This document shows, in pieces, positions 1 through 64,000 of a stretch of 64,000 nt of DNA. A program made the position numbers and the translations under genes. This stretch comes from Candidatus Latescibacterota bacterium (GTDB taxonomy: Bacteria; Latescibacterota; UBA2968; UBA8231): NCBI GenBank assembly GCA_965203175.1, contig OZ241867.1:5024001-5088000 (forward strand). The letters are read 5' to 3'. Each line of letters starts with the position of its first letter. Within the stretch, counting starts at the first letter, position 1. Below the pieces are notes generated by a model that was not told where the DNA came from, did not search any database, and was given only the letters and a program-made list of their open reading frames with translations.

Positions 1-438
1 GATACGCTCAAGCGAATCTGCGGCTTATTTCTCGTCTTGATGGCGGTTGCGGTCGCAGTCCACACCGTAGTCGAACCGCTCTATCACGTCTCTAGCGAAG
101 GACAGCCGTACAGCCCGCTTTGGTCCACCTTGGATGGGCTGATGGCGCTGGCCATCGCGTTGGGCGTGCTATTCGGCTACCTTCGCAAGAAAGCCTCCGA
201 CAGCGAGGGGGATGGCGGAACGGTCACGCGTGAGTTTGTTGCCGCCAACGTCCAGTTTTACGGCTTCCTGTGCGTGGGCATCATGTTCTTCTGGAACTGG
301 TTTATCCTGTACAGTCCTGAATTCACGGCCGTAGGAGCGGAAACAGCCTCCCTCGTGTGGATTCTCATCGACGCCACGCTGCCGCTGCTTATGGGCGCGA
401 TGGGCGTGTTCCTGCTGCGCGGCGGCAACGACGGCTAG
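1..438 (+). CDS. Small multi-pass membrane protein, 5'-truncated by the window edge
   Basis: Frame 1 is open from base 1 (DTLKRICGLFLVLMAVAV...) to TAG at 436-438. About four hydrophobic segments. Confidence 0.75.
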   Translation, partial: DTLKRICGLFLVLMAVAVAVHTVVEPLYHVSSEGQPYSPLWSTLDGLMALAIALGVLFGYLRKKASDSEGDGGTVTREFVAANVQFYGFLCVGIMFFWNWFILYSPEFTAVGAETASLVWILIDATLPLLMGAMGVFLLRGGNDG

Positions 439-491
439 ACCGGCGCTTCCAGTACGGCAACGGCACGACCGGAGCCGTGCGGCTGCATCTA

Positions 492-646
492 CGCCCAAGC
501 GAATTGCCTCTTACAGATAATCCGCAATTCGCTTGGGCTGTCCATCCACCATCGTCTCCATCGCCGCAATCACCAACGCAAAGCTCTGCAAATTATCTTC
601 AATCCTCGTCGCCGCTGCCTTACTGTCCTTCAATTTCCACAAACTC
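492..646. repeat. ~155 bp direct-repeat copy of the 3' end of the oxidoreductase gene (partner 2288-2444)
   Basis: The run ttacagataatccgcaattcgcttgggctgtccat...aatcctcgtcgccg occurs at 511 and 2307 (offset 1796) with few mismatches. Confidence 0.95.
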
Positions 647-2233
647 TACGATATATATTTCTTCGTCCCGATCTCGCTCAAAGACGATTCTCTGACTATC
701 AGGATCAGGCGACCACGCAAGGGAGTTTGGCACATTACCATCGTTCCCAGCGCCGTATGTGAGCCTTTTCTCGTTGCGCCCGTCAGCGTCCATGACATAG
801 ACTTCCATATCGCCATCACGCTCAGACACAAAGGCAATACGTTCCCCATCAGGCGACCACGCTGGCCAGAAATCTGAGCCTTCAGCCCATGTGAGTCGGG
901 TCTTGTTGCGGCCATCGGCATCCATGACATAGATCTCATGGTTCGCTCCCCAGGCAATATGCCCCTTACCATAATCATCAAATGAAGGAAGTGAATTGCA
1001 AGCAATGCGGCTGCCATCAGGTGACCACGCTGGGTAATAGCTGGGATTCCTGTGCGTGAGTCGGGTCTTGTTGGAACCATCGGCGTCCATGACATAGATC
1101 TCAATGTCGAGATTGCGCAGAGACAAGAATACAATACGTTGACTATCGGGCGACCACGCCGGCAACCAGTCATCCTCAACATGTTGCGTGAGTCGGGTCT
1201 TGTTGGAACCATCGGCATCCATGACATAGATCTCTCTGTTTTGACGATTATTTTCACGATGGGCAGATACGTATGCTATACGCCGACCATCAGGTGACCA
1301 CCTTGGATATTCGTCGTGACGGTCATTTTCTGTTAGTCGAGTTTCATTTGTTCCATCAGAGTCCATGATATGAATACTATCGTGACCGTCGCGGTAAGAC
1401 ACGAAGGCAATTCTGCTACCGTCAGGCGACCACGTCGGAGAAAATCCGCCGGACCCGTGTGCCGTTAGTTGGGCTCCGTTTGTTCCATCAGCATCAATAC
1501 TATATATATCCCACCGGCCGTTGCGACTGGAGTAAAAAACAATGCGTTGACCATCTGATGACCATCTTGGCCCGCGCCCACTATATGTGAGAAGACGAGT
1601 CTCTATACTACCAATTGATGGCGATTCGGAACTTATGGCGTTAAAAGCGTCGAATAGGGAAGCGCCGTCGGAGCTTGTATCTGTGTCCTGCTCACTCACC
1701 GTGATCCTCACAGCCGAGGAGCAGTTGTTATCGGTATTGCTCTCGCCACTGACGCTGTCCACACACGCGCCGTAGAAATATACTCCCGGGCCTCCACTCG
1801 TTGGAGCGATCAACTCAATCGACACCGCACTGCTGTCCGAGGCGTCTAATGCACCTATTTCGTCCGCACCCACTTCCGTGTCACTGGAAGTAATCGTCGC
1901 GTTGTTGGAGCGATAGTAGTGTAGCATCGTCGCCACGGCCTGCTCGTCGCCTTGGTTATGCACGTTGGCATGCAAGGTGAACGCCTGCTCCGGCGTCAGC
2001 ATGGAGTCGCTGACCGAAGGCGATTGAACAATCAAATCCGGTCCCCCCTCGCTGGACGTACTATCCGTTTCCGCCTCTTCTTCCACCGCCTCGTCCTCCT
2101 CTTCTTCCGAGGTCTCGAATGCGCCGAAAAAGCCGAACATGTCGTCGAAGTCGACAGCCTTGCCCGCCGGTGCCGTAGGCTTCTGCTCGCCAGAGCAAGC
2201 GATCACAAGAAAGACAATAAGAACGCAACGCAT
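620..2233 (-). CDS. Lipoprotein with CARDB-like Ig domain and TolB-like PD40 beta-propeller
   Basis: Lipobox VIAC. Ig-like segment PDLIVQSPSVS...ESNTDNNCS. Repeated PAWSPDGxRIAF / EIYVMDADGSNKTRLT units. Confidence 0.9.
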   Translation of the reverse strand: MRCVLIVFLVIACSGEQKPTAPAGKAVDFDDMFGFFGAFETSEEEEDEAVEEEAETDSTSSEGGPDLIVQSPSVSDSMLTPEQAFTLHANVHNQGDEQAVATMLHYYRSNNATITSSDTEVGADEIGALDASDSSAVSIELIAPTSGGPGVYFYGACVDSVSGESNTDNNCSSAVRITVSEQDTDTSSDGASLFDAFNAISSESPSIGSIETRLLTYSGRGPRWSSDGQRIVFYSSRNGRWDIYSIDADGTNGAQLTAHGSGGFSPTWSPDGSRIAFVSYRDGHDSIHIMDSDGTNETRLTENDRHDEYPRWSPDGRRIAYVSAHRENNRQNREIYVMDADGSNKTRLTQHVEDDWLPAWSPDSQRIVFLSLRNLDIEIYVMDADGSNKTRLTHRNPSYYPAWSPDGSRIACNSLPSFDDYGKGHIAWGANHEIYVMDADGRNKTRLTWAEGSDFWPAWSPDGERIAFVSERDGDMEVYVMDADGRNEKRLTYGAGNDGNVPNSLAWSPDPDSQRIVFERDRDEEIYIVEFVEIEGQ

Positions 2234-2287
2234 GACGATCCTCCTGTGCTAGCGTGAAACAGGCTCAGTTTCTGAAGCTTATCCATG

Positions 2288-2444
2288 CGCCCAAGCGGAT
2301 CGCTTCTTACAGATAATCCGCAATTCGCTTGGGCTGTCCATCTACCGTCGTCTCCATCGCCGCAATCACCAACGCAAAGCTCTGCAAATTATCTTCAATC
2401 CTCGTCGCCGACGCCTTGCCTCCTTCCAGCCAGTCCACAAACTC
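2288..2444. repeat. Second copy of the ~155 bp direct repeat (native 3' end of the oxidoreductase)
   Basis: Matches 492-646. Confidence 0.95.
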
Positions 2445-3332
2445 CTTGAACAAATAATGGTGTCCTTCCCACTCCATCGTTGGTGCTGCATACACCTCCA
2501 CCTCCTGCTCCACCCGATAAATTCGCACCTCGTCTCCAGCCCCTATCTCCACTGTCCCTTCCTCGAACTCCAAGCGATAGTACTCGCGGTGCCAACAACT
2601 CGTAATCCCCGCCGCCGAACTGTTCCCCTCGTACGCCGTGTGTACTCCATTGTCCATCCTCATCAGATAAAATCCACTCGAATAGTGCTTAAAACTCGAC
2701 CACGCCGGGTTCCACCCAAACCCTTGCAATACCTCGCCATCCCCCCCCGCTAAAAAGCGCATCATATCGAAGTGATGCACCGAGCCTTCAAAGAGCAGGC
2801 TGAAATCCATGTCGTGTCGCCACTCCTTGCCCCACGACTTGTATTTGCGATAGTCGCAGGCGTAGCGGCCGAAGATGTGTTGCAACCGCCCAAGTCGCTC
2901 CTCTTCGCGAATCCGCACCACCTCCTGCTTGTTGGGCTCGTAGCGGTAATTCTGGATAATCGCGCACGGCAACCCTGTCTCCTCGGCCTTGGCGGCCATG
3001 GCCTTGGCCGCTTCTAAGGTATCGGCAATCGGCTTCTCGCAAATAACCGGCATCCCCGCTTCCAGCGCGGCAATCGCCTGCGGGCTGTGGAACTGCGGCG
3101 GAGTGGCAATGCCGCAGAAATCGGCCTGCACCTTGGCGCAAGCCTCTTTGTAATCGGCAAAGAGCTGATCGGCACCCAAGCCGAGCTTCGCCCCTTGTTG
3201 CCCAAGCACTTCCTCGTTGACATCCACTAGCCCGACGATTTGGATCCGGTCGCCGAGACGCTCGGTCATCCGCCCGATCCAACTCCCGGCCATGCCGCTG
3301 ACGCCGATCATTAAACAGGTCTTAACTGCCAT
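2307..3332 (-). CDS. Gfo/Idh/MocA family oxidoreductase
   Basis: N-terminal Rossmann IGVSGMA, CEKP motif, SVHHFD. Confidence 0.9.
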   Translation of the reverse strand: MAVKTCLMIGVSGMAGSWIGRMTERLGDRIQIVGLVDVNEEVLGQQGAKLGLGADQLFADYKEACAKVQADFCGIATPPQFHSPQAIAALEAGMPVICEKPIADTLEAAKAMAAKAEETGLPCAIIQNYRYEPNKQEVVRIREEERLGRLQHIFGRYACDYRKYKSWGKEWRHDMDFSLLFEGSVHHFDMMRFLAGGDGEVLQGFGWNPAWSSFKHYSSGFYLMRMDNGVHTAYEGNSSAAGITSCWHREYYRLEFEEGTVEIGAGDEVRIYRVEQEVEVYAAPTMEWEGHHYLFKEFVDWLEGGKASATRIEDNLQSFALVIAAMETTVDGQPKRIADYL

Positions 3333-3364
3333 GCCATCTACCTTTGCTTGTTTGGGTTGAGGAA

Positions 3365-5713
3365 CTAATAGGCCACGGCAAGGGGCCGCAAAACCGCCTC
3401 ACCACTACTCGCCGCGCCCGGATCAATTAGGCAAAAATACATCCCCGGCAACGCCAACCCATTGTCCGCAGTCCGCCCCGACCAGCGGAAATGCCAGCGT
3501 CCGGCGACCTTGATGCCCGTCGGCTGAGCCACTAACTGACCGGCGACGTCGAAAATCTGTACTCGCGGCTGGATGCCCTGTGCCTTGAAGACTATAAAGC
3601 TGATCTCTACCGCGTCGTTGACCCCATCGCCGTTGGGCGTAAACGCCACGGGCGCGATCTCCACATCGCCGACGAGTGCAGCCTGGGCGGGCAGGTCGGG
3701 CAACAACACGATATTGGCCCGTCGCTCGCTCGGGACTACCGACTGCCAGATCCCGGGGCGCTCGTCCGCGCCTAGATCGAGCGCGAACAGCGCTGCGTTG
3801 TCCCAAAGCCGCGCCGTAAAATCCACTTCCACCGAATCGGCAACCACGGTGCGCGGCAATAGGACCAAAAGTGAATCGCCGTGCAGTTTCACCGAATCGG
3901 GCGCTACCTCTTCCCCTCCGATCCGCAGTGCCACGTTGCCCGTGGCCGCGCCGGGAATGTGAAAGCGCAAGCGATCGAAGCCGCTGTCCTGCCCGTCGGT
4001 GCTCGACCACAGTGTATAGGTAAAGCGCGTATCCTCGTTGAGCTGAGCTTCCCGAGGCCAGATTTGCCCCTGTGCCTCCTGTACCAGTGCATCGGTAAAT
4101 TCTATCGCCAGTGCATTCACGGCCGGAGCCACCTGCGAATCGTCGGTTGTCAGAATCATCTCCAATTGCACGAAGCGACGCGGGCTCGCCGATTGGAAAG
4201 ACTCTCCCGAAGTCTGGTACACGTTGCTCCAAGCGTCCCAATCTTCTCCGACGACCAAGGTCGTATCAATGGAGCCTTTTAACACCTTGGGCAAGCTGTT
4301 CCACTTCTCCTCGGTGACAATATCGCTTTTGCGATCGAAGAAAGTGTACAATTCCTGTAGTGCATTACCCGAGCGCGAACGCAGCTGGATCTTGGTCTGC
4401 GGCGGCAGGTCCGCCTCCCATGTAATCCGCTCGATCACTTGGGGCCGGCCGTTGCCCGCCTGCGACGCCAAGTCGATAAAGTCCGAGCGCAAGTTCACCT
4501 CGGCTGGATGACCCGAGGAAAAAAGCATCGCCTCCAAGCCCCAACCAAACCCCTGCGGCGTCCCGTCAATTTCGTGCCACAGCAGGTAGCGGACCTTGCG
4601 CGGAGCGAACAGATAGCGCTGGTGAAAGAGCCGGCCGAGACACTGCGGCCGGCAGCGATCTTCGACCAAGACCTCGTAGTCAACTCGCTCGGGCACCGGC
4701 AACCCCGATCCCGCGGCTGGGCGGCCGTCGGACACCAGAAACAACCCGCCGGCCGCCGAGGGATTGCCCCCTTGGACTTGGCTGCGCAACCCTTCGCCCA
4801 ATTGGCTGAAGTAAATGAAAAGTTCGTCGAGGAAGAACACCGCCCCCAGATCCACTCGCCACCACACGCCGGCCTCCACCCAACCTCCCTCGGCACTGGT
4901 CAACAGCGCGAAGCTGTCCATATCGCCGTCGAACATCAGCGCCGCGCCCGTAGTCCGACCGCCTTCGAGAAAACTGCCCCCGCGACCCGCCGTGCCCAAG
5001 CTCACATTGTCCCCCACCGCCAAGACCTCGACCTCCGCTAGCGCCACGCCCGGGCTGTACTCGTCGATTTCGATAATGATATACTGGATCACTTGAAAGC
5101 GCTTCTCGCGCTCTAAATCGAGCTTCAGCCCCTCGTCGAGTACATAGGTGCTGTCGGTCCTTAGATACTCTAGGGGAATCACCAGTTCGGTGGCGGCATT
5201 GGGTCTGGACGTGCGATAGACCGCTTCAAACTTGAATACATCGTTGAGCGCTTGGATGCGGGCACCCGAGGCGACAAAGACGCTAAATTGCCGCAAGGGC
5301 CGCGCGCCCTCGCGGTCGGGAAAGATCAAGCGGATCTGACGCGCCAGCACCGGACGCCCCAAATCTATCTGCACCGACCACTGATCAAGCGCATCGTCGG
5401 GGTCGGGTTGCCAGAAGGTTTCCAGATCGCCATCGATAATCAAGTCTGCTGTCTGCGGATTGCTCTTGGCCTCCCAGATTCCGCCGGTCACCTCGCCGCG
5501 CTCCTGCGTTGGATGGCGAAAATCCCCGGCGTTGGCCACGGCGTTGATCTCCTTGCGGAACTTGGTCAGCCGCAGCCTGCCGTCGGCATCGATCTGCACT
5601 AAGTCGTTGGGCATCTGCCAAGTCCGCCACGCCGCCGCACTGTCGAAGCGGAGCTCGTCGGCCCATACCGCGCCGATTCCCAACAGTAGCGCATAAAACG
5701 AGCGCATCGCCAT
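3365..5713 (-). CDS. Secreted discoidin-like protein with C-terminal FlgD-Ig/CHU_C-like module (type B)
   Basis: Signal peptide. DGDLETFWQP, IDLGRPV, SPRRFVQL, FTPNGDGVND motifs. Ends VAY. Confidence 0.85.
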   Translation of the reverse strand: MAMRSFYALLLGIGAVWADELRFDSAAAWRTWQMPNDLVQIDADGRLRLTKFRKEINAVANAGDFRHPTQERGEVTGGIWEAKSNPQTADLIIDGDLETFWQPDPDDALDQWSVQIDLGRPVLARQIRLIFPDREGARPLRQFSVFVASGARIQALNDVFKFEAVYRTSRPNAATELVIPLEYLRTDSTYVLDEGLKLDLEREKRFQVIQYIIIEIDEYSPGVALAEVEVLAVGDNVSLGTAGRGGSFLEGGRTTGAALMFDGDMDSFALLTSAEGGWVEAGVWWRVDLGAVFFLDELFIYFSQLGEGLRSQVQGGNPSAAGGLFLVSDGRPAAGSGLPVPERVDYEVLVEDRCRPQCLGRLFHQRYLFAPRKVRYLLWHEIDGTPQGFGWGLEAMLFSSGHPAEVNLRSDFIDLASQAGNGRPQVIERITWEADLPPQTKIQLRSRSGNALQELYTFFDRKSDIVTEEKWNSLPKVLKGSIDTTLVVGEDWDAWSNVYQTSGESFQSASPRRFVQLEMILTTDDSQVAPAVNALAIEFTDALVQEAQGQIWPREAQLNEDTRFTYTLWSSTDGQDSGFDRLRFHIPGAATGNVALRIGGEEVAPDSVKLHGDSLLVLLPRTVVADSVEVDFTARLWDNAALFALDLGADERPGIWQSVVPSERRANIVLLPDLPAQAALVGDVEIAPVAFTPNGDGVNDAVEISFIVFKAQGIQPRVQIFDVAGQLVAQPTGIKVAGRWHFRWSGRTADNGLALPGMYFCLIDPGAASSGEAVLRPLAVAY

Positions 5714-5717
5714 GCTC

Positions 5718-7736
5718 TCAGTAGATCAGTGTTAAAGGGCGCAACCGACGGCTCCCCGTCCGCTCGGCTTCGGGTGCTATTTCAACTAGGTAGAGACCGG
5801 GCGACAACAAAACTCCGTCCTCATCGCGCCCACCCCAGCGCACTCGCTGCGCACCAAAGCGCTGCACACCTAATGACCGCTTGGCTACTCGCCTTCCGTC
5901 GAGCGAATATACCTTGAACACTACGGGCACATCCTCGGGCAACCCCACCAGCGCATAGCCGATCTCGACCTCGTCGTGGACTCCGTCGCCATTGGGCGTC
6001 AGCACCCTAGTGGAAAAATCCAACCCCACCACCGGCCCATCGCTTTGCCCGGCCGTCCCTAAGACCCGCAGGCTGTTGGTCCCCAGTTCGGCGCTGGCAT
6101 CGCCCGGTTCGACGGGCTGAGGCAGCGCATCGACACCTGCATTATAGACCTCGCCCGAAAACGTCCAAGCCAGTGAGAACACATCGGAGACAAAGACGAC
6201 CCGTGCCTCCTCTGTGGACCCCGGCTCGATCCGCTCCGGCAACACGACCGCTAGTTCCTCGTCGCCTTCAATAACTGCAACCGGCTCGACCTTCCTCGGG
6301 GGATGCCCCATTTCCAGCCTAGTAAACGCAGCCCGCGTCCCGGTGCGAATCCTCAGCGCATCAAAGCCTGCTCCCTCACCGACAAACTCGCCGCGGATGT
6401 CGTAGATCAGTTCCGCCACTTGACCCAACGGCACTTGGGTCAAGCCCCCCGCCGGCTGCACATCGCCAGCCAGAGCCACCTCGCCCACGACCCGGCTGGC
6501 CAGTAGCGGCGCAGTCTCAATCCACAACGAGTCGAGCCGCACGAATGCGGTAAACTCCTCGCTTTTGAGCGTAATCCGCAACTGGAAATGGGTCCCCCCC
6601 TTGAGGTCAATCGCCTGACCTGGTTCGGAAAAGGGCAACGACCAAAAAGACCAATTGTCGCTATCGTACTGAATAGAGGCGCGCATTCCCGGCCGGGGAT
6701 CGCGCAGTAGGCCGGCGCGCCAGCGCGGCTGCAGCACCAAATCGTAGCGCTCGCGCGTCACCACTTCCTCGCCGCCGCGATCCGTGTACTCGTGGTAGAT
6801 ATTCGGATCCCCATCGCGACCGGTGCGCACCTCCACCTCCACCCCCACCTCGGCATCGGGAGCCTCCACCAGTTCGCCATCGATGGCGCGCAACGGCGTC
6901 GCCGCCCAGAACAGGCGACCAAAATTGCGGGACGCGTCCAAGTCGAATATCCGCGAGCGGTACACCACTTTGCGCGGCACCCCCTCGCCGAAGAGTTCAA
7001 AGTCGCCGATTGATCCCTTGAAAGCGGTCCCCGAACGCACGCTGGTATTGCCCCCTCTCCCCGAATCCAACAGCGAGGTCTTCCGCTTGTAGCGCACGAA
7101 GCGCACGTATTGTCTGGGAAATTCGATCTGCACTCGGGTGACAAAATTTTCGGCTACATTGGCAATTAGTGGACCAATGCGTTTATAGGGTTGAGACCCT
7201 TCGAGCCAACTCGGATCGCCTTCCGCTGCGATAGACACCTCGTAGGCTGGCACGGCATCTTGGGCAAAGGGGATACCATCGGAGCGAAAGCCCCTAGGCG
7301 GGGTAAAAAAACCAAAGCGGTGTGCAGGCACCGGTACGGCCAAATCGATGGTGTACCAGACCGATTCGGGATTGGACGAGACCGGCGGATTGAACGACAT
7401 GCTGTCCCCATCGACCATATAGGTGCCATTGTGAGCCGTCGTCTCGTTGCCCTGCGAACCCTTCCAAGCCCGCGGCGTCTCACCCTCGACATAGGACAAC
7501 TCGCGCGGCTCTTTGAGTGGTTCCCAGCCGGTAAAGAGTGCAAGCAAACTTTGGTTGGGGTCGATATAGACAGGTTGGATCGCGCCGGGCACCGAGTCGA
7601 AATCAATGAGCACCACAGCAGAATCGTTTTCGCTCCAGGCTAAGCCCGCACCACCGATCTGCCAACTGTGTCGCTGGGCACCGCTAGCCGTCGCCCAGCA
7701 GACCAGCAGCAGCCATGTGAAAGCCTTAACCGCCAT
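5718..7736 (-). CDS. Secreted discoidin-like protein with C-terminal FlgD-Ig/CHU_C-like module (type A)
   Basis: Signal peptide. WQIGG N-terminus, SRIFDL, RTGRDGDPNIY, LTPNGDGVHD. Ends LIY. Confidence 0.85.
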   Translation of the reverse strand: MAVKAFTWLLLVCWATASGAQRHSWQIGGAGLAWSENDSAVVLIDFDSVPGAIQPVYIDPNQSLLALFTGWEPLKEPRELSYVEGETPRAWKGSQGNETTAHNGTYMVDGDSMSFNPPVSSNPESVWYTIDLAVPVPAHRFGFFTPPRGFRSDGIPFAQDAVPAYEVSIAAEGDPSWLEGSQPYKRIGPLIANVAENFVTRVQIEFPRQYVRFVRYKRKTSLLDSGRGGNTSVRSGTAFKGSIGDFELFGEGVPRKVVYRSRIFDLDASRNFGRLFWAATPLRAIDGELVEAPDAEVGVEVEVRTGRDGDPNIYHEYTDRGGEEVVTRERYDLVLQPRWRAGLLRDPRPGMRASIQYDSDNWSFWSLPFSEPGQAIDLKGGTHFQLRITLKSEEFTAFVRLDSLWIETAPLLASRVVGEVALAGDVQPAGGLTQVPLGQVAELIYDIRGEFVGEGAGFDALRIRTGTRAAFTRLEMGHPPRKVEPVAVIEGDEELAVVLPERIEPGSTEEARVVFVSDVFSLAWTFSGEVYNAGVDALPQPVEPGDASAELGTNSLRVLGTAGQSDGPVVGLDFSTRVLTPNGDGVHDEVEIGYALVGLPEDVPVVFKVYSLDGRRVAKRSLGVQRFGAQRVRWGGRDEDGVLLSPGLYLVEIAPEAERTGSRRLRPLTLIY

Positions 7737-7786
7737 GACACGTCCTTTTTATTAATTGTAACACAATGGCCACATAAAATTAAGGG

Positions 7787-7835
7787 CCGACAAACTGTGC
7801 AAAATTCCTTATACTAAGTGTTTCTTTATAAAGAA
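7787..7835 (+). promoter_or_regulatory. Putative sigma70 promoter plus operator palindrome for the lipid operon
   Basis: CCGACA(7787-7792)-N17-TATACT(7810-7815). Perfect palindrome TTCTTTATAAAGAA at 7822-7835 in an AT-rich divergent intergenic region. Confidence 0.5.
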
Positions 7836-7873
7836 CCTCTCGTGTCCACATCCCCAAATTGAACGGCAAACGC

Positions 7874-9166
7874 ATGCCAAAGCGCGCGATTGAGCAAGGA
7901 ATTTTGGTTTTCCCCGCTGGCGCTGCAACCGATGTGCAGGTCGCTGGCCGCACTCTCCTCCAGCGCGGAATCCGCACCATGGCCAGCGTGGGCATCAAGC
8001 GCGTCTTGGTCGTGCTCCCTCCCGGCCACGCCCCCAGCGACAAATCTCCGGTCCCCGACCTCGATATCCAAGTAGAGCAAACCACCCTGGAGGCCGCCCA
8101 CCTACCCAGCGCGCCCTTCCTATTGCTCAGGGGCGATTGCGTCCACCACCACTCCTCGCTGCAAGCCATCATCGACGCGGGCCTGCAACGAGACGCCCTC
8201 GTCGCGCAAATCAGCGACGACGGTCGCGTCAGCAGCGGAGCGTTTCTCTGCGCGCCGGGCGCGTTGCCCTCGGATGCGCTAACCAGCAACCTCTGGAGTT
8301 GGCTGGCAGCGCGTCCGCACCGCCGCGAAGATATCGCGCCACACCTGTGGCAACGCGTGACCGACAAGCGCAGCGCGCGTACCGCTAAGAACATGCTCTT
8401 CGACCAAGTGAGCAAGGCCACCAGCGGCACGGTAGCGCGCCTGCTCAACGTGCGCATCTCAGTGCCCATCAGCAAACTCATCGTCGATACCGGCATCTCG
8501 CCCAACATGGTGACCTTTTTCATGGTCCTATGTCCGGGCCTGTTCGCCGCCTATTTGGCGACGCAGCCCGACGACTATCTGCGACTTGTATGCGCCGGTG
8601 TCCTCTGGCAGCTCGCCTCCATCCTCGATGGCTGCGACGGCGAGATCGCCCGCGTCAAGCTGGCCGAAACCAAATTCGGCGCTTGGTTCGACACGGTTAC
8701 CGACAACCTCGCCTATCTCTGTGGCTACGCTGCGCTTATGGCTGGTATGTGGCACCTCTATCCCGGCAACTACCTGCCCATCTACGCCGGCATCTCCGCC
8801 ATCGCCTCGCTGGTCCTGACTCTAGTTCTGCTCTACAGCTACGCCCTAAAAACCGGCACCGGCAGCCTGCAATACTACCTCGGAGACTTGGGCAACAAGG
8901 TGCCCTATGGCGAAAAGGACTGGAGCTATCGGTTCCTAGAGCGCGCCGGCTTTATTACCAAGCGGGATTTCCTCTCATTGTTCATTGCCATCGGTTTGGT
9001 GGCCAATCTGTTGCCGGTCGTTTATTGGCTCTTAGTCATCCTGCTGCACGTGGCGGCGCTGGGCGTTTTGACCACCCACTATCGGCTGATGGGCAACCAG
9101 CGCACCGCCGAGCGGCAGATCGCCTCACTTCCGGCCCCGGCCGTCAACCCAGAGGAGGCCGCGTGA
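7874..9166 (+). CDS. CDP-alcohol phosphatidyltransferase with degenerate N-terminal nucleotidyltransferase-like domain
   Basis: Signature DGCDGEIAR...GAWFDTVTD, ISPNMVT, N-terminal VAGRTLLQRGI. ATG at 7874 preferred. Confidence 0.88.
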   Translation: MPKRAIEQGILVFPAGAATDVQVAGRTLLQRGIRTMASVGIKRVLVVLPPGHAPSDKSPVPDLDIQVEQTTLEAAHLPSAPFLLLRGDCVHHHSSLQAIIDAGLQRDALVAQISDDGRVSSGAFLCAPGALPSDALTSNLWSWLAARPHRREDIAPHLWQRVTDKRSARTAKNMLFDQVSKATSGTVARLLNVRISVPISKLIVDTGISPNMVTFFMVLCPGLFAAYLATQPDDYLRLVCAGVLWQLASILDGCDGEIARVKLAETKFGAWFDTVTDNLAYLCGYAALMAGMWHLYPGNYLPIYAGISAIASLVLTLVLLYSYALKTGTGSLQYYLGDLGNKVPYGEKDWSYRFLERAGFITKRDFLSLFIAIGLVANLLPVVYWLLVILLHVAALGVLTTHYRLMGNQRTAERQIASLPAPAVNPEEAA

Positions 9167-10194
9167 AAGCGCTGCAAATTTCCATGGTCGCCTTTGGCTT
9201 CCTGCTGCTCGGCTATCTCGTCGGTCAGCTCGGGGTCGATGAAGTCCTCCACCATTTGGACGCGATCAAGTGGATGTTCCCCCTGCTGTTGCTGCCCTCG
9301 TGCGTCTGGCATTTCTCCAACACGATCGCCTGGAACTTCGCCTTCCCACCCGACGCCTTCAAACCGAGGCTGCTCACCCTTTTTGCAGCCAAGCTGGCCG
9401 GCGAGGCGGTCAATCAACTCACGCCGCTGGCCAATCTCGGCGGCGAGCCAGTCAAGGCCTATTTGCTCACTCACCGGACACCCGGCCCGCGCGGCATGGC
9501 CTCGGTGGTCGTTGACAAAACCGCGCAAATTGCAGTCGGCCTGTCCTTTACCGTTCTCGGCCTAGGGTTGTTGTTCTACTACCACGACGTATCCGAGCTC
9601 ATCCCCTTGGAATACCGGGTCTTTTTCGCATGCCTGCTCATCGTCAGCTTGGCGGCCTTCTGGGTTTTCTACAAGCGTCAAGAGCACATGTTCACGTCCC
9701 TGCTCAAACTGCTCCGCTCTGCTGGCCTGCGCACCGACATGATCGAGCGCAATATGGGACGCGCAGCGCGCATCGACACCAATATCGGCACCTTTTACCG
9801 CACCCATCGCACCCGCTTCCTGCGCGCCTTGTTCTTTCAGAGTATCGGCTGGTTTATGGGCACCTGTGAGACCTACGCCATCCTCTGGGCACTGGACGCG
9901 GGCGTTGGTTTTTGGTTTTGTTTTTTGCTCAACGCCTTGGGCGCGGTCATCAACGGCCTGTTCTTTTTCATGCCCTCCAATATCGGGGTCATGGAAGGCA
10001 GCCTCGTATTTTTATTCTCCAGTTTGGGGTTAGACCCGTCCCTCGGTCTGTCCTTGGGTCTTACCCGCCGCATGCGCCGCGTGTTCTGGATCTTCATCGG
10101 CTGGACCTGCCTCAGCTACATGAGCAGGACCGCGCTCCAGCGCCGTCCTGCAACGGCTTTAACCATGCTTCAGAAACAAGAAAACCCGCGCTGA
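9163..10194 (+). CDS. Lysylphosphatidylglycerol-synthase TM / flippase-like membrane protein
   Basis: GTG overlaps the upstream TGA with a GAGG SD. LTPLANLGGEPVKAY and MPSNIGVMEG motifs, many TM helices. Confidence 0.85.
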   Translation: MKALQISMVAFGFLLLGYLVGQLGVDEVLHHLDAIKWMFPLLLLPSCVWHFSNTIAWNFAFPPDAFKPRLLTLFAAKLAGEAVNQLTPLANLGGEPVKAYLLTHRTPGPRGMASVVVDKTAQIAVGLSFTVLGLGLLFYYHDVSELIPLEYRVFFACLLIVSLAAFWVFYKRQEHMFTSLLKLLRSAGLRTDMIERNMGRAARIDTNIGTFYRTHRTRFLRALFFQSIGWFMGTCETYAILWALDAGVGFWFCFLLNALGAVINGLFFFMPSNIGVMEGSLVFLFSSLGLDPSLGLSLGLTRRMRRVFWIFIGWTCLSYMSRTALQRRPATALTMLQKQENPR

Positions 10195-10218
10195 CCCCGA
10201 CCCACAAGAGACAGAGCA

Positions 10219-10968
10219 ATGCGTCGACACATACTCGCTTGCCTAGCGGGCTGCTGCGTCCTCTCTCTCTACACTGCCTCTGCCCAAGACGCGCCGCCGG
10301 CTGGAGGCGAGCACGAAGCCCCTCCTTACATCGTCATTGAAGACTTTACCACCACGCCCCTAGACAGCCTGCCTCGCGGCTGGCGCTGGCGCGGCAAGGA
10401 CGACGACAAACCCAAACTCTACGCCGTCCGCGAGGCCAACGGCCGCCGCTACCTAGCCGCCCAAGATACCGGCCACTCGGTCGTCCTCATGAAGCGATTC
10501 CACTGGGATCCCCGGCAATACCCTATTATGACTTGGTGCTGGCGCGCCGACGCCCTGCCGCCAGGGGGCGACGAGCGCTACACCGAGACCAACGACAGCG
10601 CCGCCGGAGTACACGTCATTTTTTCGCGCAACCTCCTCGGCATCCCGCGACAGATCAAATACGTGTGGAGCACGACCTTGGCTCCAGGCACTGTCTCCCG
10701 CCGCAAAGGCATTGCCCGCCCTTGGTTTGTCGTGCTCCAAAGCGGGCCGGAGAAGTTGGGGCAATGGCTCCAAGAGTGGGTTGATCTAGAAAGAGATCAC
10801 GAGCGCATTTTGTCGTCCAACCTGCCGAAAAAAACCATTGGCATAGCTTTGCTCACCGATGCCAATTCGACCCGGGGGTACGCCGCAGCCGCCTACGCCG
10901 ACTTCCGGGTCTGGCCGCGGTCAGCGCTGGCACACATCCCCAACTACTGCGCCGGCCTCCCCCCATGA
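10219..10968 (+). CDS. DUF3047-like secreted protein
   Basis: Signal peptide. PIMTWCWR, DSAAGVHVIF, IKYVWS, IALLTDANST. Confidence 0.75.
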   Translation: MRRHILACLAGCCVLSLYTASAQDAPPAGGEHEAPPYIVIEDFTTTPLDSLPRGWRWRGKDDDKPKLYAVREANGRRYLAAQDTGHSVVLMKRFHWDPRQYPIMTWCWRADALPPGGDERYTETNDSAAGVHVIFSRNLLGIPRQIKYVWSTTLAPGTVSRRKGIARPWFVVLQSGPEKLGQWLQEWVDLERDHERILSSNLPKKTIGIALLTDANSTRGYAAAAYADFRVWPRSALAHIPNYCAGLPP

Positions 10969-12116
10969 GGATCTGCATCGACGCCCGCTCGCTGCGCGAC
11001 GTGCCCACCAGCCTCGGCCGCTACGCCGCCGACCTCGTCAGCCATATCGCCAAGCTAGACCTCGAAAACGAGTATATCGTCGTCCGTCGCCCCTCGCGCC
11101 ACGGCCCCATCGCCGATCAGGCCAACTTCAGGGAGATTTTCGCACCGCACGACATTTCCTCGCCGCACAACATTCTCGCCGGTGCCCGGGTCATCAACGG
11201 GCTCGACGCCGACGTGTACCACTCCCTGTACCACTTTCTCCCCATCGGCGTGCGCGCCCGGCGCGTCGTCATCACCCTGCACGACCTGATCTGGGTGGAT
11301 CACTCTTACCTCGCCGACGGACGGCGCTGGCGGCAGTGGGTCAAAGGAACTCTGGGCAGCTTCGGTATCCGCCGCGCCATTGCCACAGCGGACCACATCG
11401 TCGCCGTCTCCGCGAGCACGCGCCAAGCTGCGCTCGACCACGGCGTGCCAGCCGACAAAGTAACAGCCATCCTCCACGGCGTGGCTCCCGCCTGGCACTC
11501 GGGCAACGCAGAACCGGCCCAGTTTGACTTGGGCCATGCGACTGACCAAGACCATGCACAGCAGGATAGGCTCACCGGTCTTGCAGAACGGCCTTTTGTC
11601 TTTGGCCTAGGCAACAGCTTGCCGTACAAAAACCTGCCTCGGCTGGTGCGCGCCTTTGCCCAAGTCGCCTCGGACCATCCCGACCTCGCCCTCGTGTTCG
11701 CCGGCCGCGGCGAGGGCAATCCCGCACTCGTGCAGCTAGCGCATCAACTCGGCCTGAGCGACCGGGTGCTCCTCGCCGGCCAGCTCCGCGATGAGCAAAT
11801 CCGCGCCTGTTTTGCCCACGCGCTCTTTTTCGCGTTTCCATCGCTGATAGAGGGATTCGGACTACCCGTACTCGAAGCAATGGCCAGCGGCTGCCCGGTG
11901 CTCACGTCAAACTGTTCGTCGCTCGCCGAAATCGCCGGAGAAGATGCAGTGCTCATCGATCCGCTCGACACCGCAGCCATCGCTGCCGGAATGCAGCGCC
12001 TGCTGAACGATTCCGCGCTCCGCCAACGGCTATCGCACCAGGGACGCCAACGGGCCGCGGCCTTTACGTGGGAAGACGCGGCCCAGCGAACTATTCAACT
12101 GTATAATCAGATATAG
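10965..12116 (+). CDS. GT4 family glycosyltransferase
   Basis: ITLHDLI, PYKNLPRL, FPSLIEGFGLPVLEAMASGCPV, FTWE. Confidence 0.93.
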   Translation: MRICIDARSLRDVPTSLGRYAADLVSHIAKLDLENEYIVVRRPSRHGPIADQANFREIFAPHDISSPHNILAGARVINGLDADVYHSLYHFLPIGVRARRVVITLHDLIWVDHSYLADGRRWRQWVKGTLGSFGIRRAIATADHIVAVSASTRQAALDHGVPADKVTAILHGVAPAWHSGNAEPAQFDLGHATDQDHAQQDRLTGLAERPFVFGLGNSLPYKNLPRLVRAFAQVASDHPDLALVFAGRGEGNPALVQLAHQLGLSDRVLLAGQLRDEQIRACFAHALFFAFPSLIEGFGLPVLEAMASGCPVLTSNCSSLAEIAGEDAVLIDPLDTAAIAAGMQRLLNDSALRQRLSHQGRQRAAAFTWEDAAQRTIQLYNQI

Positions 12117-12135
12117 TCCGTAGCTATTCGTCGCG

Positions 12136-13182
12136 TCATGGGGAGATCTGCGGTCGGATAGCCGGCTTGCCCATGGGATATGGGCCATTGGTCAACGGGT
12201 TGCTGCGGGCGTGGTCGTACACCGCGTCCTGTATTTCGAGGATGCGCACGGCTTGGTCGACATTGGGGGTGAAGGATCGCCCATCTGCCAAAGCGGTCAG
12301 GGCTTGATCGACGATGGTCGTCATGCGCTCGCCGTGCGACAAATCCTCACTGAATTGCACGCCCTCGGTAGTGTGAACTTCGATGAGCGGCTCACCTTCT
12401 TTGCCGTATTGCTGGAACACCATGGCGCGGGTGCCGATAAAGCGGAAGAAGTGGTCGCCGCTGCGCACCCCTGACGGATAGGCGTAGCCGCTTTCGATAA
12501 CGCCGGTCACACCCCCATCCGTGCGCAGCATTCCCAAGCCAATATCCTCCACTACACGGCCGTGCGTGGCGTTGGACATGACGGCACCAACCACGTGTAC
12601 CGTCTGCTCGCCAACGAATTGCAGGAAGGTGTCAATGCCGTGGGCCGCCTCTACGGCCCAACTGCCGCCGCCGGAAATGGCCGGATCATTGTGCCAAGCC
12701 GAGGGCGTCGGGTCGTAGCGCGAGGGCGGGCCGTTATTGAGACGGCAGCTATACTGGACCACATCGCCCAGCGTACCATCAGCCAACAGACGCTCCACAG
12801 TGGCGACGATACGGCTGGCGCGGTTGGGCAGAGTAAGGGCGCTGAAGACCCCGTGTTTGGCCGAAGCTTCGGCCGCAGGCCGGAGCCGAGCAGCGCAATC
12901 GGCAAAGGGTTTGTCGAGCAAGTAGGGAATGCGCCGATCGACGCAGGCCTGCACGTGATCCGGCATTTCAATGTGCTTGCCGGCGACTAGGGCGGCGTCG
13001 GGCTGTGCAGCGTCGAGGCACTCGCCCGCCGTGGCAAAGCCTGGACATTGGAAAATCTCTGCGAATTGTTGGCGCGGGCCTTCTTCCCCATCCATAACCC
13101 CGATTATATCGTGCCTCAAGGAGCGGATGGTCTGGCCGATGCCGCGGCCGTGGTGGCTGTATGACAAGATGACTAGGCGCAT
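12136..13182 (-). CDS. Gfo/Idh/MocA family oxidoreductase
   Basis: ATG at 13182 (MRLVILSYSHHG). LDKPF, GGGSWAVEAAHGID, VED. Confidence 0.85.
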   Translation of the reverse strand: MRLVILSYSHHGRGIGQTIRSLRHDIIGVMDGEEGPRQQFAEIFQCPGFATAGECLDAAQPDAALVAGKHIEMPDHVQACVDRRIPYLLDKPFADCAARLRPAAEASAKHGVFSALTLPNRASRIVATVERLLADGTLGDVVQYSCRLNNGPPSRYDPTPSAWHNDPAISGGGSWAVEAAHGIDTFLQFVGEQTVHVVGAVMSNATHGRVVEDIGLGMLRTDGGVTGVIESGYAYPSGVRSGDHFFRFIGTRAMVFQQYGKEGEPLIEVHTTEGVQFSEDLSHGERMTTIVDQALTALADGRSFTPNVDQAVRILEIQDAVYDHARSNPLTNGPYPMGKPAIRPQISP

Positions 13183-14513
13183 AGGTCGGCCTCCTGTTGG
13201 CGGCGCAAGGTGAGCAATTCGGAGTCGGGCAGTTCGACATCGTCGTAGGTGATCAGATCGTCCTCCGAGATGTCGCGGGTGAGCACGGCCCGTTGCGACA
13301 GACCTATGGGCAGCAGGTTGCCAGAGCGGGCGAGGGTAGCTTTTTCCAACAAGCCGTACGCGCAATAACCGCCCTCGCCGTCGAGCACAGTGCCAGCGGA
13401 GAGGGGCTTTTTGGCCGCGGTCACGACTTCGGCGTAATGGCCGATGGGGTGCCCCGATGTCTGGCCATCGAGGGCGATGCGCGCCGCGCTGATGGGCATT
13501 TCGTGGCCTACCCAGTGCTGCGGGCGGTAGATCATGCCGTAGCCACTGCGCTGGCCGATAATCATGCCGATGATTTCGCCGTACGAGCCGAGCGATTCCA
13601 TGGCAAAGGACGTGGCTCCATCGACGACGCAGTACAGGCCGCCGCGCAATCCGCGCTCGACGGCCTGTTCGTTGTCGTCGATGATACTGACCGCCTCGAC
13701 CACGCCTTCCGCGTTGAGCAAACCGCCCTTACTCCGATGGCACAAAATGTCGGGGATCTGGCGCAAGTCAGACTTGGGGAAGTGCATGCCGCGCACATCG
13801 GGCACGAGGCCGCTCATATTGGCCAGACAGGCCATTTCAATGGCGTGCTTAGTGCCGTCTAAAAACGAACCAAACATCTGGGCGTTGTAATCGCGTCCGG
13901 TAAAGCCGTACAGGCGCGGCACGTCGTCGGGATTGGCTTTGCGGAAGGCAGTCTTAAAGCGCGTCCCCTTGCCAGCGGCTATTACCCTAAAGCCGAGGGC
14001 GCGGGCCCAGTCCCACAGTTCCAAGGCGCAGGCCGGCTCGTCGCCGTACGCGGCGCTGTAGAGCACGCCAGCCTCATCGGCCAGTTTTTTCAGTTGACTG
14101 CCAACGACTACATCGGCCTCCACCGTGACCATGACTAGGTGCTTTTTTTGCGCGATGGCATAGCGAGCGTGGGCCGCCCCAGCCTCGACGTTGCCCGTGG
14201 CCTCGATAACTAGGTCGACGCCGCTCTCCATCAGGGCGCGGGCATCGCCGATGACGGCGTAGCGACCCGCCTCCATGGCCGCATCAATGGCCGCAGGGTC
14301 GTCGGTTGTGTCTATCTGGTCGTCGGGGATCTGGCCCCGGCCGTATGCACGCCGGGCTTTGTCTAGATCCAGTTCGGCAATCGCGGCCAAGCGCATGCCG
14401 GGGGCGTGGGCCAGTTGCGAGGCGATTTGGGTGCCAAAGGTGCCGGCCGCGATGAGGCCGATCTGAATGGGTGTGTCCCTTTGGTCGAGTTGGCGCAAGC
14501 GGTGGTACAACAT
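13173..14513 (-). CDS. Homoserine-dehydrogenase-like NAD(P)-dependent oxidoreductase with C-terminal SAF domain (COG4091-like)
   Basis: IEATG, VEAD, YGDEP, DGTK..IEM, SAF motif AKKPL..G..LDGEGGY. Confidence 0.88.
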   Translation of the reverse strand: MLYHRLRQLDQRDTPIQIGLIAAGTFGTQIASQLAHAPGMRLAAIAELDLDKARRAYGRGQIPDDQIDTTDDPAAIDAAMEAGRYAVIGDARALMESGVDLVIEATGNVEAGAAHARYAIAQKKHLVMVTVEADVVVGSQLKKLADEAGVLYSAAYGDEPACALELWDWARALGFRVIAAGKGTRFKTAFRKANPDDVPRLYGFTGRDYNAQMFGSFLDGTKHAIEMACLANMSGLVPDVRGMHFPKSDLRQIPDILCHRSKGGLLNAEGVVEAVSIIDDNEQAVERGLRGGLYCVVDGATSFAMESLGSYGEIIGMIIGQRSGYGMIYRPQHWVGHEMPISAARIALDGQTSGHPIGHYAEVVTAAKKPLSAGTVLDGEGGYCAYGLLEKATLARSGNLLPIGLSQRAVLTRDISEDDLITYDDVELPDSELLTLRRQQEADLCA

Positions 14514-14587
14514 GGTCTGTCCTTTCTCAAGAAGCCGTCTTGAATACTACCACTCGGAAGGGCGACAGCCAAATTTTCCGCTTAGAC

Positions 14588-15169
14588 TCAGGACGACGGA
14601 TTGGCACCTGCCGTCCACTCGGTTTTAGCGATGCGCATATCGCAGATAGAGCGCGCCTTGCTGCCGGGCGGCTGGGCGATGTGAGCCACGACGCGGAAGC
14701 CTACCTTGGCAAACGCCGCGCGGCTGCGGGGATTGTAGTCGGCAACGTCACAGGCGAAGATAAAATCAGCCTTCCCCTCAGCAAAACCGAAATTGACCAA
14801 CGCGCGGATTATTTCCGTCCCCAAGCCTTTGTTCCAGTACTGCTTCTCTCCAATAGACAGATCAATGCGGCGACAGTCGCATCCGGGGTGGGCCTCGATA
14901 ATGCGCGGCAGATTCATGGCCTGCAACCAAGCCTCGGCGATGGGCTGGCCGTCGAGTTCCGCGATAAAGCAGAAGGCGGCTTGCGAGATGCCGCTATAAA
15001 TGCGCTTGATCTCGTCGAGCGTATAGGCCGTCACATCCGAGCCATCGGCGTAATACAACACGTCGGGATCTTGGTTCCAGCGCAGCAAGATGTCCCAATC
15101 GGCATCGGTCATGGGACGCAGGTGCAGGCGGGGCGTGTGCAGGTGGACGGTGTGGCTTTTGATGGGCAT
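14588..15169 (-). CDS. GNAT N-acetyltransferase (RimJ/RimL-like)
   Basis: ATG at 15169. TPRLHLRPM, IGEKQYWNKGLGT, NPRSRAAFAKVGF. Confidence 0.88.
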   Translation of the reverse strand: MPIKSHTVHLHTPRLHLRPMTDADWDILLRWNQDPDVLYYADGSDVTAYTLDEIKRIYSGISQAAFCFIAELDGQPIAEAWLQAMNLPRIIEAHPGCDCRRIDLSIGEKQYWNKGLGTEIIRALVNFGFAEGKADFIFACDVADYNPRSRAAFAKVGFRVVAHIAQPPGSKARSICDMRIAKTEWTAGANPSS

Positions 15170-15180
15170 AGCTGTGTCGC

Positions 15181-15594
15181 CTAATCGAATGCGGTCGGCG
15201 GCCACATCCCCTCGACCGGGTAGGCTTCGTCCTCGCCGGGCCACGGAGGCATGGTAACGGCAATCGCGGCGAGCGGCTCGTCGCCTAGGGCGCGGAATTG
15301 GAAGTGGGTGCCCAGCGGAATGGTCAGGCAGACGCCCGGCTCGACCGCCGCGACTTCCTCGCGGTCGTTCTGTCGCCGCCACATTTGGCCGCGACCGGCG
15401 AAAAAAAACCAGATCTCTTCGACCGTGCGGTGGGCAACGGCCTTCGACGTCTGGCCGGGTTGGAGTTCAAAATGCGCCATGCCGCCGCCTTGCAGGCCCA
15501 ATAGAATGCGGACATCTGAGCCGTCGGGAGCGGTCGCGTCAGGGGTGGCGGACAGTTTTTTAGTGTCGAATTCCAAGGGTGAAGTCTCCTGCAT
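15181..15594 (-). CDS. Cupin domain protein
   Basis: APDGSDVR, HRTVEEIWFF, IPLGTHFQFR. Confidence 0.88.
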   Translation of the reverse strand: MQETSPLEFDTKKLSATPDATAPDGSDVRILLGLQGGGMAHFELQPGQTSKAVAHRTVEEIWFFFAGRGQMWRRQNDREEVAAVEPGVCLTIPLGTHFQFRALGDEPLAAIAVTMPPWPGEDEAYPVEGMWPPTAFD

Positions 15595-15761
15595 AGTAGA
15601 GGCCGACAGGTTCTCGTCCTAAAAATACCACTCTCAACACCTGCGGGAAGGACTTCCTTCCCCTATTTTCCCGCAAGAAGCAGTTGTGCAAATACTATCG
15701 TCCAGCTTGACCTCTTACCAATAATACCTGTTTATTTGCCCTACGATTCGGAGACGATCCC

Positions 15762-16625
15762 ATGCCAAAGCTAAACATTGTCGGTGCCGGTACGCCCACC
15801 CCCACTCGCGACCGCTGGGGCACCTGTTTCATCCTAGATATCTGCGACCAGCGGCTGATGATCGACTGCGGCCCCGCATCGACCTTTAAGATGCACCGCC
15901 TGGGCATCCCCTGCACCTCGGTACACAACCTGTTTTTCACCCACCTACACTCCGACCACATCTCCGATTATCTCTGCTTCCTGATGACGCGCTTCGACCA
16001 GTGCATCGGCACCGAGCCAGATCTGCACGTTTACGGACCTCCCCCAATCAAACGCATCACCGACGGTATCTGGAGTCCCGATGGCCTCTTCTGGTACGAC
16101 GTGATCGCCCGCACCAATCATCCCATGAGCGTCCACGCCTACCAAATGCGCGGCGGCGTAGGAGAGTCCAGACCGGAACCGGTAGTCCACGCAGTCGAAT
16201 ACACCGAGGGGGAAGTAGCCGCAGGGGAAGGCTGGACCTGCTATGCACGCGAAGTCAAACACGCCCAGCCCTACATCGAATGCTACGGCTTCCGTTTCGA
16301 GACCGAAGAAGGCGTCGTCGCCTTCAGCGGCGATACCGCGCCGATCGAGTCCGTAGTCGAGCTAGCGCGGGATGCAGACCTATTCGTGATGGAGGCCGTG
16401 CATCGGGAGGAGAAGATCCAAACCTTCCCCAGCGTTATCTCCGAAACCGGCACCCTAAATGCCGGGCGCATGGCCGCCGAGGCTGGTGCCAAGCGCTTGG
16501 TAATCAACCACCAGTCAGTAACCCTCGATCCCGCAGAAGAGACCACCCAGGGAATCGCCGAGGTAAAAAGCGTCTTTGACGGGCCTATGTACTGGGCGCG
16601 GGACATGATGGAAGTGGCTTGGTGA
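15762..16625 (+). CDS. MBL-fold metallohydrolase (RNase Z/AtsA-like)
   Basis: GAGTP, IDCG, THLHSDH, FSGDT, INH. Confidence 0.9.
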   Translation: MPKLNIVGAGTPTPTRDRWGTCFILDICDQRLMIDCGPASTFKMHRLGIPCTSVHNLFFTHLHSDHISDYLCFLMTRFDQCIGTEPDLHVYGPPPIKRITDGIWSPDGLFWYDVIARTNHPMSVHAYQMRGGVGESRPEPVVHAVEYTEGEVAAGEGWTCYAREVKHAQPYIECYGFRFETEEGVVAFSGDTAPIESVVELARDADLFVMEAVHREEKIQTFPSVISETGTLNAGRMAAEAGAKRLVINHQSVTLDPAEETTQGIAEVKSVFDGPMYWARDMMEVAW

Positions 16626-16638
16626 TCGGTTCAGGGTC

Positions 16639-17682
16639 ATGGCGTCCTTCCGCTTCGTCCGCCTCAACGCCACCATGTACCCAGCCGGCGAGCTGGAACA
16701 ATCGCTGTACGCCAAGTTCGGCATCGAACCTGAATACGTCGAGGAAGAAGACCCGCAGGAACTCATTCGCCATCTATCCGGCTGCGACGTCGTCGCCGTC
16801 ATCTCGACCGGATTGCCCGCGGTCGTGGTCGCATCGCTGGACCGCTGCCGCCTGATCTCTCGCCTCGGCAACGGTACCGATAAAATCGCCGTGGAAAAGG
16901 CCACGGAATGCGGCATCATCGTCTCCAATGCCCCTTTCTTCTGCGCCGAGGAAATGACCGACCACATCATGGCCATGCTGCTGTCCCTGGCCCGTCAACT
17001 GCCGAGGATGGAGCAGCTCATGCGCGCCGGCCGCTTCCGCCAAGCCCGCGCCGAGTCCACCCAATTGCAGCGGCTCTCCACCTGTGCGCTGGGCATTGTC
17101 GGCTTCGGAGCCACCGGCGAGATGGTCGCCCGCCGAGCTAGGGCCTTCGGCCTACGAGTCTTGGCCACGCGCAGGAACCTACAGGCACCCCTGCCAACGG
17201 GCTTAGACATCGAAATGGTGGACTTAGAAACGCTACTTGCCGAGTCCGACTTCGTCTCCTTGCAGGTGCCCCTGAACGCGGACACCTACCACATGTTCGA
17301 TGAAGAACTGTTGCGCAAGATGAAGCCGGGATCCTACCTAATCAACACGTCTCGCGGTGCCTTGGTAGATGAAGATGCGCTGGTGCGAGTACTGCGGGAG
17401 GGGCCATTAGCTGGTGCAGCACTAGATACCTACGAATGGCTCAACGTGTTCACGGACGAGGATCAGACCTTGCAGCATCCCCTCATGGAGTTAGACAACG
17501 TCCTGATGACCTCTCACGTCTCCGCTCACTCAGTGCAGTCGGGCGAAGACGTGGCGCGCACTGGCGTCTGCAATCTGGTCTCCGTCCTCAAGGGCCACTG
17601 GCCAGCGCCGGAAAACATCGTCAACCAAGGTGTGGTGCCGAGGTATCCACTAAAACCGCACGATGCGGAACTATACGCGTAA
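16639..17682 (+). CDS. D-2-hydroxyacid dehydrogenase family protein
   Basis: GIVGFGATG, INTSRGALVDE, GAALDT, SHVSA. Confidence 0.92.
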   Translation: MASFRFVRLNATMYPAGELEQSLYAKFGIEPEYVEEEDPQELIRHLSGCDVVAVISTGLPAVVVASLDRCRLISRLGNGTDKIAVEKATECGIIVSNAPFFCAEEMTDHIMAMLLSLARQLPRMEQLMRAGRFRQARAESTQLQRLSTCALGIVGFGATGEMVARRARAFGLRVLATRRNLQAPLPTGLDIEMVDLETLLAESDFVSLQVPLNADTYHMFDEELLRKMKPGSYLINTSRGALVDEDALVRVLREGPLAGAALDTYEWLNVFTDEDQTLQHPLMELDNVLMTSHVSAHSVQSGEDVARTGVCNLVSVLKGHWPAPENIVNQGVVPRYPLKPHDAELYA

Positions 17683-17715
17683 GGCGCGAACACCGTCCCC
17701 AAAGAAAGGAATCCC

Positions 17716-18507
17716 ATGTCTCCACAACGCGTCATCCTCTTTGTCCTCGACGGCCTGCGGCCCGACGGCTTGCAACAGGCCCCCACCCCCCACGTCGATC
17801 GCTTGATCAGCCAGGGTGCCAGCACCTATACGGCCCGCACCGTAATGCCCTCGTCCACCTTGCCCTGCCACACCTCCATGTTTCGCGGCGTGCCCCCACA
17901 ACGGCACGGCATCCTCACCAACACTTGGGTGCCCCAAGTCAGACCCGTGCCCAGCCTCGTCGACGTGCTGCACCAAGCTGGCAAGCGCACGGCCTTCTTC
18001 TACAATTGGGAGCAATTGCGCGATCTGGCCGACCCAGGCTCGTTGGACCGCTCGTACTATATGAACAATTGCCACGAGCCAAACGGAGATTTGGAATTGG
18101 CCAGCTTGGCCGCAGCGACCCTGAGGGAATGGACGCCCGATTTCGCCTTTGTCTATCTAGGCTGCACTGATATAGCCGGCCACAACCACGACTGGATGTC
18201 GGCCGAATATCTGGCCACTATTGGGCGGGCCGATACAGCCATTGGCGCAGTGCTGGAGGCGGTCAACCAAGAAGAGACCGTGGCCATCGTCACCAGCGAC
18301 CACGGGGGACACGAGCGCACCCACGGCACGGAAATGGACGAGGACATGACCATTCCGTGGGTAATCTCCGGTCCTGCGATATCCCCCGGACGGAGCTTAC
18401 AGGAGCCAGTGAGCATCATCGACAACCCGACGACTATTGCCGCTTTGCTCGAAGTGGCACCGGCGGAGGATTGGGCCGGACAAGTGGTGCGGGAAGCCCT
18501 CGCATAA
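17716..18507 (+). CDS. Alkaline-phosphatase-superfamily phosphodiesterase/nucleotide pyrophosphatase
   Basis: LDGLRPD, STLPCH, DIAGH, TSDHGG. Confidence 0.88.
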   Translation: MSPQRVILFVLDGLRPDGLQQAPTPHVDRLISQGASTYTARTVMPSSTLPCHTSMFRGVPPQRHGILTNTWVPQVRPVPSLVDVLHQAGKRTAFFYNWEQLRDLADPGSLDRSYYMNNCHEPNGDLELASLAAATLREWTPDFAFVYLGCTDIAGHNHDWMSAEYLATIGRADTAIGAVLEAVNQEETVAIVTSDHGGHERTHGTEMDEDMTIPWVISGPAISPGRSLQEPVSIIDNPTTIAALLEVAPAEDWAGQVVREALA

Positions 18508-18517
18508 CAAACTAATC

Positions 18518-20518
18518 TCAGCGGTAAAAGGGCGGCGGCCTCAGCAGACACTTGATGACGTGGGTGCCGGCACTCATGTAGAGCACGCCGGGATTCCCTT
18601 CGGTCAGGGCGTAGAGCTCGGGCAGGGGCGGATCGTTGAGATAGGTCAGGACGCAGGACGAGCCATCTATGCGAAACAGGTCAAAGCGCGTCAGGCCGTA
18701 GATAAAGCCGTCAGAAGCGCAGATCAGCGGAAACATCTCCACCCCTTCGGGCACGCCCATCAACCGAGTACCCTCCGAGCGCAAAGGACCTATCACTTCT
18801 TCTACGACAAACCGCTCCGGGTCGAAAACGAACAAGCGGCGGTTGTCCGTGGTGCCAAAAACCAGCCCCGAGGGATGGACGGCCAAGCTGGTGATCGTGT
18901 TGGCCCCTTCGACCGGACGCAGTTGGCAAATGCGCTGTTTCGTCTGGGGGTCAAAGACGAATAACAGGCCGTCGCGGGTGGTGATTTCCGAGCCGCGTCC
19001 CCCGTAAATGCTGGTGCCACCGTACACATAGCGCTGATCCGCGGCCACGCACTGCACGCTTTGTTCGGGGTCAAGGTAGATTTCCCTATCGTCGAGACCG
19101 GTTGCGGGATCGTACGAAGCCAAGGAGCCGCCGGGAATGCCATAATTGCTGCGGTTGGCCACGTAAATGCGGCCGTCGGGGCCGGTCACCACCTCAAAGG
19201 GTCGGTTCTGGTTTTGGCCCAACGGACCCCAGTTGCGCGGATTGCTGTCGCCCTCCGAGCCGGGGTTCCATGGCTGACTGGGATCGTACACGCCGATGTT
19301 GGAGCCGCCGTAGCTACCGACGTAGAGCTTGTCTTTGTGAGCGTGGACGTGGTAGAGTTCGCCGCCAGACCAAGTGTACCCCAAATCCGCTATGGCATCG
19401 GTATCGGGATCTATGGCGCACAGATGCATGCCGTAAATATTGGTGCCGTAGATTTTGCCCTCCGGCCCTCTACCCAAGGCGCACACCGCACTCCCACGGC
19501 TGCCTTGATAGGCTTCAAAACTGCGTTCTTCCCGGTCGCCGGTGTCGGGAGCGACGATAGTGGCGCAGCCCTCCTCGACTTGGGCGAAGACCAAATGGCC
19601 GTCTTTGCTCAGCCCCGATATGCCGGTGAAAGGACCTTGGCAAATGGGGCGAATGTCCAATGTATCGGCGTCGATGGCGACCAATTGCTCCTCAGCCCAG
19701 GCGTACACCACCCCGCGATCACTGGCGCGGCTGTTGCGACCCAGGGCTAAGGGCGCGAGCGCCGCGCTAGGGCTGTCGAGTCGGGCCACTTCAGTAAAAT
19801 CGGCGCTGAGGACACGCACTTGCTCGCCAACCGCCAAAAACAGGCGACCCCCTTCGGATACAGCGCCGGCAATCCCCTCGGCTGCGGGCGGTACATCGCT
19901 CAGTTGACCGCTTTCCACATCGTAGATTTTGGCCGGGACGGCCGGATAGCCGCTGAGCAGCAGTCGGCCATCGGGCAGCAATTGGATATTCACTAGGCGA
20001 TCGGTAGGCGGAGCAAACGGGCGGCAGAGTTTGTCAAAGCACCGCTTTTGCGGGTCGTAGCAGAACAGCTCGGCCAGTTCGTGACCGCCCATGTACAACA
20101 GGCCGTCGCGCTCCTCCATGCACAGGAGGCGCTGATCGCCTGGAGCGGGACGCCCCAGACTGCTGAAGGTACGGGACTGGGCGTCAAAGACCATGAGATG
20201 GTGGCCGTGGTCAGCCGACAAGCCGGACATGATCAGGGCGTAAATGGTGCCATCTGCGGCCTGGAAGACGGGGCCGTGCTCGCGGCAGGGCATGGGAAAG
20301 ACTTCCAAGCTGCCAGTGTCGAGGTCATTGCAAAAGTAGTGAGCCCCGTCTTGGGAGAATTCGGCCCCCCAAGCCAAGGTGTGTCCATTGGCAGGGTCGT
20401 AGGTGATGGAAAAGCCGTTCCACACGGCACCGACAAAGGGGATGCCCAAGTCGTAATAGGCAACGCGCGGGTGTAGGGTCGGCGGCAAAGTGGGAGCGCG
20501 GGAGGTGAGCGGTTGCAT
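18518..20518 (-). CDS. Beta-propeller repeat protein, no obvious signal peptide
   Basis: Repeated xxDGxIY / LFxYDP blade motifs over ~660 aa. Confidence 0.75.
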   Translation of the reverse strand: MQPLTSRAPTLPPTLHPRVAYYDLGIPFVGAVWNGFSITYDPANGHTLAWGAEFSQDGAHYFCNDLDTGSLEVFPMPCREHGPVFQAADGTIYALIMSGLSADHGHHLMVFDAQSRTFSSLGRPAPGDQRLLCMEERDGLLYMGGHELAELFCYDPQKRCFDKLCRPFAPPTDRLVNIQLLPDGRLLLSGYPAVPAKIYDVESGQLSDVPPAAEGIAGAVSEGGRLFLAVGEQVRVLSADFTEVARLDSPSAALAPLALGRNSRASDRGVVYAWAEEQLVAIDADTLDIRPICQGPFTGISGLSKDGHLVFAQVEEGCATIVAPDTGDREERSFEAYQGSRGSAVCALGRGPEGKIYGTNIYGMHLCAIDPDTDAIADLGYTWSGGELYHVHAHKDKLYVGSYGGSNIGVYDPSQPWNPGSEGDSNPRNWGPLGQNQNRPFEVVTGPDGRIYVANRSNYGIPGGSLASYDPATGLDDREIYLDPEQSVQCVAADQRYVYGGTSIYGGRGSEITTRDGLLFVFDPQTKQRICQLRPVEGANTITSLAVHPSGLVFGTTDNRRLFVFDPERFVVEEVIGPLRSEGTRLMGVPEGVEMFPLICASDGFIYGLTRFDLFRIDGSSCVLTYLNDPPLPELYALTEGNPGVLYMSAGTHVIKCLLRPPPFYR

Positions 20519-20760
20519 GGAGGCTCCTGCTGTTTGCGGATGGCGAGATTGGTCGGCCTCAAAAAACTGTCAAAATCCCTCACAAGTCCACCCCAAAGTC
20601 CGCATTTCCGTGATCGGCACCGGTGGACGAACCTCAGCGCCTACTGTTGCAAACGAATGCGAACGAACTTGACCCACGACCAGCAAAGTTCCTTTATTTT
20701 CTTTAGCTATCCCGACCACATGCTGAGCCTTTCCAGCAAAAAGAAGCTAGCGGTAACTGT

Positions 20761-22050
20761 ATGAGAGCAATGACGCGGCGATCGCTGCTCCGTGTCGGCC
20801 TTACCGGTTGCTTGGTCGCCCCTTGGTGGCACGCAGTGCGGGCCTTTGCCGCCCGCCCCGCCGAGCTACCGACGAAATCTGGCGTGACCGATACCGAGAT
20901 CATCCTCGGCACGTCCGCCGCTTTCTCCGGCCCCTCCCGAGGGTTGGGCATCGAACTCTATCGGGGAGCCGGTGCATATTTTACCCACGTCAATCAGCAA
21001 GGTGGCATAGCCGGCCGCACCGTACAGGTCAAAGCCTACGACGATGGCTACCAGCCCGGCCCTTCGGTCAAAAACACCATGAAGCTGATGCTCGACGATC
21101 AGGTGTTTTTGCTGTTCGGTTACGTTGGCACGCCGACGGTGACGCGCGTGTTGCCCATCCTCAAAAAATTCCAAGACCGAAACATCCTGCTGTTCTTCCC
21201 CTTCACTGGCGCGCAACCCCAGCGCGAACCGCCCTATGGTGCCTTCGCCTTTAACCTGCGCGCCTCCTACCGCCAAGAAACGGCTGGGCTAGTCGATAAT
21301 TTCTTGCGCGTCAATCGCCGACGCATTGCCGTGTTCTATCAAGCCGATGCGTACGGCCGCAGCGGCTGGGCCGGCGTGCGCAGCGCCCTGAAAAAGCACG
21401 GCGAGCAAATCGTCGGCGAGGCCACGTACCGGCGCGGCGAACGGTTCACTGGCACGATGCGCAAACAGGTTGAAATCCTCAAGGAAGCCAAGCCCGAAGC
21501 AGTAATCTGCATCGGCGCCTATGCAGCCTGCGCGGCCTTTGCCCGCGATGCAGTCGATCTCGGCCTGCAAGTACCCTTTGCCAACCTGTCCTTTGTCGGC
21601 AGCGAAAACCTCCTCAAGCTGCTCACCGAGGGGCGCGACGACAGCCAGCGCTATACGCAATGGCTGGTAAACTCCCAAGTGGTGCCCAGTTACGAAGACA
21701 CGTCCATACCCGCAGTCCAAGAGTACCGCGACTTGATGACTCGCTACGCCCCACAGCCGCCAGCAGAACTGTTAAAAGACCCCTATACGCCCTTTGACCA
21801 CAGCTTCGTCAGTCTCGAAGGCTTTCTCAACGCCAAGTTGCTAGTCGAAATTTTGCACCGCCTCGGTGCCGAGCCGCAGCGCCACCAACTCGAAGACGCG
21901 GTGTTCTCCGTCGCGGACTTCGATCTGGGCATCGGCGAACAGGTCTCCTTTGGTGCCGACCGCCGCCAAGGTCTCCAGCGAGTGTACTACACGGTGGTCG
22001 ATGCAGGTCGTTTTGTCCCTCTGGACGATTGGCGCGCTAGGTTTGCATGA
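20761..22050 (+). CDS. Periplasmic binding protein, LivJ/Peripla_BP_6 type, Tat-exported
   Basis: TRRSLL Tat motif. GGIAGR, YDDGYQP, GYVGTPT, RASY. Confidence 0.9.
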   Translation: MRAMTRRSLLRVGLTGCLVAPWWHAVRAFAARPAELPTKSGVTDTEIILGTSAAFSGPSRGLGIELYRGAGAYFTHVNQQGGIAGRTVQVKAYDDGYQPGPSVKNTMKLMLDDQVFLLFGYVGTPTVTRVLPILKKFQDRNILLFFPFTGAQPQREPPYGAFAFNLRASYRQETAGLVDNFLRVNRRRIAVFYQADAYGRSGWAGVRSALKKHGEQIVGEATYRRGERFTGTMRKQVEILKEAKPEAVICIGAYAACAAFARDAVDLGLQVPFANLSFVGSENLLKLLTEGRDDSQRYTQWLVNSQVVPSYEDTSIPAVQEYRDLMTRYAPQPPAELLKDPYTPFDHSFVSLEGFLNAKLLVEILHRLGAEPQRHQLEDAVFSVADFDLGIGEQVSFGADRRQGLQRVYYTVVDAGRFVPLDDWRARFA

Positions 22051-22772
22051 TGGTGATAAAAGTCCAAAAGCTCTTTAAGAAAACGCTGTTCGGCGTCTTT
22101 GCCCTATTTGGCTTGATCGGCCTATCGACCTCCATTCTGTGCGTCTATACGGTCGATACGCACCTGTCGGCCGAATACGAGAGCAACAGCCGCGACATTG
22201 CCAAGACCATCGCCGATTCCAGCGTCGATATTCTCTTAAATCGCGACTTGTCAGCTTTGCAGTCGCTCATTGATCAGTTCGTCGAGATTCAGGGCATCAA
22301 GTACATCTACATCACCGACGAATCCGGCGAGTTCCTCGCCCACACCTTTGTACCGGGCATTCCCGCAGAAATTCGCGCCAGCGATCCGTTTAATATGGAA
22401 ACAGTGGAGCGCAGCCTGCCCGGGATGGGCGATTTTGTCGAAGTGGGCAGCCCGATTCTCGCCGGCGTTGCCGGGACGGTTCACGTGGGCATGGACACCG
22501 GTTTGATTGCGCTAAAAATTCAACGCGCAATCGGCCAGCAGGTGTACCTCTTCTCCATCATCCTCGTCGTCGGCGTTTTTGCCGCCATCTGGTTGGTCAA
22601 TCTGGCGGCTAAGCCAATGGGCGCGCTCTTGGGCTACGCCGTGGGCGTGGCGCGCGATGAGAAGCCCACCGACGACAACCTGCTGGCGCGCGACGACGAA
22701 GCTGGACACCTAGCTCGACTCTTCCTCTACGTTGCCGACAAAGGCCAGCGCACGCCCGAAAGCGCAGAGTAG
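22047..22772 (+). CDS. Two-TM sensor-like protein with degenerate HAMP and no output domain
   Basis: TM1, then an extracytoplasmic IKYIYITDESGEFLAHTF segment, TM2, a KPM...RDDEAGHLARLF HAMP-like segment, then stop. Confidence 0.75.
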   Translation: MMVIKVQKLFKKTLFGVFALFGLIGLSTSILCVYTVDTHLSAEYESNSRDIAKTIADSSVDILLNRDLSALQSLIDQFVEIQGIKYIYITDESGEFLAHTFVPGIPAEIRASDPFNMETVERSLPGMGDFVEVGSPILAGVAGTVHVGMDTGLIALKIQRAIGQQVYLFSIILVVGVFAAIWLVNLAAKPMGALLGYAVGVARDEKPTDDNLLARDDEAGHLARLFLYVADKGQRTPESAE

Positions 22773-22820
22773 ATTGCGCAGCGAGACTAGCGAGTGCTTG
22801 GCGATTGAGGTCTAGGGAAC

Positions 22821-24134
22821 ATGGCGCAACAAAGAGTACTAATTCCGCGCTCGCTTATGGCGCTGTTCTGCACGGTCCTGCAGGTCTGTTTTGGGACGGT
22901 GTACGCGTGGAGTTTCTTCCAGACGCTCTTGGTGCGGCAATTGGGTTGGTCGTTCACGGAAACGGCTTGGGCTTTTAGCCTGACGATTCTTTCGCTCGGC
23001 ACTTCGGCGGCTTGGGCGGGCGTGCTGCTGCCGAGGGTCGGACCGCGGTGCTTGGCTGTGACCGGCAGCATCATGTTCTCGGTCGGCTATGTGCTGGCGA
23101 GTCTGGCGCTAAAGTGGGACATGCTCGCGCTGTTCTACGTGGGGTACGGCGTCATCGGAGGAGCGGGCATCGGGCTGGGCTACGTCACGCCCGTGGCGAC
23201 GGTGGCCAAGTGGTTCCCGGACAAGAAGGGCTTGGCCACCGGCATCGTCGTGATGGGGTTCGGAGTAGGTGCCTTTCTGTTGAGCAAGGGTTTGGCACCT
23301 CTGCTCGTATCCCACCTAGCAGGCGATCTGTCCCATGTCTTCCTAGGTCTCGGGGTGGTCTTCGCCTGTGTCCTGATCCCCTGTAGCTTGCTGCTGAGCA
23401 ATCCCCCGGCGGCCGCTGAAGCGGTTGCCGAACAAACGCCCGCCGACGAGTCCGACTCGGCGGCACCGTATCTGCGCTCCTCTGAGTTCGCCCTCATGTG
23501 GATCGTCTTCTTCTTCAACATCGCCGCCGGCATCTCCGTCATCAGCTTTCAGTCGGAACTACTCCAGGAAGTCTGGGGCCTAGCCGATCCAACCGTAGAA
23601 CCGGCGACGCTGGCCGAGTACGGGGCCACGCTGATCGCCATCAGTTCGCTGTGCAATGGCGTGGGCCGGCTGTTTTGGGGATTGCTCTCGGATCGGCTGG
23701 GGCGCGTCAAGGTTTTCAGAATTCTGCTCGCCAGCCAGATGGTCGTGTTTGGCATTTTGATGACCGAGCGCAATCCCTATGTCTTTTCGGTTCTCGTTTG
23801 TTACATCCTCCTGTGCTTTGGCGGCGGCTTTGCCACCATGCCCTCTTTTGTGCTCGATGTTTTTGGCCCGCAAAAGATGTCGACGATCTACGGGACCATT
23901 TTGACGGCTTGGGCAGCAGCGGGGATTTGCGGGCCGCTGTACGTGGGGTATCTGAAGGACCAATACCCCGACCGGGCGTTCATCTATTGCTTCCTGATCG
24001 GCATTCTGATGCTTGGGCTTGGCTACGTATTCTCCTATTTGCTGAGCGACGATCGCATTCGTCTCCGTCGGCCGACCCTAGAGGATACGCTGCGTCAGTA
24101 TGGCATTTTGCCCGTGGAACAAGGTGTACGTTGA
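22821..24134 (+). CDS. OFA (oxalate:formate antiporter) family MFS transporter
   Basis: GTVYAWS, KWFPDKKGLATG, NGVGRLFWGLLSDRLGR, FGGGFATMP. Confidence 0.92.
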   Translation: MAQQRVLIPRSLMALFCTVLQVCFGTVYAWSFFQTLLVRQLGWSFTETAWAFSLTILSLGTSAAWAGVLLPRVGPRCLAVTGSIMFSVGYVLASLALKWDMLALFYVGYGVIGGAGIGLGYVTPVATVAKWFPDKKGLATGIVVMGFGVGAFLLSKGLAPLLVSHLAGDLSHVFLGLGVVFACVLIPCSLLLSNPPAAAEAVAEQTPADESDSAAPYLRSSEFALMWIVFFFNIAAGISVISFQSELLQEVWGLADPTVEPATLAEYGATLIAISSLCNGVGRLFWGLLSDRLGRVKVFRILLASQMVVFGILMTERNPYVFSVLVCYILLCFGGGFATMPSFVLDVFGPQKMSTIYGTILTAWAAAGICGPLYVGYLKDQYPDRAFIYCFLIGILMLGLGYVFSYLLSDDRIRLRRPTLEDTLRQYGILPVEQGVR

Positions 24135-24276
24135 TACCTCAATGTGACTGCGTGGTGGCCGCCCGAACTCGCTGTGCGGACTTGCGGTTAGCAGTTGCTC
24201 TTCCCCCCTTTTTTCTATATATCCCATAAGTAAGCCTGTCGAAGATTACTCACACCGCCCGAAGGGGATCGTCCAG

Positions 24277-26214
24277 ATGAGCCGAAGTCTGGTATTGCCG
24301 CTGATAGCCTTGGTATTTTGCGCCATTCTGACCGACGTGAGCCATGCGCTGACCATCTACCGCATCGGCGGCTCCGACCTGCCGCCGCCCGAGCGCGACG
24401 CGCCTTTCGACTTCATCCAACTAGAATGGGCCGATATCGACGCCAAGCAGCACGGCAGTACCCTGCTGACGGAGATCAGCACGACCCTCGCGCCCGAGCA
24501 ACTAGACCCCATAGTCAACCTGACACCGTTGCTGGATGAACGAGGTGGAAAAATCGAAACGCTGCGCTCGATCGTGGGTTGGGCCGATTTTCCCGCCCGC
24601 GACGCACCGATGTTCGACGGCGACCCCACCACTCACTTTCTCGGTGACGGCGATTGGGGCGGAGACTACGGCGCGATAGAAAACAAAGTGCTGGTATTTG
24701 ATATGGGCGGATTATTCAACATCGACCGGGTGCGCTTCTATCCCCGAGAAAAGCACCTTGTAGATCGCTTTATCCAGACCGTTATAGTCGGCATCAACGA
24801 CGGTGACCCGCTCAAGGACGGGACTCGGGAATACCTAGTAGGCGAGGGATGGAGACGGCGGCCGCCAGGCGCGCGGAAAGACTTTGAAATCGTCCTCAAC
24901 GCCACTGAAAACACCCGCTCCGATATCGTCATCGAAATGCCCGACCGGCCGATCCGCAACATCCTATTTGAAGCGCCGGCCAACATCCGCGGCGTCTGGG
25001 AAATCGCCGAATTTGAAATTTACGGCTCCGGTTTTGCACCACAGGCTACCTACGTCTCCAATGTGATCGATCTAGGTCAACCCGTTAGCTTGGGCCGACT
25101 CAACTGGTCTGCGCAGGAGGACGAAGGTGCGGCGATTGATTTGACTATGCGCAGCGGCGACGATTCCGATCCCAACACCTACTGGCGCAAAACGTTCCGC
25201 GGCGACGAGACTACGCGCTATAGCGATGGCAAAGCCTTGGTTTTGTCCACGTACAAGAAACTGGACAAAGGGGAGCGAGCCGGAATCACGCCGGATACCG
25301 AAAACTGGCAAGCTTGGAGTCCCCCGTACGATCTAGCCCTCAGCAGCGGCGACCTCGCCGGCAACAAGCCGCGGCAATTCGTCCAGTTTGCCGTCCAGTT
25401 CTCTTCCACTGCGGAAGCGGGCGGATGGCTGCATTACCTGCAATTTGAAGTATCCAATCCGCCGGTGGCATCCCAAGCCCTGGCCGAGATCGTCCCCGTG
25501 GAGGTGCCGGCGGGCGCAGTAACGCAGTTTACCTACAAGATCCTGCCGCGATTAACCGGCACTGATCTGGGTTTTGACAGCATTGAGATCAAAACGCCAG
25601 CTCGGGTCGCCAGCATCGATCAGGTCCGACTGGAAGGCTTGCCGGTGGATTTCACCGAGGTCCGAGTGGAAGAGAATGGATTTGAGTTGCGAATTCCCCG
25701 CATGGACCTACAGCGCACCAACGAATTGCTGGAAGTGGATTTCCAAGCCCAGGTCTTCCAGTTTGGCACGGTATTCGCGGCGCGGATTTTCGATAGCGAG
25801 CAGCCCCACGAAGTGCATCAGGAGGTCACGGCAGGGGATGCCGATCAACTGGTCGATAGCAACACCTTGAGTGTCGGTCTGATAGCTATCGACAAAAAGG
25901 CGGTCAACGTCCTGCGCCTGCCCACGCGGGCGTTCACCCCGAATGGGGACGGTGCCAACGATCTGCTGCGAATTCAGTACGAATTGCTCAATCTGGGTGC
26001 CGTACCAGTGGCTATTGATCTATACGATCTTTCGGGACGGCGCATCGGCGAGATATATCGTGGCACCGCAGCCAGCGGCAGTTTTGAAGTGACTTGGGAT
26101 GGTCGCGATGCCCAAGCCAACTTGGTGCCGCCGGGCCTCTATATCCTGCGCCTAGAGGTGGATAGCGACGGGGGGATGGAATCGAAGGAACGAGTGGTTT
26201 CGCTGGTTTATTGA
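24277..26214 (+). CDS. Secreted discoidin-like protein with FlgD-Ig/CHU_C-like module (type A)
   Basis: Signal peptide. YRIGG, FDGDPTT, SNVIDLG, RSGDDSDPNTY, FTPNGDGAND. Ends LVY. Confidence 0.87.
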   Translation: MSRSLVLPLIALVFCAILTDVSHALTIYRIGGSDLPPPERDAPFDFIQLEWADIDAKQHGSTLLTEISTTLAPEQLDPIVNLTPLLDERGGKIETLRSIVGWADFPARDAPMFDGDPTTHFLGDGDWGGDYGAIENKVLVFDMGGLFNIDRVRFYPREKHLVDRFIQTVIVGINDGDPLKDGTREYLVGEGWRRRPPGARKDFEIVLNATENTRSDIVIEMPDRPIRNILFEAPANIRGVWEIAEFEIYGSGFAPQATYVSNVIDLGQPVSLGRLNWSAQEDEGAAIDLTMRSGDDSDPNTYWRKTFRGDETTRYSDGKALVLSTYKKLDKGERAGITPDTENWQAWSPPYDLALSSGDLAGNKPRQFVQFAVQFSSTAEAGGWLHYLQFEVSNPPVASQALAEIVPVEVPAGAVTQFTYKILPRLTGTDLGFDSIEIKTPARVASIDQVRLEGLPVDFTEVRVEENGFELRIPRMDLQRTNELLEVDFQAQVFQFGTVFAARIFDSEQPHEVHQEVTAGDADQLVDSNTLSVGLIAIDKKAVNVLRLPTRAFTPNGDGANDLLRIQYELLNLGAVPVAIDLYDLSGRRIGEIYRGTAASGSFEVTWDGRDAQANLVPPGLYILRLEVDSDGGMESKERVVSLVY

Positions 26215-26242
26215 CTTGAGAACTCAGTAGGTGGTAAGAGAT

Positions 26243-28858
26243 ATGGAACGGATTCTTAAGCGCATAAGCTGGGCGGTCTTGTCGGCGGTTCTGGGTACGG
26301 CGGCGTATGGTCAGGGGGCGGGCCATCAGGTGACGACCAACCAGGTAGTGGTCGACAGAACAGCGCACTGGCGCAACTGGACCTTCCCCCAAGGGGTAGT
26401 GGAAATTTCGCCCAGCGGTGCCTTGACGCCGCACCAGTTGCACCGCGACATCAACGCGGTACAGGACATCGCCGCTTATCTGCAAGCCCGCCCACCCGAA
26501 GGAGTAAAAAAGGCCCCCGAAGAAATTACTGTCTTGGACGGCATCCAGGCCGGAACTGCTGGCAACCGGGCGGACGTGGTCAACCTTTTTGACGGCGACC
26601 TAGAAACGTACTGGCAGCCCGACCCGCCCACGGGTGAGGGCGAGTTGGCCAGCCAATGGTGGTTTATCGTCGATCTGGGTCGGCTAGTGATGGCCAAGAG
26701 CATCGTGCTGAAGTTCGTCGACGAGGAATTGGGCGATCCCTTCCTGCAGTTCGATGTGCTGGTGTCCCAGGGTAACAAGCCCCCGCGCTCGGACTCGTTC
26801 AAATACACCGCTATGTGGCGGACCCTTAAGCCCAACAAGGAACAGCGGCTCTTCGAGATCGACATGAAGTTGGAGCGCGAGTTCGAGGGTGCCGGCATTC
26901 GCTTCCTGCAGGTGGTAGTGACCGGCAGCAATTTCGGCCGGGGTCGAGAAGTCACTCAGGCCGAATACGACCAGCTAGCCGCCAACGAGCGGGGCGAGGT
27001 CGATTATTTCAAGCTCCATGCCGACGGGCGCGAGACCCTAGTGACGCAGGAAGTACACCCCCAACTCGAGCCCGGGCAACAAGGCCCGGTGCGCTATTAC
27101 CGGGCTGAGCGTCCACGGCTGGCCGAGTTGGAAGTGTGGGTGGAAGGCGACGAAATCCTCACCGGGGCGCTGGACAGGGGAGGTTTCGGCACGGCTACCC
27201 AGACGGCATCGATCAATAGCTTGATTGACGGGCAGATCGAAAGCAAAGTGCAATTCATCTACACCTATGGCCGGGGATCGCTCAAGTCGCCCGAAGGGGA
27301 GGTGTTTTTCGACCTAGGTGCCTTTTACTGGATTGACGCCTTCAGGCTGGCCTACGGCGGTTCCAGTTTTTCCGATTACCGACTGGATTTTTCGGACGGC
27401 ACGCTGGCCGCCGACGGCAGCATCAAGTGGAACACCGCCGTTGACCGCGAGCAGCGGAGTGGCTGGGGGCCTTCAGCCTTGGGCCTAGGCTACGGGCGGT
27501 ATGAAGGTAACGATTTCGAGCGGCTTAAAGCCCGTTTTTTTCGCTTTGTCTGGAAGCAGTTCGAAAGCACCAGTTCCACGGGCAAAGGCGGAGCCACCGG
27601 TCAGCCAGCGGAGATGCAGTTATACGGGCGGGGTTTCCTACCCGAAGTAACGCTGACCTCCGATTTGATCCGTTTGCGAGGCAGCCGCAACCTGCTCTCC
27701 GTCGAGTGGGACGCCGACACGCCACCCGGCACGAGCGTGCTGATCCAGACCCGTACTGGCAATGAGTTGAGTGAAACCCTGCATTACTTCAAAAAAGACG
27801 GCACGGAAGTATCCAAGGAAGACTACGACAAGCTGCTGTCGATCTTCCGCGGCGAGATCGTCGCCGAAGAAACCGCCGGTTCCGACTGGGAGCCGTGGAG
27901 CCAGCCGTACGAAGACCCGGCCGGTTCGCCGGTGACTTCGCCCAGCCCGCGCGAGTTTCTGACTTTGCGGGCGACCTTGCTGTCGGACGATCCAGCGGTC
28001 AGTCCGACCTTGCGCTCAATTCGGCTCAACTTTAGCAATCCCGTCGCTCAGGGCCTCACCGGTGAGATCTCGCCGTTTCAGGTGGACCAACTGGGTCAGG
28101 AGCAGATGTTTTCGTTCTATGTGCGTCCAGACTTCGGGAGTCGGGATCCGGGCTTCGACCAGTTGCTGCTGGTGGCACCGCCTGATATGCCGCTGCGCTT
28201 CGTGGGACTATATGCCGGTGCCGAGGATGCCTTCGGTCCCAGCACTGACCTATCCAGTCTAGCCATGGCCGACGTGGAGGTGATGCAGACGCGCGTGGAC
28301 AGCTTGCAACTGGCCTTCCCGCCGGTGGGACCGAGCTCAGGCGTAGAAGTGCTGCGGCTCGATTTTGCGACGGCGTTGTTTTCAACGGGCGCGGTGATGC
28401 GGACGCTGTTAAAAAATAGCGGCGAGGGAGAGGGCAACTGGCAACGCGTCGATGCCGGCAACGCGCTGGACGGCATCGAGAGCAACACCACGACGCTGGT
28501 CGGTGCGGTTCAGAGCACCTCGCTGCTGACAGAGGTAGAGGTGATACCGCGAATCTTCACACCCAACGGCGACGGCGTCAACGACCAAGCTCAATTCGCC
28601 TTCAAGGTGGTGCGGGTGGGCGACGATAGCCCGGCGGAAGTGGAAGTTTTCGATCTGGCGGGCCGTCAGGTGCGTCGGTTGGTCGAGCAGCGAGATTTGA
28701 GTACCGGCTCCTATTCCATCGGCTGGGACGGCAGAGACGACGCAGGGGCTTTGGTGCCGCCTGGAGTGTATTACGCTCGTTTGCGGATCGACACCGACAC
28801 CGAGGGTGCTGGCATCGATGGCGAGCAGGTCCTGAAAACCATTGCCGTCGCGTACTGA
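26243..28858 (+). CDS. Secreted discoidin-like protein with FlgD-Ig/CHU_C-like module (type B)
   Basis: ATG at 26243 preferred (ORF open from 26231). WRNWTFP, FDGDLETYWQP, VDLGRLV, SPSPREF, FTPNGDGVND. Ends VAY. Confidence 0.87.
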   Translation: MERILKRISWAVLSAVLGTAAYGQGAGHQVTTNQVVVDRTAHWRNWTFPQGVVEISPSGALTPHQLHRDINAVQDIAAYLQARPPEGVKKAPEEITVLDGIQAGTAGNRADVVNLFDGDLETYWQPDPPTGEGELASQWWFIVDLGRLVMAKSIVLKFVDEELGDPFLQFDVLVSQGNKPPRSDSFKYTAMWRTLKPNKEQRLFEIDMKLEREFEGAGIRFLQVVVTGSNFGRGREVTQAEYDQLAANERGEVDYFKLHADGRETLVTQEVHPQLEPGQQGPVRYYRAERPRLAELEVWVEGDEILTGALDRGGFGTATQTASINSLIDGQIESKVQFIYTYGRGSLKSPEGEVFFDLGAFYWIDAFRLAYGGSSFSDYRLDFSDGTLAADGSIKWNTAVDREQRSGWGPSALGLGYGRYEGNDFERLKARFFRFVWKQFESTSSTGKGGATGQPAEMQLYGRGFLPEVTLTSDLIRLRGSRNLLSVEWDADTPPGTSVLIQTRTGNELSETLHYFKKDGTEVSKEDYDKLLSIFRGEIVAEETAGSDWEPWSQPYEDPAGSPVTSPSPREFLTLRATLLSDDPAVSPTLRSIRLNFSNPVAQGLTGEISPFQVDQLGQEQMFSFYVRPDFGSRDPGFDQLLLVAPPDMPLRFVGLYAGAEDAFGPSTDLSSLAMADVEVMQTRVDSLQLAFPPVGPSSGVEVLRLDFATALFSTGAVMRTLLKNSGEGEGNWQRVDAGNALDGIESNTTTLVGAVQSTSLLTEVEVIPRIFTPNGDGVNDQAQFAFKVVRVGDDSPAEVEVFDLAGRQVRRLVEQRDLSTGSYSIGWDGRDDAGALVPPGVYYARLRIDTDTEGAGIDGEQVLKTIAVAY

Positions 28859-28874
28859 GGGAGATTGATCCAAA

Positions 28875-29699
28875 ATGGACGAGGAACAGCGCTTCGCTTT
28901 TGACACGTGGGGTTTTCTCACGGTGGAGGATGCAATTACCCCCGAGCAGGTTGCGGCCCTCAAGACGACCGTCGATGCAAAAGGCCCAGAACTCCACTCA
29001 CAGCACGCGGACCGCGGCGGCTTCTGGTCCCAGACTTTCGTCGATTTACTGGACGTTCCGGTGATTTCGGAAATCCTAGCAGAGATCTACGGCGGCCAAC
29101 AACCCGGAGAGCTCCCGCCCTTCCGCATCGACCATATCAACGTGCACACGCACGGCACTTTCAACAAAAATCTCGCCGGGGGGACCATCCACGGCGGCAA
29201 CGGACTCTTGCTAGATCCCAATCGGCCGCACGAGCTGGTCACGCATTACTTCGAGCGCGACCCCGCAAACGGGACGTTTTCCAACGGTCTGGTCACCGTG
29301 GCGTACGAACTAGAGGATACTGTTTGTAACGGGGGTGGGTTCGGCTGTTTGGCGGGCTCGCACAAAGGGCATTACCCCGTCCCAGAAGCGTGGATCGATT
29401 TGTCCAAGAGCGTGCATCCCATGGTCACGCGCGTGCCGGCCCGCGCTGGCACTGCCATTATCTTCACCGAGGCCCTTTTTCACGTCACACTGCCGTGGAC
29501 AGCTCCGAGCACGCGGACCACGCTCTTTTACAAATACATGGAGCGCGGGGAAACCTATTCCGGCCCAGATAACTTTTTCAGCCCAACGGACGCCGACCAA
29601 TGGGAAGGGATCGACGAACGCAAACGCGCAATCCTCGCTCCCCCACCGCAGGCGTTTGTCGAGCGCAAAGCCGAGCTAGCCAAGGCCGCTGCGCAGTGA
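28875..29699 (+). CDS. Phytanoyl-CoA dioxygenase (PhyH)-family Fe/2OG enzyme
   Basis: FDTWGFL, IHGG, LAGSHK, FTEALFH, R-T-T-L-F-Y-K-Y. Confidence 0.85.
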   Translation: MDEEQRFAFDTWGFLTVEDAITPEQVAALKTTVDAKGPELHSQHADRGGFWSQTFVDLLDVPVISEILAEIYGGQQPGELPPFRIDHINVHTHGTFNKNLAGGTIHGGNGLLLDPNRPHELVTHYFERDPANGTFSNGLVTVAYELEDTVCNGGGFGCLAGSHKGHYPVPEAWIDLSKSVHPMVTRVPARAGTAIIFTEALFHVTLPWTAPSTRTTLFYKYMERGETYSGPDNFFSPTDADQWEGIDERKRAILAPPPQAFVERKAELAKAAAQ

Positions 29700-29710
29700 T
29701 CTAGGCCACC

Positions 29711-30889
29711 TCACGCCACCGTCTGAAACCGCTCCCACGCCTCGCCAGCGGCAGCCGCTTGGCGCTCCAACTCACTGCGCCAACCCACGACTTCTCCGGC
29801 TTTAATGCGTTGGACATCAAATCCCGCGTACCGATCTTCGAGCGTATCCCCCAACTTCTGAGTTTCGGCCCAACGATCCCACGCGGTCTGCATCCACTCG
29901 TGCGGCAACGCCTCGCGCACCGCGGGATCGAGTTGCCACGCATTGCGCGCATCCGCCACCGCCGGCTCCCCAGTGAACGGACCCGACCACTTCGACCAGC
30001 CGATGGACAAGGTGTTGCGCTCGCGCTCGGGGACGGTGTGCCCGGTGTGGATCGTGACCCCATTGCGGATAAGGGCTTCCCCGGGCTTGAGCCGGATCGC
30101 CACTTGGCCCGGCAATGGGTCCTTCCTATTCCAACTAGGCGTGTACGGCACCCCTTGGTCCTTCATGGATTGCGGCAAGAGTACATCGTGCTCAAACGGC
30201 GTGCGCCAGCGCTCGTGGCTGCCGGGGATGAGTTCGTGGCACTCGTCGTCAACCAGTGCCAAGAACATGCTCACGCCATTCCGCTCGGTGAGCGACTTGG
30301 CGTTGTTGGCGCGGATTTCTGCCCAGCGGACTTTTTCGACTTCCTCGGAATAATCCTCCGGAGTTTCCCCCCGGTCGTCCCGTTGCGAAAAATAGGGTTT
30401 GCCCTCGCCCCACCACGTCGTGTCGCGGTGCCAACTGGGCCCACTCTCGTGATGCCGGGGATTGCACCACAACAGCATACCGCTCAGCGTCATATCCTCA
30501 GGCCCAAGCCCATCGCACCACGAGGCGACGAAATTGAGGAAATCGTCCGAGCCGTGGAACTCGGCAAAGCAAGGCTCCTCAAAGGCGGGATGGATAAGGC
30601 CCCGAATCGCCCACGGCTCATTGCCGCCCGCGCGATGGACGTAGCCCTTTGAGCAGTCGATCTTGCTGTAACCATGCTCGGGCGCGCAGGCTTCGGTGAC
30701 GCGGCGGCCAGCCTCGCGGAGTACGGGGATCCACGGGTTATCGACAAAGTCGGTGATAATGACGAAACCATGCTCCCGCAAGTGTTCCAACCGCTCGGGC
30801 GTGGCCCCAGGAGCGGCGAGTTCGGGCTTGGAATCGGCAAAAGCTGTGGCGCGGTAGGTCTCCTGTGCCGGAGATTGCTCGGTAGTCAT
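29711..30889 (-). CDS. PhyH-like Fe/2OG dioxygenase
   Basis: EHGFVII, WHRD, IPGSH, LKPGEAL...IHTG, R-N-T-L. Confidence 0.8.
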   Translation of the reverse strand: MTTEQSPAQETYRATAFADSKPELAAPGATPERLEHLREHGFVIITDFVDNPWIPVLREAGRRVTEACAPEHGYSKIDCSKGYVHRAGGNEPWAIRGLIHPAFEEPCFAEFHGSDDFLNFVASWCDGLGPEDMTLSGMLLWCNPRHHESGPSWHRDTTWWGEGKPYFSQRDDRGETPEDYSEEVEKVRWAEIRANNAKSLTERNGVSMFLALVDDECHELIPGSHERWRTPFEHDVLLPQSMKDQGVPYTPSWNRKDPLPGQVAIRLKPGEALIRNGVTIHTGHTVPERERNTLSIGWSKWSGPFTGEPAVADARNAWQLDPAVREALPHEWMQTAWDRWAETQKLGDTLEDRYAGFDVQRIKAGEVVGWRSELERQAAAAGEAWERFQTVA

Positions 30890-31041
30890 TTTGCACCCCC
30901 TCTTTCGGCGGATGGGAAGGTTGACCCTGTTGTCGGGGTTAAGCTACGTTTGGCCTCATTAGCTTGTCAATGAATTTTAACCCCTATAAGTTTTTTCGAT
31001 AACTTAGATATATCAAACTGACAAATCGCAAAGGCAACGGA

Positions 31042-32484
31042 ATGTACAAAATCGCCTCGCTATTCCTCCTAATGCTATGCAGTGCGCCGCTCCACAGCGA
31101 CGAGGTTGTGCACCGAGCCGCCGTGGAAACCATGGTCAAAGCGACGCGCTATTTTCGCGGCCAAGTGGCCACCAACGGCGGTTATCTCTGGCTCTACCAA
31201 AGCGACTTTACCCGGCGCGAAGGAGAAGGTATCGCGTCGCCGACCACCATCTGGGTCCAGCCCCCGGGCACCCCGTCGGTCGGCATGGCGTTCCTCCGGG
31301 CTTACGACGCCACTGGCGATACCCTCTTCCTCAACGGCGCGGTCGAGGCAGCGCAAGCCTTGGTCTGGGGGCAACTAGCCTCGGGCGGTTGGGATTACCG
31401 GATCGACTTTGCCCCAGAGAAGAGCAAAAACTGGCACTATCGGCGCGATGTCGAACAGGGCGACCGCACAACCGGTAAACGCCGCAACCGCACCACCTTG
31501 GACGACGACAATACGCAGAGCGCCCTGCGCTTGCTCATGCAGGTCGATCAGCGCCTCGATTTTGCCAATGCGGACGTACACCGCGCCGTCCTCTACGGAC
31601 TGGAGTCCCTGCTCAAAGCCCAATACCCCAACGGCGCTTGGCCCCAGCGCTACAGCGAATGGGCCGATCTCAGCCAATTCCCCGTCCAGCAGGCGCGCTA
31701 TCCAGCAAGTTGGTCCCGCCAGTATCCCAAACAGCGCTACCTTGCTTATTACACCTTTAACGACAACGCCATCGCCGATGTCATTGAGACCATGATCGAG
31801 GCGCACAAAATCTACGGCGACGAGCGCTGGCGACGGGCAGCCGAACGAGGCGGTGATTTCATCATCCTGGCCCAGATGCCCGATCCACAGCCAGCTTGGG
31901 CGCAGCAGTACAATTTGGCGATGGAGCCGGCTTGGGCGCGCAGATTTGAGCCGCCCGCCATCACCGGCGGCGAGAGTTTTGGCGTGATGCAAATCCTGTT
32001 GGAACTCTATCTCGCATACGGCGAGCCGCGCTTTCTCGAACCTATTCCCCGCGCCTTGGCCTGGGCTAAAGCAGCGCAATTGCCCGATGGGCGCATGGCC
32101 CGGTTCTACGAATTGCAGACCAACCGGCCGCTCTACTTTACCAAAGAATACGCGCTCACCTACAGCGATGCAGACCTGCCGACGCACTATGCCTTTAAAG
32201 TGGGCAACCGCACGGGTCGCATTGAAAGCCTGTACCAGCGCATCCGCAAAGAAGGTCGCGAAACCATCCTAGCCGAACGCGCCCAAGTGCGCCCGGTCGC
32301 TGAGGAACGGATCCAAGCCATTATCGACGCCCTCGACGCAGAGGGGCGCTGGCTAGAAGAAGGTTTTCTGCGCAACCCCGAAGACCGCCACGCACCCATC
32401 GTCGCCGAGGTCATATCCTGCCGCACCTTCAACCAAAACCTCACCCTTCTATCTCAATACGTGGCCAGCCGGAATCGGCCGTGA
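31042..32484 (+). CDS. Secreted PL10-like pectate lyase
   Basis: Signal peptide. TLDDDNT, AQYPNGAWPQ, TFNDNAI, WAQQY, AWARRFEP, ARFYEL. Confidence 0.85.
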   Translation: MYKIASLFLLMLCSAPLHSDEVVHRAAVETMVKATRYFRGQVATNGGYLWLYQSDFTRREGEGIASPTTIWVQPPGTPSVGMAFLRAYDATGDTLFLNGAVEAAQALVWGQLASGGWDYRIDFAPEKSKNWHYRRDVEQGDRTTGKRRNRTTLDDDNTQSALRLLMQVDQRLDFANADVHRAVLYGLESLLKAQYPNGAWPQRYSEWADLSQFPVQQARYPASWSRQYPKQRYLAYYTFNDNAIADVIETMIEAHKIYGDERWRRAAERGGDFIILAQMPDPQPAWAQQYNLAMEPAWARRFEPPAITGGESFGVMQILLELYLAYGEPRFLEPIPRALAWAKAAQLPDGRMARFYELQTNRPLYFTKEYALTYSDADLPTHYAFKVGNRTGRIESLYQRIRKEGRETILAERAQVRPVAEERIQAIIDALDAEGRWLEEGFLRNPEDRHAPIVAEVISCRTFNQNLTLLSQYVASRNRP

Positions 32485-32600
32485 TGTATGCTGGCACTAG
32501 CGGAGACTTTTGGGTTCGTAGAAAACACGTTGTAAGGTGGATAGAATCGGGCATATCTTACTGAATATCAATTATATCTTCTAATAGAGAGGAAGCCATT

Positions 32601-33614
32601 ATGAAGTGTCTGATCGCAGTACTCACGCTGGGACTAGCCAGCCTCTCGCCCGCCATGGCCCAAGACCCAGAGCGCCCTAAGGTAACGGCGAGTGAGGTGG
32701 TGGACCGGGAAACATTGAAGGCTTTTGTAGAAGGAGGAAAAGAATACCTAGAGGGTGTCAGGACTATTACCGCAACCGCGAAATTGCGGGACATCTTCAG
32801 AGCCGAGGGGGATTGGAAATCCGGCTCCACGTTCCTCGTGATACTGATCAAAAACGGTGCCGTTCTCCTGCACGGGGGCGATCCCGCAATAGACAACGAA
32901 GTCCTGATTGATGTCAAAGACGGCAAGGGCAAGAAAGTCGTGCAAGAACTCCTCGCCGCGGCTAGCCGAGGCGGCGATTTTGTCGAATACTATTGGGACG
33001 ATCCAGCGGTAGAAGGGGACGCCAATCCCAAGGTAAGCTACGCGGTCGAATATATCTCCGGTCTATTTGGCAAGCCCCTTGTCTTGATCGGAGGCTATCA
33101 TCAGGATGTGTCCAATGTGGTCACTGGAATACCGGAGATGGCACGCCCCGAGGTAACGGCCAGTGAGGTGGTGGACCGGGAAACCCTGAAGACCTTTGTA
33201 AAGGCGGCGGCCCAAACCTATCGCGAGGCTATGCTTGGCAAATTCAGTGAGCACACATACGTAAAGAAGGCATTCAGGATGGAGGGGAGCGATTGGAAGG
33301 CCGGCTCCATCTACACCTTCATCATGAGCAGCGACGGTTACGTGCTCTTTCACGGAGCCGATCCATCCCGAGAGGGCAGAATCGCGCTCGATCTCGAAGA
33401 CAGCTATGGTGTCAAAATCGTAAAACGGCTCATCGATGCCGCCACCGCGGGAGGCGGCTATGTCGAGTATCACTACAATGATCCAACAGTGGTAGGAGAC
33501 GAAGCCTTCGGCTCGCCCAAGCTGACCTACGCCGAAGGCTTCCAGCTGCCAGACAGGGACCAACTTTTTATCCTTTGTGCCGGCATTTATCTGGAGTCCG
33601 CTACGGCCGATTGA
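32601..33614 (+). CDS. Secreted tandem Cache-domain protein (2 modules, no tail)
   Basis: Signal peptide. Two VTASEVVDRETLK...GGxFVEYYWDDP...PKxSY modules. No TM or HAMP. Confidence 0.85.
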   Translation: MKCLIAVLTLGLASLSPAMAQDPERPKVTASEVVDRETLKAFVEGGKEYLEGVRTITATAKLRDIFRAEGDWKSGSTFLVILIKNGAVLLHGGDPAIDNEVLIDVKDGKGKKVVQELLAAASRGGDFVEYYWDDPAVEGDANPKVSYAVEYISGLFGKPLVLIGGYHQDVSNVVTGIPEMARPEVTASEVVDRETLKTFVKAAAQTYREAMLGKFSEHTYVKKAFRMEGSDWKAGSIYTFIMSSDGYVLFHGADPSREGRIALDLEDSYGVKIVKRLIDAATAGGGYVEYHYNDPTVVGDEAFGSPKLTYAEGFQLPDRDQLFILCAGIYLESATAD

Positions 33615-33659
33615 AGGCCGCTCTTCGGATCTGCGTCTCGCTAAAGGAAGGAGAACCTT

Positions 33660-34715
33660 GTGAAGCGTCTGACCGCAGCGTTCATTCTGGGGCTAGCCAG
33701 CCTCTTCCCCACCGCACATCCCGCCGTGGCCCAAGCCCCGGAGGTAACCGCCAGCGAGGTGGTGGATCGGGAAACCCTGCAAGCCTTTGTCGAAGCAGCA
33801 AAGGCATCCTTAGAGAGCGCCGCTAACTTCTCTGAGGTTGCCAGCTTGGTGGAAGCATTCAGAAGCGAGGGGGATTGGAAGGCTGGCTCGATGTACCTCG
33901 TCGTACTGACCCTCGAAGGTCTGGTACAATTTCACGGGGCCGATGTGACATTTGAGGACAAAAACGTGCTTGATCTCGAAGATGCCAAGGGCGTCAAAGT
34001 TGTCCAAGAAATCCTCTCCGCAGCCGCAGCGGGTGGCGGCTTTGTCGAGTATTATTGGGACGATCCAGCGGTGGAAGAAGATGACGATTCGCCCAAGCTA
34101 ACTTACGCTGTTTCTGCTACCATACGCGGACAGGAGTTTATCGTAGCCGCCGGCTTCCACATGGATCTGTCCAGCATTGACGCCGAGCCAACCATTTTTG
34201 ATATCTTAGAGGTTACAGCCCAGGATGTGAAAGACCGAGAAACCCTGAAAGCCTTTGTAGAGGGGCTGAGAGTTCTCATTCCCATTATTGAGGAAAAGGG
34301 TTATCCCTACCTAGCGACCGTCCAAGCTGCAATCCGAACCGAGGGGGAGGATTTCAAGCATGGCTCTATCTACATCTTTGTCCTGAGTACCGACGGTGTG
34401 GTGATCTTTCACGGGACCGCCGACCCGAGCTTCTATGGGCAAAATGTGATGGATGTCGAAGATGTCCATGGAGTCAAAATTGTCCAAGAGCTCATTGCCG
34501 CAGCCTTAGCGGGCGGCGGTTTTGTCAAGTATTATTGGGACAATCCGGCGGTAGAAGGCGATGAAGACACCCAATCGCCCAAGTTGAGCTACGTGATCCC
34601 AATCGACATATTCAATCAGGTTTTCGTCGTAGGCGCTGGTATCTATCTGGATCCCGCCACGGCGGTGGAAGGCCAGTCTTGGGGACAACTCAAAAGCCAC
34701 TTCTCAAATCTGTAA
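33660..34715 (+). CDS. Secreted tandem Cache-domain protein with SWGQLK tail
   Basis: GTG start with AAGGAG SD, two modules, ends TAVEGQSWGQLKSHFSNL. Confidence 0.87.
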   Translation: MKRLTAAFILGLASLFPTAHPAVAQAPEVTASEVVDRETLQAFVEAAKASLESAANFSEVASLVEAFRSEGDWKAGSMYLVVLTLEGLVQFHGADVTFEDKNVLDLEDAKGVKVVQEILSAAAAGGGFVEYYWDDPAVEEDDDSPKLTYAVSATIRGQEFIVAAGFHMDLSSIDAEPTIFDILEVTAQDVKDRETLKAFVEGLRVLIPIIEEKGYPYLATVQAAIRTEGEDFKHGSIYIFVLSTDGVVIFHGTADPSFYGQNVMDVEDVHGVKIVQELIAAALAGGGFVKYYWDNPAVEGDEDTQSPKLSYVIPIDIFNQVFVVGAGIYLDPATAVEGQSWGQLKSHFSNL

Positions 34716-34720
34716 CAAAA

Positions 34721-35202
34721 GTTACAGACCTCGAAAGCCTCCGAGCTTTTGTAATAGGGGCGCTTCAGACCTATGTCGCCGCATTGCAGGAGCATGGCGT
34801 CGAGCGCTATAGGGACACCTGAACGTCCTCAGAGCAGAAGAAGGAGATTGGCGGCATGGTTCCATCTACCTATTTATCTTTGCCACTAACGGATACGTGA
34901 TTTTTCATGCCGCGGATCGGACGCGCGAAGCTCGGAATGCAATCGACCTTGAGGACATCAACGGGTTCAAGATAGTCCAAGAAATGATCAAGGTAGCTAA
35001 GGCGGGGGGCGGCTACCTCGAATACTACTACAACGATCCGATAATAATAGGCGACGAAGACACTGGTTCGCCCAAAATTAGTTACGTCGCATCCTTTACT
35101 ACGAGAAGTGGCCGGGAGATTATCGTCGGTGCCGGGTTATATACGGGAGCCGCCACAGCGGTGGAAGAACCGTCTTGGGGACAGCTCAAAAGTGACTTTT
35201 AG
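34721..35202 (+). pseudogene. 5'-truncated, frameshifted Cache-module gene
   Basis: VTDLESLRAFV...RDT* in frame 2 (TGA 34820-34822) continues in frame 1 as LNVLRAEEGDWRHGSIYLF...TAVEEPSWGQLKSDF. No signal peptide. Confidence 0.8.
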
Positions 35203-35249
35203 AAGGCAAGATACGTATTGCGCTAAATGCGAAAGCATTAGCTAGCATA

Positions 35250-35308
35250 AGAAGCCGTCTGAGAATTCGCAGTGCCGAGCAAGCGCCGGGAATTTTCAGA
35301 CGGCTTCT
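35250..35308. other. 19 bp-arm inverted repeat (hairpin; terminator or structured leader)
   Basis: AGAAGCCGTCTGAGAATTC (35250-35268) / GAATTTTCAGACGGCTTCT (35290-35308), one G-U pair. Confidence 0.7.
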
Positions 35309-35356
35309 CCGTTTGCTGCGCCGCAAATGTTAGACGACAATAAGAGGAGATTTCCC

Positions 35357-36754
35357 ATGGCACCGCTTTCCCCCCGCGTCACCGCCACGCTAGCCAATGC
35401 TTCAGAGCACCGTAGCATCGCCTTCGAGTACCAGCAAACGCCCGTCTACTACAAGCCCGTCACCGTTGAAGCCCCCCTCGACGAAAAGGGCTGCCTCGCG
35501 GTGGAACTGCCGTTTACTGAAGCACAAATGGCTTCGGTCGATCTCGGCGATGAGGTCAAGCTCTTCTTGGAACCGGGCGACCAGTTGCACATCGACGCGG
35601 ATTTGCTCGACCTCCCTCAGTCCCTCCGCTTTTCCAGCCAAGCCGCGGCCAACAACCAGTTTCTCGCTGCTCTGCGGTCCCGTTTCCCTGATTACCTACG
35701 CATTGACTACAAGGACTTGGAGGTCGATGCCTTTCGCAAAATAATTGACCAGCGGCGCTTGGAATTGGAGTCCTTTTTGGACGAGGGGTGCAGCCAGTAC
35801 CAACTCTCCCCAGGTTTTATCACCTACTATCGCGCTAAAATTACCTATGAATGGGCCGAACAAATGGTCTCTTATTGGATCGGTTACTATATGCAAAACG
35901 GACGGGAGCGCCCAGTCCTTCCCGCGGACTATTACGATGTCCTCGATCAAGTCAAACTCGTTGACGAAGTGGCTATCGGCATCTCCCATTACCAAAACTT
36001 TCTGGAGTACAATTTCGATCGTCTAGAAGACGAAGCCTATGAGCGCGCCCAACGCGAGCAACTATCCGAAGAGCAGTGCCGAGACCTGCTTGAAACCTAC
36101 ACCCGCTACAATCAGGCCAAGCGGCTCTTGCACGGCAAAGTCCTGTACTTCTTGCTCGCCGGGGAAATCGTCAGTGACTTTCAATGGGGCCATTTTGACC
36201 AAGGTGAACAACGCCTAGCCGAATTCCTCCAAGACAACCCCTATCCCGAATACACCGAAGTAGTAGAGGAGGTCGTGCGGAAAGCATCCAAGCTCAAACC
36301 CGGCCAGCCCGCGCCCGACTTCACCCTCGACGATCTGCAAGGCCAAAGCGTCTCCCTGAGCGATTTTAGAGGCCAAGCGGTTTTCCTAGACTTTTGGGCG
36401 AGTTGGTGCGGCCCCTGCATCGAAGATTTGCCCCATCTGGCAAAGATCAAACAGCAGGCCCAGAACCAGAAAATCGTCTTCCTGAGTATCTCCTTGGACG
36501 CCAGCGTCAAGCAGTGGTGCCAAGCGGTGGAGGCGCACACACTGACCGGCGTCCACGTCCACGCCCCGGGCGGCTGGCAGGCGGCAGTGGCTCAATTGTA
36601 CCAAGTCCGGAGCATACCCTCCTATTTCTTGGTGGGGCCAGACGGCCGGATGGATGGCCGTGTTGACGATGTCGAGGAGGTCGAGGAGGTGGTCAGCCGC
36701 ATTGAGGAGGTGCTGTCTGGGAAGGTGCCGTCGTCAAAAGGGACAGACGATTGA
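35357..36754 (+). CDS. TlpA-like thioredoxin-domain protein, copy 1
   Basis: PGQPAPDFTL, LDFWASWCGPC, IPSYFLVGPDG. ATG at 35357 with GAGGAG SD. Confidence 0.9.
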   Translation: MAPLSPRVTATLANASEHRSIAFEYQQTPVYYKPVTVEAPLDEKGCLAVELPFTEAQMASVDLGDEVKLFLEPGDQLHIDADLLDLPQSLRFSSQAAANNQFLAALRSRFPDYLRIDYKDLEVDAFRKIIDQRRLELESFLDEGCSQYQLSPGFITYYRAKITYEWAEQMVSYWIGYYMQNGRERPVLPADYYDVLDQVKLVDEVAIGISHYQNFLEYNFDRLEDEAYERAQREQLSEEQCRDLLETYTRYNQAKRLLHGKVLYFLLAGEIVSDFQWGHFDQGEQRLAEFLQDNPYPEYTEVVEEVVRKASKLKPGQPAPDFTLDDLQGQSVSLSDFRGQAVFLDFWASWCGPCIEDLPHLAKIKQQAQNQKIVFLSISLDASVKQWCQAVEAHTLTGVHVHAPGGWQAAVAQLYQVRSIPSYFLVGPDGRMDGRVDDVEEVEEVVSRIEEVLSGKVPSSKGTDD

Positions 36755-36851
36755 GGGTGTTCATCCGGGGTAATTCCATTAGAGGCTTCTGGGGAGGGCG
36801 ACTTTTACAAGAGCCGCTAGGCCGCTACATGATGTATGAGAGGAGCTTTTC

Positions 36852-38330
36852 ATGGCACTGCTTTCCACCCACGTCACCGCCACCCTAGCCAATGCTTCAG
36901 AGCGCCGCAGCATTGCCTTCGAGTACCAGAAAACACCCGTCTACTATACGCCCGTCACCATCGAAACTCCCCTCGACGAAAAGGGCTGCCTCGCGGTAGA
37001 ACTGCCGTTTACTGAAGCGCAAATGGTTTCGGTCGATCTCGACGATGAGGTCAAGCTTTTCTTGGAACCGGGCGACCAGTTGCACATTGACGCGGATTTG
37101 CTCGACCTCCCTCAGTCCCTCCGCTTTTCCAGCCAAGCCGCGGCCAACAACCAGTTTCTCGCTGCTCTGCGGTCCCGTTTCCCCGATTACTTACGCATCG
37201 ACTACAAAGACCTAGAGGTCGATGCCTTTCGCAAAATAATTGACCAGCGGCGTTCGGAATTGGAGCGCTTTTTGGACGGGGGTTGCAGCCAGTACCAACT
37301 CACGCCCGCTTTCGTCGATTACTATCGTGCTGAAATCACCTATGAATGGACCAACGAGATAGTCTCATATCCGTGGCAAAGCGGACGGAAGCGTCTAGGC
37401 CTCCCCGCGGACTATTACGACATCCTCGATCAAGTCGAACTCGTTGACGAAGCGGCTATCGGCACTACCCATTACGGTGATTTTTTGTGGGAAAATTTCT
37501 TGCGTATAGTAGACGAAGCCTATGAGCGAGCCGAACGAGAGCAACTATCCGAGGAGGAACGCCGAGCCTTTATCCAACCCCACACCATCGCGTATCTGCC
37601 AGACTTCATTGTGCGGTTGGACGAAGAGCAGCGCCTAGGAGACTTAATCCAACCCCACACTATCATCTATCCCTTAGCCAAGCGGCTCTTACACGGCAAA
37701 GTCCTATATTTCTTTCTCGCCGGTACAATCGTCATGGACTTTCAACACGGCCGTTTTAACCAAGGCAAACAACGCCTAGCCGAATTCCTCCAAGACAACC
37801 CCTATCCCGAATACACCGAGGTCGTCGAAGAAGTCGTACCAGGAGCATCCAAACTCAAACCCGGCCAGCCCGCGCCCGACTTCACCCTCGACGATCTGCA
37901 AGGTCAAAGCGTCTCCCTGAGCGATTTCAGAGGCCAAGCGGTTTTCCTGGACTTTTGGTCGAATGGGTGCAGCCCGTGCATCGAAGATTTTCCCTATCTA
38001 GAAAAGATCAAACAACAGAGCCAGAGCCAGAAAGTCGTCTTCCTGAGTATCTCCTTGGACTCCGACGCTACGTGGCACCAAGCAGTGGAGGAGCACGGCC
38101 TGACCGGCGTCCACGTTCGCTCCCCAGGCGGCTGGCAGTCGGAGGTGGCTCAATTGTACCAGGTCCGAGACATACCCTTCTATCTCCTAGTGGGACCAGA
38201 CGGCCGGATAGATGGCCGCGTTGACGATGTCGAGGAGGTCGAGGAGGTGGTCAGCCGCATTGAGGAGGTGGCGTCTGGGAAGGTACCGTCGTCAAAAAGC
38301 AAACGCTCGGAAATGTTTTTCAGCGGGTAG
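36852..38330 (+). CDS. TlpA-like thioredoxin-domain protein, copy 2
   Basis: Paralogue of copy 1. Active site LDFWSNGCSPC. Confidence 0.9.
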   Translation: MALLSTHVTATLANASERRSIAFEYQKTPVYYTPVTIETPLDEKGCLAVELPFTEAQMVSVDLDDEVKLFLEPGDQLHIDADLLDLPQSLRFSSQAAANNQFLAALRSRFPDYLRIDYKDLEVDAFRKIIDQRRSELERFLDGGCSQYQLTPAFVDYYRAEITYEWTNEIVSYPWQSGRKRLGLPADYYDILDQVELVDEAAIGTTHYGDFLWENFLRIVDEAYERAEREQLSEEERRAFIQPHTIAYLPDFIVRLDEEQRLGDLIQPHTIIYPLAKRLLHGKVLYFFLAGTIVMDFQHGRFNQGKQRLAEFLQDNPYPEYTEVVEEVVPGASKLKPGQPAPDFTLDDLQGQSVSLSDFRGQAVFLDFWSNGCSPCIEDFPYLEKIKQQSQSQKVVFLSISLDSDATWHQAVEEHGLTGVHVRSPGGWQSEVAQLYQVRDIPFYLLVGPDGRIDGRVDDVEEVEEVVSRIEEVASGKVPSSKSKRSEMFFSG

Positions 38331-38405
38331 TTGCATTGGGGGCTTCCGGGAGGAGACTTTTACAGGGATTGCTAGGCCGCTACATCTATATGAGAGGAGA
38401 TTTTC

Positions 38406-39890
38406 ATGGCACCGCTTTCTCCCCGCGTCACCGCCACGCTAGCCAATGCTTCAGAGCGCCGTAGCATCGCCTTCGAGTACCAGCAAACACCCATCTACTA
38501 TAAGCCCGTCACCATCGAAGTCCCCCTCGGCGAAGCGGTAGAACTGCCGTTTACTGAAGCGCAAATGGCTTCGGTCAAGCTCGACGATGAAGTCAAGCTC
38601 TTCTTGGAACCGGGCGACCAGTTGCACATCGACGCGGACTTGCTCGATCTGCCCCAATCTCTTCGCTTTTCTGGCCAAGGCGCGGCCAACAACCAGTTCC
38701 TCGCCTCCCTGCGGTCTCGCTTCTCCGATTCCCTGCGCATCGACTACAAAGACTTGGAGGCTGATGCCTTTCGCAAAATAATCGACCAGCGGCGCTTGGA
38801 ATTAGAATCCTTTTTGGACGAAGGTTGCAGCCAGTACCAACTCACTCCGGCTTTCGTCGATTATTATCGCGCTGAAATCACCTATGAATGGGCCAATTTC
38901 ATAGTCTCCTATCCCACTAACTACATGTTCGCCAACGGAAGCAGAAACAAGAACCTCCCTGCGGACTATCACGATGCCCTCGATCAAGTCGACTTGGTTG
39001 ACGAAGCAGCTATTGGCACCACCCATTACCACCGTTTTCTGGAACGCAATTTCTGGCGTATAGAAGAAGAAGCCGAGACGCGAGCCTTCCGGGAACAACT
39101 ATCCGAGGAGCAACGCCGAGCCTTTATCCAACCCCACACCATCGCGTACCTGCCAGACTTCGTTGTGCGGTTGGACGAAGAGCAACGCCGAGGAGACTTA
39201 ATCCAACCCCATAATGTTGTCTACCATTTGGCCAAGCGGCTCTTGCACGGCAAAGTCCTGTACTTCTTTCTCGCCGGGGAAATCATCGACGACTTTCAAC
39301 AAGGCCGTTTTGACCAAGGCGAACAACGTCTAGCCGAATTCCTCCAAGACAACCCCTATCCCGCATACACCGAGGCCGTCGAGGAGGTCGTGCGAGAAAC
39401 CGCTCAGCTCAAACCCGGTCAGCCCGCGCCCGACTTCACCCTCGACGACCTGCAAGGCCGAAGCATCTCCCTGAGCGATTTTAGAGGCCAAGCGGTTTTC
39501 CTGGACTTTTGGGCGAGTTGGTGCGGTCCCTGCATCGGGGCAGTACCCCATCTGGAAGAGCTCAAACAGCGGGCCCGCGACCAGAAGGTGGTCTTTTTGA
39601 ACATTTCTTTGGACTCTGCCGACGAGTGGCACCAAGCGGTGGAGGAGCACGGCCTGACTGGCGTCCACGTCCACGCCCCAGGCGGCTGGCGGGCGGCGGT
39701 GGCTCAGTTGTACCAGGTCCGGAGCATACCCTCCTATTTCCTGGTGGGGCCAGACGGCCGGATGGACGGCCGCGTCAACCATATCTCCGATGTCTATATC
39801 GAGGAGGTAGTCGCCCGCATTGAGGAGGTGCTCTCTGGTAAGGTGCCGTCGTCAACAAGCGGACAATCGGGGATAATTATCAAGAGATAG
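38406..39890 (+). CDS. TlpA-like thioredoxin-domain protein, copy 3
   Basis: Paralogue. Active site LDFWASWCGPC. Confidence 0.9.
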   Translation: MAPLSPRVTATLANASERRSIAFEYQQTPIYYKPVTIEVPLGEAVELPFTEAQMASVKLDDEVKLFLEPGDQLHIDADLLDLPQSLRFSGQGAANNQFLASLRSRFSDSLRIDYKDLEADAFRKIIDQRRLELESFLDEGCSQYQLTPAFVDYYRAEITYEWANFIVSYPTNYMFANGSRNKNLPADYHDALDQVDLVDEAAIGTTHYHRFLERNFWRIEEEAETRAFREQLSEEQRRAFIQPHTIAYLPDFVVRLDEEQRRGDLIQPHNVVYHLAKRLLHGKVLYFFLAGEIIDDFQQGRFDQGEQRLAEFLQDNPYPAYTEAVEEVVRETAQLKPGQPAPDFTLDDLQGRSISLSDFRGQAVFLDFWASWCGPCIGAVPHLEELKQRARDQKVVFLNISLDSADEWHQAVEEHGLTGVHVHAPGGWRAAVAQLYQVRSIPSYFLVGPDGRMDGRVNHISDVYIEEVVARIEEVLSGKVPSSTSGQSGIIIKR

Positions 39891-39913
39891 CCGCATTGGC
39901 CTGCCTCGAGAAC

Positions 39914-39950
39914 ACGCCTTTTGCAGGCGGGCTTGGCTGATAGATTTTTT
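39914..39950. repeat. 37 bp direct repeat (partner 41426-41462)
   Basis: acgccttttgcagg(c/t)gggcttg(g/t)ctgatagatttttt, two mismatches. Confidence 0.9.
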
Positions 39951-39959
39951 CGGTCCATT

Positions 39960-40320
39960 AACTGTTGCAAGATGCGACAATGTCGCAAATCAGCATATCC
40001 CGCCAAATTTTCCAACAAAACCATTCCATAAGCCGCACAGTTTCAAATAATTAGCTTCTTTCTGCTCTCCTTCAGGGCCGTTTGATCGTTGCATTATGCG
40101 TCATCGTGGGATTTCATTAAGGACCGTATATGGTTTATTTGGTCCATATATAATCCTTAATTTAATTTAGACCATATATGGCCCTATATCCCGACTAAAA
40201 ATACCTCAAAATGAGTACTTCATATTGTAATATTTTCATTGACATTTTTTACTCCTTCGATATTAGTTTAACGTGATGCCGCTTAACCCGAACTCACGTT
40301 GCATTAAGATGTAGGATTAA
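39960..40320 (+). promoter_or_regulatory. AT-rich regulatory region with palindromes and a TTGACA box
   Basis: TGCGACA-A-TGTCGCA at 39973-39987. CCATATATGG-like sites at 40123-40134, 40143-40154 and 40171-40182. TTGACA at 40239-40244. Confidence 0.6.
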
Positions 40321-40367
40321 GCATGTCTTTCCCATGTCATTCATACCTATCAAAAAAGGAAATCATC

Positions 40368-41399
40368 GTGAAGCATCTGACCGCAGCACTCGTCTTGGGG
40401 CTGGCCGGCCTCTTTATCGCCCCCTATCCCGCCGTAGCGCAATCCCCGGAGACAATCGCCAGCGAGGTGGTGGATCGGGAAACCCTGCAGGCTTTTGTCG
40501 AAGGCGCAAAAGCACAGTTGGAATCTATTACTGATCCCAACGACATCTCGCCATTTATTACCAGTCTTGGTACTGAGGGCGATTTCAAGCACGGGAACAC
40601 ATACCTCATCCTATTATACCCACATGGCACGGTGTATTTTCACGCCGGCGATGCGTACGCACAGGGCATAAACCTGCTCGACATGGAAGACGACCGAGGC
40701 AATAATGTTGTACATGCCCTCATCGAAGCCGCGAATGCCGGCGGCGGTTTTGTCGAGTATTATTGGGACGATCCCGCCCAAGAGGGCGACGAGGACACCC
40801 CCAAAATCGCCTACATCACCAACTTCGCCGACGGCATAATCGAACATCCGATAGCCCTAATCGGCGGCTATCATCAGGCTATCGCTCCTATTCCCCAAGT
40901 TACAGCCGCCGATGTGGTAGGTCGGGAGACGCTCAAGGCTTTTGTGCAGGGGACCTTAGAGAGCTATCTCACTGCCATGGAACAAATCGGGCTCGAACAG
41001 CTCCTGCAACATCAGGAAATCTTCAGGAAAGAAGGCGGTCCCTGGAGGCAAGGCTCTATCTACTTCTTTTTGTTCTCCACGGACGGTTACGTGTTATTTC
41101 ACGGTGTCGATCGGTCGCTAGAGTTCAATAAGAGCGACCTCGATAAGACGGATGTAAACGGAGTTAAGTACCTCCGGGAACTTATCAGAGTCTCCAAGGC
41201 GGGCGGCGGTTTTGTTGAGTATTACTGGGACGATCCGACGGTGATCGGCGACGAAGACACTAGCTCGCCCAAAGTGAGCTACGCTGAGCTCTTTACGTTC
41301 CGAGATCAGGAGTATGTCATTGGTGCCGGGTTCTATACGGGATCCGCTTCTACGGCGGTTGAAGGACGGTCCTGGGGACAGCTCAAAAGTCGCTTTTAG
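40368..41399 (+). CDS. Secreted tandem Cache-domain protein with SWGQLK tail
   Basis: GTG at 40368 (MKHLTAALVLG) after AAGGA, two modules, ends TAVEGRSWGQLKSRF. Confidence 0.87.
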   Translation: MKHLTAALVLGLAGLFIAPYPAVAQSPETIASEVVDRETLQAFVEGAKAQLESITDPNDISPFITSLGTEGDFKHGNTYLILLYPHGTVYFHAGDAYAQGINLLDMEDDRGNNVVHALIEAANAGGGFVEYYWDDPAQEGDEDTPKIAYITNFADGIIEHPIALIGGYHQAIAPIPQVTAADVVGRETLKAFVQGTLESYLTAMEQIGLEQLLQHQEIFRKEGGPWRQGSIYFFLFSTDGYVLFHGVDRSLEFNKSDLDKTDVNGVKYLRELIRVSKAGGGFVEYYWDDPTVIGDEDTSSPKVSYAELFTFRDQEYVIGAGFYTGSASTAVEGRSWGQLKSRF

Positions 41400-41425
41400 C
41401 TAGTAGGACACGCACTACACGAAAT

Positions 41426-41462
41426 ACGCCTTTTGCAGGTGGGCTTGTCTGATAGATTTTTT
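41426..41462. repeat. 37 bp direct repeat, second copy
   Basis: Matches 39914-39950. Confidence 0.9.
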
Positions 41463-41524
41463 GCAGGGTCAGGTGTATCTTATTCCATATCATTCACATT
41501 CTCACCAAAAGAAAGGAAATCGTC

Positions 41525-42094
41525 ATGAAGTGTCTGCCAGCAGTACTCATTCTGGCACTGGCCACCCTCCTTCCCGCCGCGCATCCCGCCATCGCCCAAG
41601 ACCCGGAGGTAACGGCCGCCGATGTAGTGGACCGAGAAACCCTAAAGGCCTTTGTTCTCGCAGCGGCGGCGCACGCGGATAAAGCCACGAGCCTTGCCGA
41701 GTACCTAGCTGTCTTGCAGGAATTCAGAACCGAAGGACCTTGGAAGCAGGGGTCCATCTACCTCTTTGTTTTTACCACGGATGGCACCTTTCTACTCCAC
41801 GGAGATAATCCAGCTCTCGAGGGCCAAAACATGATCGACCTCGAAGACGCCAACGGAGTCAAAATTCTCCAAGAGCTCATCGCCGTGGCGGCTGAGGGAG
41901 GCGGCTACGTCGAGTATCTTTGGCCCGATCCAGCGGTAGAAGGGGACGAAGAAACCGGCTCGCCTAAAGTGAGCTACGGCATCCCCTATTCCGCCCTCGG
42001 TCAAGATTTCGTCTTGGGCTCTGGCTTTTATCCGGGAACCGCTGCTACGGCGGTTGAGGACCAGTCCTGGGGACAGCTCAAAAGTCGCTTTTAG
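41525..42094 (+). CDS. Secreted single Cache-domain protein with SWGQLK tail
   Basis: Signal peptide, one module, ends TAVEDQSWGQLKSRF. Confidence 0.87.
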   Translation: MKCLPAVLILALATLLPAAHPAIAQDPEVTAADVVDRETLKAFVLAAAAHADKATSLAEYLAVLQEFRTEGPWKQGSIYLFVFTTDGTFLLHGDNPALEGQNMIDLEDANGVKILQELIAVAAEGGGYVEYLWPDPAVEGDEETGSPKVSYGIPYSALGQDFVLGSGFYPGTAATAVEDQSWGQLKSRF

Positions 42095-42130
42095 ACGCGA
42101 TCGCACTTGAACGAGCGATAAGCAACTGAA

Positions 42131-42162
42131 TGGGGGGCATCCGGCCTGCGGATAGCCCCCCA
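42131..42162. terminator. Hairpin between convergent genes (probable terminator)
   Basis: TGGGGGGC-ATCCG-GCCTG-CGGAT-A-GCCCCCCA. Confidence 0.65.
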
Positions 42163-42205
42163 ATATTTGTTGTGAGATAGTGCGCCCCGGACTTCTAAAC
42201 GACAT

Positions 42206-44149
42206 TCAATAGTAGACTAGGATATTGCCCTGCATACCAGTGATACCATCAATCGCAAACCAGAGTCCACCCGCGGTTACATTGCCCAAGATCAACCCTA
42301 GGAAAAACGGCTGGAGCCGCTGATACAAACTCGGCCCCCCGTACTTCAACACCACATTCTTGAGCGCCCACACCAGGAAAATACTCAGCCAGATCTGACT
42401 GGCTACGGCCGTCGTAGCAATGGGAAAGCCGACCGGGTGCAGAGGCCACCACAACAGGAAGTGCCGCGCCACCATCAGCCCCACCATGATGATTGCGCCC
42501 ACCAGCATGTAGAACCACCCTTCCCAGTTCACAGTCGTCGGATTGTCGATCCAGCCAGCCACGTCCCCGAAGGGATTTTGCGCCCCCACAAAAAAATACT
42601 GGTTGAGGTTGATGCCACCGTACGTGTAGGCTTGGTGCAGTAAAAACCAGTTCGATGCCAGCAGACTAATCACCAGCGATAAAGCCAAAGCCCAAAACAG
42701 CCGACGCCGATTCAGTCCCCCACTGTGGAGCTCGCCGTCAATTTTCAGCACATTGGCGCACGCGGCCATGGCGAATATGCGCACCTTCAAAATCCAGCCG
42801 TACGTCATCCCCAAGGCGACTAAACCCTCCGACCCAATCGCCGTCGTCCCCACAGTCGAAGTCATGAGCGGCTGGGGATAAATGGGAGCGCGAATGGTTG
42901 CCAACCCAGCTTCGGCGACAAAGCGAGTCAACCCCACAAAGAGCACGAACGCCACGAACAAGAACCAAAATACCAGCCAGCCCGGCAGCCCAGAGCGCTC
43001 GAGCCACACGCCCAGTACCACCATGCCAACCAAAGTGCCGAACACGGCCGTGCGATACGAGAGCATCTCCGTGGAGTCGTCCACCGTTGGATCGCCCCGA
43101 AAGGCTTTGCGACACACCGCTCGCAAATGGTCTCGGGCCACCCACAGGCTGAAGAGCACAAAGGCGATCAATGCCCCCATGCCCTCGTGCGCCGGGATCG
43201 CGGCTGACGTGCTATAGCCGGTCATCCGCTCAGTCATAGCAATCCCCAGAACCCCAAAAGCGCCCTGCTGTACTGTCAGCAGCAAAAAGAAAACCCAGAT
43301 TCCCAAAAGCACCTGTAAATTGACGAAATAGGCAAAGCCCAGGCTCATAAAACTGAGGCCGATGGGTAGAACTAAGGTATTGCGAAAGAGGGGCAGACTG
43401 GTCTCCAAGGCGATTGCGGGGATGTAATTGTAGTAGCTGTGCAAGGCGTTCAAACTCAAAACGACGAACGGGAGCGAAAAACCCAACCACATCAGCGGAC
43501 GCCGAAAAAACGGCCCCCAAAGTCTTTTGCCCTCCCCTTCTGCAATCATCTCCAACGGCAGTTTCACCAGCGGATAGACCAAGCGTTCGTGCTCGACCCA
43601 CTGCCGGCGCAACACCACCATCATGCACAGCATCACGAAACACAGCACTAAAAAGAAAAAACCCCAATAACTTAGCGGTTGTATCCATACTCCCCAGGGA
43701 ATGGGCTCGCCCAGCGGCAGGCCCTCAAAAAAATGGCGCACGGCCTCCTCGTCCTGGGGCGCGATCCACTCTTTGAGATGCGGATGGATCAGCTCGGCCC
43801 ACTCGTTTTCCGGCGTGGCGTAGTACAGCACGCTGGCGATCTTGGGGACCATGTGCTCGACGTACCCTTCTGTCGGCACGGTGGCCGCCATCATCGTCAT
43901 GATGAATACCACCCCTAGCTCTGCCCGGCTTAAACCCAACCGATGATAAAGTCTGGAGAGCAAAGGATGGAGGATGGCGACGAAGAGGAAAAAGACGAAT
44001 AAGGCGATGGGCACGCTGATGTTGAGAGCCATCCACGAGGCGTTGATAAAGGTACTGTGCAAGGCCCCCAAGCTGGTGACCAGCGACAATGTGCACCCCC
44101 AAACCACAGCCTTCGCCGTCAAACCCGAGGCTTGAGGCGGTGTCTGCAT
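42206..44149 (-). CDS. DUF6785/DUF6784-type polytopic membrane protein (putative permease), copy 1
   Basis: ATG at 44149 (MQTPPQ). YYATPENEW, LRRQWVEHERLVYPL, WWPLHPVG, KYGG..LY...PFFLGL. Many TM helices. Confidence 0.8.
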   Translation of the reverse strand: MQTPPQASGLTAKAVVWGCTLSLVTSLGALHSTFINASWMALNISVPIALFVFFLFVAILHPLLSRLYHRLGLSRAELGVVFIMTMMAATVPTEGYVEHMVPKIASVLYYATPENEWAELIHPHLKEWIAPQDEEAVRHFFEGLPLGEPIPWGVWIQPLSYWGFFFLVLCFVMLCMMVVLRRQWVEHERLVYPLVKLPLEMIAEGEGKRLWGPFFRRPLMWLGFSLPFVVLSLNALHSYYNYIPAIALETSLPLFRNTLVLPIGLSFMSLGFAYFVNLQVLLGIWVFFLLLTVQQGAFGVLGIAMTERMTGYSTSAAIPAHEGMGALIAFVLFSLWVARDHLRAVCRKAFRGDPTVDDSTEMLSYRTAVFGTLVGMVVLGVWLERSGLPGWLVFWFLFVAFVLFVGLTRFVAEAGLATIRAPIYPQPLMTSTVGTTAIGSEGLVALGMTYGWILKVRIFAMAACANVLKIDGELHSGGLNRRRLFWALALSLVISLLASNWFLLHQAYTYGGINLNQYFFVGAQNPFGDVAGWIDNPTTVNWEGWFYMLVGAIIMVGLMVARHFLLWWPLHPVGFPIATTAVASQIWLSIFLVWALKNVVLKYGGPSLYQRLQPFFLGLILGNVTAGGLWFAIDGITGMQGNILVYY

Positions 44150-44169
44150 TGTTCCCTGGGCCGCTGTAC

Positions 44170-45957
44170 TCAACGTTCCCGCCTCTCTTTGATCGACAGA
44201 ACCTGATTGACGGGGACATCTTCGATGCGCTGGACCGTCCCACTGGTCCAACGCACTTCGACCAAATCGACGCGCTGCTTGGTACCCAGCCCGAAGTGCA
44301 GTCGCGGATCGCTGATCGACAGATAGCTAGAGCCGCTGCGCACCTGCCGCACCTGGACCAAGTCGCCGGCGACCACTTTCACTTGGGCACCCACGCCGTC
44401 TCGATTGCTGCGGGTGCCTTCGGTCCGCACCATCAACCAGTTGTGCGCATTGCCTCCCTCATTGCGGACTAGTTTGGCCGGACCGCCGCCATTGGTCGCC
44501 AGGATATCGATATCCCCATCCTCGTCGTAGTCGCCAAAAGCCGTACCCCTACCAACCTGTGCGACGGCGAACCAAGGGCCCGAGCTAGTGTCCGCCAAAG
44601 CGAAGTGCCCCCTTCCATCGTTGAGAAAAAGCTGGTGCTCTTGGGCGTATTCCACGCCGGACTGGAACAGGGCGATCTTGTCGAGGACATGGCCATTGGC
44701 CACGTATAGGTCGAGATCGCCATCGTTGTCGTAGTCGAGGAAATTCGTGCCAAAGCCCAGAAAACGCCAACTTGGCCGCCCCAAGCCGACGGCCTCTGTC
44801 ACATCTTTGAAGCGACCTCCGTCGTTGCGGTAGAGCGTGTTGGTCTCGTGGGAGAAGTTGGTGACAAAGAGGTCGTAGTCGCCGTCGTTGTCGTAGTCGC
44901 CAAAGTCCACCCCCATGCAGGCTTCGTCGTCACCGTCGGCATTAAAGGCCGCGCCCACCTGCAGCGCGACATCGGTAAAGGTGCCGTCGCCATCGTTGCG
45001 GAAGAGATAGTTCTCCATACCGTCGTTGGCGACAAATACATCCTGGTCGCCATCGTCATCAAAGTCCCAAGCTACCACGCCCAGACCTTTACCGGCCAAA
45101 TCCGCAATGCCGGTTACGGCGGATACATCGGTAAAAGTGCCGTCGCCGTTGTTGTGGAAGAGCGCGTCGGGTACGCCTCCATAGTCGGAAGGCGCACAGT
45201 ACGAACGGGTGCGCTCGGTGATGGCCAATAACCCCAAAGGAGTCGTCCCCACAAAGCCGCCGCACACTTTATTAGTGGCGAACGTGAAATCGACGTTGTT
45301 GACCACGTACAGGTCGAGGTACCCATCGTCATCGTAGTCGAAAAAGGCCACACTCGAACTCCACTGCGGAGCCGCTACCCCAGCCCGATCCGTCACATTG
45401 GTAAAAGTACCGTCCCCTTCGTTGCGATACAGGACATTAGGGCCGTAGTTAGTCACGTACAGATCCTGGTCGCCGTCATTGTCGTAGTCGGCCACCGCGC
45501 AGCCCATGCCATAGCCCGTATCGTCGGCTCCGGATTCTCGGCTGATATCGGTGAAGGTGCCGTCGCCATCGTTGCGGTACAACACATTGGCAGCACGCCG
45601 ACCGCCGGCGTCGTCTAGCATTGAGAAGTCGATGGCTCCCGGCCCCGCGGATCTCACTTGGTCCGGTCGCTCGACCCAATAGGTCCCTCCCCGCCGGTGG
45701 TCGAGATTGATGGGCGCAGTTTGGATATCACCCAGATCAAAGCCATTGACGAGGTAAATATCCAAATCGCCGTCGCCATCGCTGTCGAAAAATCCTCCGC
45801 CAGCGCCGTACGTCTCGATCAAGAAATACGCCCCTGAAGCGCCGTCGATGTGGACAAAGTCGATCCCGGCCTGGGCGGTGACATCCCTAAAGAGCACGGG
45901 CGGTGGGGCTGTATCGCACCCTATGCACAGGCAAAGACCAACTAAAAGCGGTTTCAT
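44170..45957 (-). CDS. CRTAC1-like lipoprotein (FG-GAP repeats + ASPIC/UnbV)
   Basis: Repeated DYDNDGDxDLYV. C-terminal SNRDGVGA...GSSYLS...LHFGLG. Lipobox-like CIGC. Confidence 0.92.
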   Translation of the reverse strand: MKPLLVGLCLCIGCDTAPPPVLFRDVTAQAGIDFVHIDGASGAYFLIETYGAGGGFFDSDGDGDLDIYLVNGFDLGDIQTAPINLDHRRGGTYWVERPDQVRSAGPGAIDFSMLDDAGGRRAANVLYRNDGDGTFTDISRESGADDTGYGMGCAVADYDNDGDQDLYVTNYGPNVLYRNEGDGTFTNVTDRAGVAAPQWSSSVAFFDYDDDGYLDLYVVNNVDFTFATNKVCGGFVGTTPLGLLAITERTRSYCAPSDYGGVPDALFHNNGDGTFTDVSAVTGIADLAGKGLGVVAWDFDDDGDQDVFVANDGMENYLFRNDGDGTFTDVALQVGAAFNADGDDEACMGVDFGDYDNDGDYDLFVTNFSHETNTLYRNDGGRFKDVTEAVGLGRPSWRFLGFGTNFLDYDNDGDLDLYVANGHVLDKIALFQSGVEYAQEHQLFLNDGRGHFALADTSSGPWFAVAQVGRGTAFGDYDEDGDIDILATNGGGPAKLVRNEGGNAHNWLMVRTEGTRSNRDGVGAQVKVVAGDLVQVRQVRSGSSYLSISDPRLHFGLGTKQRVDLVEVRWTSGTVQRIEDVPVNQVLSIKERRER

Positions 45958-45980
45958 AGTTTCCGCTCATCGCCCGGGCA

Positions 45981-47312
45981 TCAAAACGACTCTGCGATCG
46001 ACTTTACCGAACCGTAGGCTCCCCACAGTCCCAGGGCGAACAACACGCCCATGAGGACGTTCTCCCACAGGCGATTCTTGTACTCTGCGCCGATGTACTC
46101 CGCCTTGGCGGTAATCCACCACAAGCCGCCCACGAGCAGCGGGATCAATACCACTAAGGCGGTGGCGGCGAAGACGGTCATGACGACAAAGCCCGGCATA
46201 CCGGGGGCAGTCCAGACGACCGGGGAAATCAGGCACCAGACTACGACCCACCGGTAACTCGGATGCGCTTGGTACGCCTGCAACTGGACCTCTGGACCGG
46301 CTCGCCAGCGCTGGTACCCGTGGGAACACAGGGCACCAAAACCAAGAGCTTGACCCACTAGGCCTGTGTAGAGGACGGCAAAGAGACCCAAATAGAACAA
46401 TAAACGGCCGCCCTCTCCGAGAATCGTGCTCAGCAGCCGGGGCAGATCCTCCATCTCTGCGATGGTCAAACCGCGAGGGTGGAGCACTTCGGCACCGAGG
46501 GTCCAGATCGCCAAGTCGAGGACGATAAGGACGACGATTCCCAACAGGAGATCGTAGAACTGCACGCGGCGAAACGCGGGCCCGATCCAGCCCTTTTGTT
46601 CCAAGAAGTAGGGATAGACCAGATTGGCCAGCGATCCGCCGATGGTCCCGATCAGCCCTATGGCTACTAGCAGCGAGCCAAAGGGACCGACCTGTTGGGG
46701 CAGGTCGAAAGCAAAGACGCCCTGCAAAATTTGGGTCGGAGAGGGACCAACCCACAGGGCCGCGCCCAAGAAGGAGACCGAGAGCAAACCCAACAGAACC
46801 TTGAAGAGCAACTCGAGGCGGCCGTACACCGGGCGGAAGACAATCGCCAGCGTCACCAGGTTCCAGAACAGGCCCCACAGCCAAACGTGCCCGATGCCCG
46901 TCACATTGACCGAGATTTCGCCGATCCCCACAATGAGGTACGCGCCCTGGATGTGTCCTATGACGACGCCCATCAGCGCCAAGAAGGGGGGATACCAAGG
47001 ATGCAGACGGCCCAGCCCATCCAAGACTCCCTCGCCCCGCTGGTTGCACAATTGGTACTTGGCAATCAGGGATACGAACAGGAAGCGCACCACCAGCGCC
47101 AGCGCCAGAACCCACATCAGCGCGTACCCGTAGTTGCCACCGGCCACGGCCGACTCGACCACGTCGCCAGCGCCCATCCAGGTCATCGCGATGACTATGC
47201 CCGGCCCAAAAGAGCGCAGGTACTGAAAAAAGGTCCGGGGCACCTGTGGAGCCGGTGCGCCAGTGGTTTCAGAAGAAGGTGATTTGTTCATCGGATTCAC
47301 CTTGAAGTCCAC
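45981..47312 (-). CDS. NRAMP-like (YcsG-type) APC-superfamily transporter
   Basis: GPGIVIAMTWMGAGD, YGYALMW, ~11 TM helices. Canonical DPGN motif absent. Confidence 0.8.
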   Translation of the reverse strand: MDFKVNPMNKSPSSETTGAPAPQVPRTFFQYLRSFGPGIVIAMTWMGAGDVVESAVAGGNYGYALMWVLALALVVRFLFVSLIAKYQLCNQRGEGVLDGLGRLHPWYPPFLALMGVVIGHIQGAYLIVGIGEISVNVTGIGHVWLWGLFWNLVTLAIVFRPVYGRLELLFKVLLGLLSVSFLGAALWVGPSPTQILQGVFAFDLPQQVGPFGSLLVAIGLIGTIGGSLANLVYPYFLEQKGWIGPAFRRVQFYDLLLGIVVLIVLDLAIWTLGAEVLHPRGLTIAEMEDLPRLLSTILGEGGRLLFYLGLFAVLYTGLVGQALGFGALCSHGYQRWRAGPEVQLQAYQAHPSYRWVVVWCLISPVVWTAPGMPGFVVMTVFAATALVVLIPLLVGGLWWITAKAEYIGAEYKNRLWENVLMGVLFALGLWGAYGSVKSIAESF

Positions 47313-47368
47313 GAGGAAATTCGCTCTGTAACCCGCAGGTAAGCGAGGGGTGCGTAATCGTCCTATGA

Positions 47369-48241
47369 CTACTCTTGGCGCACCAACCGGGCTCCGGTGC
47401 CGGCATTGCGGCTAGTCGGGTCACCACCCGAGCGATTGGCCGACCGCAAGACGTGGCCGTAATTGCCAAAGGCCCCGCCGCGACCGACGCGCAAAAAACC
47501 CTTGGCCGGCCCCTTGGGATCAACCTCGGGCGAATTGCTGTAAGGCTCGTTCGAGTACCAATCCTGGACCCACTCCCACACATTCCCGTGCATGTCGTGC
47601 AGGCCCCATGGATTGGGCAGCTTGGTGCCCACGGCGTGGCCGTAGCGCTCGTCCACCTCCCAAGTGTTGTCCGCGTACCAAGCGTACTTTGGCAAAGCGC
47701 TATCGTCCTCCCCAAAGGACCACGGCGTCGCAGTGCCAGCGCGGCAGGCGTACTCCCACTCCGCGGCCGTGGGCAGGCGGTACACTTCCGCGCCAGCCAT
47801 CCGGTTGAGACGACGTGCGAATTCCTGCACATCTTCCCACGAGATGTACACGGCCGGATGGTGCGGATTTTCCTCGACATGGCTCTTCCCCACCCACGGC
47901 TGCGAGTGCATGACACTGGTCCACTGAGCCTGCGTGATCTCGTATTTCCCTATGTAGAAGCCCCGGCTGATGGTAACCCGGTGCTGCGGGCCTTCGTTCT
48001 GATCTCGTCCGGGTTCGTCGGCGGGCGAACCCATGAGGAAACTACCCCGGCCGATCCACACCATGTCCATGGTCGCACCGCCGGGTAGTTCCACGGCGAT
48101 GGCTTGACCCGTGGGCCGCCGCACCTCTTGGATGTATCCGGTTATTCCGGGCGCAAAAAAATATAAAGCTCCAGCTAGTGCGCCCAAAATCGCCAAGACC
48201 AAGAGGCCAAGCACTCTTCTTGACAGGCGAAAAGTGAGCAT
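47369..48241 (-). CDS. Formylglycine-generating-enzyme (SUMF1) domain protein, membrane-anchored
   Basis: FLMGS, YEITQAQW, RLPTAAEWEYACRAG, NPWGLHDMHGNVWEW, RGGAF. Confidence 0.92.
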   Translation of the reverse strand: MLTFRLSRRVLGLLVLAILGALAGALYFFAPGITGYIQEVRRPTGQAIAVELPGGATMDMVWIGRGSFLMGSPADEPGRDQNEGPQHRVTISRGFYIGKYEITQAQWTSVMHSQPWVGKSHVEENPHHPAVYISWEDVQEFARRLNRMAGAEVYRLPTAAEWEYACRAGTATPWSFGEDDSALPKYAWYADNTWEVDERYGHAVGTKLPNPWGLHDMHGNVWEWVQDWYSNEPYSNSPEVDPKGPAKGFLRVGRGGAFGNYGHVLRSANRSGGDPTSRNAGTGARLVRQE

Positions 48242-48254
48242 CTATATCTCAGAA

Positions 48255-50471
48255 ATGAATGTCCACCTAGTAAAAGTACGTCTCTACACTGTCGCCACCT
48301 CTATAGTCCTAGCGGCCTGCAATATCTCGTCCTCTCCGCCGCAGCAAGGGCCTGGCACAAAGCGCATGGCCTCCCGCCTCGAAGAAATCGCCCGCAACCT
48401 CAACCCCGCCACAAATACCTACATCAATGATGCAAGAGTCGAGTACTTGCGCCAGCTCGACCTGCCCGCCGACCCGGTTGACAGAATGCGCCTACAGGTG
48501 CATCTGGCGCGCGAATTCCTGCGCGCCGGCCACAGCCAAGAGGCCATCGACCGCTTTGTACACCTAAAACAACAACTCGGCACAACCAAGACCAAACCCA
48601 GCGTGCGCAAACTCCTCGCCCTATCCTATCTCCGCTTAGGCGAACAGGAAAATTGCCTGCAACAGCACACGAGCGAATCGTGCCTCTTTCCCATCGGCCC
48701 GGCCGGGGTGCACCACAACCAGCGGGGAGCACGGGCCGCACTTGAAGAATTCACCGCTATCCTACAGGACGACCCCGGCGAAATGACGGCCCGCTGGCTC
48801 CTCAATATCGCGTACATGGTCCTAGGTGAATATCCCGACTCTGTGCCGTCGCAATGGCTCATTCCCCCAACGGCCTTTGCCTCCGACGGCGACATCGGGC
48901 ACTTTGGCGACGTCGCTTCGCAACTGGGGCTGGACGTGGTATCGCTGGCGGGAGGCAGCATCGTCGAGGACTTTGACCGCGACGGCTATCTGGACATCAT
49001 GGCCTCATCTTGGGGCCTCCGCGATCAACTCCGCTACTTTCGCAACCGGGGCGACGGCACCTTTGACGATATCACCGCAGAGGCCGGCTTGAACGGTGTC
49101 GTCGGCGGCCTGCAAATCGTCCACGCCGACTACGACAACAACGGCTTTGCCGATGTGCTCATCCTGCGCGGGGCCTGGTGGGAAGAAGACGGCCGGCACC
49201 CCAACTCGCTGCTGCACAACTACGGCAACCGCTTTTTCGACGATGTCACCGAAGAAGCCGGCTTGCTCGCCTTTCATCCCACCCAGACGGCTGCCTGGGG
49301 CGACTACGACAACGACGGCTGGGTCGATCTGTACATTGGCAACGAATCTTTTCGCCATAATATTCACCCCTGCCAACTCTTTCACAACCAAGCCGACGGC
49401 ACGTTCGCCGATGTGGCGCAAGAAGCAGGCGTTGCGGTCTCGGGTTACGTCAAGGGCGTCGTCTGGGGCGACTACAACAACGACGGCCAACTCGACCTGT
49501 ACATTTCGCGGCTCACCGCTCCCAATCTCCTCTTCAGGAACGAGGGCGAAAATACATCCGGCCAGTGGACCTTTGCCGACGCGACCGCCCAAGCCGGGGT
49601 AGCTGAACCCGTCTGGAGCTTTCCGACTTGGTTTTGGGACTACGACAACGATGGCTGGCTCGACCTATTCGTCTCCGGGTATCACGCCAATGCCGGTGAT
49701 ATAGCGGCTGAATACTTAGGTCTGCCCCACGGTGCCGAGTATCCCCGCCTGTACCACAACCAAGCCGACGGCACGTTCGCCGATATGACCCTCCAAGTCG
49801 GGCTCGACAAGGTACTCTACACTATGGGGTGCAATTTCGGCGACCTCGACAACGACGGCTGGCCCGACTTTTACGCGGGTACGGGTTCACCTTCGTTCCG
49901 CTCGATCATGCCCAATCGCATGTTCCGCAACGCCGAGGGCCAATCGTTCCAAGAAGTCACTACCTCGGGTGGGTTCGGACACCTGCAGAAAGGCCACGGC
50001 GTGGCCTTTGGCGATCTCGACAACGACGGCGATCAGGACATCTACGCGGTCATAGGAGGCTCCTATACCGGGGATCTGTCCCACAATGTCCTCTTTGAGA
50101 ATCCCGGACACGGCAACCACTGGCTCACCCTCCAATTGGAAGGCGTGCGCTCCAACCGCGCCGCTATTGGGACCCACATCCAAGTCGGGGTACACACCGC
50201 AAGCGGCCGTCGCGACATCTATGCCACAGTGACGGCCGGAGCCAGTTTTGGCGGTTCGAGCTTACAGCAGGAAATTGGCCTAGGCCAGGCGATGGCCATC
50301 GAGTCAGTCGCAGTCACCTGGCCGGCTTCTGGCGAGACGCAGCTTTTCACCGGCTTGGCCATGGATCGGGCCTATAAAATCCGCGAAGGGGATCCGGTCC
50401 CAACCCCCGTCGAACTGCAAGCCTTTGACCTGTCGCCCGCTGGCCGAACCGGGCGCGCTCACCATCCTTAA
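48255..50471 (+). CDS. CRTAC1-like lipoprotein with N-terminal TPR-like region, FG-GAP repeats and ASPIC/UnbV
   Basis: ATG at 48255, lipobox LAAC, LRLGEQENC, DYDNDG repeats, GHLQKGHG, SNRAAIG. Confidence 0.9.
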   Translation: MNVHLVKVRLYTVATSIVLAACNISSSPPQQGPGTKRMASRLEEIARNLNPATNTYINDARVEYLRQLDLPADPVDRMRLQVHLAREFLRAGHSQEAIDRFVHLKQQLGTTKTKPSVRKLLALSYLRLGEQENCLQQHTSESCLFPIGPAGVHHNQRGARAALEEFTAILQDDPGEMTARWLLNIAYMVLGEYPDSVPSQWLIPPTAFASDGDIGHFGDVASQLGLDVVSLAGGSIVEDFDRDGYLDIMASSWGLRDQLRYFRNRGDGTFDDITAEAGLNGVVGGLQIVHADYDNNGFADVLILRGAWWEEDGRHPNSLLHNYGNRFFDDVTEEAGLLAFHPTQTAAWGDYDNDGWVDLYIGNESFRHNIHPCQLFHNQADGTFADVAQEAGVAVSGYVKGVVWGDYNNDGQLDLYISRLTAPNLLFRNEGENTSGQWTFADATAQAGVAEPVWSFPTWFWDYDNDGWLDLFVSGYHANAGDIAAEYLGLPHGAEYPRLYHNQADGTFADMTLQVGLDKVLYTMGCNFGDLDNDGWPDFYAGTGSPSFRSIMPNRMFRNAEGQSFQEVTTSGGFGHLQKGHGVAFGDLDNDGDQDIYAVIGGSYTGDLSHNVLFENPGHGNHWLTLQLEGVRSNRAAIGTHIQVGVHTASGRRDIYATVTAGASFGGSSLQQEIGLGQAMAIESVAVTWPASGETQLFTGLAMDRAYKIREGDPVPTPVELQAFDLSPAGRTGRAHHP

Positions 50472-50491
50472 AGAGGAGGACAGATATTCTC

Positions 50492-51559
50492 ATGCGCATC
50501 ACCCGCGTCGAAACCCTAGTCGTGAGGCTACCCGGAAAAGGAGAAACCAGGGAGTGGCCCATCGTCCTCATCCACACCGATCAGGGTCTGCAAGGCATTG
50601 GCCGCGGCGGCGATCCACGGGTGATCGCCCGCGATCTGGTGCCCCTGCTCATAGGACGAGATCCGCTCAGCATTGCCCAGCTTTGGGAACAGATGTACGA
50701 AGCCGTGTGGCGCGGACCGGGCCGGTCGGCCATGTCCTCCATCGGGGCCATAGACGTGGCCTTGTGGGATCTGTGCGGCAAGATCTGCGGACAACCAGTG
50801 TGGCGGCTCTTGGGTGGGTACCGGGACAAGATCCCGGTGTACGCGGACGGAGCCGGATATCAAAATGCGCCGGATCAGTCCCCACAGGGCATAGCAACCG
50901 AGGTCAAAAAATTCATCGACCTGGGTTATGACGCCGTCAAAATCCACATGTACCGGGCTGCCAATCCCGAGGAAGTAGTAGAGCGAGTACAGCGTTCACG
51001 CGAGTTGATTGGTCCGCGCAAGAAGCTGATGATCGACGTGCACCACGCCTGGGACGGAGACGAGGCCGTGGCGACCGCCCGCCAACTCGAAGACTACCAA
51101 CTCTACTGGATTGAGGAACCAGTGCGCCAAGACGACGAGCTGTCCTATATGCGCAAAGTCCAAGAGGTCACCACGGCCTTGGTGGTCGGCGGCGAAGGCG
51201 AGGGCACCCTCCACGGTATCAGGCGCTTGCTCGAAGCAGAAGCCCTTGAGGTGGTGCAGACCGATATCCTAACCGGCGGCGGCTATACTGGGCTCAAGCG
51301 GATCGCCGCTCTGGCCCAGGCTTTTGATGTCCTCATATCTCCGCACGGGGCGCAGTACCCGGACATCAACTGCCACCTGATGGCGGCCGTGCCCAACAGT
51401 TTAATCATGTCCACCTGTCCCGAAAGCGAGAGCCACCAGATCTGGTCCCGTCTGTACAATCCCCCTCTCAAAATCGAGAACGGGCACATCGCCATGCGCG
51501 AACAGCCCGGCCTGGGCTTGGAACTAGATTGGGAGTTTGTCGAGCGTCACCGGGTCTGA
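50492..51559 (+). CDS. Mandelate racemase/muconate-lactonizing enzyme family protein
   Basis: AIDVALWDLCGK..GQPVWRLLGG, MIDV, WIEEP, GGE, SPHG, PGLGLE. Confidence 0.92.
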   Translation: MRITRVETLVVRLPGKGETREWPIVLIHTDQGLQGIGRGGDPRVIARDLVPLLIGRDPLSIAQLWEQMYEAVWRGPGRSAMSSIGAIDVALWDLCGKICGQPVWRLLGGYRDKIPVYADGAGYQNAPDQSPQGIATEVKKFIDLGYDAVKIHMYRAANPEEVVERVQRSRELIGPRKKLMIDVHHAWDGDEAVATARQLEDYQLYWIEEPVRQDDELSYMRKVQEVTTALVVGGEGEGTLHGIRRLLEAEALEVVQTDILTGGGYTGLKRIAALAQAFDVLISPHGAQYPDINCHLMAAVPNSLIMSTCPESESHQIWSRLYNPPLKIENGHIAMREQPGLGLELDWEFVERHRV

Positions 51560-52470
51560 TTGCCGTCCCGTCCCAAAACGGCCTTCACCCGTTCCAGTTC
51601 CTCCCCCACCAAGCCTGTTCCATTGGACGCTCCGGCGTTCATTTCCAACTGCTCCATTTGCTTGGCCCCGGCGATGATGGTGGACACTACTGGATAACTC
51701 AGGAGGTACTGGAGGGCGGCCTGGGCCTGGCTGCGCCCCACCCGCTCGAGGAATCGGAGGTCTTCCACTTTCCGCAAAATGATGTGGGCGTCCACCACCG
51801 CCCCCTGTTCGTGCCAGCCACTGCCCGTGAAGGCGTCGGCCGCGTACTTGCCGCTTACCAAGCCCCGGGCCAAACCCTGTTTGACCACGACGCCCACATC
51901 CCGCTCGGCCACCAACCCGAACATGGCGTCCGCCATATCGTGGTAGAGCATGTGGAAGGTGGGCTGCAGCGAGTCAATCAGATCCTGTTCCAGCAGCCAG
52001 ACACCGGCGTCGATGTGGTTGACACTGGCCCCCCAGTAGCGAATCTTGCCCTGCTCCTTCAGGCTCTGCATGGTCTCCAGCCAATTGTTCTCCTGCAAAT
52101 GATGAAGCTGTGGACTGTGCAGTTGGTACACATCGATATAATCCGTCTGCAGCCGGCGCAAACTCGCCTCTACCGCCTCTTCAATATGCCCGGGAGAAAT
52201 ATCTCGTCCCTCTCGGGGGATGACACTGCCGACCTTGGTCGCCAGAATCATCCGGTCGCGGCGTCCCTTCAGCGCCTTTCCCAATATGACCTCACTCCTC
52301 CCTTCCTGGTACACGTCCGCTGTATCGACGCAATTGATGCCCAGTTCCATGGCCCGATACACCATGGCGATGTGCTCGGACTCGGTCAGCTCCTGCCGGC
52401 CCAGCATATTGGTACCATAGCCGATTTCGGACACCTTTAGTTCAGTCCTGCCCAATCTTCGGTAGTGCAT
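51547..52470 (-). CDS. Aldo/keto reductase
   Basis: LGRTELKVSEIG, DTADVY, SLRRLQTDYID..QLH. ATG at 52470 with GAGGTG SD. Confidence 0.93.
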   Translation of the reverse strand: MHYRRLGRTELKVSEIGYGTNMLGRQELTESEHIAMVYRAMELGINCVDTADVYQEGRSEVILGKALKGRRDRMILATKVGSVIPREGRDISPGHIEEAVEASLRRLQTDYIDVYQLHSPQLHHLQENNWLETMQSLKEQGKIRYWGASVNHIDAGVWLLEQDLIDSLQPTFHMLYHDMADAMFGLVAERDVGVVVKQGLARGLVSGKYAADAFTGSGWHEQGAVVDAHIILRKVEDLRFLERVGRSQAQAALQYLLSYPVVSTIIAGAKQMEQLEMNAGASNGTGLVGEELERVKAVLGRDGNQTR

Positions 52471-52481
52471 ATTCACCTCGC

Positions 52482-54443
52482 TCAGAAATAGACTAGAATA
52501 TTTCCCTGCATACCCGTCGAACTATCAATTAGAAACCACGCACCGCCCGCAGCCACATTGCCCAGAACCAATCCTAGGAAAAATGGCTGAATTCGTCTGT
52601 ACAATCCAGGCCCCCCGTACTTCAAAACCATGCTCTTGAAGAACCACACCAAGAAGACGCTCACCCAGATCTGGTTCGTAACCCAAGTTGTGGCGATGGG
52701 AAAGCCGACCGGATGCAGCGGCCACCACAAAAAGTAGTGCCGCGCCAGCATCAGCAACACCATGACCCCGCCACCCACGGCCACGTAAAACCACCCCTCC
52801 CAGTTCACCGCCATCGGGTTGGCGATCCATCCCGCTACATCTTGAAAGGGCTTTTGCGACCCCACGAAGAAGTACTGGTTCAGGTTGATGCCGCCGTAGG
52901 TATAAGCCTGGCGGAGGAGGTACCAGGTCGAGCCGACCAAACTGATGACCACGGCCCATACCATCGCCCAGAACAGCCGCGCTCCACCACCCTGCGCGTG
53001 CAGTTCCCCGTCTAGCTTTAGCCCGTTGGCGCACGCGGCCATGGCGAAAATGCGCACCTTCAAAATCCACGCGTACGTCATGCCCAGCGCCGCCAAGCCC
53101 TCCGCGCCGATAGCCGTGGTTCCCACCGTGGAAGTCATAAAGGCCTGTGGATAAATCGGCGCCCGGATGGTCGCCAAGCCCGCCTCAGCCACAAAGCGGC
53201 TCAACCCCACGAATAGGACGAAGACCACGAACAAAAACCAAGGCACCAACCAACCCGGCAGTCCCGACAGGGTCAGCCACACGCCTAGGATAGCCAAGCC
53301 GATAATCGTCCCAAACACCGCGGTGCGATAGGAGAGCATTTCCCCAGAATCGTCCACTGTCGCGTCCCCTAGAAAAGCTTTGCGACACACGGCCCGCAGG
53401 TGATTGCGTCCCACCCATAGACTAAAGAGCACAAAGGCAATCAGGGCACCCATGCCCTCGTGGGCGGCAATCGCCTCCGAAGTGGCGTACCCGGTCAGTC
53501 GCTCTGTCATGGCAATGCCCAGGACGCTGAAAAGGCCCTGTTGAGCTGTGGTCAAAAGAAAAAAGACCCAGATGCTCAGGAGCACTTGCAGGTTGACGAA
53601 ATAAGCAAACCCCAAGGTCATAAAGCTGAGGGCGAGGCGCAGGCTCACTTGGTCGCGGAGCACGGGGATACTGGTGTCGAGGACTATCGCGGGGATGAAA
53701 TTGTAATAGCTGTGCAGAGCGTCGAGACTCAGCAGTGCGAATGGTATAGAAAACCCCAGCCACATGATGGGATTGCGGAAAAACGGCCGCATCAGCGAGC
53801 CGTCCTCCGCGATCATCTCCAAGGGCAGCTTCACCAGCGGATATACCAAGCGCTCGTGGTCGATCCACTGCCGCCGCAGAATGACCATCGTACACACCAT
53901 CACGAAACACAAGGTCAAAAAGAACAGCGCCCAGTAGCACAGCGGTTGTATCCACGCTCCCCACGGAATGGAGGCCCCGGCTGGCGCGCCCTCGAAAAAG
54001 TGCTGCACAGCCTCGCCATCTAACGGCGCGATCCACCCCTTCATGTACGGGTGGATCAGGTCCACCCAGTCGTTCTCGGGCGTGGCGTAGTAGAACACAC
54101 TGGCGATTTTGGGCACCATGTGCTCGACATAGCCCTCTGTCGGCACGGTAGCCGCCATCATCGCCATGATGAAGACGATCCCCATCTCGGCGCGGCTCAA
54201 CATCAGCCGTCGATGGACCAGACCGAGGAGGGGATTGACCAGACCTGCGAAGAGCGCAAAGACGAAAAAGGCGATGGGCACGCTGATATTGAGGGCCATC
54301 CACGAGGCGTTGATAAAGGTCGAGTGCAGCGCGCCGATCGCAGCACCCAGCGAGAGGACGCAGCCCCAAAAAAATGCCTTGCAACTCAGACCGGAGGATG
54401 CAGTTGGCGGTTTGGAATCCCGAGGCACCGGCTGCTGGCTCAT
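52482..54443 (-). CDS. DUF6785/DUF6784-type polytopic membrane protein, copy 2
   Basis: ATG at 54443. Close paralogue of 42206-44149 with the same motifs. Confidence 0.8.
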   Translation of the reverse strand: MSQQPVPRDSKPPTASSGLSCKAFFWGCVLSLGAAIGALHSTFINASWMALNISVPIAFFVFALFAGLVNPLLGLVHRRLMLSRAEMGIVFIMAMMAATVPTEGYVEHMVPKIASVFYYATPENDWVDLIHPYMKGWIAPLDGEAVQHFFEGAPAGASIPWGAWIQPLCYWALFFLTLCFVMVCTMVILRRQWIDHERLVYPLVKLPLEMIAEDGSLMRPFFRNPIMWLGFSIPFALLSLDALHSYYNFIPAIVLDTSIPVLRDQVSLRLALSFMTLGFAYFVNLQVLLSIWVFFLLTTAQQGLFSVLGIAMTERLTGYATSEAIAAHEGMGALIAFVLFSLWVGRNHLRAVCRKAFLGDATVDDSGEMLSYRTAVFGTIIGLAILGVWLTLSGLPGWLVPWFLFVVFVLFVGLSRFVAEAGLATIRAPIYPQAFMTSTVGTTAIGAEGLAALGMTYAWILKVRIFAMAACANGLKLDGELHAQGGGARLFWAMVWAVVISLVGSTWYLLRQAYTYGGINLNQYFFVGSQKPFQDVAGWIANPMAVNWEGWFYVAVGGGVMVLLMLARHYFLWWPLHPVGFPIATTWVTNQIWVSVFLVWFFKSMVLKYGGPGLYRRIQPFFLGLVLGNVAAGGAWFLIDSSTGMQGNILVYF

Positions 54444-54453
54444 CGCATGGACC

Positions 54454-55221
54454 TCAGTTTTTAATGGGTTCTCGCTCTCCGCGGGGGTAGTAATAGCCAA
54501 TCTCGCGGTCAAAGGCGTACTCGATGTCGATCATTTCGATCGGTTCATCGCGGAAGTTAAAACGCAGGGCTATATCGCCGAGGCGCAGGCGCACTTTGCG
54601 GACCTCTGGATGGAGGTCTGCAAAGGCGAGGAAGCCTTCGACCTCCTGTCCGCTGAAGACCACCCCGCCAGGGTACAGCGTTCTGCTCAGCAAATCCTTC
54701 CGGCCTTGGAAAGTGGTGTAGAGTTGGCCGACATAACCGGTGATGTACTTGCGGTAGTACTCCTCCATATCGGTCTGGCTCAGCACTGGATAGCGGCGGC
54801 CGTTATCGCTGATGATACCGCTCTTTGCCGGATCGATCAGGATTTTCGGGTACTGATAGTTCTTGACTTTGAGCTGGAAGACGGTAAAGCGCCGGGGCGT
54901 CGTGCCCGTGGAGGGGTCGCGCCAATTGCCAAAGGTATAGGGGTTGGTCGATTCCGTGCCCTGGAGGGATTGAGCGGGGAACAGCCTGTTCAGTTCGCCG
55001 TCGGAAAACGGCCGCACCGATATCTCCAGCCGATCGGCCACATAGGTGACCGTCCCATCGTCGCTGACGATCATCCCAGCAGCTTGGCCCTCTTCATCGA
55101 GAGGACGCAGCGGGTCGGCGTAGTATTGATAGCCGTACCTACAGCTAGCAAGACCCAGCGCTAGGACGAGAATACACGCCCATCGTCTATAGCCAAAAGA
55201 AATCAAAGCGCGCATCGGCAA
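54454..55221 (-). CDS. Uncharacterised lipoprotein
   Basis: Lipobox LASC. STNPYTFGNW, FTVFQLKVKNYQYPK. Co-oriented and tightly spaced in the operon. Confidence 0.8.
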   Translation of the reverse strand: MPMRALISFGYRRWACILVLALGLASCRYGYQYYADPLRPLDEEGQAAGMIVSDDGTVTYVADRLEISVRPFSDGELNRLFPAQSLQGTESTNPYTFGNWRDPSTGTTPRRFTVFQLKVKNYQYPKILIDPAKSGIISDNGRRYPVLSQTDMEEYYRKYITGYVGQLYTTFQGRKDLLSRTLYPGGVVFSGQEVEGFLAFADLHPEVRKVRLRLGDIALRFNFRDEPIEMIDIEYAFDREIGYYYPRGEREPIKN

Positions 55222-55230
55222 TGCCTTTTT

Positions 55231-57069
55231 CTAGTATGCTACGGCCACCGCGCCACCGCGAACCTGCGCGCCGACGGCGGCGTCCATTAAAACCCGATAA
55301 ATGTACACCCCCGGTGGTACTAGTCGCCCCGCCCCATCCCTACCGTCCCAGACTACGCGGCCGAAACCGCTGGACTGGGACATCGCTTGGCTCCAGACGA
55401 GACGGCCGGAGAGGTCATGGACTGCGAGTTCAACAGGAACGGGTACCGTGGCCTGGAACAGGTTATACGTGAACTCCGCCCAATCGTTCACGCCATCCCC
55501 GTTGGGCGTAAAGGGATTGGGATGGATCTTCACCTCAGCCAGCAACTCCCCCTGCTCCTTTGGGGAAAACCCGACGAGCAAATCCTCTGAATTGAGGTCA
55601 ATGTGCACATCGCCGGGAACAATTGGCTGGGGCATCTCGTCGCGTTTGCTGTTGAAAACTCGGCCCTCAAAGCGCGTGCCCGAGACAAAAACGCGGCAGT
55701 CGAAATCGACTTCGATTAGGATCGCATCCCGGTCGATCAAGCGCTCGGGAAAAGAGACGCGCAGGCGGTTTTCCTCCACTTCGGCGATAAAATCGTCCGA
55801 GCTTATGCCAGCGATCCGCACCTCTTGCACCACCGCGGCAGTAGGTGTGGCGATCTCCACTCCGTCGAAACCGGGGTCTCCAGGATCCACGCGCGGCCTC
55901 AGCGCATAGGTGAAGCGCACTAGTTCGCCCGGGGAGACGAGCGCGGGCCAGATCTCGCCGGCGACCTGCTCGACCAAAGGCGGAGAAAACTCAACCGAGA
56001 GGGAATCAATGCGGGAACGCGACAGCGGCAGCGCGCTGGCAAAGTCGATCTCAAACTGGAAATAGCGAGCAGGTTTGGGGGCGACCAAGGGTTCCCTCCC
56101 AGTGGACGGATAGGGCGCAGACCACGGAGTCCAATTTTCCGTATCGGCTACAATAGGGCCCCTCGCCTTGGGGTGCAGCGCGTCGTATGCGCTGCGCGAT
56201 ACGGCCTGTTGGCCGTTTTGTCCTATGCCCGTAAAGCTGAGGTAGATATTCGGATCGGGCGTCGAGCCGCTTCGCGTGCGAATCTGCAGGGCACTGCCGG
56301 GATCGTCCACCGCATCCCAAGTCATAGCCCCCAGAACGACCGGCTCGCCAAAGTCGATGATGTCGGATGTAAAGGTGGCTGAGGAGGCATATCCCCTGCC
56401 CCAGACCTCCACCTCGCTGAGTTGCCAGAGACGAGCACTGGGCAAGCTGATCGTATCGGACAGAGCCACATAGCGCACCAAGCGCGGCGGAATTTCGATG
56501 TGCGCTGTATCTCCCTCGGTCTGCTCCACCTCGGCTACCAGCTCCCACTCGCGCACGAACCAGTGCCAGTTTCTCTGCCTTTGGGGAAAGGCAACGGGCT
56601 GCTTGCCGTCTTGGATGAAAACTTGGAACCCTTCGATAAAGCGGAACTCAAGTCCTTCGACCGCCGAAAAACCAATGCGATCTACGCCGAATGGTGCCCC
56701 CAAATCGACGACTAGGACAACGGCGAAAAAGGGGTCGTTCTCGCGCGTATTGACGATATCGAGTTCGATGGGGGGCCAGCCACTCAAACGGTCGCCGTCC
56801 ACTACATTTTTCAGGCTCTCGAATTTCCGCCAAGTGTAGTTGGTCAGCACCCGCGCCGAGTCCAACTGGCGCAGGTTGAGGGCTAGGTTCTCGCCCGACA
56901 CTTCGAGCGGCTCTAGCCAGCCGGAACTCTGCTCGTCGCTCAACAACTCCAAGGTGCCGACGGTATTCCAGGGACGTTCCTGCCCGCCGACTGTCCAGAG
57001 GTCCACGGCTGTAGCCCGTACCCAAAGGCCCAAGACGAGGAACAGAGTAGCAGTGCGTCTTCTGGCCAT
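55231..57069 (-). CDS. Secreted discoidin-like protein with FlgD-Ig/CHU_C-like module (type A)
   Basis: Signal peptide. WTVGG..RPW, VDLGAPF, RTRSGSTPDPNIY, PNPFTPNGDGVND. Ends VAY. Confidence 0.87.
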   Translation of the reverse strand: MARRRTATLFLVLGLWVRATAVDLWTVGGQERPWNTVGTLELLSDEQSSGWLEPLEVSGENLALNLRQLDSARVLTNYTWRKFESLKNVVDGDRLSGWPPIELDIVNTRENDPFFAVVLVVDLGAPFGVDRIGFSAVEGLEFRFIEGFQVFIQDGKQPVAFPQRQRNWHWFVREWELVAEVEQTEGDTAHIEIPPRLVRYVALSDTISLPSARLWQLSEVEVWGRGYASSATFTSDIIDFGEPVVLGAMTWDAVDDPGSALQIRTRSGSTPDPNIYLSFTGIGQNGQQAVSRSAYDALHPKARGPIVADTENWTPWSAPYPSTGREPLVAPKPARYFQFEIDFASALPLSRSRIDSLSVEFSPPLVEQVAGEIWPALVSPGELVRFTYALRPRVDPGDPGFDGVEIATPTAAVVQEVRIAGISSDDFIAEVEENRLRVSFPERLIDRDAILIEVDFDCRVFVSGTRFEGRVFNSKRDEMPQPIVPGDVHIDLNSEDLLVGFSPKEQGELLAEVKIHPNPFTPNGDGVNDWAEFTYNLFQATVPVPVELAVHDLSGRLVWSQAMSQSSGFGRVVWDGRDGAGRLVPPGVYIYRVLMDAAVGAQVRGGAVAVAY

Positions 57070-59669
57070 CAGTCCAGTCCGGCGAATATGACGAGGAACG
57101 ATTCGACGCGGTTTTGTTCCCGGTCCTCAAAGCGCTGCTGCTGCACTTGCGTCCCCAAGTTTATGGTCACCTGATATCCGAGGTACGCCTGGGTAACGGA
57201 TAGCTGCAGCGCGCCGACCCAACCCCAAAAATCGAGCTGCGCTCCAGGTTTGTCGGCCCAATCCCAGAATTTGGTCAATTCCGTGCCGCCTTCCAGTTCG
57301 AGATTGGGCATCAACTGCACCGCCAGCGTCAGAAAGAGGATCTCAGACAGGTCGTTTTTGCTGCCCTCACTTTCCAGATAGGCGGTCTGGCGTCGGTACA
57401 TGCTCTTCAATTTGGGGTGGAATACCAGTGCTTCCGTGAGTTGGAAAGAGTAGTCGAGTTTGTGGATCAGTCCGAGGAAATGGGAATCGTCGATGATCTC
57501 CGGTTCTTCCCCGGGCCGGGTGAGCCGGGCGACATTGTCGCCGCGCTGAGCGAGGCCCTCGTATTTGACCTTGGCCGACGTGTTGAAGCGGCCCCAAGCC
57601 TGGTCGAAACCAATAAAAACCGAGTTGACGACCGCGTTTTGGGCCAGCATGGGGTCTTCAAAGGGAAATTCGCTCACGCCGAACGTACCCGGCGGCTGCG
57701 TCCAAAACAACTGGTCGTCAATGATGTTGTCTTCGACGAACTTGAGCTGGTAGAAAAAGCGGAATTGGCCCAACGCGACCCGGTCTTGCTGCATTTTGAA
57801 GAGCAGATAGGAGAAGCGACTGCGGCGATCGGCTGACAACAGCCACTGGTTTGAATAGCCTCCTAATAGCTGGACCCCGGGGAAGATATTGATGCCTAGG
57901 TATCCATTGTACCCTCGGTGGTCCCGTTGGAACGGATAGTCGGCCTCGTCGTCATCCTCAAAGCGGTCGATTAGGGTGTTGTTGTCCATGTCGATACCAA
58001 AGAGGAATTCGGGCGGATCCACGGTGTAGCGGAGGAAGGGTTCGTCGTAATCGGGTCGGGTGTTGTCGTTCTGGTTGAAATCCGAGATAAAATCGTTGTT
58101 CTCGTCCAAGCCGGGAAATATCCCGCCTCTGGGGCCGCCGGAGATGGACCGGCGCTGACTTTCGTTGGGTTGCTGGGCCCGGCGCCAGTCGGGAAAGCGA
58201 TCTTGGTCATCGTTGTCGTCGACAAATTCATACACGCCGCGCAGCTTGTTGGTGTAGTCGAGCTTGCCCTGCTGATCCTGGATGTACATAGACGTGGAGT
58301 AGTCCTGGTCCACGCTGAAAATTTCGCCGTACGCAAACCACGGATAGTACCGACTCGTAGTGCGCGCGGTCAGGTATCCAACTTGAGCGGTGTTTGCGGC
58401 CCGCACATGCCTTTCGAAATTCACATTGGGCAGGCGGCGCCACTGATTGTTGTTATTCCACTCGGCCATGATGTCGAGTCCGGCGACATCCTGGACCTCA
58501 AGCGTCAGACCGTAGATTTCGTTGGCCGTCGGCAGGCCGTAGTCAAAGCGGACGAGACGCTGGTTGGAGCCGTCTTGGACATTCCGCGCGGACTTAGCCA
58601 CGGGCAGGTACACGGGTTGGTCCGAGAAATCGGTCTGTAGGTTGGAAGTCACCTCCACCAAGTAATCATTGGCCAATACCAGTTCAAAGACTAGCTTGCG
58701 GATCAATTCGGGCTGGGCAAACGCGTAGGTCAGGACGATCTGCTCGGCTCCGTCGGCGACCAAGGCTCCGCGGCGCGGCGTGCCGCCCTCGACTAGGGGG
58801 ACAATATCGAGAGGTTCGGTGTCTGCATTCGCCAAGACGCGCTCGGAAAAGAGAATAGCGCCCCCCTTGCCGTCCTCCGGTGAATCGTCGCTGATGCGGA
58901 TTTGCACTTGGCGGATGACGTCGCGATTCTGCTCGGTCGTCAAGTTTCCCGCGCGGATCCCGGCCAGACTCAAATCCGGCGAGGTCCGCCCCAGATGGGC
59001 ATTGACGTACGTGCCACCCATCTGGACGAAATCCCCTATCTGCACCGTCGTCCTGAAGCCGAGCAAATTGTTGAAATCAGTGATCTTCGATTCGTTTACC
59101 TCTCCCCCTTCGAGCGCTATGGGCAGGTTGACCCGAGACATGAGCAAGGTCGCCGCGTATTTGTCCGACTGGAGATCGACCTGGACCCCATTGAAGGCTG
59201 GTTTGGAAAAAGTAAAAGGGGTCAGGGCCGTGCGGATCTCATCGCCGACCGTCACGGCAAAGTAGTACTGGCCCCTTTGCACCTGGGTCACAACCAGCCT
59301 GTTGAACCAAGAATTGAAGCGGCTGCTCTTGAGGATGTCGCTGCCAAAGGTCGTGGGCTGCTCCTGGGTCCAGCGGTAGATCTGCCAGCCCTCGGTCACG
59401 TAGTTCCCGTAGAGATCGTACCAGCGCGTGCCCTCCAGTTCGGTATCTACGTAGCGCTGGTAGGGAACTCTGGCGTAATTGGAATACTGCCACCAATCCC
59501 ACTTGTACTCGGCGTAGAGTTGCTGAGGGCGATACCACTTCTGGATAGTGGGATCAATGGCATCAAAAAAGGTCTGGGCCCCCGTCGGGTTCAGGGCCTG
59601 CGCCTGACACGCTGGCGGCACGGCCGCGAGCAAGGCCACGGTGATTGCGATGTATTTGCAGTAGGTCAC
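57069..59669 (-). CDS. ~866 aa secreted, probable outer-membrane protein with Asp-rich Ca-binding-like motifs
   Basis: GTG at 59669, signal peptide ending AQA. DDNDDQDRFPD, DENNDFISD, DMDNNTLIDRFEDDDEAD. Amphipathic beta-strand-like C-terminal third. Confidence 0.75.
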   Translation of the reverse strand: MTYCKYIAITVALLAAVPPACQAQALNPTGAQTFFDAIDPTIQKWYRPQQLYAEYKWDWWQYSNYARVPYQRYVDTELEGTRWYDLYGNYVTEGWQIYRWTQEQPTTFGSDILKSSRFNSWFNRLVVTQVQRGQYYFAVTVGDEIRTALTPFTFSKPAFNGVQVDLQSDKYAATLLMSRVNLPIALEGGEVNESKITDFNNLLGFRTTVQIGDFVQMGGTYVNAHLGRTSPDLSLAGIRAGNLTTEQNRDVIRQVQIRISDDSPEDGKGGAILFSERVLANADTEPLDIVPLVEGGTPRRGALVADGAEQIVLTYAFAQPELIRKLVFELVLANDYLVEVTSNLQTDFSDQPVYLPVAKSARNVQDGSNQRLVRFDYGLPTANEIYGLTLEVQDVAGLDIMAEWNNNNQWRRLPNVNFERHVRAANTAQVGYLTARTTSRYYPWFAYGEIFSVDQDYSTSMYIQDQQGKLDYTNKLRGVYEFVDDNDDQDRFPDWRRAQQPNESQRRSISGGPRGGIFPGLDENNDFISDFNQNDNTRPDYDEPFLRYTVDPPEFLFGIDMDNNTLIDRFEDDDEADYPFQRDHRGYNGYLGINIFPGVQLLGGYSNQWLLSADRRSRFSYLLFKMQQDRVALGQFRFFYQLKFVEDNIIDDQLFWTQPPGTFGVSEFPFEDPMLAQNAVVNSVFIGFDQAWGRFNTSAKVKYEGLAQRGDNVARLTRPGEEPEIIDDSHFLGLIHKLDYSFQLTEALVFHPKLKSMYRRQTAYLESEGSKNDLSEILFLTLAVQLMPNLELEGGTELTKFWDWADKPGAQLDFWGWVGALQLSVTQAYLGYQVTINLGTQVQQQRFEDREQNRVESFLVIFAGLD

Positions 59670-59680
59670 AAAAAACCGCC

Positions 59681-62065
59681 TTAGTAGGCTACTCCGACGA
59701 GCCGTGTAAACTCCCTCGTCGGCTCGTCGCTGTCGATGCTCAGGCGAAACAGGTACACCCCAGGAGGCACCATATTGCCCGCCCAATCGCGGCCGTCCCA
59801 CAAAAGGACGTACTCCCCGCTCGACCCGGACTGGTCGCGCAGCCGAGCGACCAGTCGCCCCCCCAGATCGTACACGACCGCCCGAAGTTGGCGGGACGCC
59901 TCCAAGCCGACCAGCGCAAAGTGCACGGTCAACTGTTCGTTGCGCCCATCTCCGTTCGGCGTGATCACCGACGGCCTGATCGTCGGGGTGCGGAGACCGC
60001 TGCTGCCGGCCGGTAGGAAAACTCGCAGGTCGTCGCCTAGCTCGTCCGGGCTCGCATCCCCCGGATCAATCTGTTGCCAAGAGCCCGGCTCAGCCGAGCG
60101 CCGTACAAAACCCTCAAAGAGCGTGGCATTGAGGAAGACTTGGGTGGCGAAATTCACCTCGATCAGTTGCGCGGCCTGTACCGCCGTCGGCAGGGTGAGG
60201 ACCAGTGAGTCCGCCGCGGCCCGCACGGCAACGGGCTCTATTTCCTCGCGGTTTAGTTTCAGGCCCCGAAAGACAGGCTGGGTCGGAACGCGAATCAAAA
60301 TCTGGTCGAAACCGCGAGACCCAGACCCGAAACTAGGGCGGATGAAGTAGGAGAATTCTTCCGGCTGGCCCGGTGTAGCTACCCGAGGGACGATTTCGGC
60401 GACGATCTGTTCGGCCGCCGGGTCCGTGAATTCAAGCGCCACACTGGACAGAGCCGGAGCCCGCTGCGGATCATCGCTGATCAACTCCACTTGTATCTGG
60501 GCATAGCTGCGGGGGCTGGGCGATTGAAAGCGCGCACCCGAATACTCGTAGGGCAAGCTCCACGGACTCCATCCCGCGCCTGGGATGAGTTCGACGGTGG
60601 GCTCTTTCTCGCGTTTGAAGGGCGGCAGCTTGTTCCAGGCCTTTTCAGTGTATTCATTGCCCTCCTTGTCGAAGTAGTGCAGTTTCTCGCCTAGCTCATT
60701 GCCCGTGCGCGTGCGCACCGCCAGTCTAGTAGCCGGCGGCGTCTCTCCGTTCCAGTGGATGGCCGTCAGGTTTTTGGCCCCGCCTAAGTCGATCAAGCCA
60801 GAGGTCAAGGTGACGCCCGGAATGAACCCCTCCCCAAAAGCCTGGATCTCCCGCACGGTTGAGACGCCCGTGCGCCGCTGATTGCGATTCGACCAGAACA
60901 GGTAGCGCACCTTGCGCGGGGGCAGGTGCTCTTCAAAGATGAAGCGCTCAGGAGCGGGATTGGCTTCAAGTTCGGCAAGCTCTTCCCAGACTAGGTCGTC
61001 GAAATCGATGAACTCGCCTGCGCCCGCGCCACTGCTGCGCATCCCGTCCGAGGCAAAGAGTTTGTACCCGAAGACCGGAACGTTGCGCTTGCCAGTGAAC
61101 TCAAAGGACGTGATGATGCGCACATGGTCTACCCAGAATAGCGTTCCCAAGTCTATGTTGACCCACCCCCACCGCTTGGGGTCGCCGAAGAAATAGCCTA
61201 GGGAATTCCAGCCCGTATTGTAATTCCCGTCTATGATATCCGAAGCAAAGGTCGGTGGCTCGCTTTCGTCGCCTCCGGCCGGTGCGATGAGCGCGCCGCC
61301 CCCCCGTTGCTCGCTGCCCAAGACGATATTGTCGCCCAAGGCACTGACCTCGATTTCGGCCAAGCGCGGATTTTCGGCTGTGCGCAGGGCACGAAACAGC
61401 ACAAAGCGCACGAACTGCCTAAAGGTCAGCTCGCCTCGGCCGCTCAATTTCACGTCCTGCGGCAGGAGCGGATAGGTGAGTTCGTACTCGGTATTGGGAC
61501 GGGTCGTCTCGGCCAACAAACTGTATTTCTTGAGTCCAGAGCCAAAATAGACGGCTTCCTCGCCCGTAGAGACAAATACCTGGAACATGCTGAAAGGATT
61601 GCCCGAGTGGGCGAATTTTACCGCGATCTCCGTGGCGGAGACGGCCCGGCCTAGATCCACTTCTACCCACCAATCCTCAAGGGGGGCACCAGCGGCAGGG
61701 GTCCAAAACGTCTCCTCGTCGCCGTCGAGAATGCGGCCGGCCATTCTAAGGTTCGTGCCCGCCCCGCGTATGCCGCCCAAGCGCTCTTCTCCGTCCCCAA
61801 AGTCGCCCAGCACGGAGAACTGGTCGACATTGAGCGCGGCATTAATCGATTTGCGGATGAAGACCGGGCTAACTCGGCCGTCCGGCGCAATCGCAATAGT
61901 CCCCTCGGGAGCGCTCCACGCGCGCCACTGCGACGAGCGACTGAAGCGAATTTCACCAGCCAGCGCATCCCAAGGCCAGAGGAGGAAAAGGCCAGCGCAA
62001 ACGACGAGCATCTTCCCTGTGGGGTACGAAATAGTTGAAGTTGCTTTTCTCCTAGTGTGCCCCAC
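59681..62065 (-). CDS. Secreted discoidin-like protein with FlgD-Ig/CHU_C-like module (type B)
   Basis: Exact start uncertain. WRAWSAP, DGDEETFWTP, VDLGRAV, SPSPRSY, ITPNGDGRNE. Ends VAY. Confidence 0.87.
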   Translation of the reverse strand: MGHTRRKATSTISYPTGKMLVVCAGLFLLWPWDALAGEIRFSRSSQWRAWSAPEGTIAIAPDGRVSPVFIRKSINAALNVDQFSVLGDFGDGEERLGGIRGAGTNLRMAGRILDGDEETFWTPAAGAPLEDWWVEVDLGRAVSATEIAVKFAHSGNPFSMFQVFVSTGEEAVYFGSGLKKYSLLAETTRPNTEYELTYPLLPQDVKLSGRGELTFRQFVRFVLFRALRTAENPRLAEIEVSALGDNIVLGSEQRGGGALIAPAGGDESEPPTFASDIIDGNYNTGWNSLGYFFGDPKRWGWVNIDLGTLFWVDHVRIITSFEFTGKRNVPVFGYKLFASDGMRSSGAGAGEFIDFDDLVWEELAELEANPAPERFIFEEHLPPRKVRYLFWSNRNQRRTGVSTVREIQAFGEGFIPGVTLTSGLIDLGGAKNLTAIHWNGETPPATRLAVRTRTGNELGEKLHYFDKEGNEYTEKAWNKLPPFKREKEPTVELIPGAGWSPWSLPYEYSGARFQSPSPRSYAQIQVELISDDPQRAPALSSVALEFTDPAAEQIVAEIVPRVATPGQPEEFSYFIRPSFGSGSRGFDQILIRVPTQPVFRGLKLNREEIEPVAVRAAADSLVLTLPTAVQAAQLIEVNFATQVFLNATLFEGFVRRSAEPGSWQQIDPGDASPDELGDDLRVFLPAGSSGLRTPTIRPSVITPNGDGRNEQLTVHFALVGLEASRQLRAVVYDLGGRLVARLRDQSGSSGEYVLLWDGRDWAGNMVPPGVYLFRLSIDSDEPTREFTRLVGVAY

Positions 62066-62077
62066 TTTCTCGTCCTC

Positions 62078-63850
62078 TCAGTAGACCAAGGCCACAAGCT
62101 CGGCCCTTTCGTTGGCCCCCGTGGCCGAATCTACGCTTATGCGACACACGTACAACCCCGGTGCGGCTAAGGAGCCCTCGCTCGCTCTGCCGTCCCACTC
62201 CACCGCGTGAAAACCGCTACTCTGCATGCCATTGAAAAGCGCCCGGACTCGCCTCCCCGCAAGGTCGTATATAGCCGCCTCGACGGATACGGGCTGGACG
62301 AGTTTGAATATGCTGTACTGAATGCGCATTCGGTCGTTGAGCGAGTCGCCGTTGGGCGTAAAGGGGTTGGGTGCAATGGCCAAGTCGCCCAAAATGGTAC
62401 CGTCCAATTCCAACTCGACCGAAAAGTGATTGGTATTGAGATCGATACTGGCATCGCCGGGCAGGACATCTTGAGCTAGTTCACCAGACTGGCTGGCGAA
62501 CACGCGGGAGGAAAAAAGGGTGCCGAATTCGATCACCTTGGCAGCGAATTTCAGTTCCACCAGTACCCCGTCTTTTACGACGGGATGATTCGGAAAGCGC
62601 ACCGTCAGGAGAGAATCCGTCGCTTCCCAGGTAAAATCTTCGATCGGGGTACCACCTACAGTTAGTTCGCTCAGGCGGGCCCGGGTCGGCGTAGAAAGTT
62701 CCACCGCATCAAAGCCCGCATCGTCATCGAGGATGCGCGGCCGCATATGGTAGGTAAAGGGCGTGGTCTCCCCGGCGATGACGAATTTCGGCTCGATTTC
62801 GGCCACTACTTCGTGGGCCGGTGGCGGAGAGGAAATTTCAAAGGCGAGCGAATCCATCTGAGCCGCCGCGGCAAAGCGGTCGCTGACCAGTTCAACGGCA
62901 AACTGGAAATAGCGCCGGGGCGCCGGCGAGCGGATGCGCGAGCCACTCGTGGCGTGCGGTGGCGACCAAAGGCTCCAGTTTGCCAGATCGGGCCGTTTTA
63001 CCTGCTGGTTTTCCCTCAGGTTGTCGTACTGGTCTTTGCTTACTTCTTCGAGTGTAGCCCCTCGGCGCCGGTAGTAGAGGTAAGGATCGGGGGTCGAGCC
63101 ACTGCGGGTAGTCACCTCGACTGCGCCGCCCGCATCGGTCTGAGCGGCCCAAGTCAGCGCTCCCAGAGTGGCCAAGCCGCCTAAATCGATGACGTTGGAC
63201 GTGTACACCGCCTGCGGTGCAAAGCCCTGGCCATAGACTTCCAATTCGGCGATCTCCCAGGGCAGCGGACTGGTGAATATCAGCATGATCCACCGGACAT
63301 AGCGAGGTGCGATATCGACTGTGACCACCTCGCGTTCGTTGCGGGTCGTTCGGGCCGCCAAATCCCAGACTGGATCTCCCCGCAGCGGGTCGCTTTCGTC
63401 GCTGACGTACAGTTCGTATCCCCGCAAAAATCGGTCTCCCTGCTCAATGCGGGGATAGAACGAAACCTGATAGACTCCACTGAAAACCCGGCCCAGATCC
63501 AGAATGATCCGTCCCCCTATCTGTCTAGAGTGCTCAATGGGAAAAATCGTGGCGATTTTCCCGTCGATCAGCGCCCCCAAGCCGGTCTGGGGATCGGCCA
63601 GACCCCGGACCGAAGGCTGCGGGCTGTCGATATTGCCGCCTTCGGCCAAGGCCCGCAAACTGAGATTTTCGTCGGGCGATATGCGCTCGGGCTGTAGCCA
63701 ACCCGGACGACTCGCCAAGTCAACAGCTCGCACAGTCCCCCACTCTTGCCACGGACGCTCACTACCGCCAAAAACCAGTACTTCCCGGGCACTCGCGGGT
63801 TCGCCGATCAAGAGGGTAATCAGCAAGAGAGGCTTAAATAGAATGGTCAT
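62078..63850 (-). CDS. Secreted discoidin-like protein with FlgD-Ig/CHU_C-like module (type A)
   Basis: ATG at 63850. VFGGSERPW, SNVIDLG, TRSGSTPDPYLY, PNPFTPNGDSLND. Ends LVY. Confidence 0.87.
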   Translation of the reverse strand: MTILFKPLLLITLLIGEPASAREVLVFGGSERPWQEWGTVRAVDLASRPGWLQPERISPDENLSLRALAEGGNIDSPQPSVRGLADPQTGLGALIDGKIATIFPIEHSRQIGGRIILDLGRVFSGVYQVSFYPRIEQGDRFLRGYELYVSDESDPLRGDPVWDLAARTTRNEREVVTVDIAPRYVRWIMLIFTSPLPWEIAELEVYGQGFAPQAVYTSNVIDLGGLATLGALTWAAQTDAGGAVEVTTRSGSTPDPYLYYRRRGATLEEVSKDQYDNLRENQQVKRPDLANWSLWSPPHATSGSRIRSPAPRRYFQFAVELVSDRFAAAAQMDSLAFEISSPPPAHEVVAEIEPKFVIAGETTPFTYHMRPRILDDDAGFDAVELSTPTRARLSELTVGGTPIEDFTWEATDSLLTVRFPNHPVVKDGVLVELKFAAKVIEFGTLFSSRVFASQSGELAQDVLPGDASIDLNTNHFSVELELDGTILGDLAIAPNPFTPNGDSLNDRMRIQYSIFKLVQPVSVEAAIYDLAGRRVRALFNGMQSSGFHAVEWDGRASEGSLAAPGLYVCRISVDSATGANERAELVALVY

Positions 63851-63864
63851 GTGCCTATCGTAAC

Positions 63865-64000
63865 TCACTGTGCGGCAACCCGTATAATGAACCCACCTTC
63901 GACTCCTTCGGGTGCGATGCCAATGCGAATGATCTGGCCGGGGGCCACAAGGGCTGTCTGCGGGGGGAAGGACGACTCGCCTTGCGCGTTCAGGGGCGAA
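63865..64000 (-). CDS. 3' end of an upstream gene cut by the window edge
   Basis: Open minus-strand frame ...SPLNAQGESSFPPQ...GFIIRVAAQ* with stop at 63865-63867, just upstream of the next gene. Confidence 0.5.
   Translation of the reverse strand, partial: SPLNAQGESSFPPQTALVAPGQIIRIGIAPEGVEGGFIIRVAAQ

Follow-up and report, generated by a model that had tools for sequence, protein, structure and literature searches.

A putative multi-copy cell-surface cassette of Latescibacterota combines lectin-type, FlgD-Ig-tailed proteins with a predicted outer-membrane barrel

Gene content of the locus

The stretch of DNA analysed here (the window; 64,000 nucleotides, positions 5,024,001 to 5,088,000 of contig OZ241867.1, assembly GCA_965203175.1) stems from a Candidatus Latescibacterota bacterium. 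Its minus strand carries seven co-oriented genes (Table 1), namely those for the FlgD-Ig-tailed paralogues A1, B and A2, for the protein X, for the lipoprotein L, for the DUF6785/DUF6784 protein P, and for an aldo/keto reductase (AKR). The spacing ranges from a 1-bp overlap, of the A2 start codon with the X stop codon, to 12 bp (A1/B 12 bp, B/X 11 bp, A2/L 9 bp, L/P 10 bp, P/AKR 5 bp), in agreement with an earlier note on this DNA, which had described closely packed genes with gaps of about 0-12 bp. The gaps were computed with X starting at 59669 and P at 54443. The open frame of X reaches 59801 (57069-59801), the 866-aa form from 59669 being identical with database protein P0001, and that of P reaches 54512, with the ATG at 54443 as the likely start. 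For A1, a longer open frame extends beyond the window end, to window-equivalent position 64054. The cassette also goes on there: a CBM9-like gene and a PPIase gene in divergent orientation follow beyond the window end, in addition to the genes named in the earlier note.

Table 1. Window coordinates of the cassette genes and of two neighbouring genes
Gene	Position	Strand	Length	Description
A1	62078..63868	-	596 aa	predicted secreted lectin-type protein; C-terminal FlgD-Ig / T9SS-CTD-like domain
B	59681..62065	-	794 aa	longer paralogue; extra N-terminal F5/8-type-C (discoidin, CBM32-type) domain; tail as in A1
X	57069..59669	-	866 aa	outside all described families; large outer-membrane beta-barrel by prediction
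A2	55231..57069	-	612 aa	second A-type paralogue
L	54454..55221	-	255 aa	lipoprotein of an unnamed conserved family
P	52482..54443	-		DUF6785/DUF6784 polytopic inner-membrane protein; OPT-fold secondary transporter according to its model
AKR	51547..52476	-		last gene of the string; Aldo_ket_red 175 bits
Enolase-superfamily (MR/MLE) enzyme	50492..51559	+		convergent neighbour; MR_MLE_C 179 bits; catabolic context likely
FG-GAP / ASPIC-UnbV protein	48111..50471	+		Pfam matches; family recurring beside the cassette

FG-GAP/ASPIC genes stand beside SusC/D in Bacteroidota; for UnbV together with SusD, no supporting literature was found. No Plug, TonB_dep_Rec or ABC_tran domain was detected among the 44 window ORFs scanned, as expected from the earlier statement that the window holds no SusC, TonB or ABC ATPase gene.

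Proteins encoded by the cassette

A1 begins with the signal peptide MTILFKPLLLITLLIGEPASA, read directly from the sequence. The three A/B proteins are paralogues, A1 being 36% identical to A2 (E 1e-114) and 31% to B (E 4e-61). Discoidin/CBM32-like motifs had been attributed to all of them. Pfam detected F5_F8_type_C (PF00754) in B (36.2 bits, cut-off 28.2) and in neither A1 nor A2, but the latter align with the second discoidin-type region of B (31% identity), and their assignment follows from this homology. A profile of the family, A5, matched FlgD (3osv, E 1.8e-7) and, weakly, solved galactose-binding/CBM32 domains (E 0.015-0.16). We infer that all three are exported via Sec and consist of galactose-binding-like and Ig-like domains, with a putative carbohydrate-binding capacity.

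The scores of the A/B tails fall on both sides of the Pfam cut-offs. FlgD_ig (cut-off 27) was exceeded by A1 (35.2 bits) and B (31.6 bits), while A2 remained just below it (26.1 bits). Conversely, CHU_C (PF13585, cut-off 27), the family of type-B C-terminal domains (CTDs), was reached by A2 (31.8 bits) and not by B (26.7 bits) or A1 (23.0 bits). The Ig tail proposed on the basis of a TPNGD motif was thus recovered as FlgD_ig in A1 and B, and in A2 as CHU_C only. TIGR04131 was missed by all three (16-18 bits, cut-off 35), and the tails scored under both NCBIfam cut-offs for T9SS (type IX secretion system) tails.

Judged by their sequences, the tails suggest a type-IX-like export and anchoring step, which the original reading of the locus as an uptake machine had left out. 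A 2133-aa frame of the genome matches SprA_N above the cut-off (82 bits), and a PorV-like match reaches 147.5 bits, below the cut-off of 250. GldM_1st was not matched in this genome, the 93% completeness of which leaves its absence unestablished. PorP_SprF (PF11751) was not matched either, in a search whose control found nothing in any genome. Altogether, the genome encodes 245 tail-bearing proteins.

X belongs to no Pfam or NCBIfam family. No Pfam domain matched it even at E<=5, Plug (PF07715) and TonB_dep_Rec included, although the Plug model finds 31 other frames above the cut-off in the same genome. By sequence, the profile of the X family gave 0 matches to solved structures at E<=1. The AF2 model of X (pLDDT 75.9, pTM 0.76), in contrast, retrieved outer-membrane beta-barrels in every row listed by Foldseek, and membrane beta-barrels in 50 of the 50 rows listed by VIA (best Z 14.7), which upholds the proposal that the 866-aa protein is an outer-membrane barrel. 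X is accordingly predicted to be a large barrel of about 24-26 strands, into which a beta domain is inserted and which carries an invariant loop rich in Asp/Asn. The invariant D/N columns of the family lie at 485-577, and the loop looks like a putative Ca2+-binding site.

There was no close fold relative of X among the listed matches. LptD-LptE, MtrB-MtrA and Deinococcus SlpA headed the Foldseek list (E 1.8e-10 to 2.3e-7). These barrels enclose a partner, and the strand number predicted for X is similar; the cassette, for its part, encodes a conserved lipoprotein, L. However, the TM values are only 0.19-0.26, there is no sequence relation, and no more than 19 of the 62 X genes have an L nearby. 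TonB-dependent transporters were generic barrel matches (TM 0.12-0.23, Z 8.9-10.6), and ushers (FimD, PapC) and exopolysaccharide pores of the BcsC, PelB and PgaA type were also among the barrel matches. X has no plug domain, so that an energised, SusC-type uptake is not supported; a pore of about 25 strands would need a plug, and none could be placed. A complex prediction for X (residues 22-866) and the C-terminal 155 residues of B, run without controls, returned "no answer" (0.00), which is evidence neither way.

P matches DUF6785 (395.2 bits) and DUF6784 (104.1 bits), both above the cut-off. Neither its single sequence nor a profile matched a PDB entry. With its AF2 model (pLDDT 86.1, pTM 0.88), Foldseek found one real match, barley Yellow Stripe 1 (HvYS1, 7wst/7wsr; TM 0.64/0.69, E 1.5e-6, probability 1.00), every other listed row having a TM of 0.18 or less. 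HvYS1 is a member of the OPT family, and its fold marks P as a genuine transporter of the OPT type, in line with the earlier designation as a permease. The likeness is one of fold, the sequence identity being just 11-12%. OPT (PF03169) was not reached by P at E<=0.01, and it scored 16.4 bits in a DUF6785 paralogue (cut-off 25.8) and was present in 11% of the members of one Atlas cluster. Compared with the OPT superfamily, the family is distinguished here by its size of 23-56 copies per genome. Known substrates of OPT transporters are peptides and metal chelates; to our knowledge, sugars are not among them. We found no paper on DUF6785.

The lipobox of L (LGLASC, with LASC as its core) was read directly from the sequence. 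All 222 homologues of L are unnamed or "hypothetical", no Pfam family covers the protein, and its family profile yielded no meaningful PDB match; DUF4352 alone appeared, among 4 of the 32 relatives and with E values of 0.014 or more. The CBM9-like protein beyond the window end (316 aa) has no Pfam match itself. CBM9_1 is matched by 15 of its 31 aligned relatives (best E 2.7e-9), and its family profile matches solved CBM9 1i82 (E 2.1e-6).

Copy number and recurrence

The genome contains 62 X genes, 169 A/B genes and 56 P genes. A full-length A/B lies within 10 kb of X in 62 of 62 cases, whereas 26.8% of the genome is within 10 kb of an A/B. In 42 of the 62 cases, an A/B is directly upstream of X on the same strand. 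Conversely, the zone up to 10 kb from an X makes up 15.2% of the genome and contains 117 of the 169 A/B genes. The same distance from an X encloses 35 of 45 CBM9-like genes, 33 of 40 PPIase genes, 15 of 18 L genes and 39 of 71 TPR genes, and 24 of 60 members of a custom FG-GAP profile.

P behaves differently. From the 15.2% zone, about 8.5 P genes would be expected near an X, and 24 of the 56 were observed. P is thus a loose associate and no fixed part of the cassette, which contradicts its earlier placement as a fixed member of a single machine.

The gene order CBM9-like, L, A, A, B, X, followed by PPIase/TPR/FG-GAP, is repeated in 40 other assemblies, from which 78 of 80 foreign loci could be annotated. 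The recurrence of the gene set beside varied catabolic genes, which the earlier note had proposed as a check, was found both within the genome and beyond it, with varied transport genes as further neighbours. Of the 78 foreign loci, 73 contained A/B, and 59 had it directly upstream of X. The 50 foreign loci of at least 20 kb contained A/B in 50, a CBM9-like gene in 45, a PPIase gene in 40, and L in 37 cases. Nearly all of the 40 assemblies are titled Latescibacterota, some records are titled Gemmatimonadetes or Gemmatimonadota, and Thermoplasmata is the title of a single 3-kb contig.

Of the 151 genomes of the phylum that were sampled, 95 yielded X, and two families lack the cassette. Five genomes without X (95-99% complete) also lacked full-length A/B: the B profile detected the tail domain in 46 of the 50 rows listed, and the other 4 were short fragments. 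The same five genomes keep 23-49 copies of P.

In a scan of 140 ORFs that lie outside the cassette but no more than 8.5 kb from an X, we counted 16 ABC-uptake components, 8 sulfatase or FGE genes, 4 PhyH, 4 GFO/IDH/MocA, 3 MFS, 3 enolase-superfamily and 3 GDSL genes, and 1 UxuA gene, these being raw counts and not measures of enrichment. Polysaccharide-degrading enzymes proper were scarce (1 PL4, 1 GH5, 1 GH2-like).

RNA-library contigs lie on all seven genes, a hint of expression, but they are mostly just 90-95% alike and may represent carried-over DNA; 2-8 of 30 bins per run were without such contigs, which is no evidence of silence. Literature on polysaccharide utilization in Latescibacterota contained, by title or abstract, no description of the cassette. 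Queries combining Latescibacter* with type IX secretion, or with outer membrane and carbohydrate-binding, found nothing, and Latescibacter* was absent from the listed papers on FlgD, discoidin, CBM32, DUF6784 or CBM9. To the extent of this search, the module is undescribed, as had been supposed.

Possible roles of the cassette

The locus is one of 62 copies of the cassette, and probably represents the phylum's counterpart of the nutrient-capture loci of Bacteroidota. Like SusC/SusD polysaccharide utilization loci (PULs), the cassette occurs in many diverged copies per genome, encodes presumed surface binders beside a large (here predicted) outer-membrane barrel, and is accompanied by varied uptake, sulfatase and sugar-acid genes. 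However, none of the core parts is homologous. X matches neither Plug nor TonB_dep_Rec and lacks a SusD partner, no SusD family member was found among the seven locus proteins, and the predicted binders are Sec-exported, CTD-tailed and of the lectin type, whereas those of SusC/SusD PULs are lipoproteins. The proposal of an analogous, non-homologous system stands in this respect. The genome does encode 31 ordinary Plug-bearing receptors and, elsewhere, one weak SusD_RagB match.

A mechanism of capture and uptake can be outlined as follows. A1, B and A2, with their discoidin/CBM32-type and Ig-like regions, would leave the cytoplasm via Sec; their last domain is a FlgD-Ig domain, a type that serves as a C-terminal signal for type IX secretion. 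They would be delivered to the cell surface, where they may be held beside X. The beta domain and the Asp/Asn-rich loop of X would face outward, and L together with the CBM9-like protein would complete a surface complex. This complex may capture a polymer, which is probably either a glycan of the sulfated or uronic-acid kind or else a glycoprotein, and its fragments would pass through X. The fragments could then cross the inner membrane via the OPT-fold protein P, or via ABC systems in other copies, and be processed by the adjacent reductase and the enolase-superfamily enzyme. We regard the chances of this reading, a multi-copy cell-surface cassette with import through X, as evenly balanced. 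The uptake machine spanning both membranes that the earlier note had envisaged retains a predicted barrel and a transporter by fold, but loses P as a fixed member, and transport through X is conjectural.

In a further-reaching form, the phylum would possess a nutrient-capture paradigm of its own, independent of SusC/SusD: lectin-type proteins with type-IX-like tails would dock on a barrel of about 25 strands that is gated by a Ca2+ loop and has no TonB plug, in 20-110 specificities per genome, coupled to equally expanded OPT-fold importers, as the main route of polymer feeding. We put this forward tentatively, as a possible extension that we do not expect to hold in full.

The most serious alternative is that the cassette serves surface display only. 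X would be the cognate anchor or shuttle of the CTD-tailed A/B proteins, comparable to PorP/SprF; these would be adhesins for particles or for the matrix of a sponge host; nothing would pass through X, and P and the enzymes would be mere neighbours. The position of A/B directly upstream of X, in own as well as foreign loci, is the arrangement of T9SS systems of the SprB-SprF type, in which the gene for an Ig-like-tailed type-B cargo is described as directly preceding that of its dedicated PorP-like barrel (PMC9143113, PMC12618676). CHU_C above the cut-off in A2, the SprA-like and PorV-like genes, which such systems share with this genome, and the joint loss of A/B and X while P is independent of them all agree with display, and the stretch occurs in DNA runs labelled sponge metagenome. 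On the other hand, X is no relative of PorP/SprF: it is outside PF11751, about three times the length of the 273-position profile, and carries two large insertions. As further differences from the SprB-SprF type, the organism is outside Bacteroidota, and GldM was not found in it. In addition, nutrient specialisation accounts better than adhesion for 62 diverged anchors that have a CBM9-like protein apiece and in many cases stand beside uptake or sugar-acid genes, and an acidic loop without variation, in a barrel of about 25 strands, exceeds what an anchor needs. On balance, we consider display without import unlikely, though worth serious attention.

Alternatively, X might be an export or assembly machine, a pore like that of ushers or of polysaccharide export, which would act on A/B or on a surface polymer by secretion or polymerisation, with the SurA-like PPIase and TPR proteins as periplasmic chaperones. 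The usher and exopolysaccharide-pore matches of X, the clustering of PPIase and TPR genes near it and the Ig-like domains of A/B point in this direction, and a classical type-IX motor is unproven because GldM was not found. Yet X matches porins and TonB-dependent transporters at least as well (TM 0.12-0.26; Z 10-12 versus 14.7), neither a glycosyltransferase nor a polymerase is encoded in the cassette, an SprA-like translocon is available for the tail-bearing proteins, and it would be difficult to account for 62 export systems side by side that handle architectures almost the same. We therefore judge this explanation improbable.

That the genes form no functional unit and are adjacent through the dense scatter of expanded families is scarcely credible: some chance adjacency is expected from families this numerous, and P is nearly independent of X, but the gene spacing, the order conserved in 40 other assemblies, the presence of A/B near every X, and the joint absence of X and full-length A/B contradict it for the core of A/B, X and L.

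Latescibacterota are widespread, uncultured bacteria of sediments, soils and sponges that are credited with polymer degradation. Tens of cassette copies per genome amount to a sizeable share of their coding capacity, and the core of the cassette includes two families, one of predicted barrels and one of lipoproteins, that are both without any annotation. If the cassette only anchors proteins, the partnership between a cargo with such a tail and its cognate barrel would extend beyond Bacteroidota and involve a new barrel family. Should it serve capture and uptake, it would parallel the PULs of Bacteroidota without being homologous to them, its genes would be markers for predicting substrate use from metagenomes, and DUF6785/DUF6784 would gain a first functional frame, as OPT-fold importers.

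Architecture of the gene string and its extension

Seven minus-strand genes fill the locus, encoding the secreted, FlgD-Ig-tailed lectin-type proteins A1, B and A2 (the A/B family), the large secreted protein X, the lipoprotein L, the polytopic inner-membrane protein P and an aldo/keto reductase. Computed from the coordinates with the chosen starts, successive gaps are 12 and 11 bp, a 1-bp overlap, and 9, 10 and 5 bp. A1 shares 36% identity with A2 (E 1e-114) and 31% with B over 500 residues (E 4e-61); B is longer by an extra N-terminal domain. Above the Pfam cut-offs, F5_F8_type_C was found in B only, FlgD_ig in A1 and B, CHU_C in A2, and DUF6785 (395 bits) and DUF6784 (104 bits) in P; X and L matched no Pfam family. 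An NCBIfam search of the locus proteins returned only T9SS-tail matches, all sub-threshold. Direct reading of the translations gave a signal peptide for each of A1, B, X and A2, and the lipobox LASC for L. Gene order, gaps, paralogy, Pfam matches, signal peptides and lipobox therefore confirm the earlier note's description of co-oriented, tightly spaced genes, among them three for paralogous secreted proteins.

The cassette locus extends past the window end in the organism's genome, a single 6.58-Mb contig of 59% GC. Upstream of A1 lies a gene for a 316-aa secreted protein and, beyond it, one for a PpiC-type PPIase, with divergent transcription. The 316-aa protein itself has no Pfam match; CBM9_1 is matched by 15 of its 31 aligned relatives, and the family profile matches a CBM9 of known structure, that of xylanase 10A from Thermotoga (1i82; E 2.1e-6).

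Features of the window and of related sites (window coordinates unless stated)
Position	Strand	Feature	Remarks
3365-7736	-	A-type + B-type pair, 672 + 782 aa	same tails; no X beside it
7780-8523	-	247-aa frame	no Pfam family; directly upstream of A/B pair
8530-12116	+	LPG_synthase_TM, DUF3047, GT4 glycosyltransferase string	possibly lipid or envelope modification
18518-20518	-	666-aa frame	no Pfam family
24277-28858	+	A-type + B-type pair, 645 + 875 aa	same tails; no X beside it
32601-35202, 40323-42094	+	five tandem Cache-only proteins (dCache_2/sCache_2)	no output domain detected
35327-39890	+	three tandem paralogues, 475-494 aa	C-terminal AhpC/TSA-redoxin domain; N-terminal half without known family
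within 42206-47312	-	second DUF6785/DUF6784 gene	75% identity to P; adjoins the next two genes
44170-45957	-	FG-GAP/ASPIC-UnbV gene
45981-47312	-	Nramp-like transporter
51547-63868	-	seven-gene string
	-	A1	596 aa
	-	B	794 aa
57069-59669	-	X (the window's copy)	open frame 910 aa; 866-aa form, start at 59669, identical to a database protein (P0001)
	-	A2	612 aa
	-	L	255 aa
likely ATG start 54443	-	P	open frame 676 aa
	-	aldo/keto reductase	309 aa
64814-65764 (window-equivalent)	-	316-aa secreted protein	upstream of A1
L107:4940-7979 (fetched locus)	+	two look-alikes of the AhpC/TSA paralogues (translations read, no Pfam scan)	just past window end, ~60 kb off by window coordinates
G000:C1 (own contig) 2.792-2.807, 5.640-5.650, 6.156-6.173, 6.511-6.520 Mb		divergent X subgroup	ExbB/ExbD genes nearby at two of these sites

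Predicted folds of X and P

The AF2 model of X (63 homologues; pLDDT 75.9, pTM 0.76) has about 24-26 long strands joined by hairpins, counted by hand in the DSSP string, and two long insertions, a beta domain (~229-370) and a poorly modelled segment (~454-583). Both would face outward if the tight turns are periplasmic. The second segment holds most of the columns that are invariant in the family (D485, N486, D488, D490, D494 ... D560, N564, D568, E571, D573, D577); we read its DxDxD/DxNxD runs as putative Ca2+-binding loops, and EF-hand, TSP3 and dockerin models gave no match to X even at E<=5.

All Foldseek matches listed for the model were outer-membrane barrels (SlpA, MtrB, LptD, TonB-dependent transporters, ushers, porins), at TM scores of only 0.12-0.26. 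A second, independent structure search returned membrane barrels in 50 of 50 cases, the best being DcaP (Z 14.7, rmsd 5.0 over 245 residues), and the family profile matched no sequence of a solved structure. Model and searches thus bear out the suspected barrel nature of X, which is predicted to be an outer-membrane barrel of a new family, outside all known barrel families.

The model of P (21 paralogues; pLDDT 86.1, pTM 0.88) had as its only match the OPT-superfamily symporter Yellow Stripe 1 of barley (7wst/7wsr; TM 0.64/0.69, E 1.5e-6); other entries listed had TM scores of 0.18 or less, and weak sequence hints agree with an OPT relation. Within 10 kb of an A/B gene lie 35 of the 56 P genes, compared with 26.8% of the genome in that zone. 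Only 24 of them, in a count separate from that of the table on occurrence, are as near to an X, and five X-less genomes carry 23-49 P copies each; DUF6785/DUF6784 is therefore an importer family expanded independently of the cassette and sometimes recruited to it, as in the window. The earlier note had placed P in one machine spanning both membranes: judged by its modelled fold P is a real transporter, but it is not a fixed cassette part.

Recurrence of the cassette

A pattern scan that took one genome for each species yielded 576 confirmed X relatives, from which the best 80 loci were taken (40 assemblies, by isolate name). Their titles are nearly all Latescibacterota, with some Gemmatimonadetes/Gemmatimonadota and one short contig labelled Thermoplasmata. 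Annotation was possible for 78; A/B genes occur in 73 of these, the remaining five being contigs of 6 kb or less, and stand directly upstream of X in 59. The most frequent order is CBM9-like, L, A, A, B, X, then PPIase, FG-GAP/ASPIC and TPR genes; the two nearest loci (L027, L028) have the window's gene set in permuted order. The A/B-X core thus recurs in other genomes, where its absence would have spoken against the set.

Occurrence of cassette genes in the own genome (profiles from its own paralogues; the zone within 10 kb of an X is 15.2% of the genome) and in loci of at least 20 kb
Gene	Own genome	Within 10 kb of an X	Loci (n=50)
X	62
A/B, full length	169	117	50
CBM9-like	45	35	45
PPIase	40	33	40
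L	18	15	37
TPR			28
P (DUF6785)	56	20	18
FG-GAP/ASPIC			15

In the own genome, none of the 62 X genes is more than 10 kb away from a full-length A/B, and for 42 such a gene stands immediately upstream in the same orientation. Of the 91 A/B clusters, 25 lie farther than 10 kb from any X. The scores place 49 X frames with that of the window; 11 others make up a divergent subgroup of tandem twins or triplets (25-33% identity to the window's X). The ExbB/ExbD genes near some of these hint that some barrels of the family may be energised. A second cassette layout is seen among 26 of the 62 X genes, often adjacent unequal pairs (~930 + ~960-1010 aa) that follow one A gene.

Across an even sample of the phylum, X was present in 95 of 151 genomes: 63/63 in the family to which the window's genome belongs, 0/30, 0/19 and 0/2 in three further families of its class, and 31/36 in the remainder. 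Of the 50 matches listed for the B profile in the five X-less genomes (completeness 95-99%), 46 fall on the tail domain and the other four are short fragments. Gains and losses of X go together with those of full-length A/B.

Genomic surroundings and possible function

A Pfam search covered every ORF of 150 aa or more that lies up to 8.5 kb from any X and is not part of the cassette, 140 in all (E<=1e-5 for 72, E<=1e-9 for the other 68). No family was found for 36; 16 were ABC-uptake components, 8 sulfatase or FGE, 4 each PhyH and GFO/IDH/MocA, 3 each MFS, ExbB/ExbD, enolase superfamily and GDSL, 2 Amidohydro_2, and one each PL4, GH5, GH2-like, UxuA, DHDPS-like, HpcH, lactonase and AKR; the rest were mixed. 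True glycoside hydrolases or lyases were few. These raw counts, taken from ORFs near X alone, are reminiscent of a polysaccharide utilisation locus. Ordinary receptors with a Plug domain number 31 in the genome; SusD gave one weak match.

The window stretch is present in DNA runs whose label is sponge or marine metagenome. RNA-library contigs (four libraries, three studies; 90-99% alike) fall on 22-28 of 30 bins, possibly as carried-over DNA or from relatives. Single contigs span the junctions B/X (three runs), X/A2 (one), A2/L (one) and P/AKR (two), which falls short of showing one transcript.

We give an even chance to the best-supported reading, that of the cassette as a surface capture complex around a novel barrel. 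The tail-anchored A/B proteins, the CBM9-like protein and L would be assembled around X at the surface, captured fragments would enter through the X barrel, and P or ABC systems would import them across the inner membrane. The main rival, that X only anchors A/B proteins, is possible but less likely; PMC9143113 and PMC12618676 describe PorP/SprF-like barrels as anchors for type-B cargo. For the 245 proteins with an A/B-type tail a type-IX-like route is plausible with an incomplete component set: SprA_N scored above cut-off in a 2133-aa frame, a PorV-like gene (147 bits) fell under it, and GldM had no match in the genome. PorP/SprF had no match there either, with a model whose control was positive nowhere. 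That X is an export or usher barrel, ushers being among its structural matches, seems improbable. Chance adjacency, set beside an A/B neighbour for every X gene, is very hard to credit.

No description of the cassette was found in the literature, subscription journals lying outside that coverage. New here are how often the cassette is repeated (62 copies), its phyletic pattern, the loss of X together with A/B, the assignment to CBM9, the OPT fold and independent behaviour of DUF6785, and the flanking-gene census.
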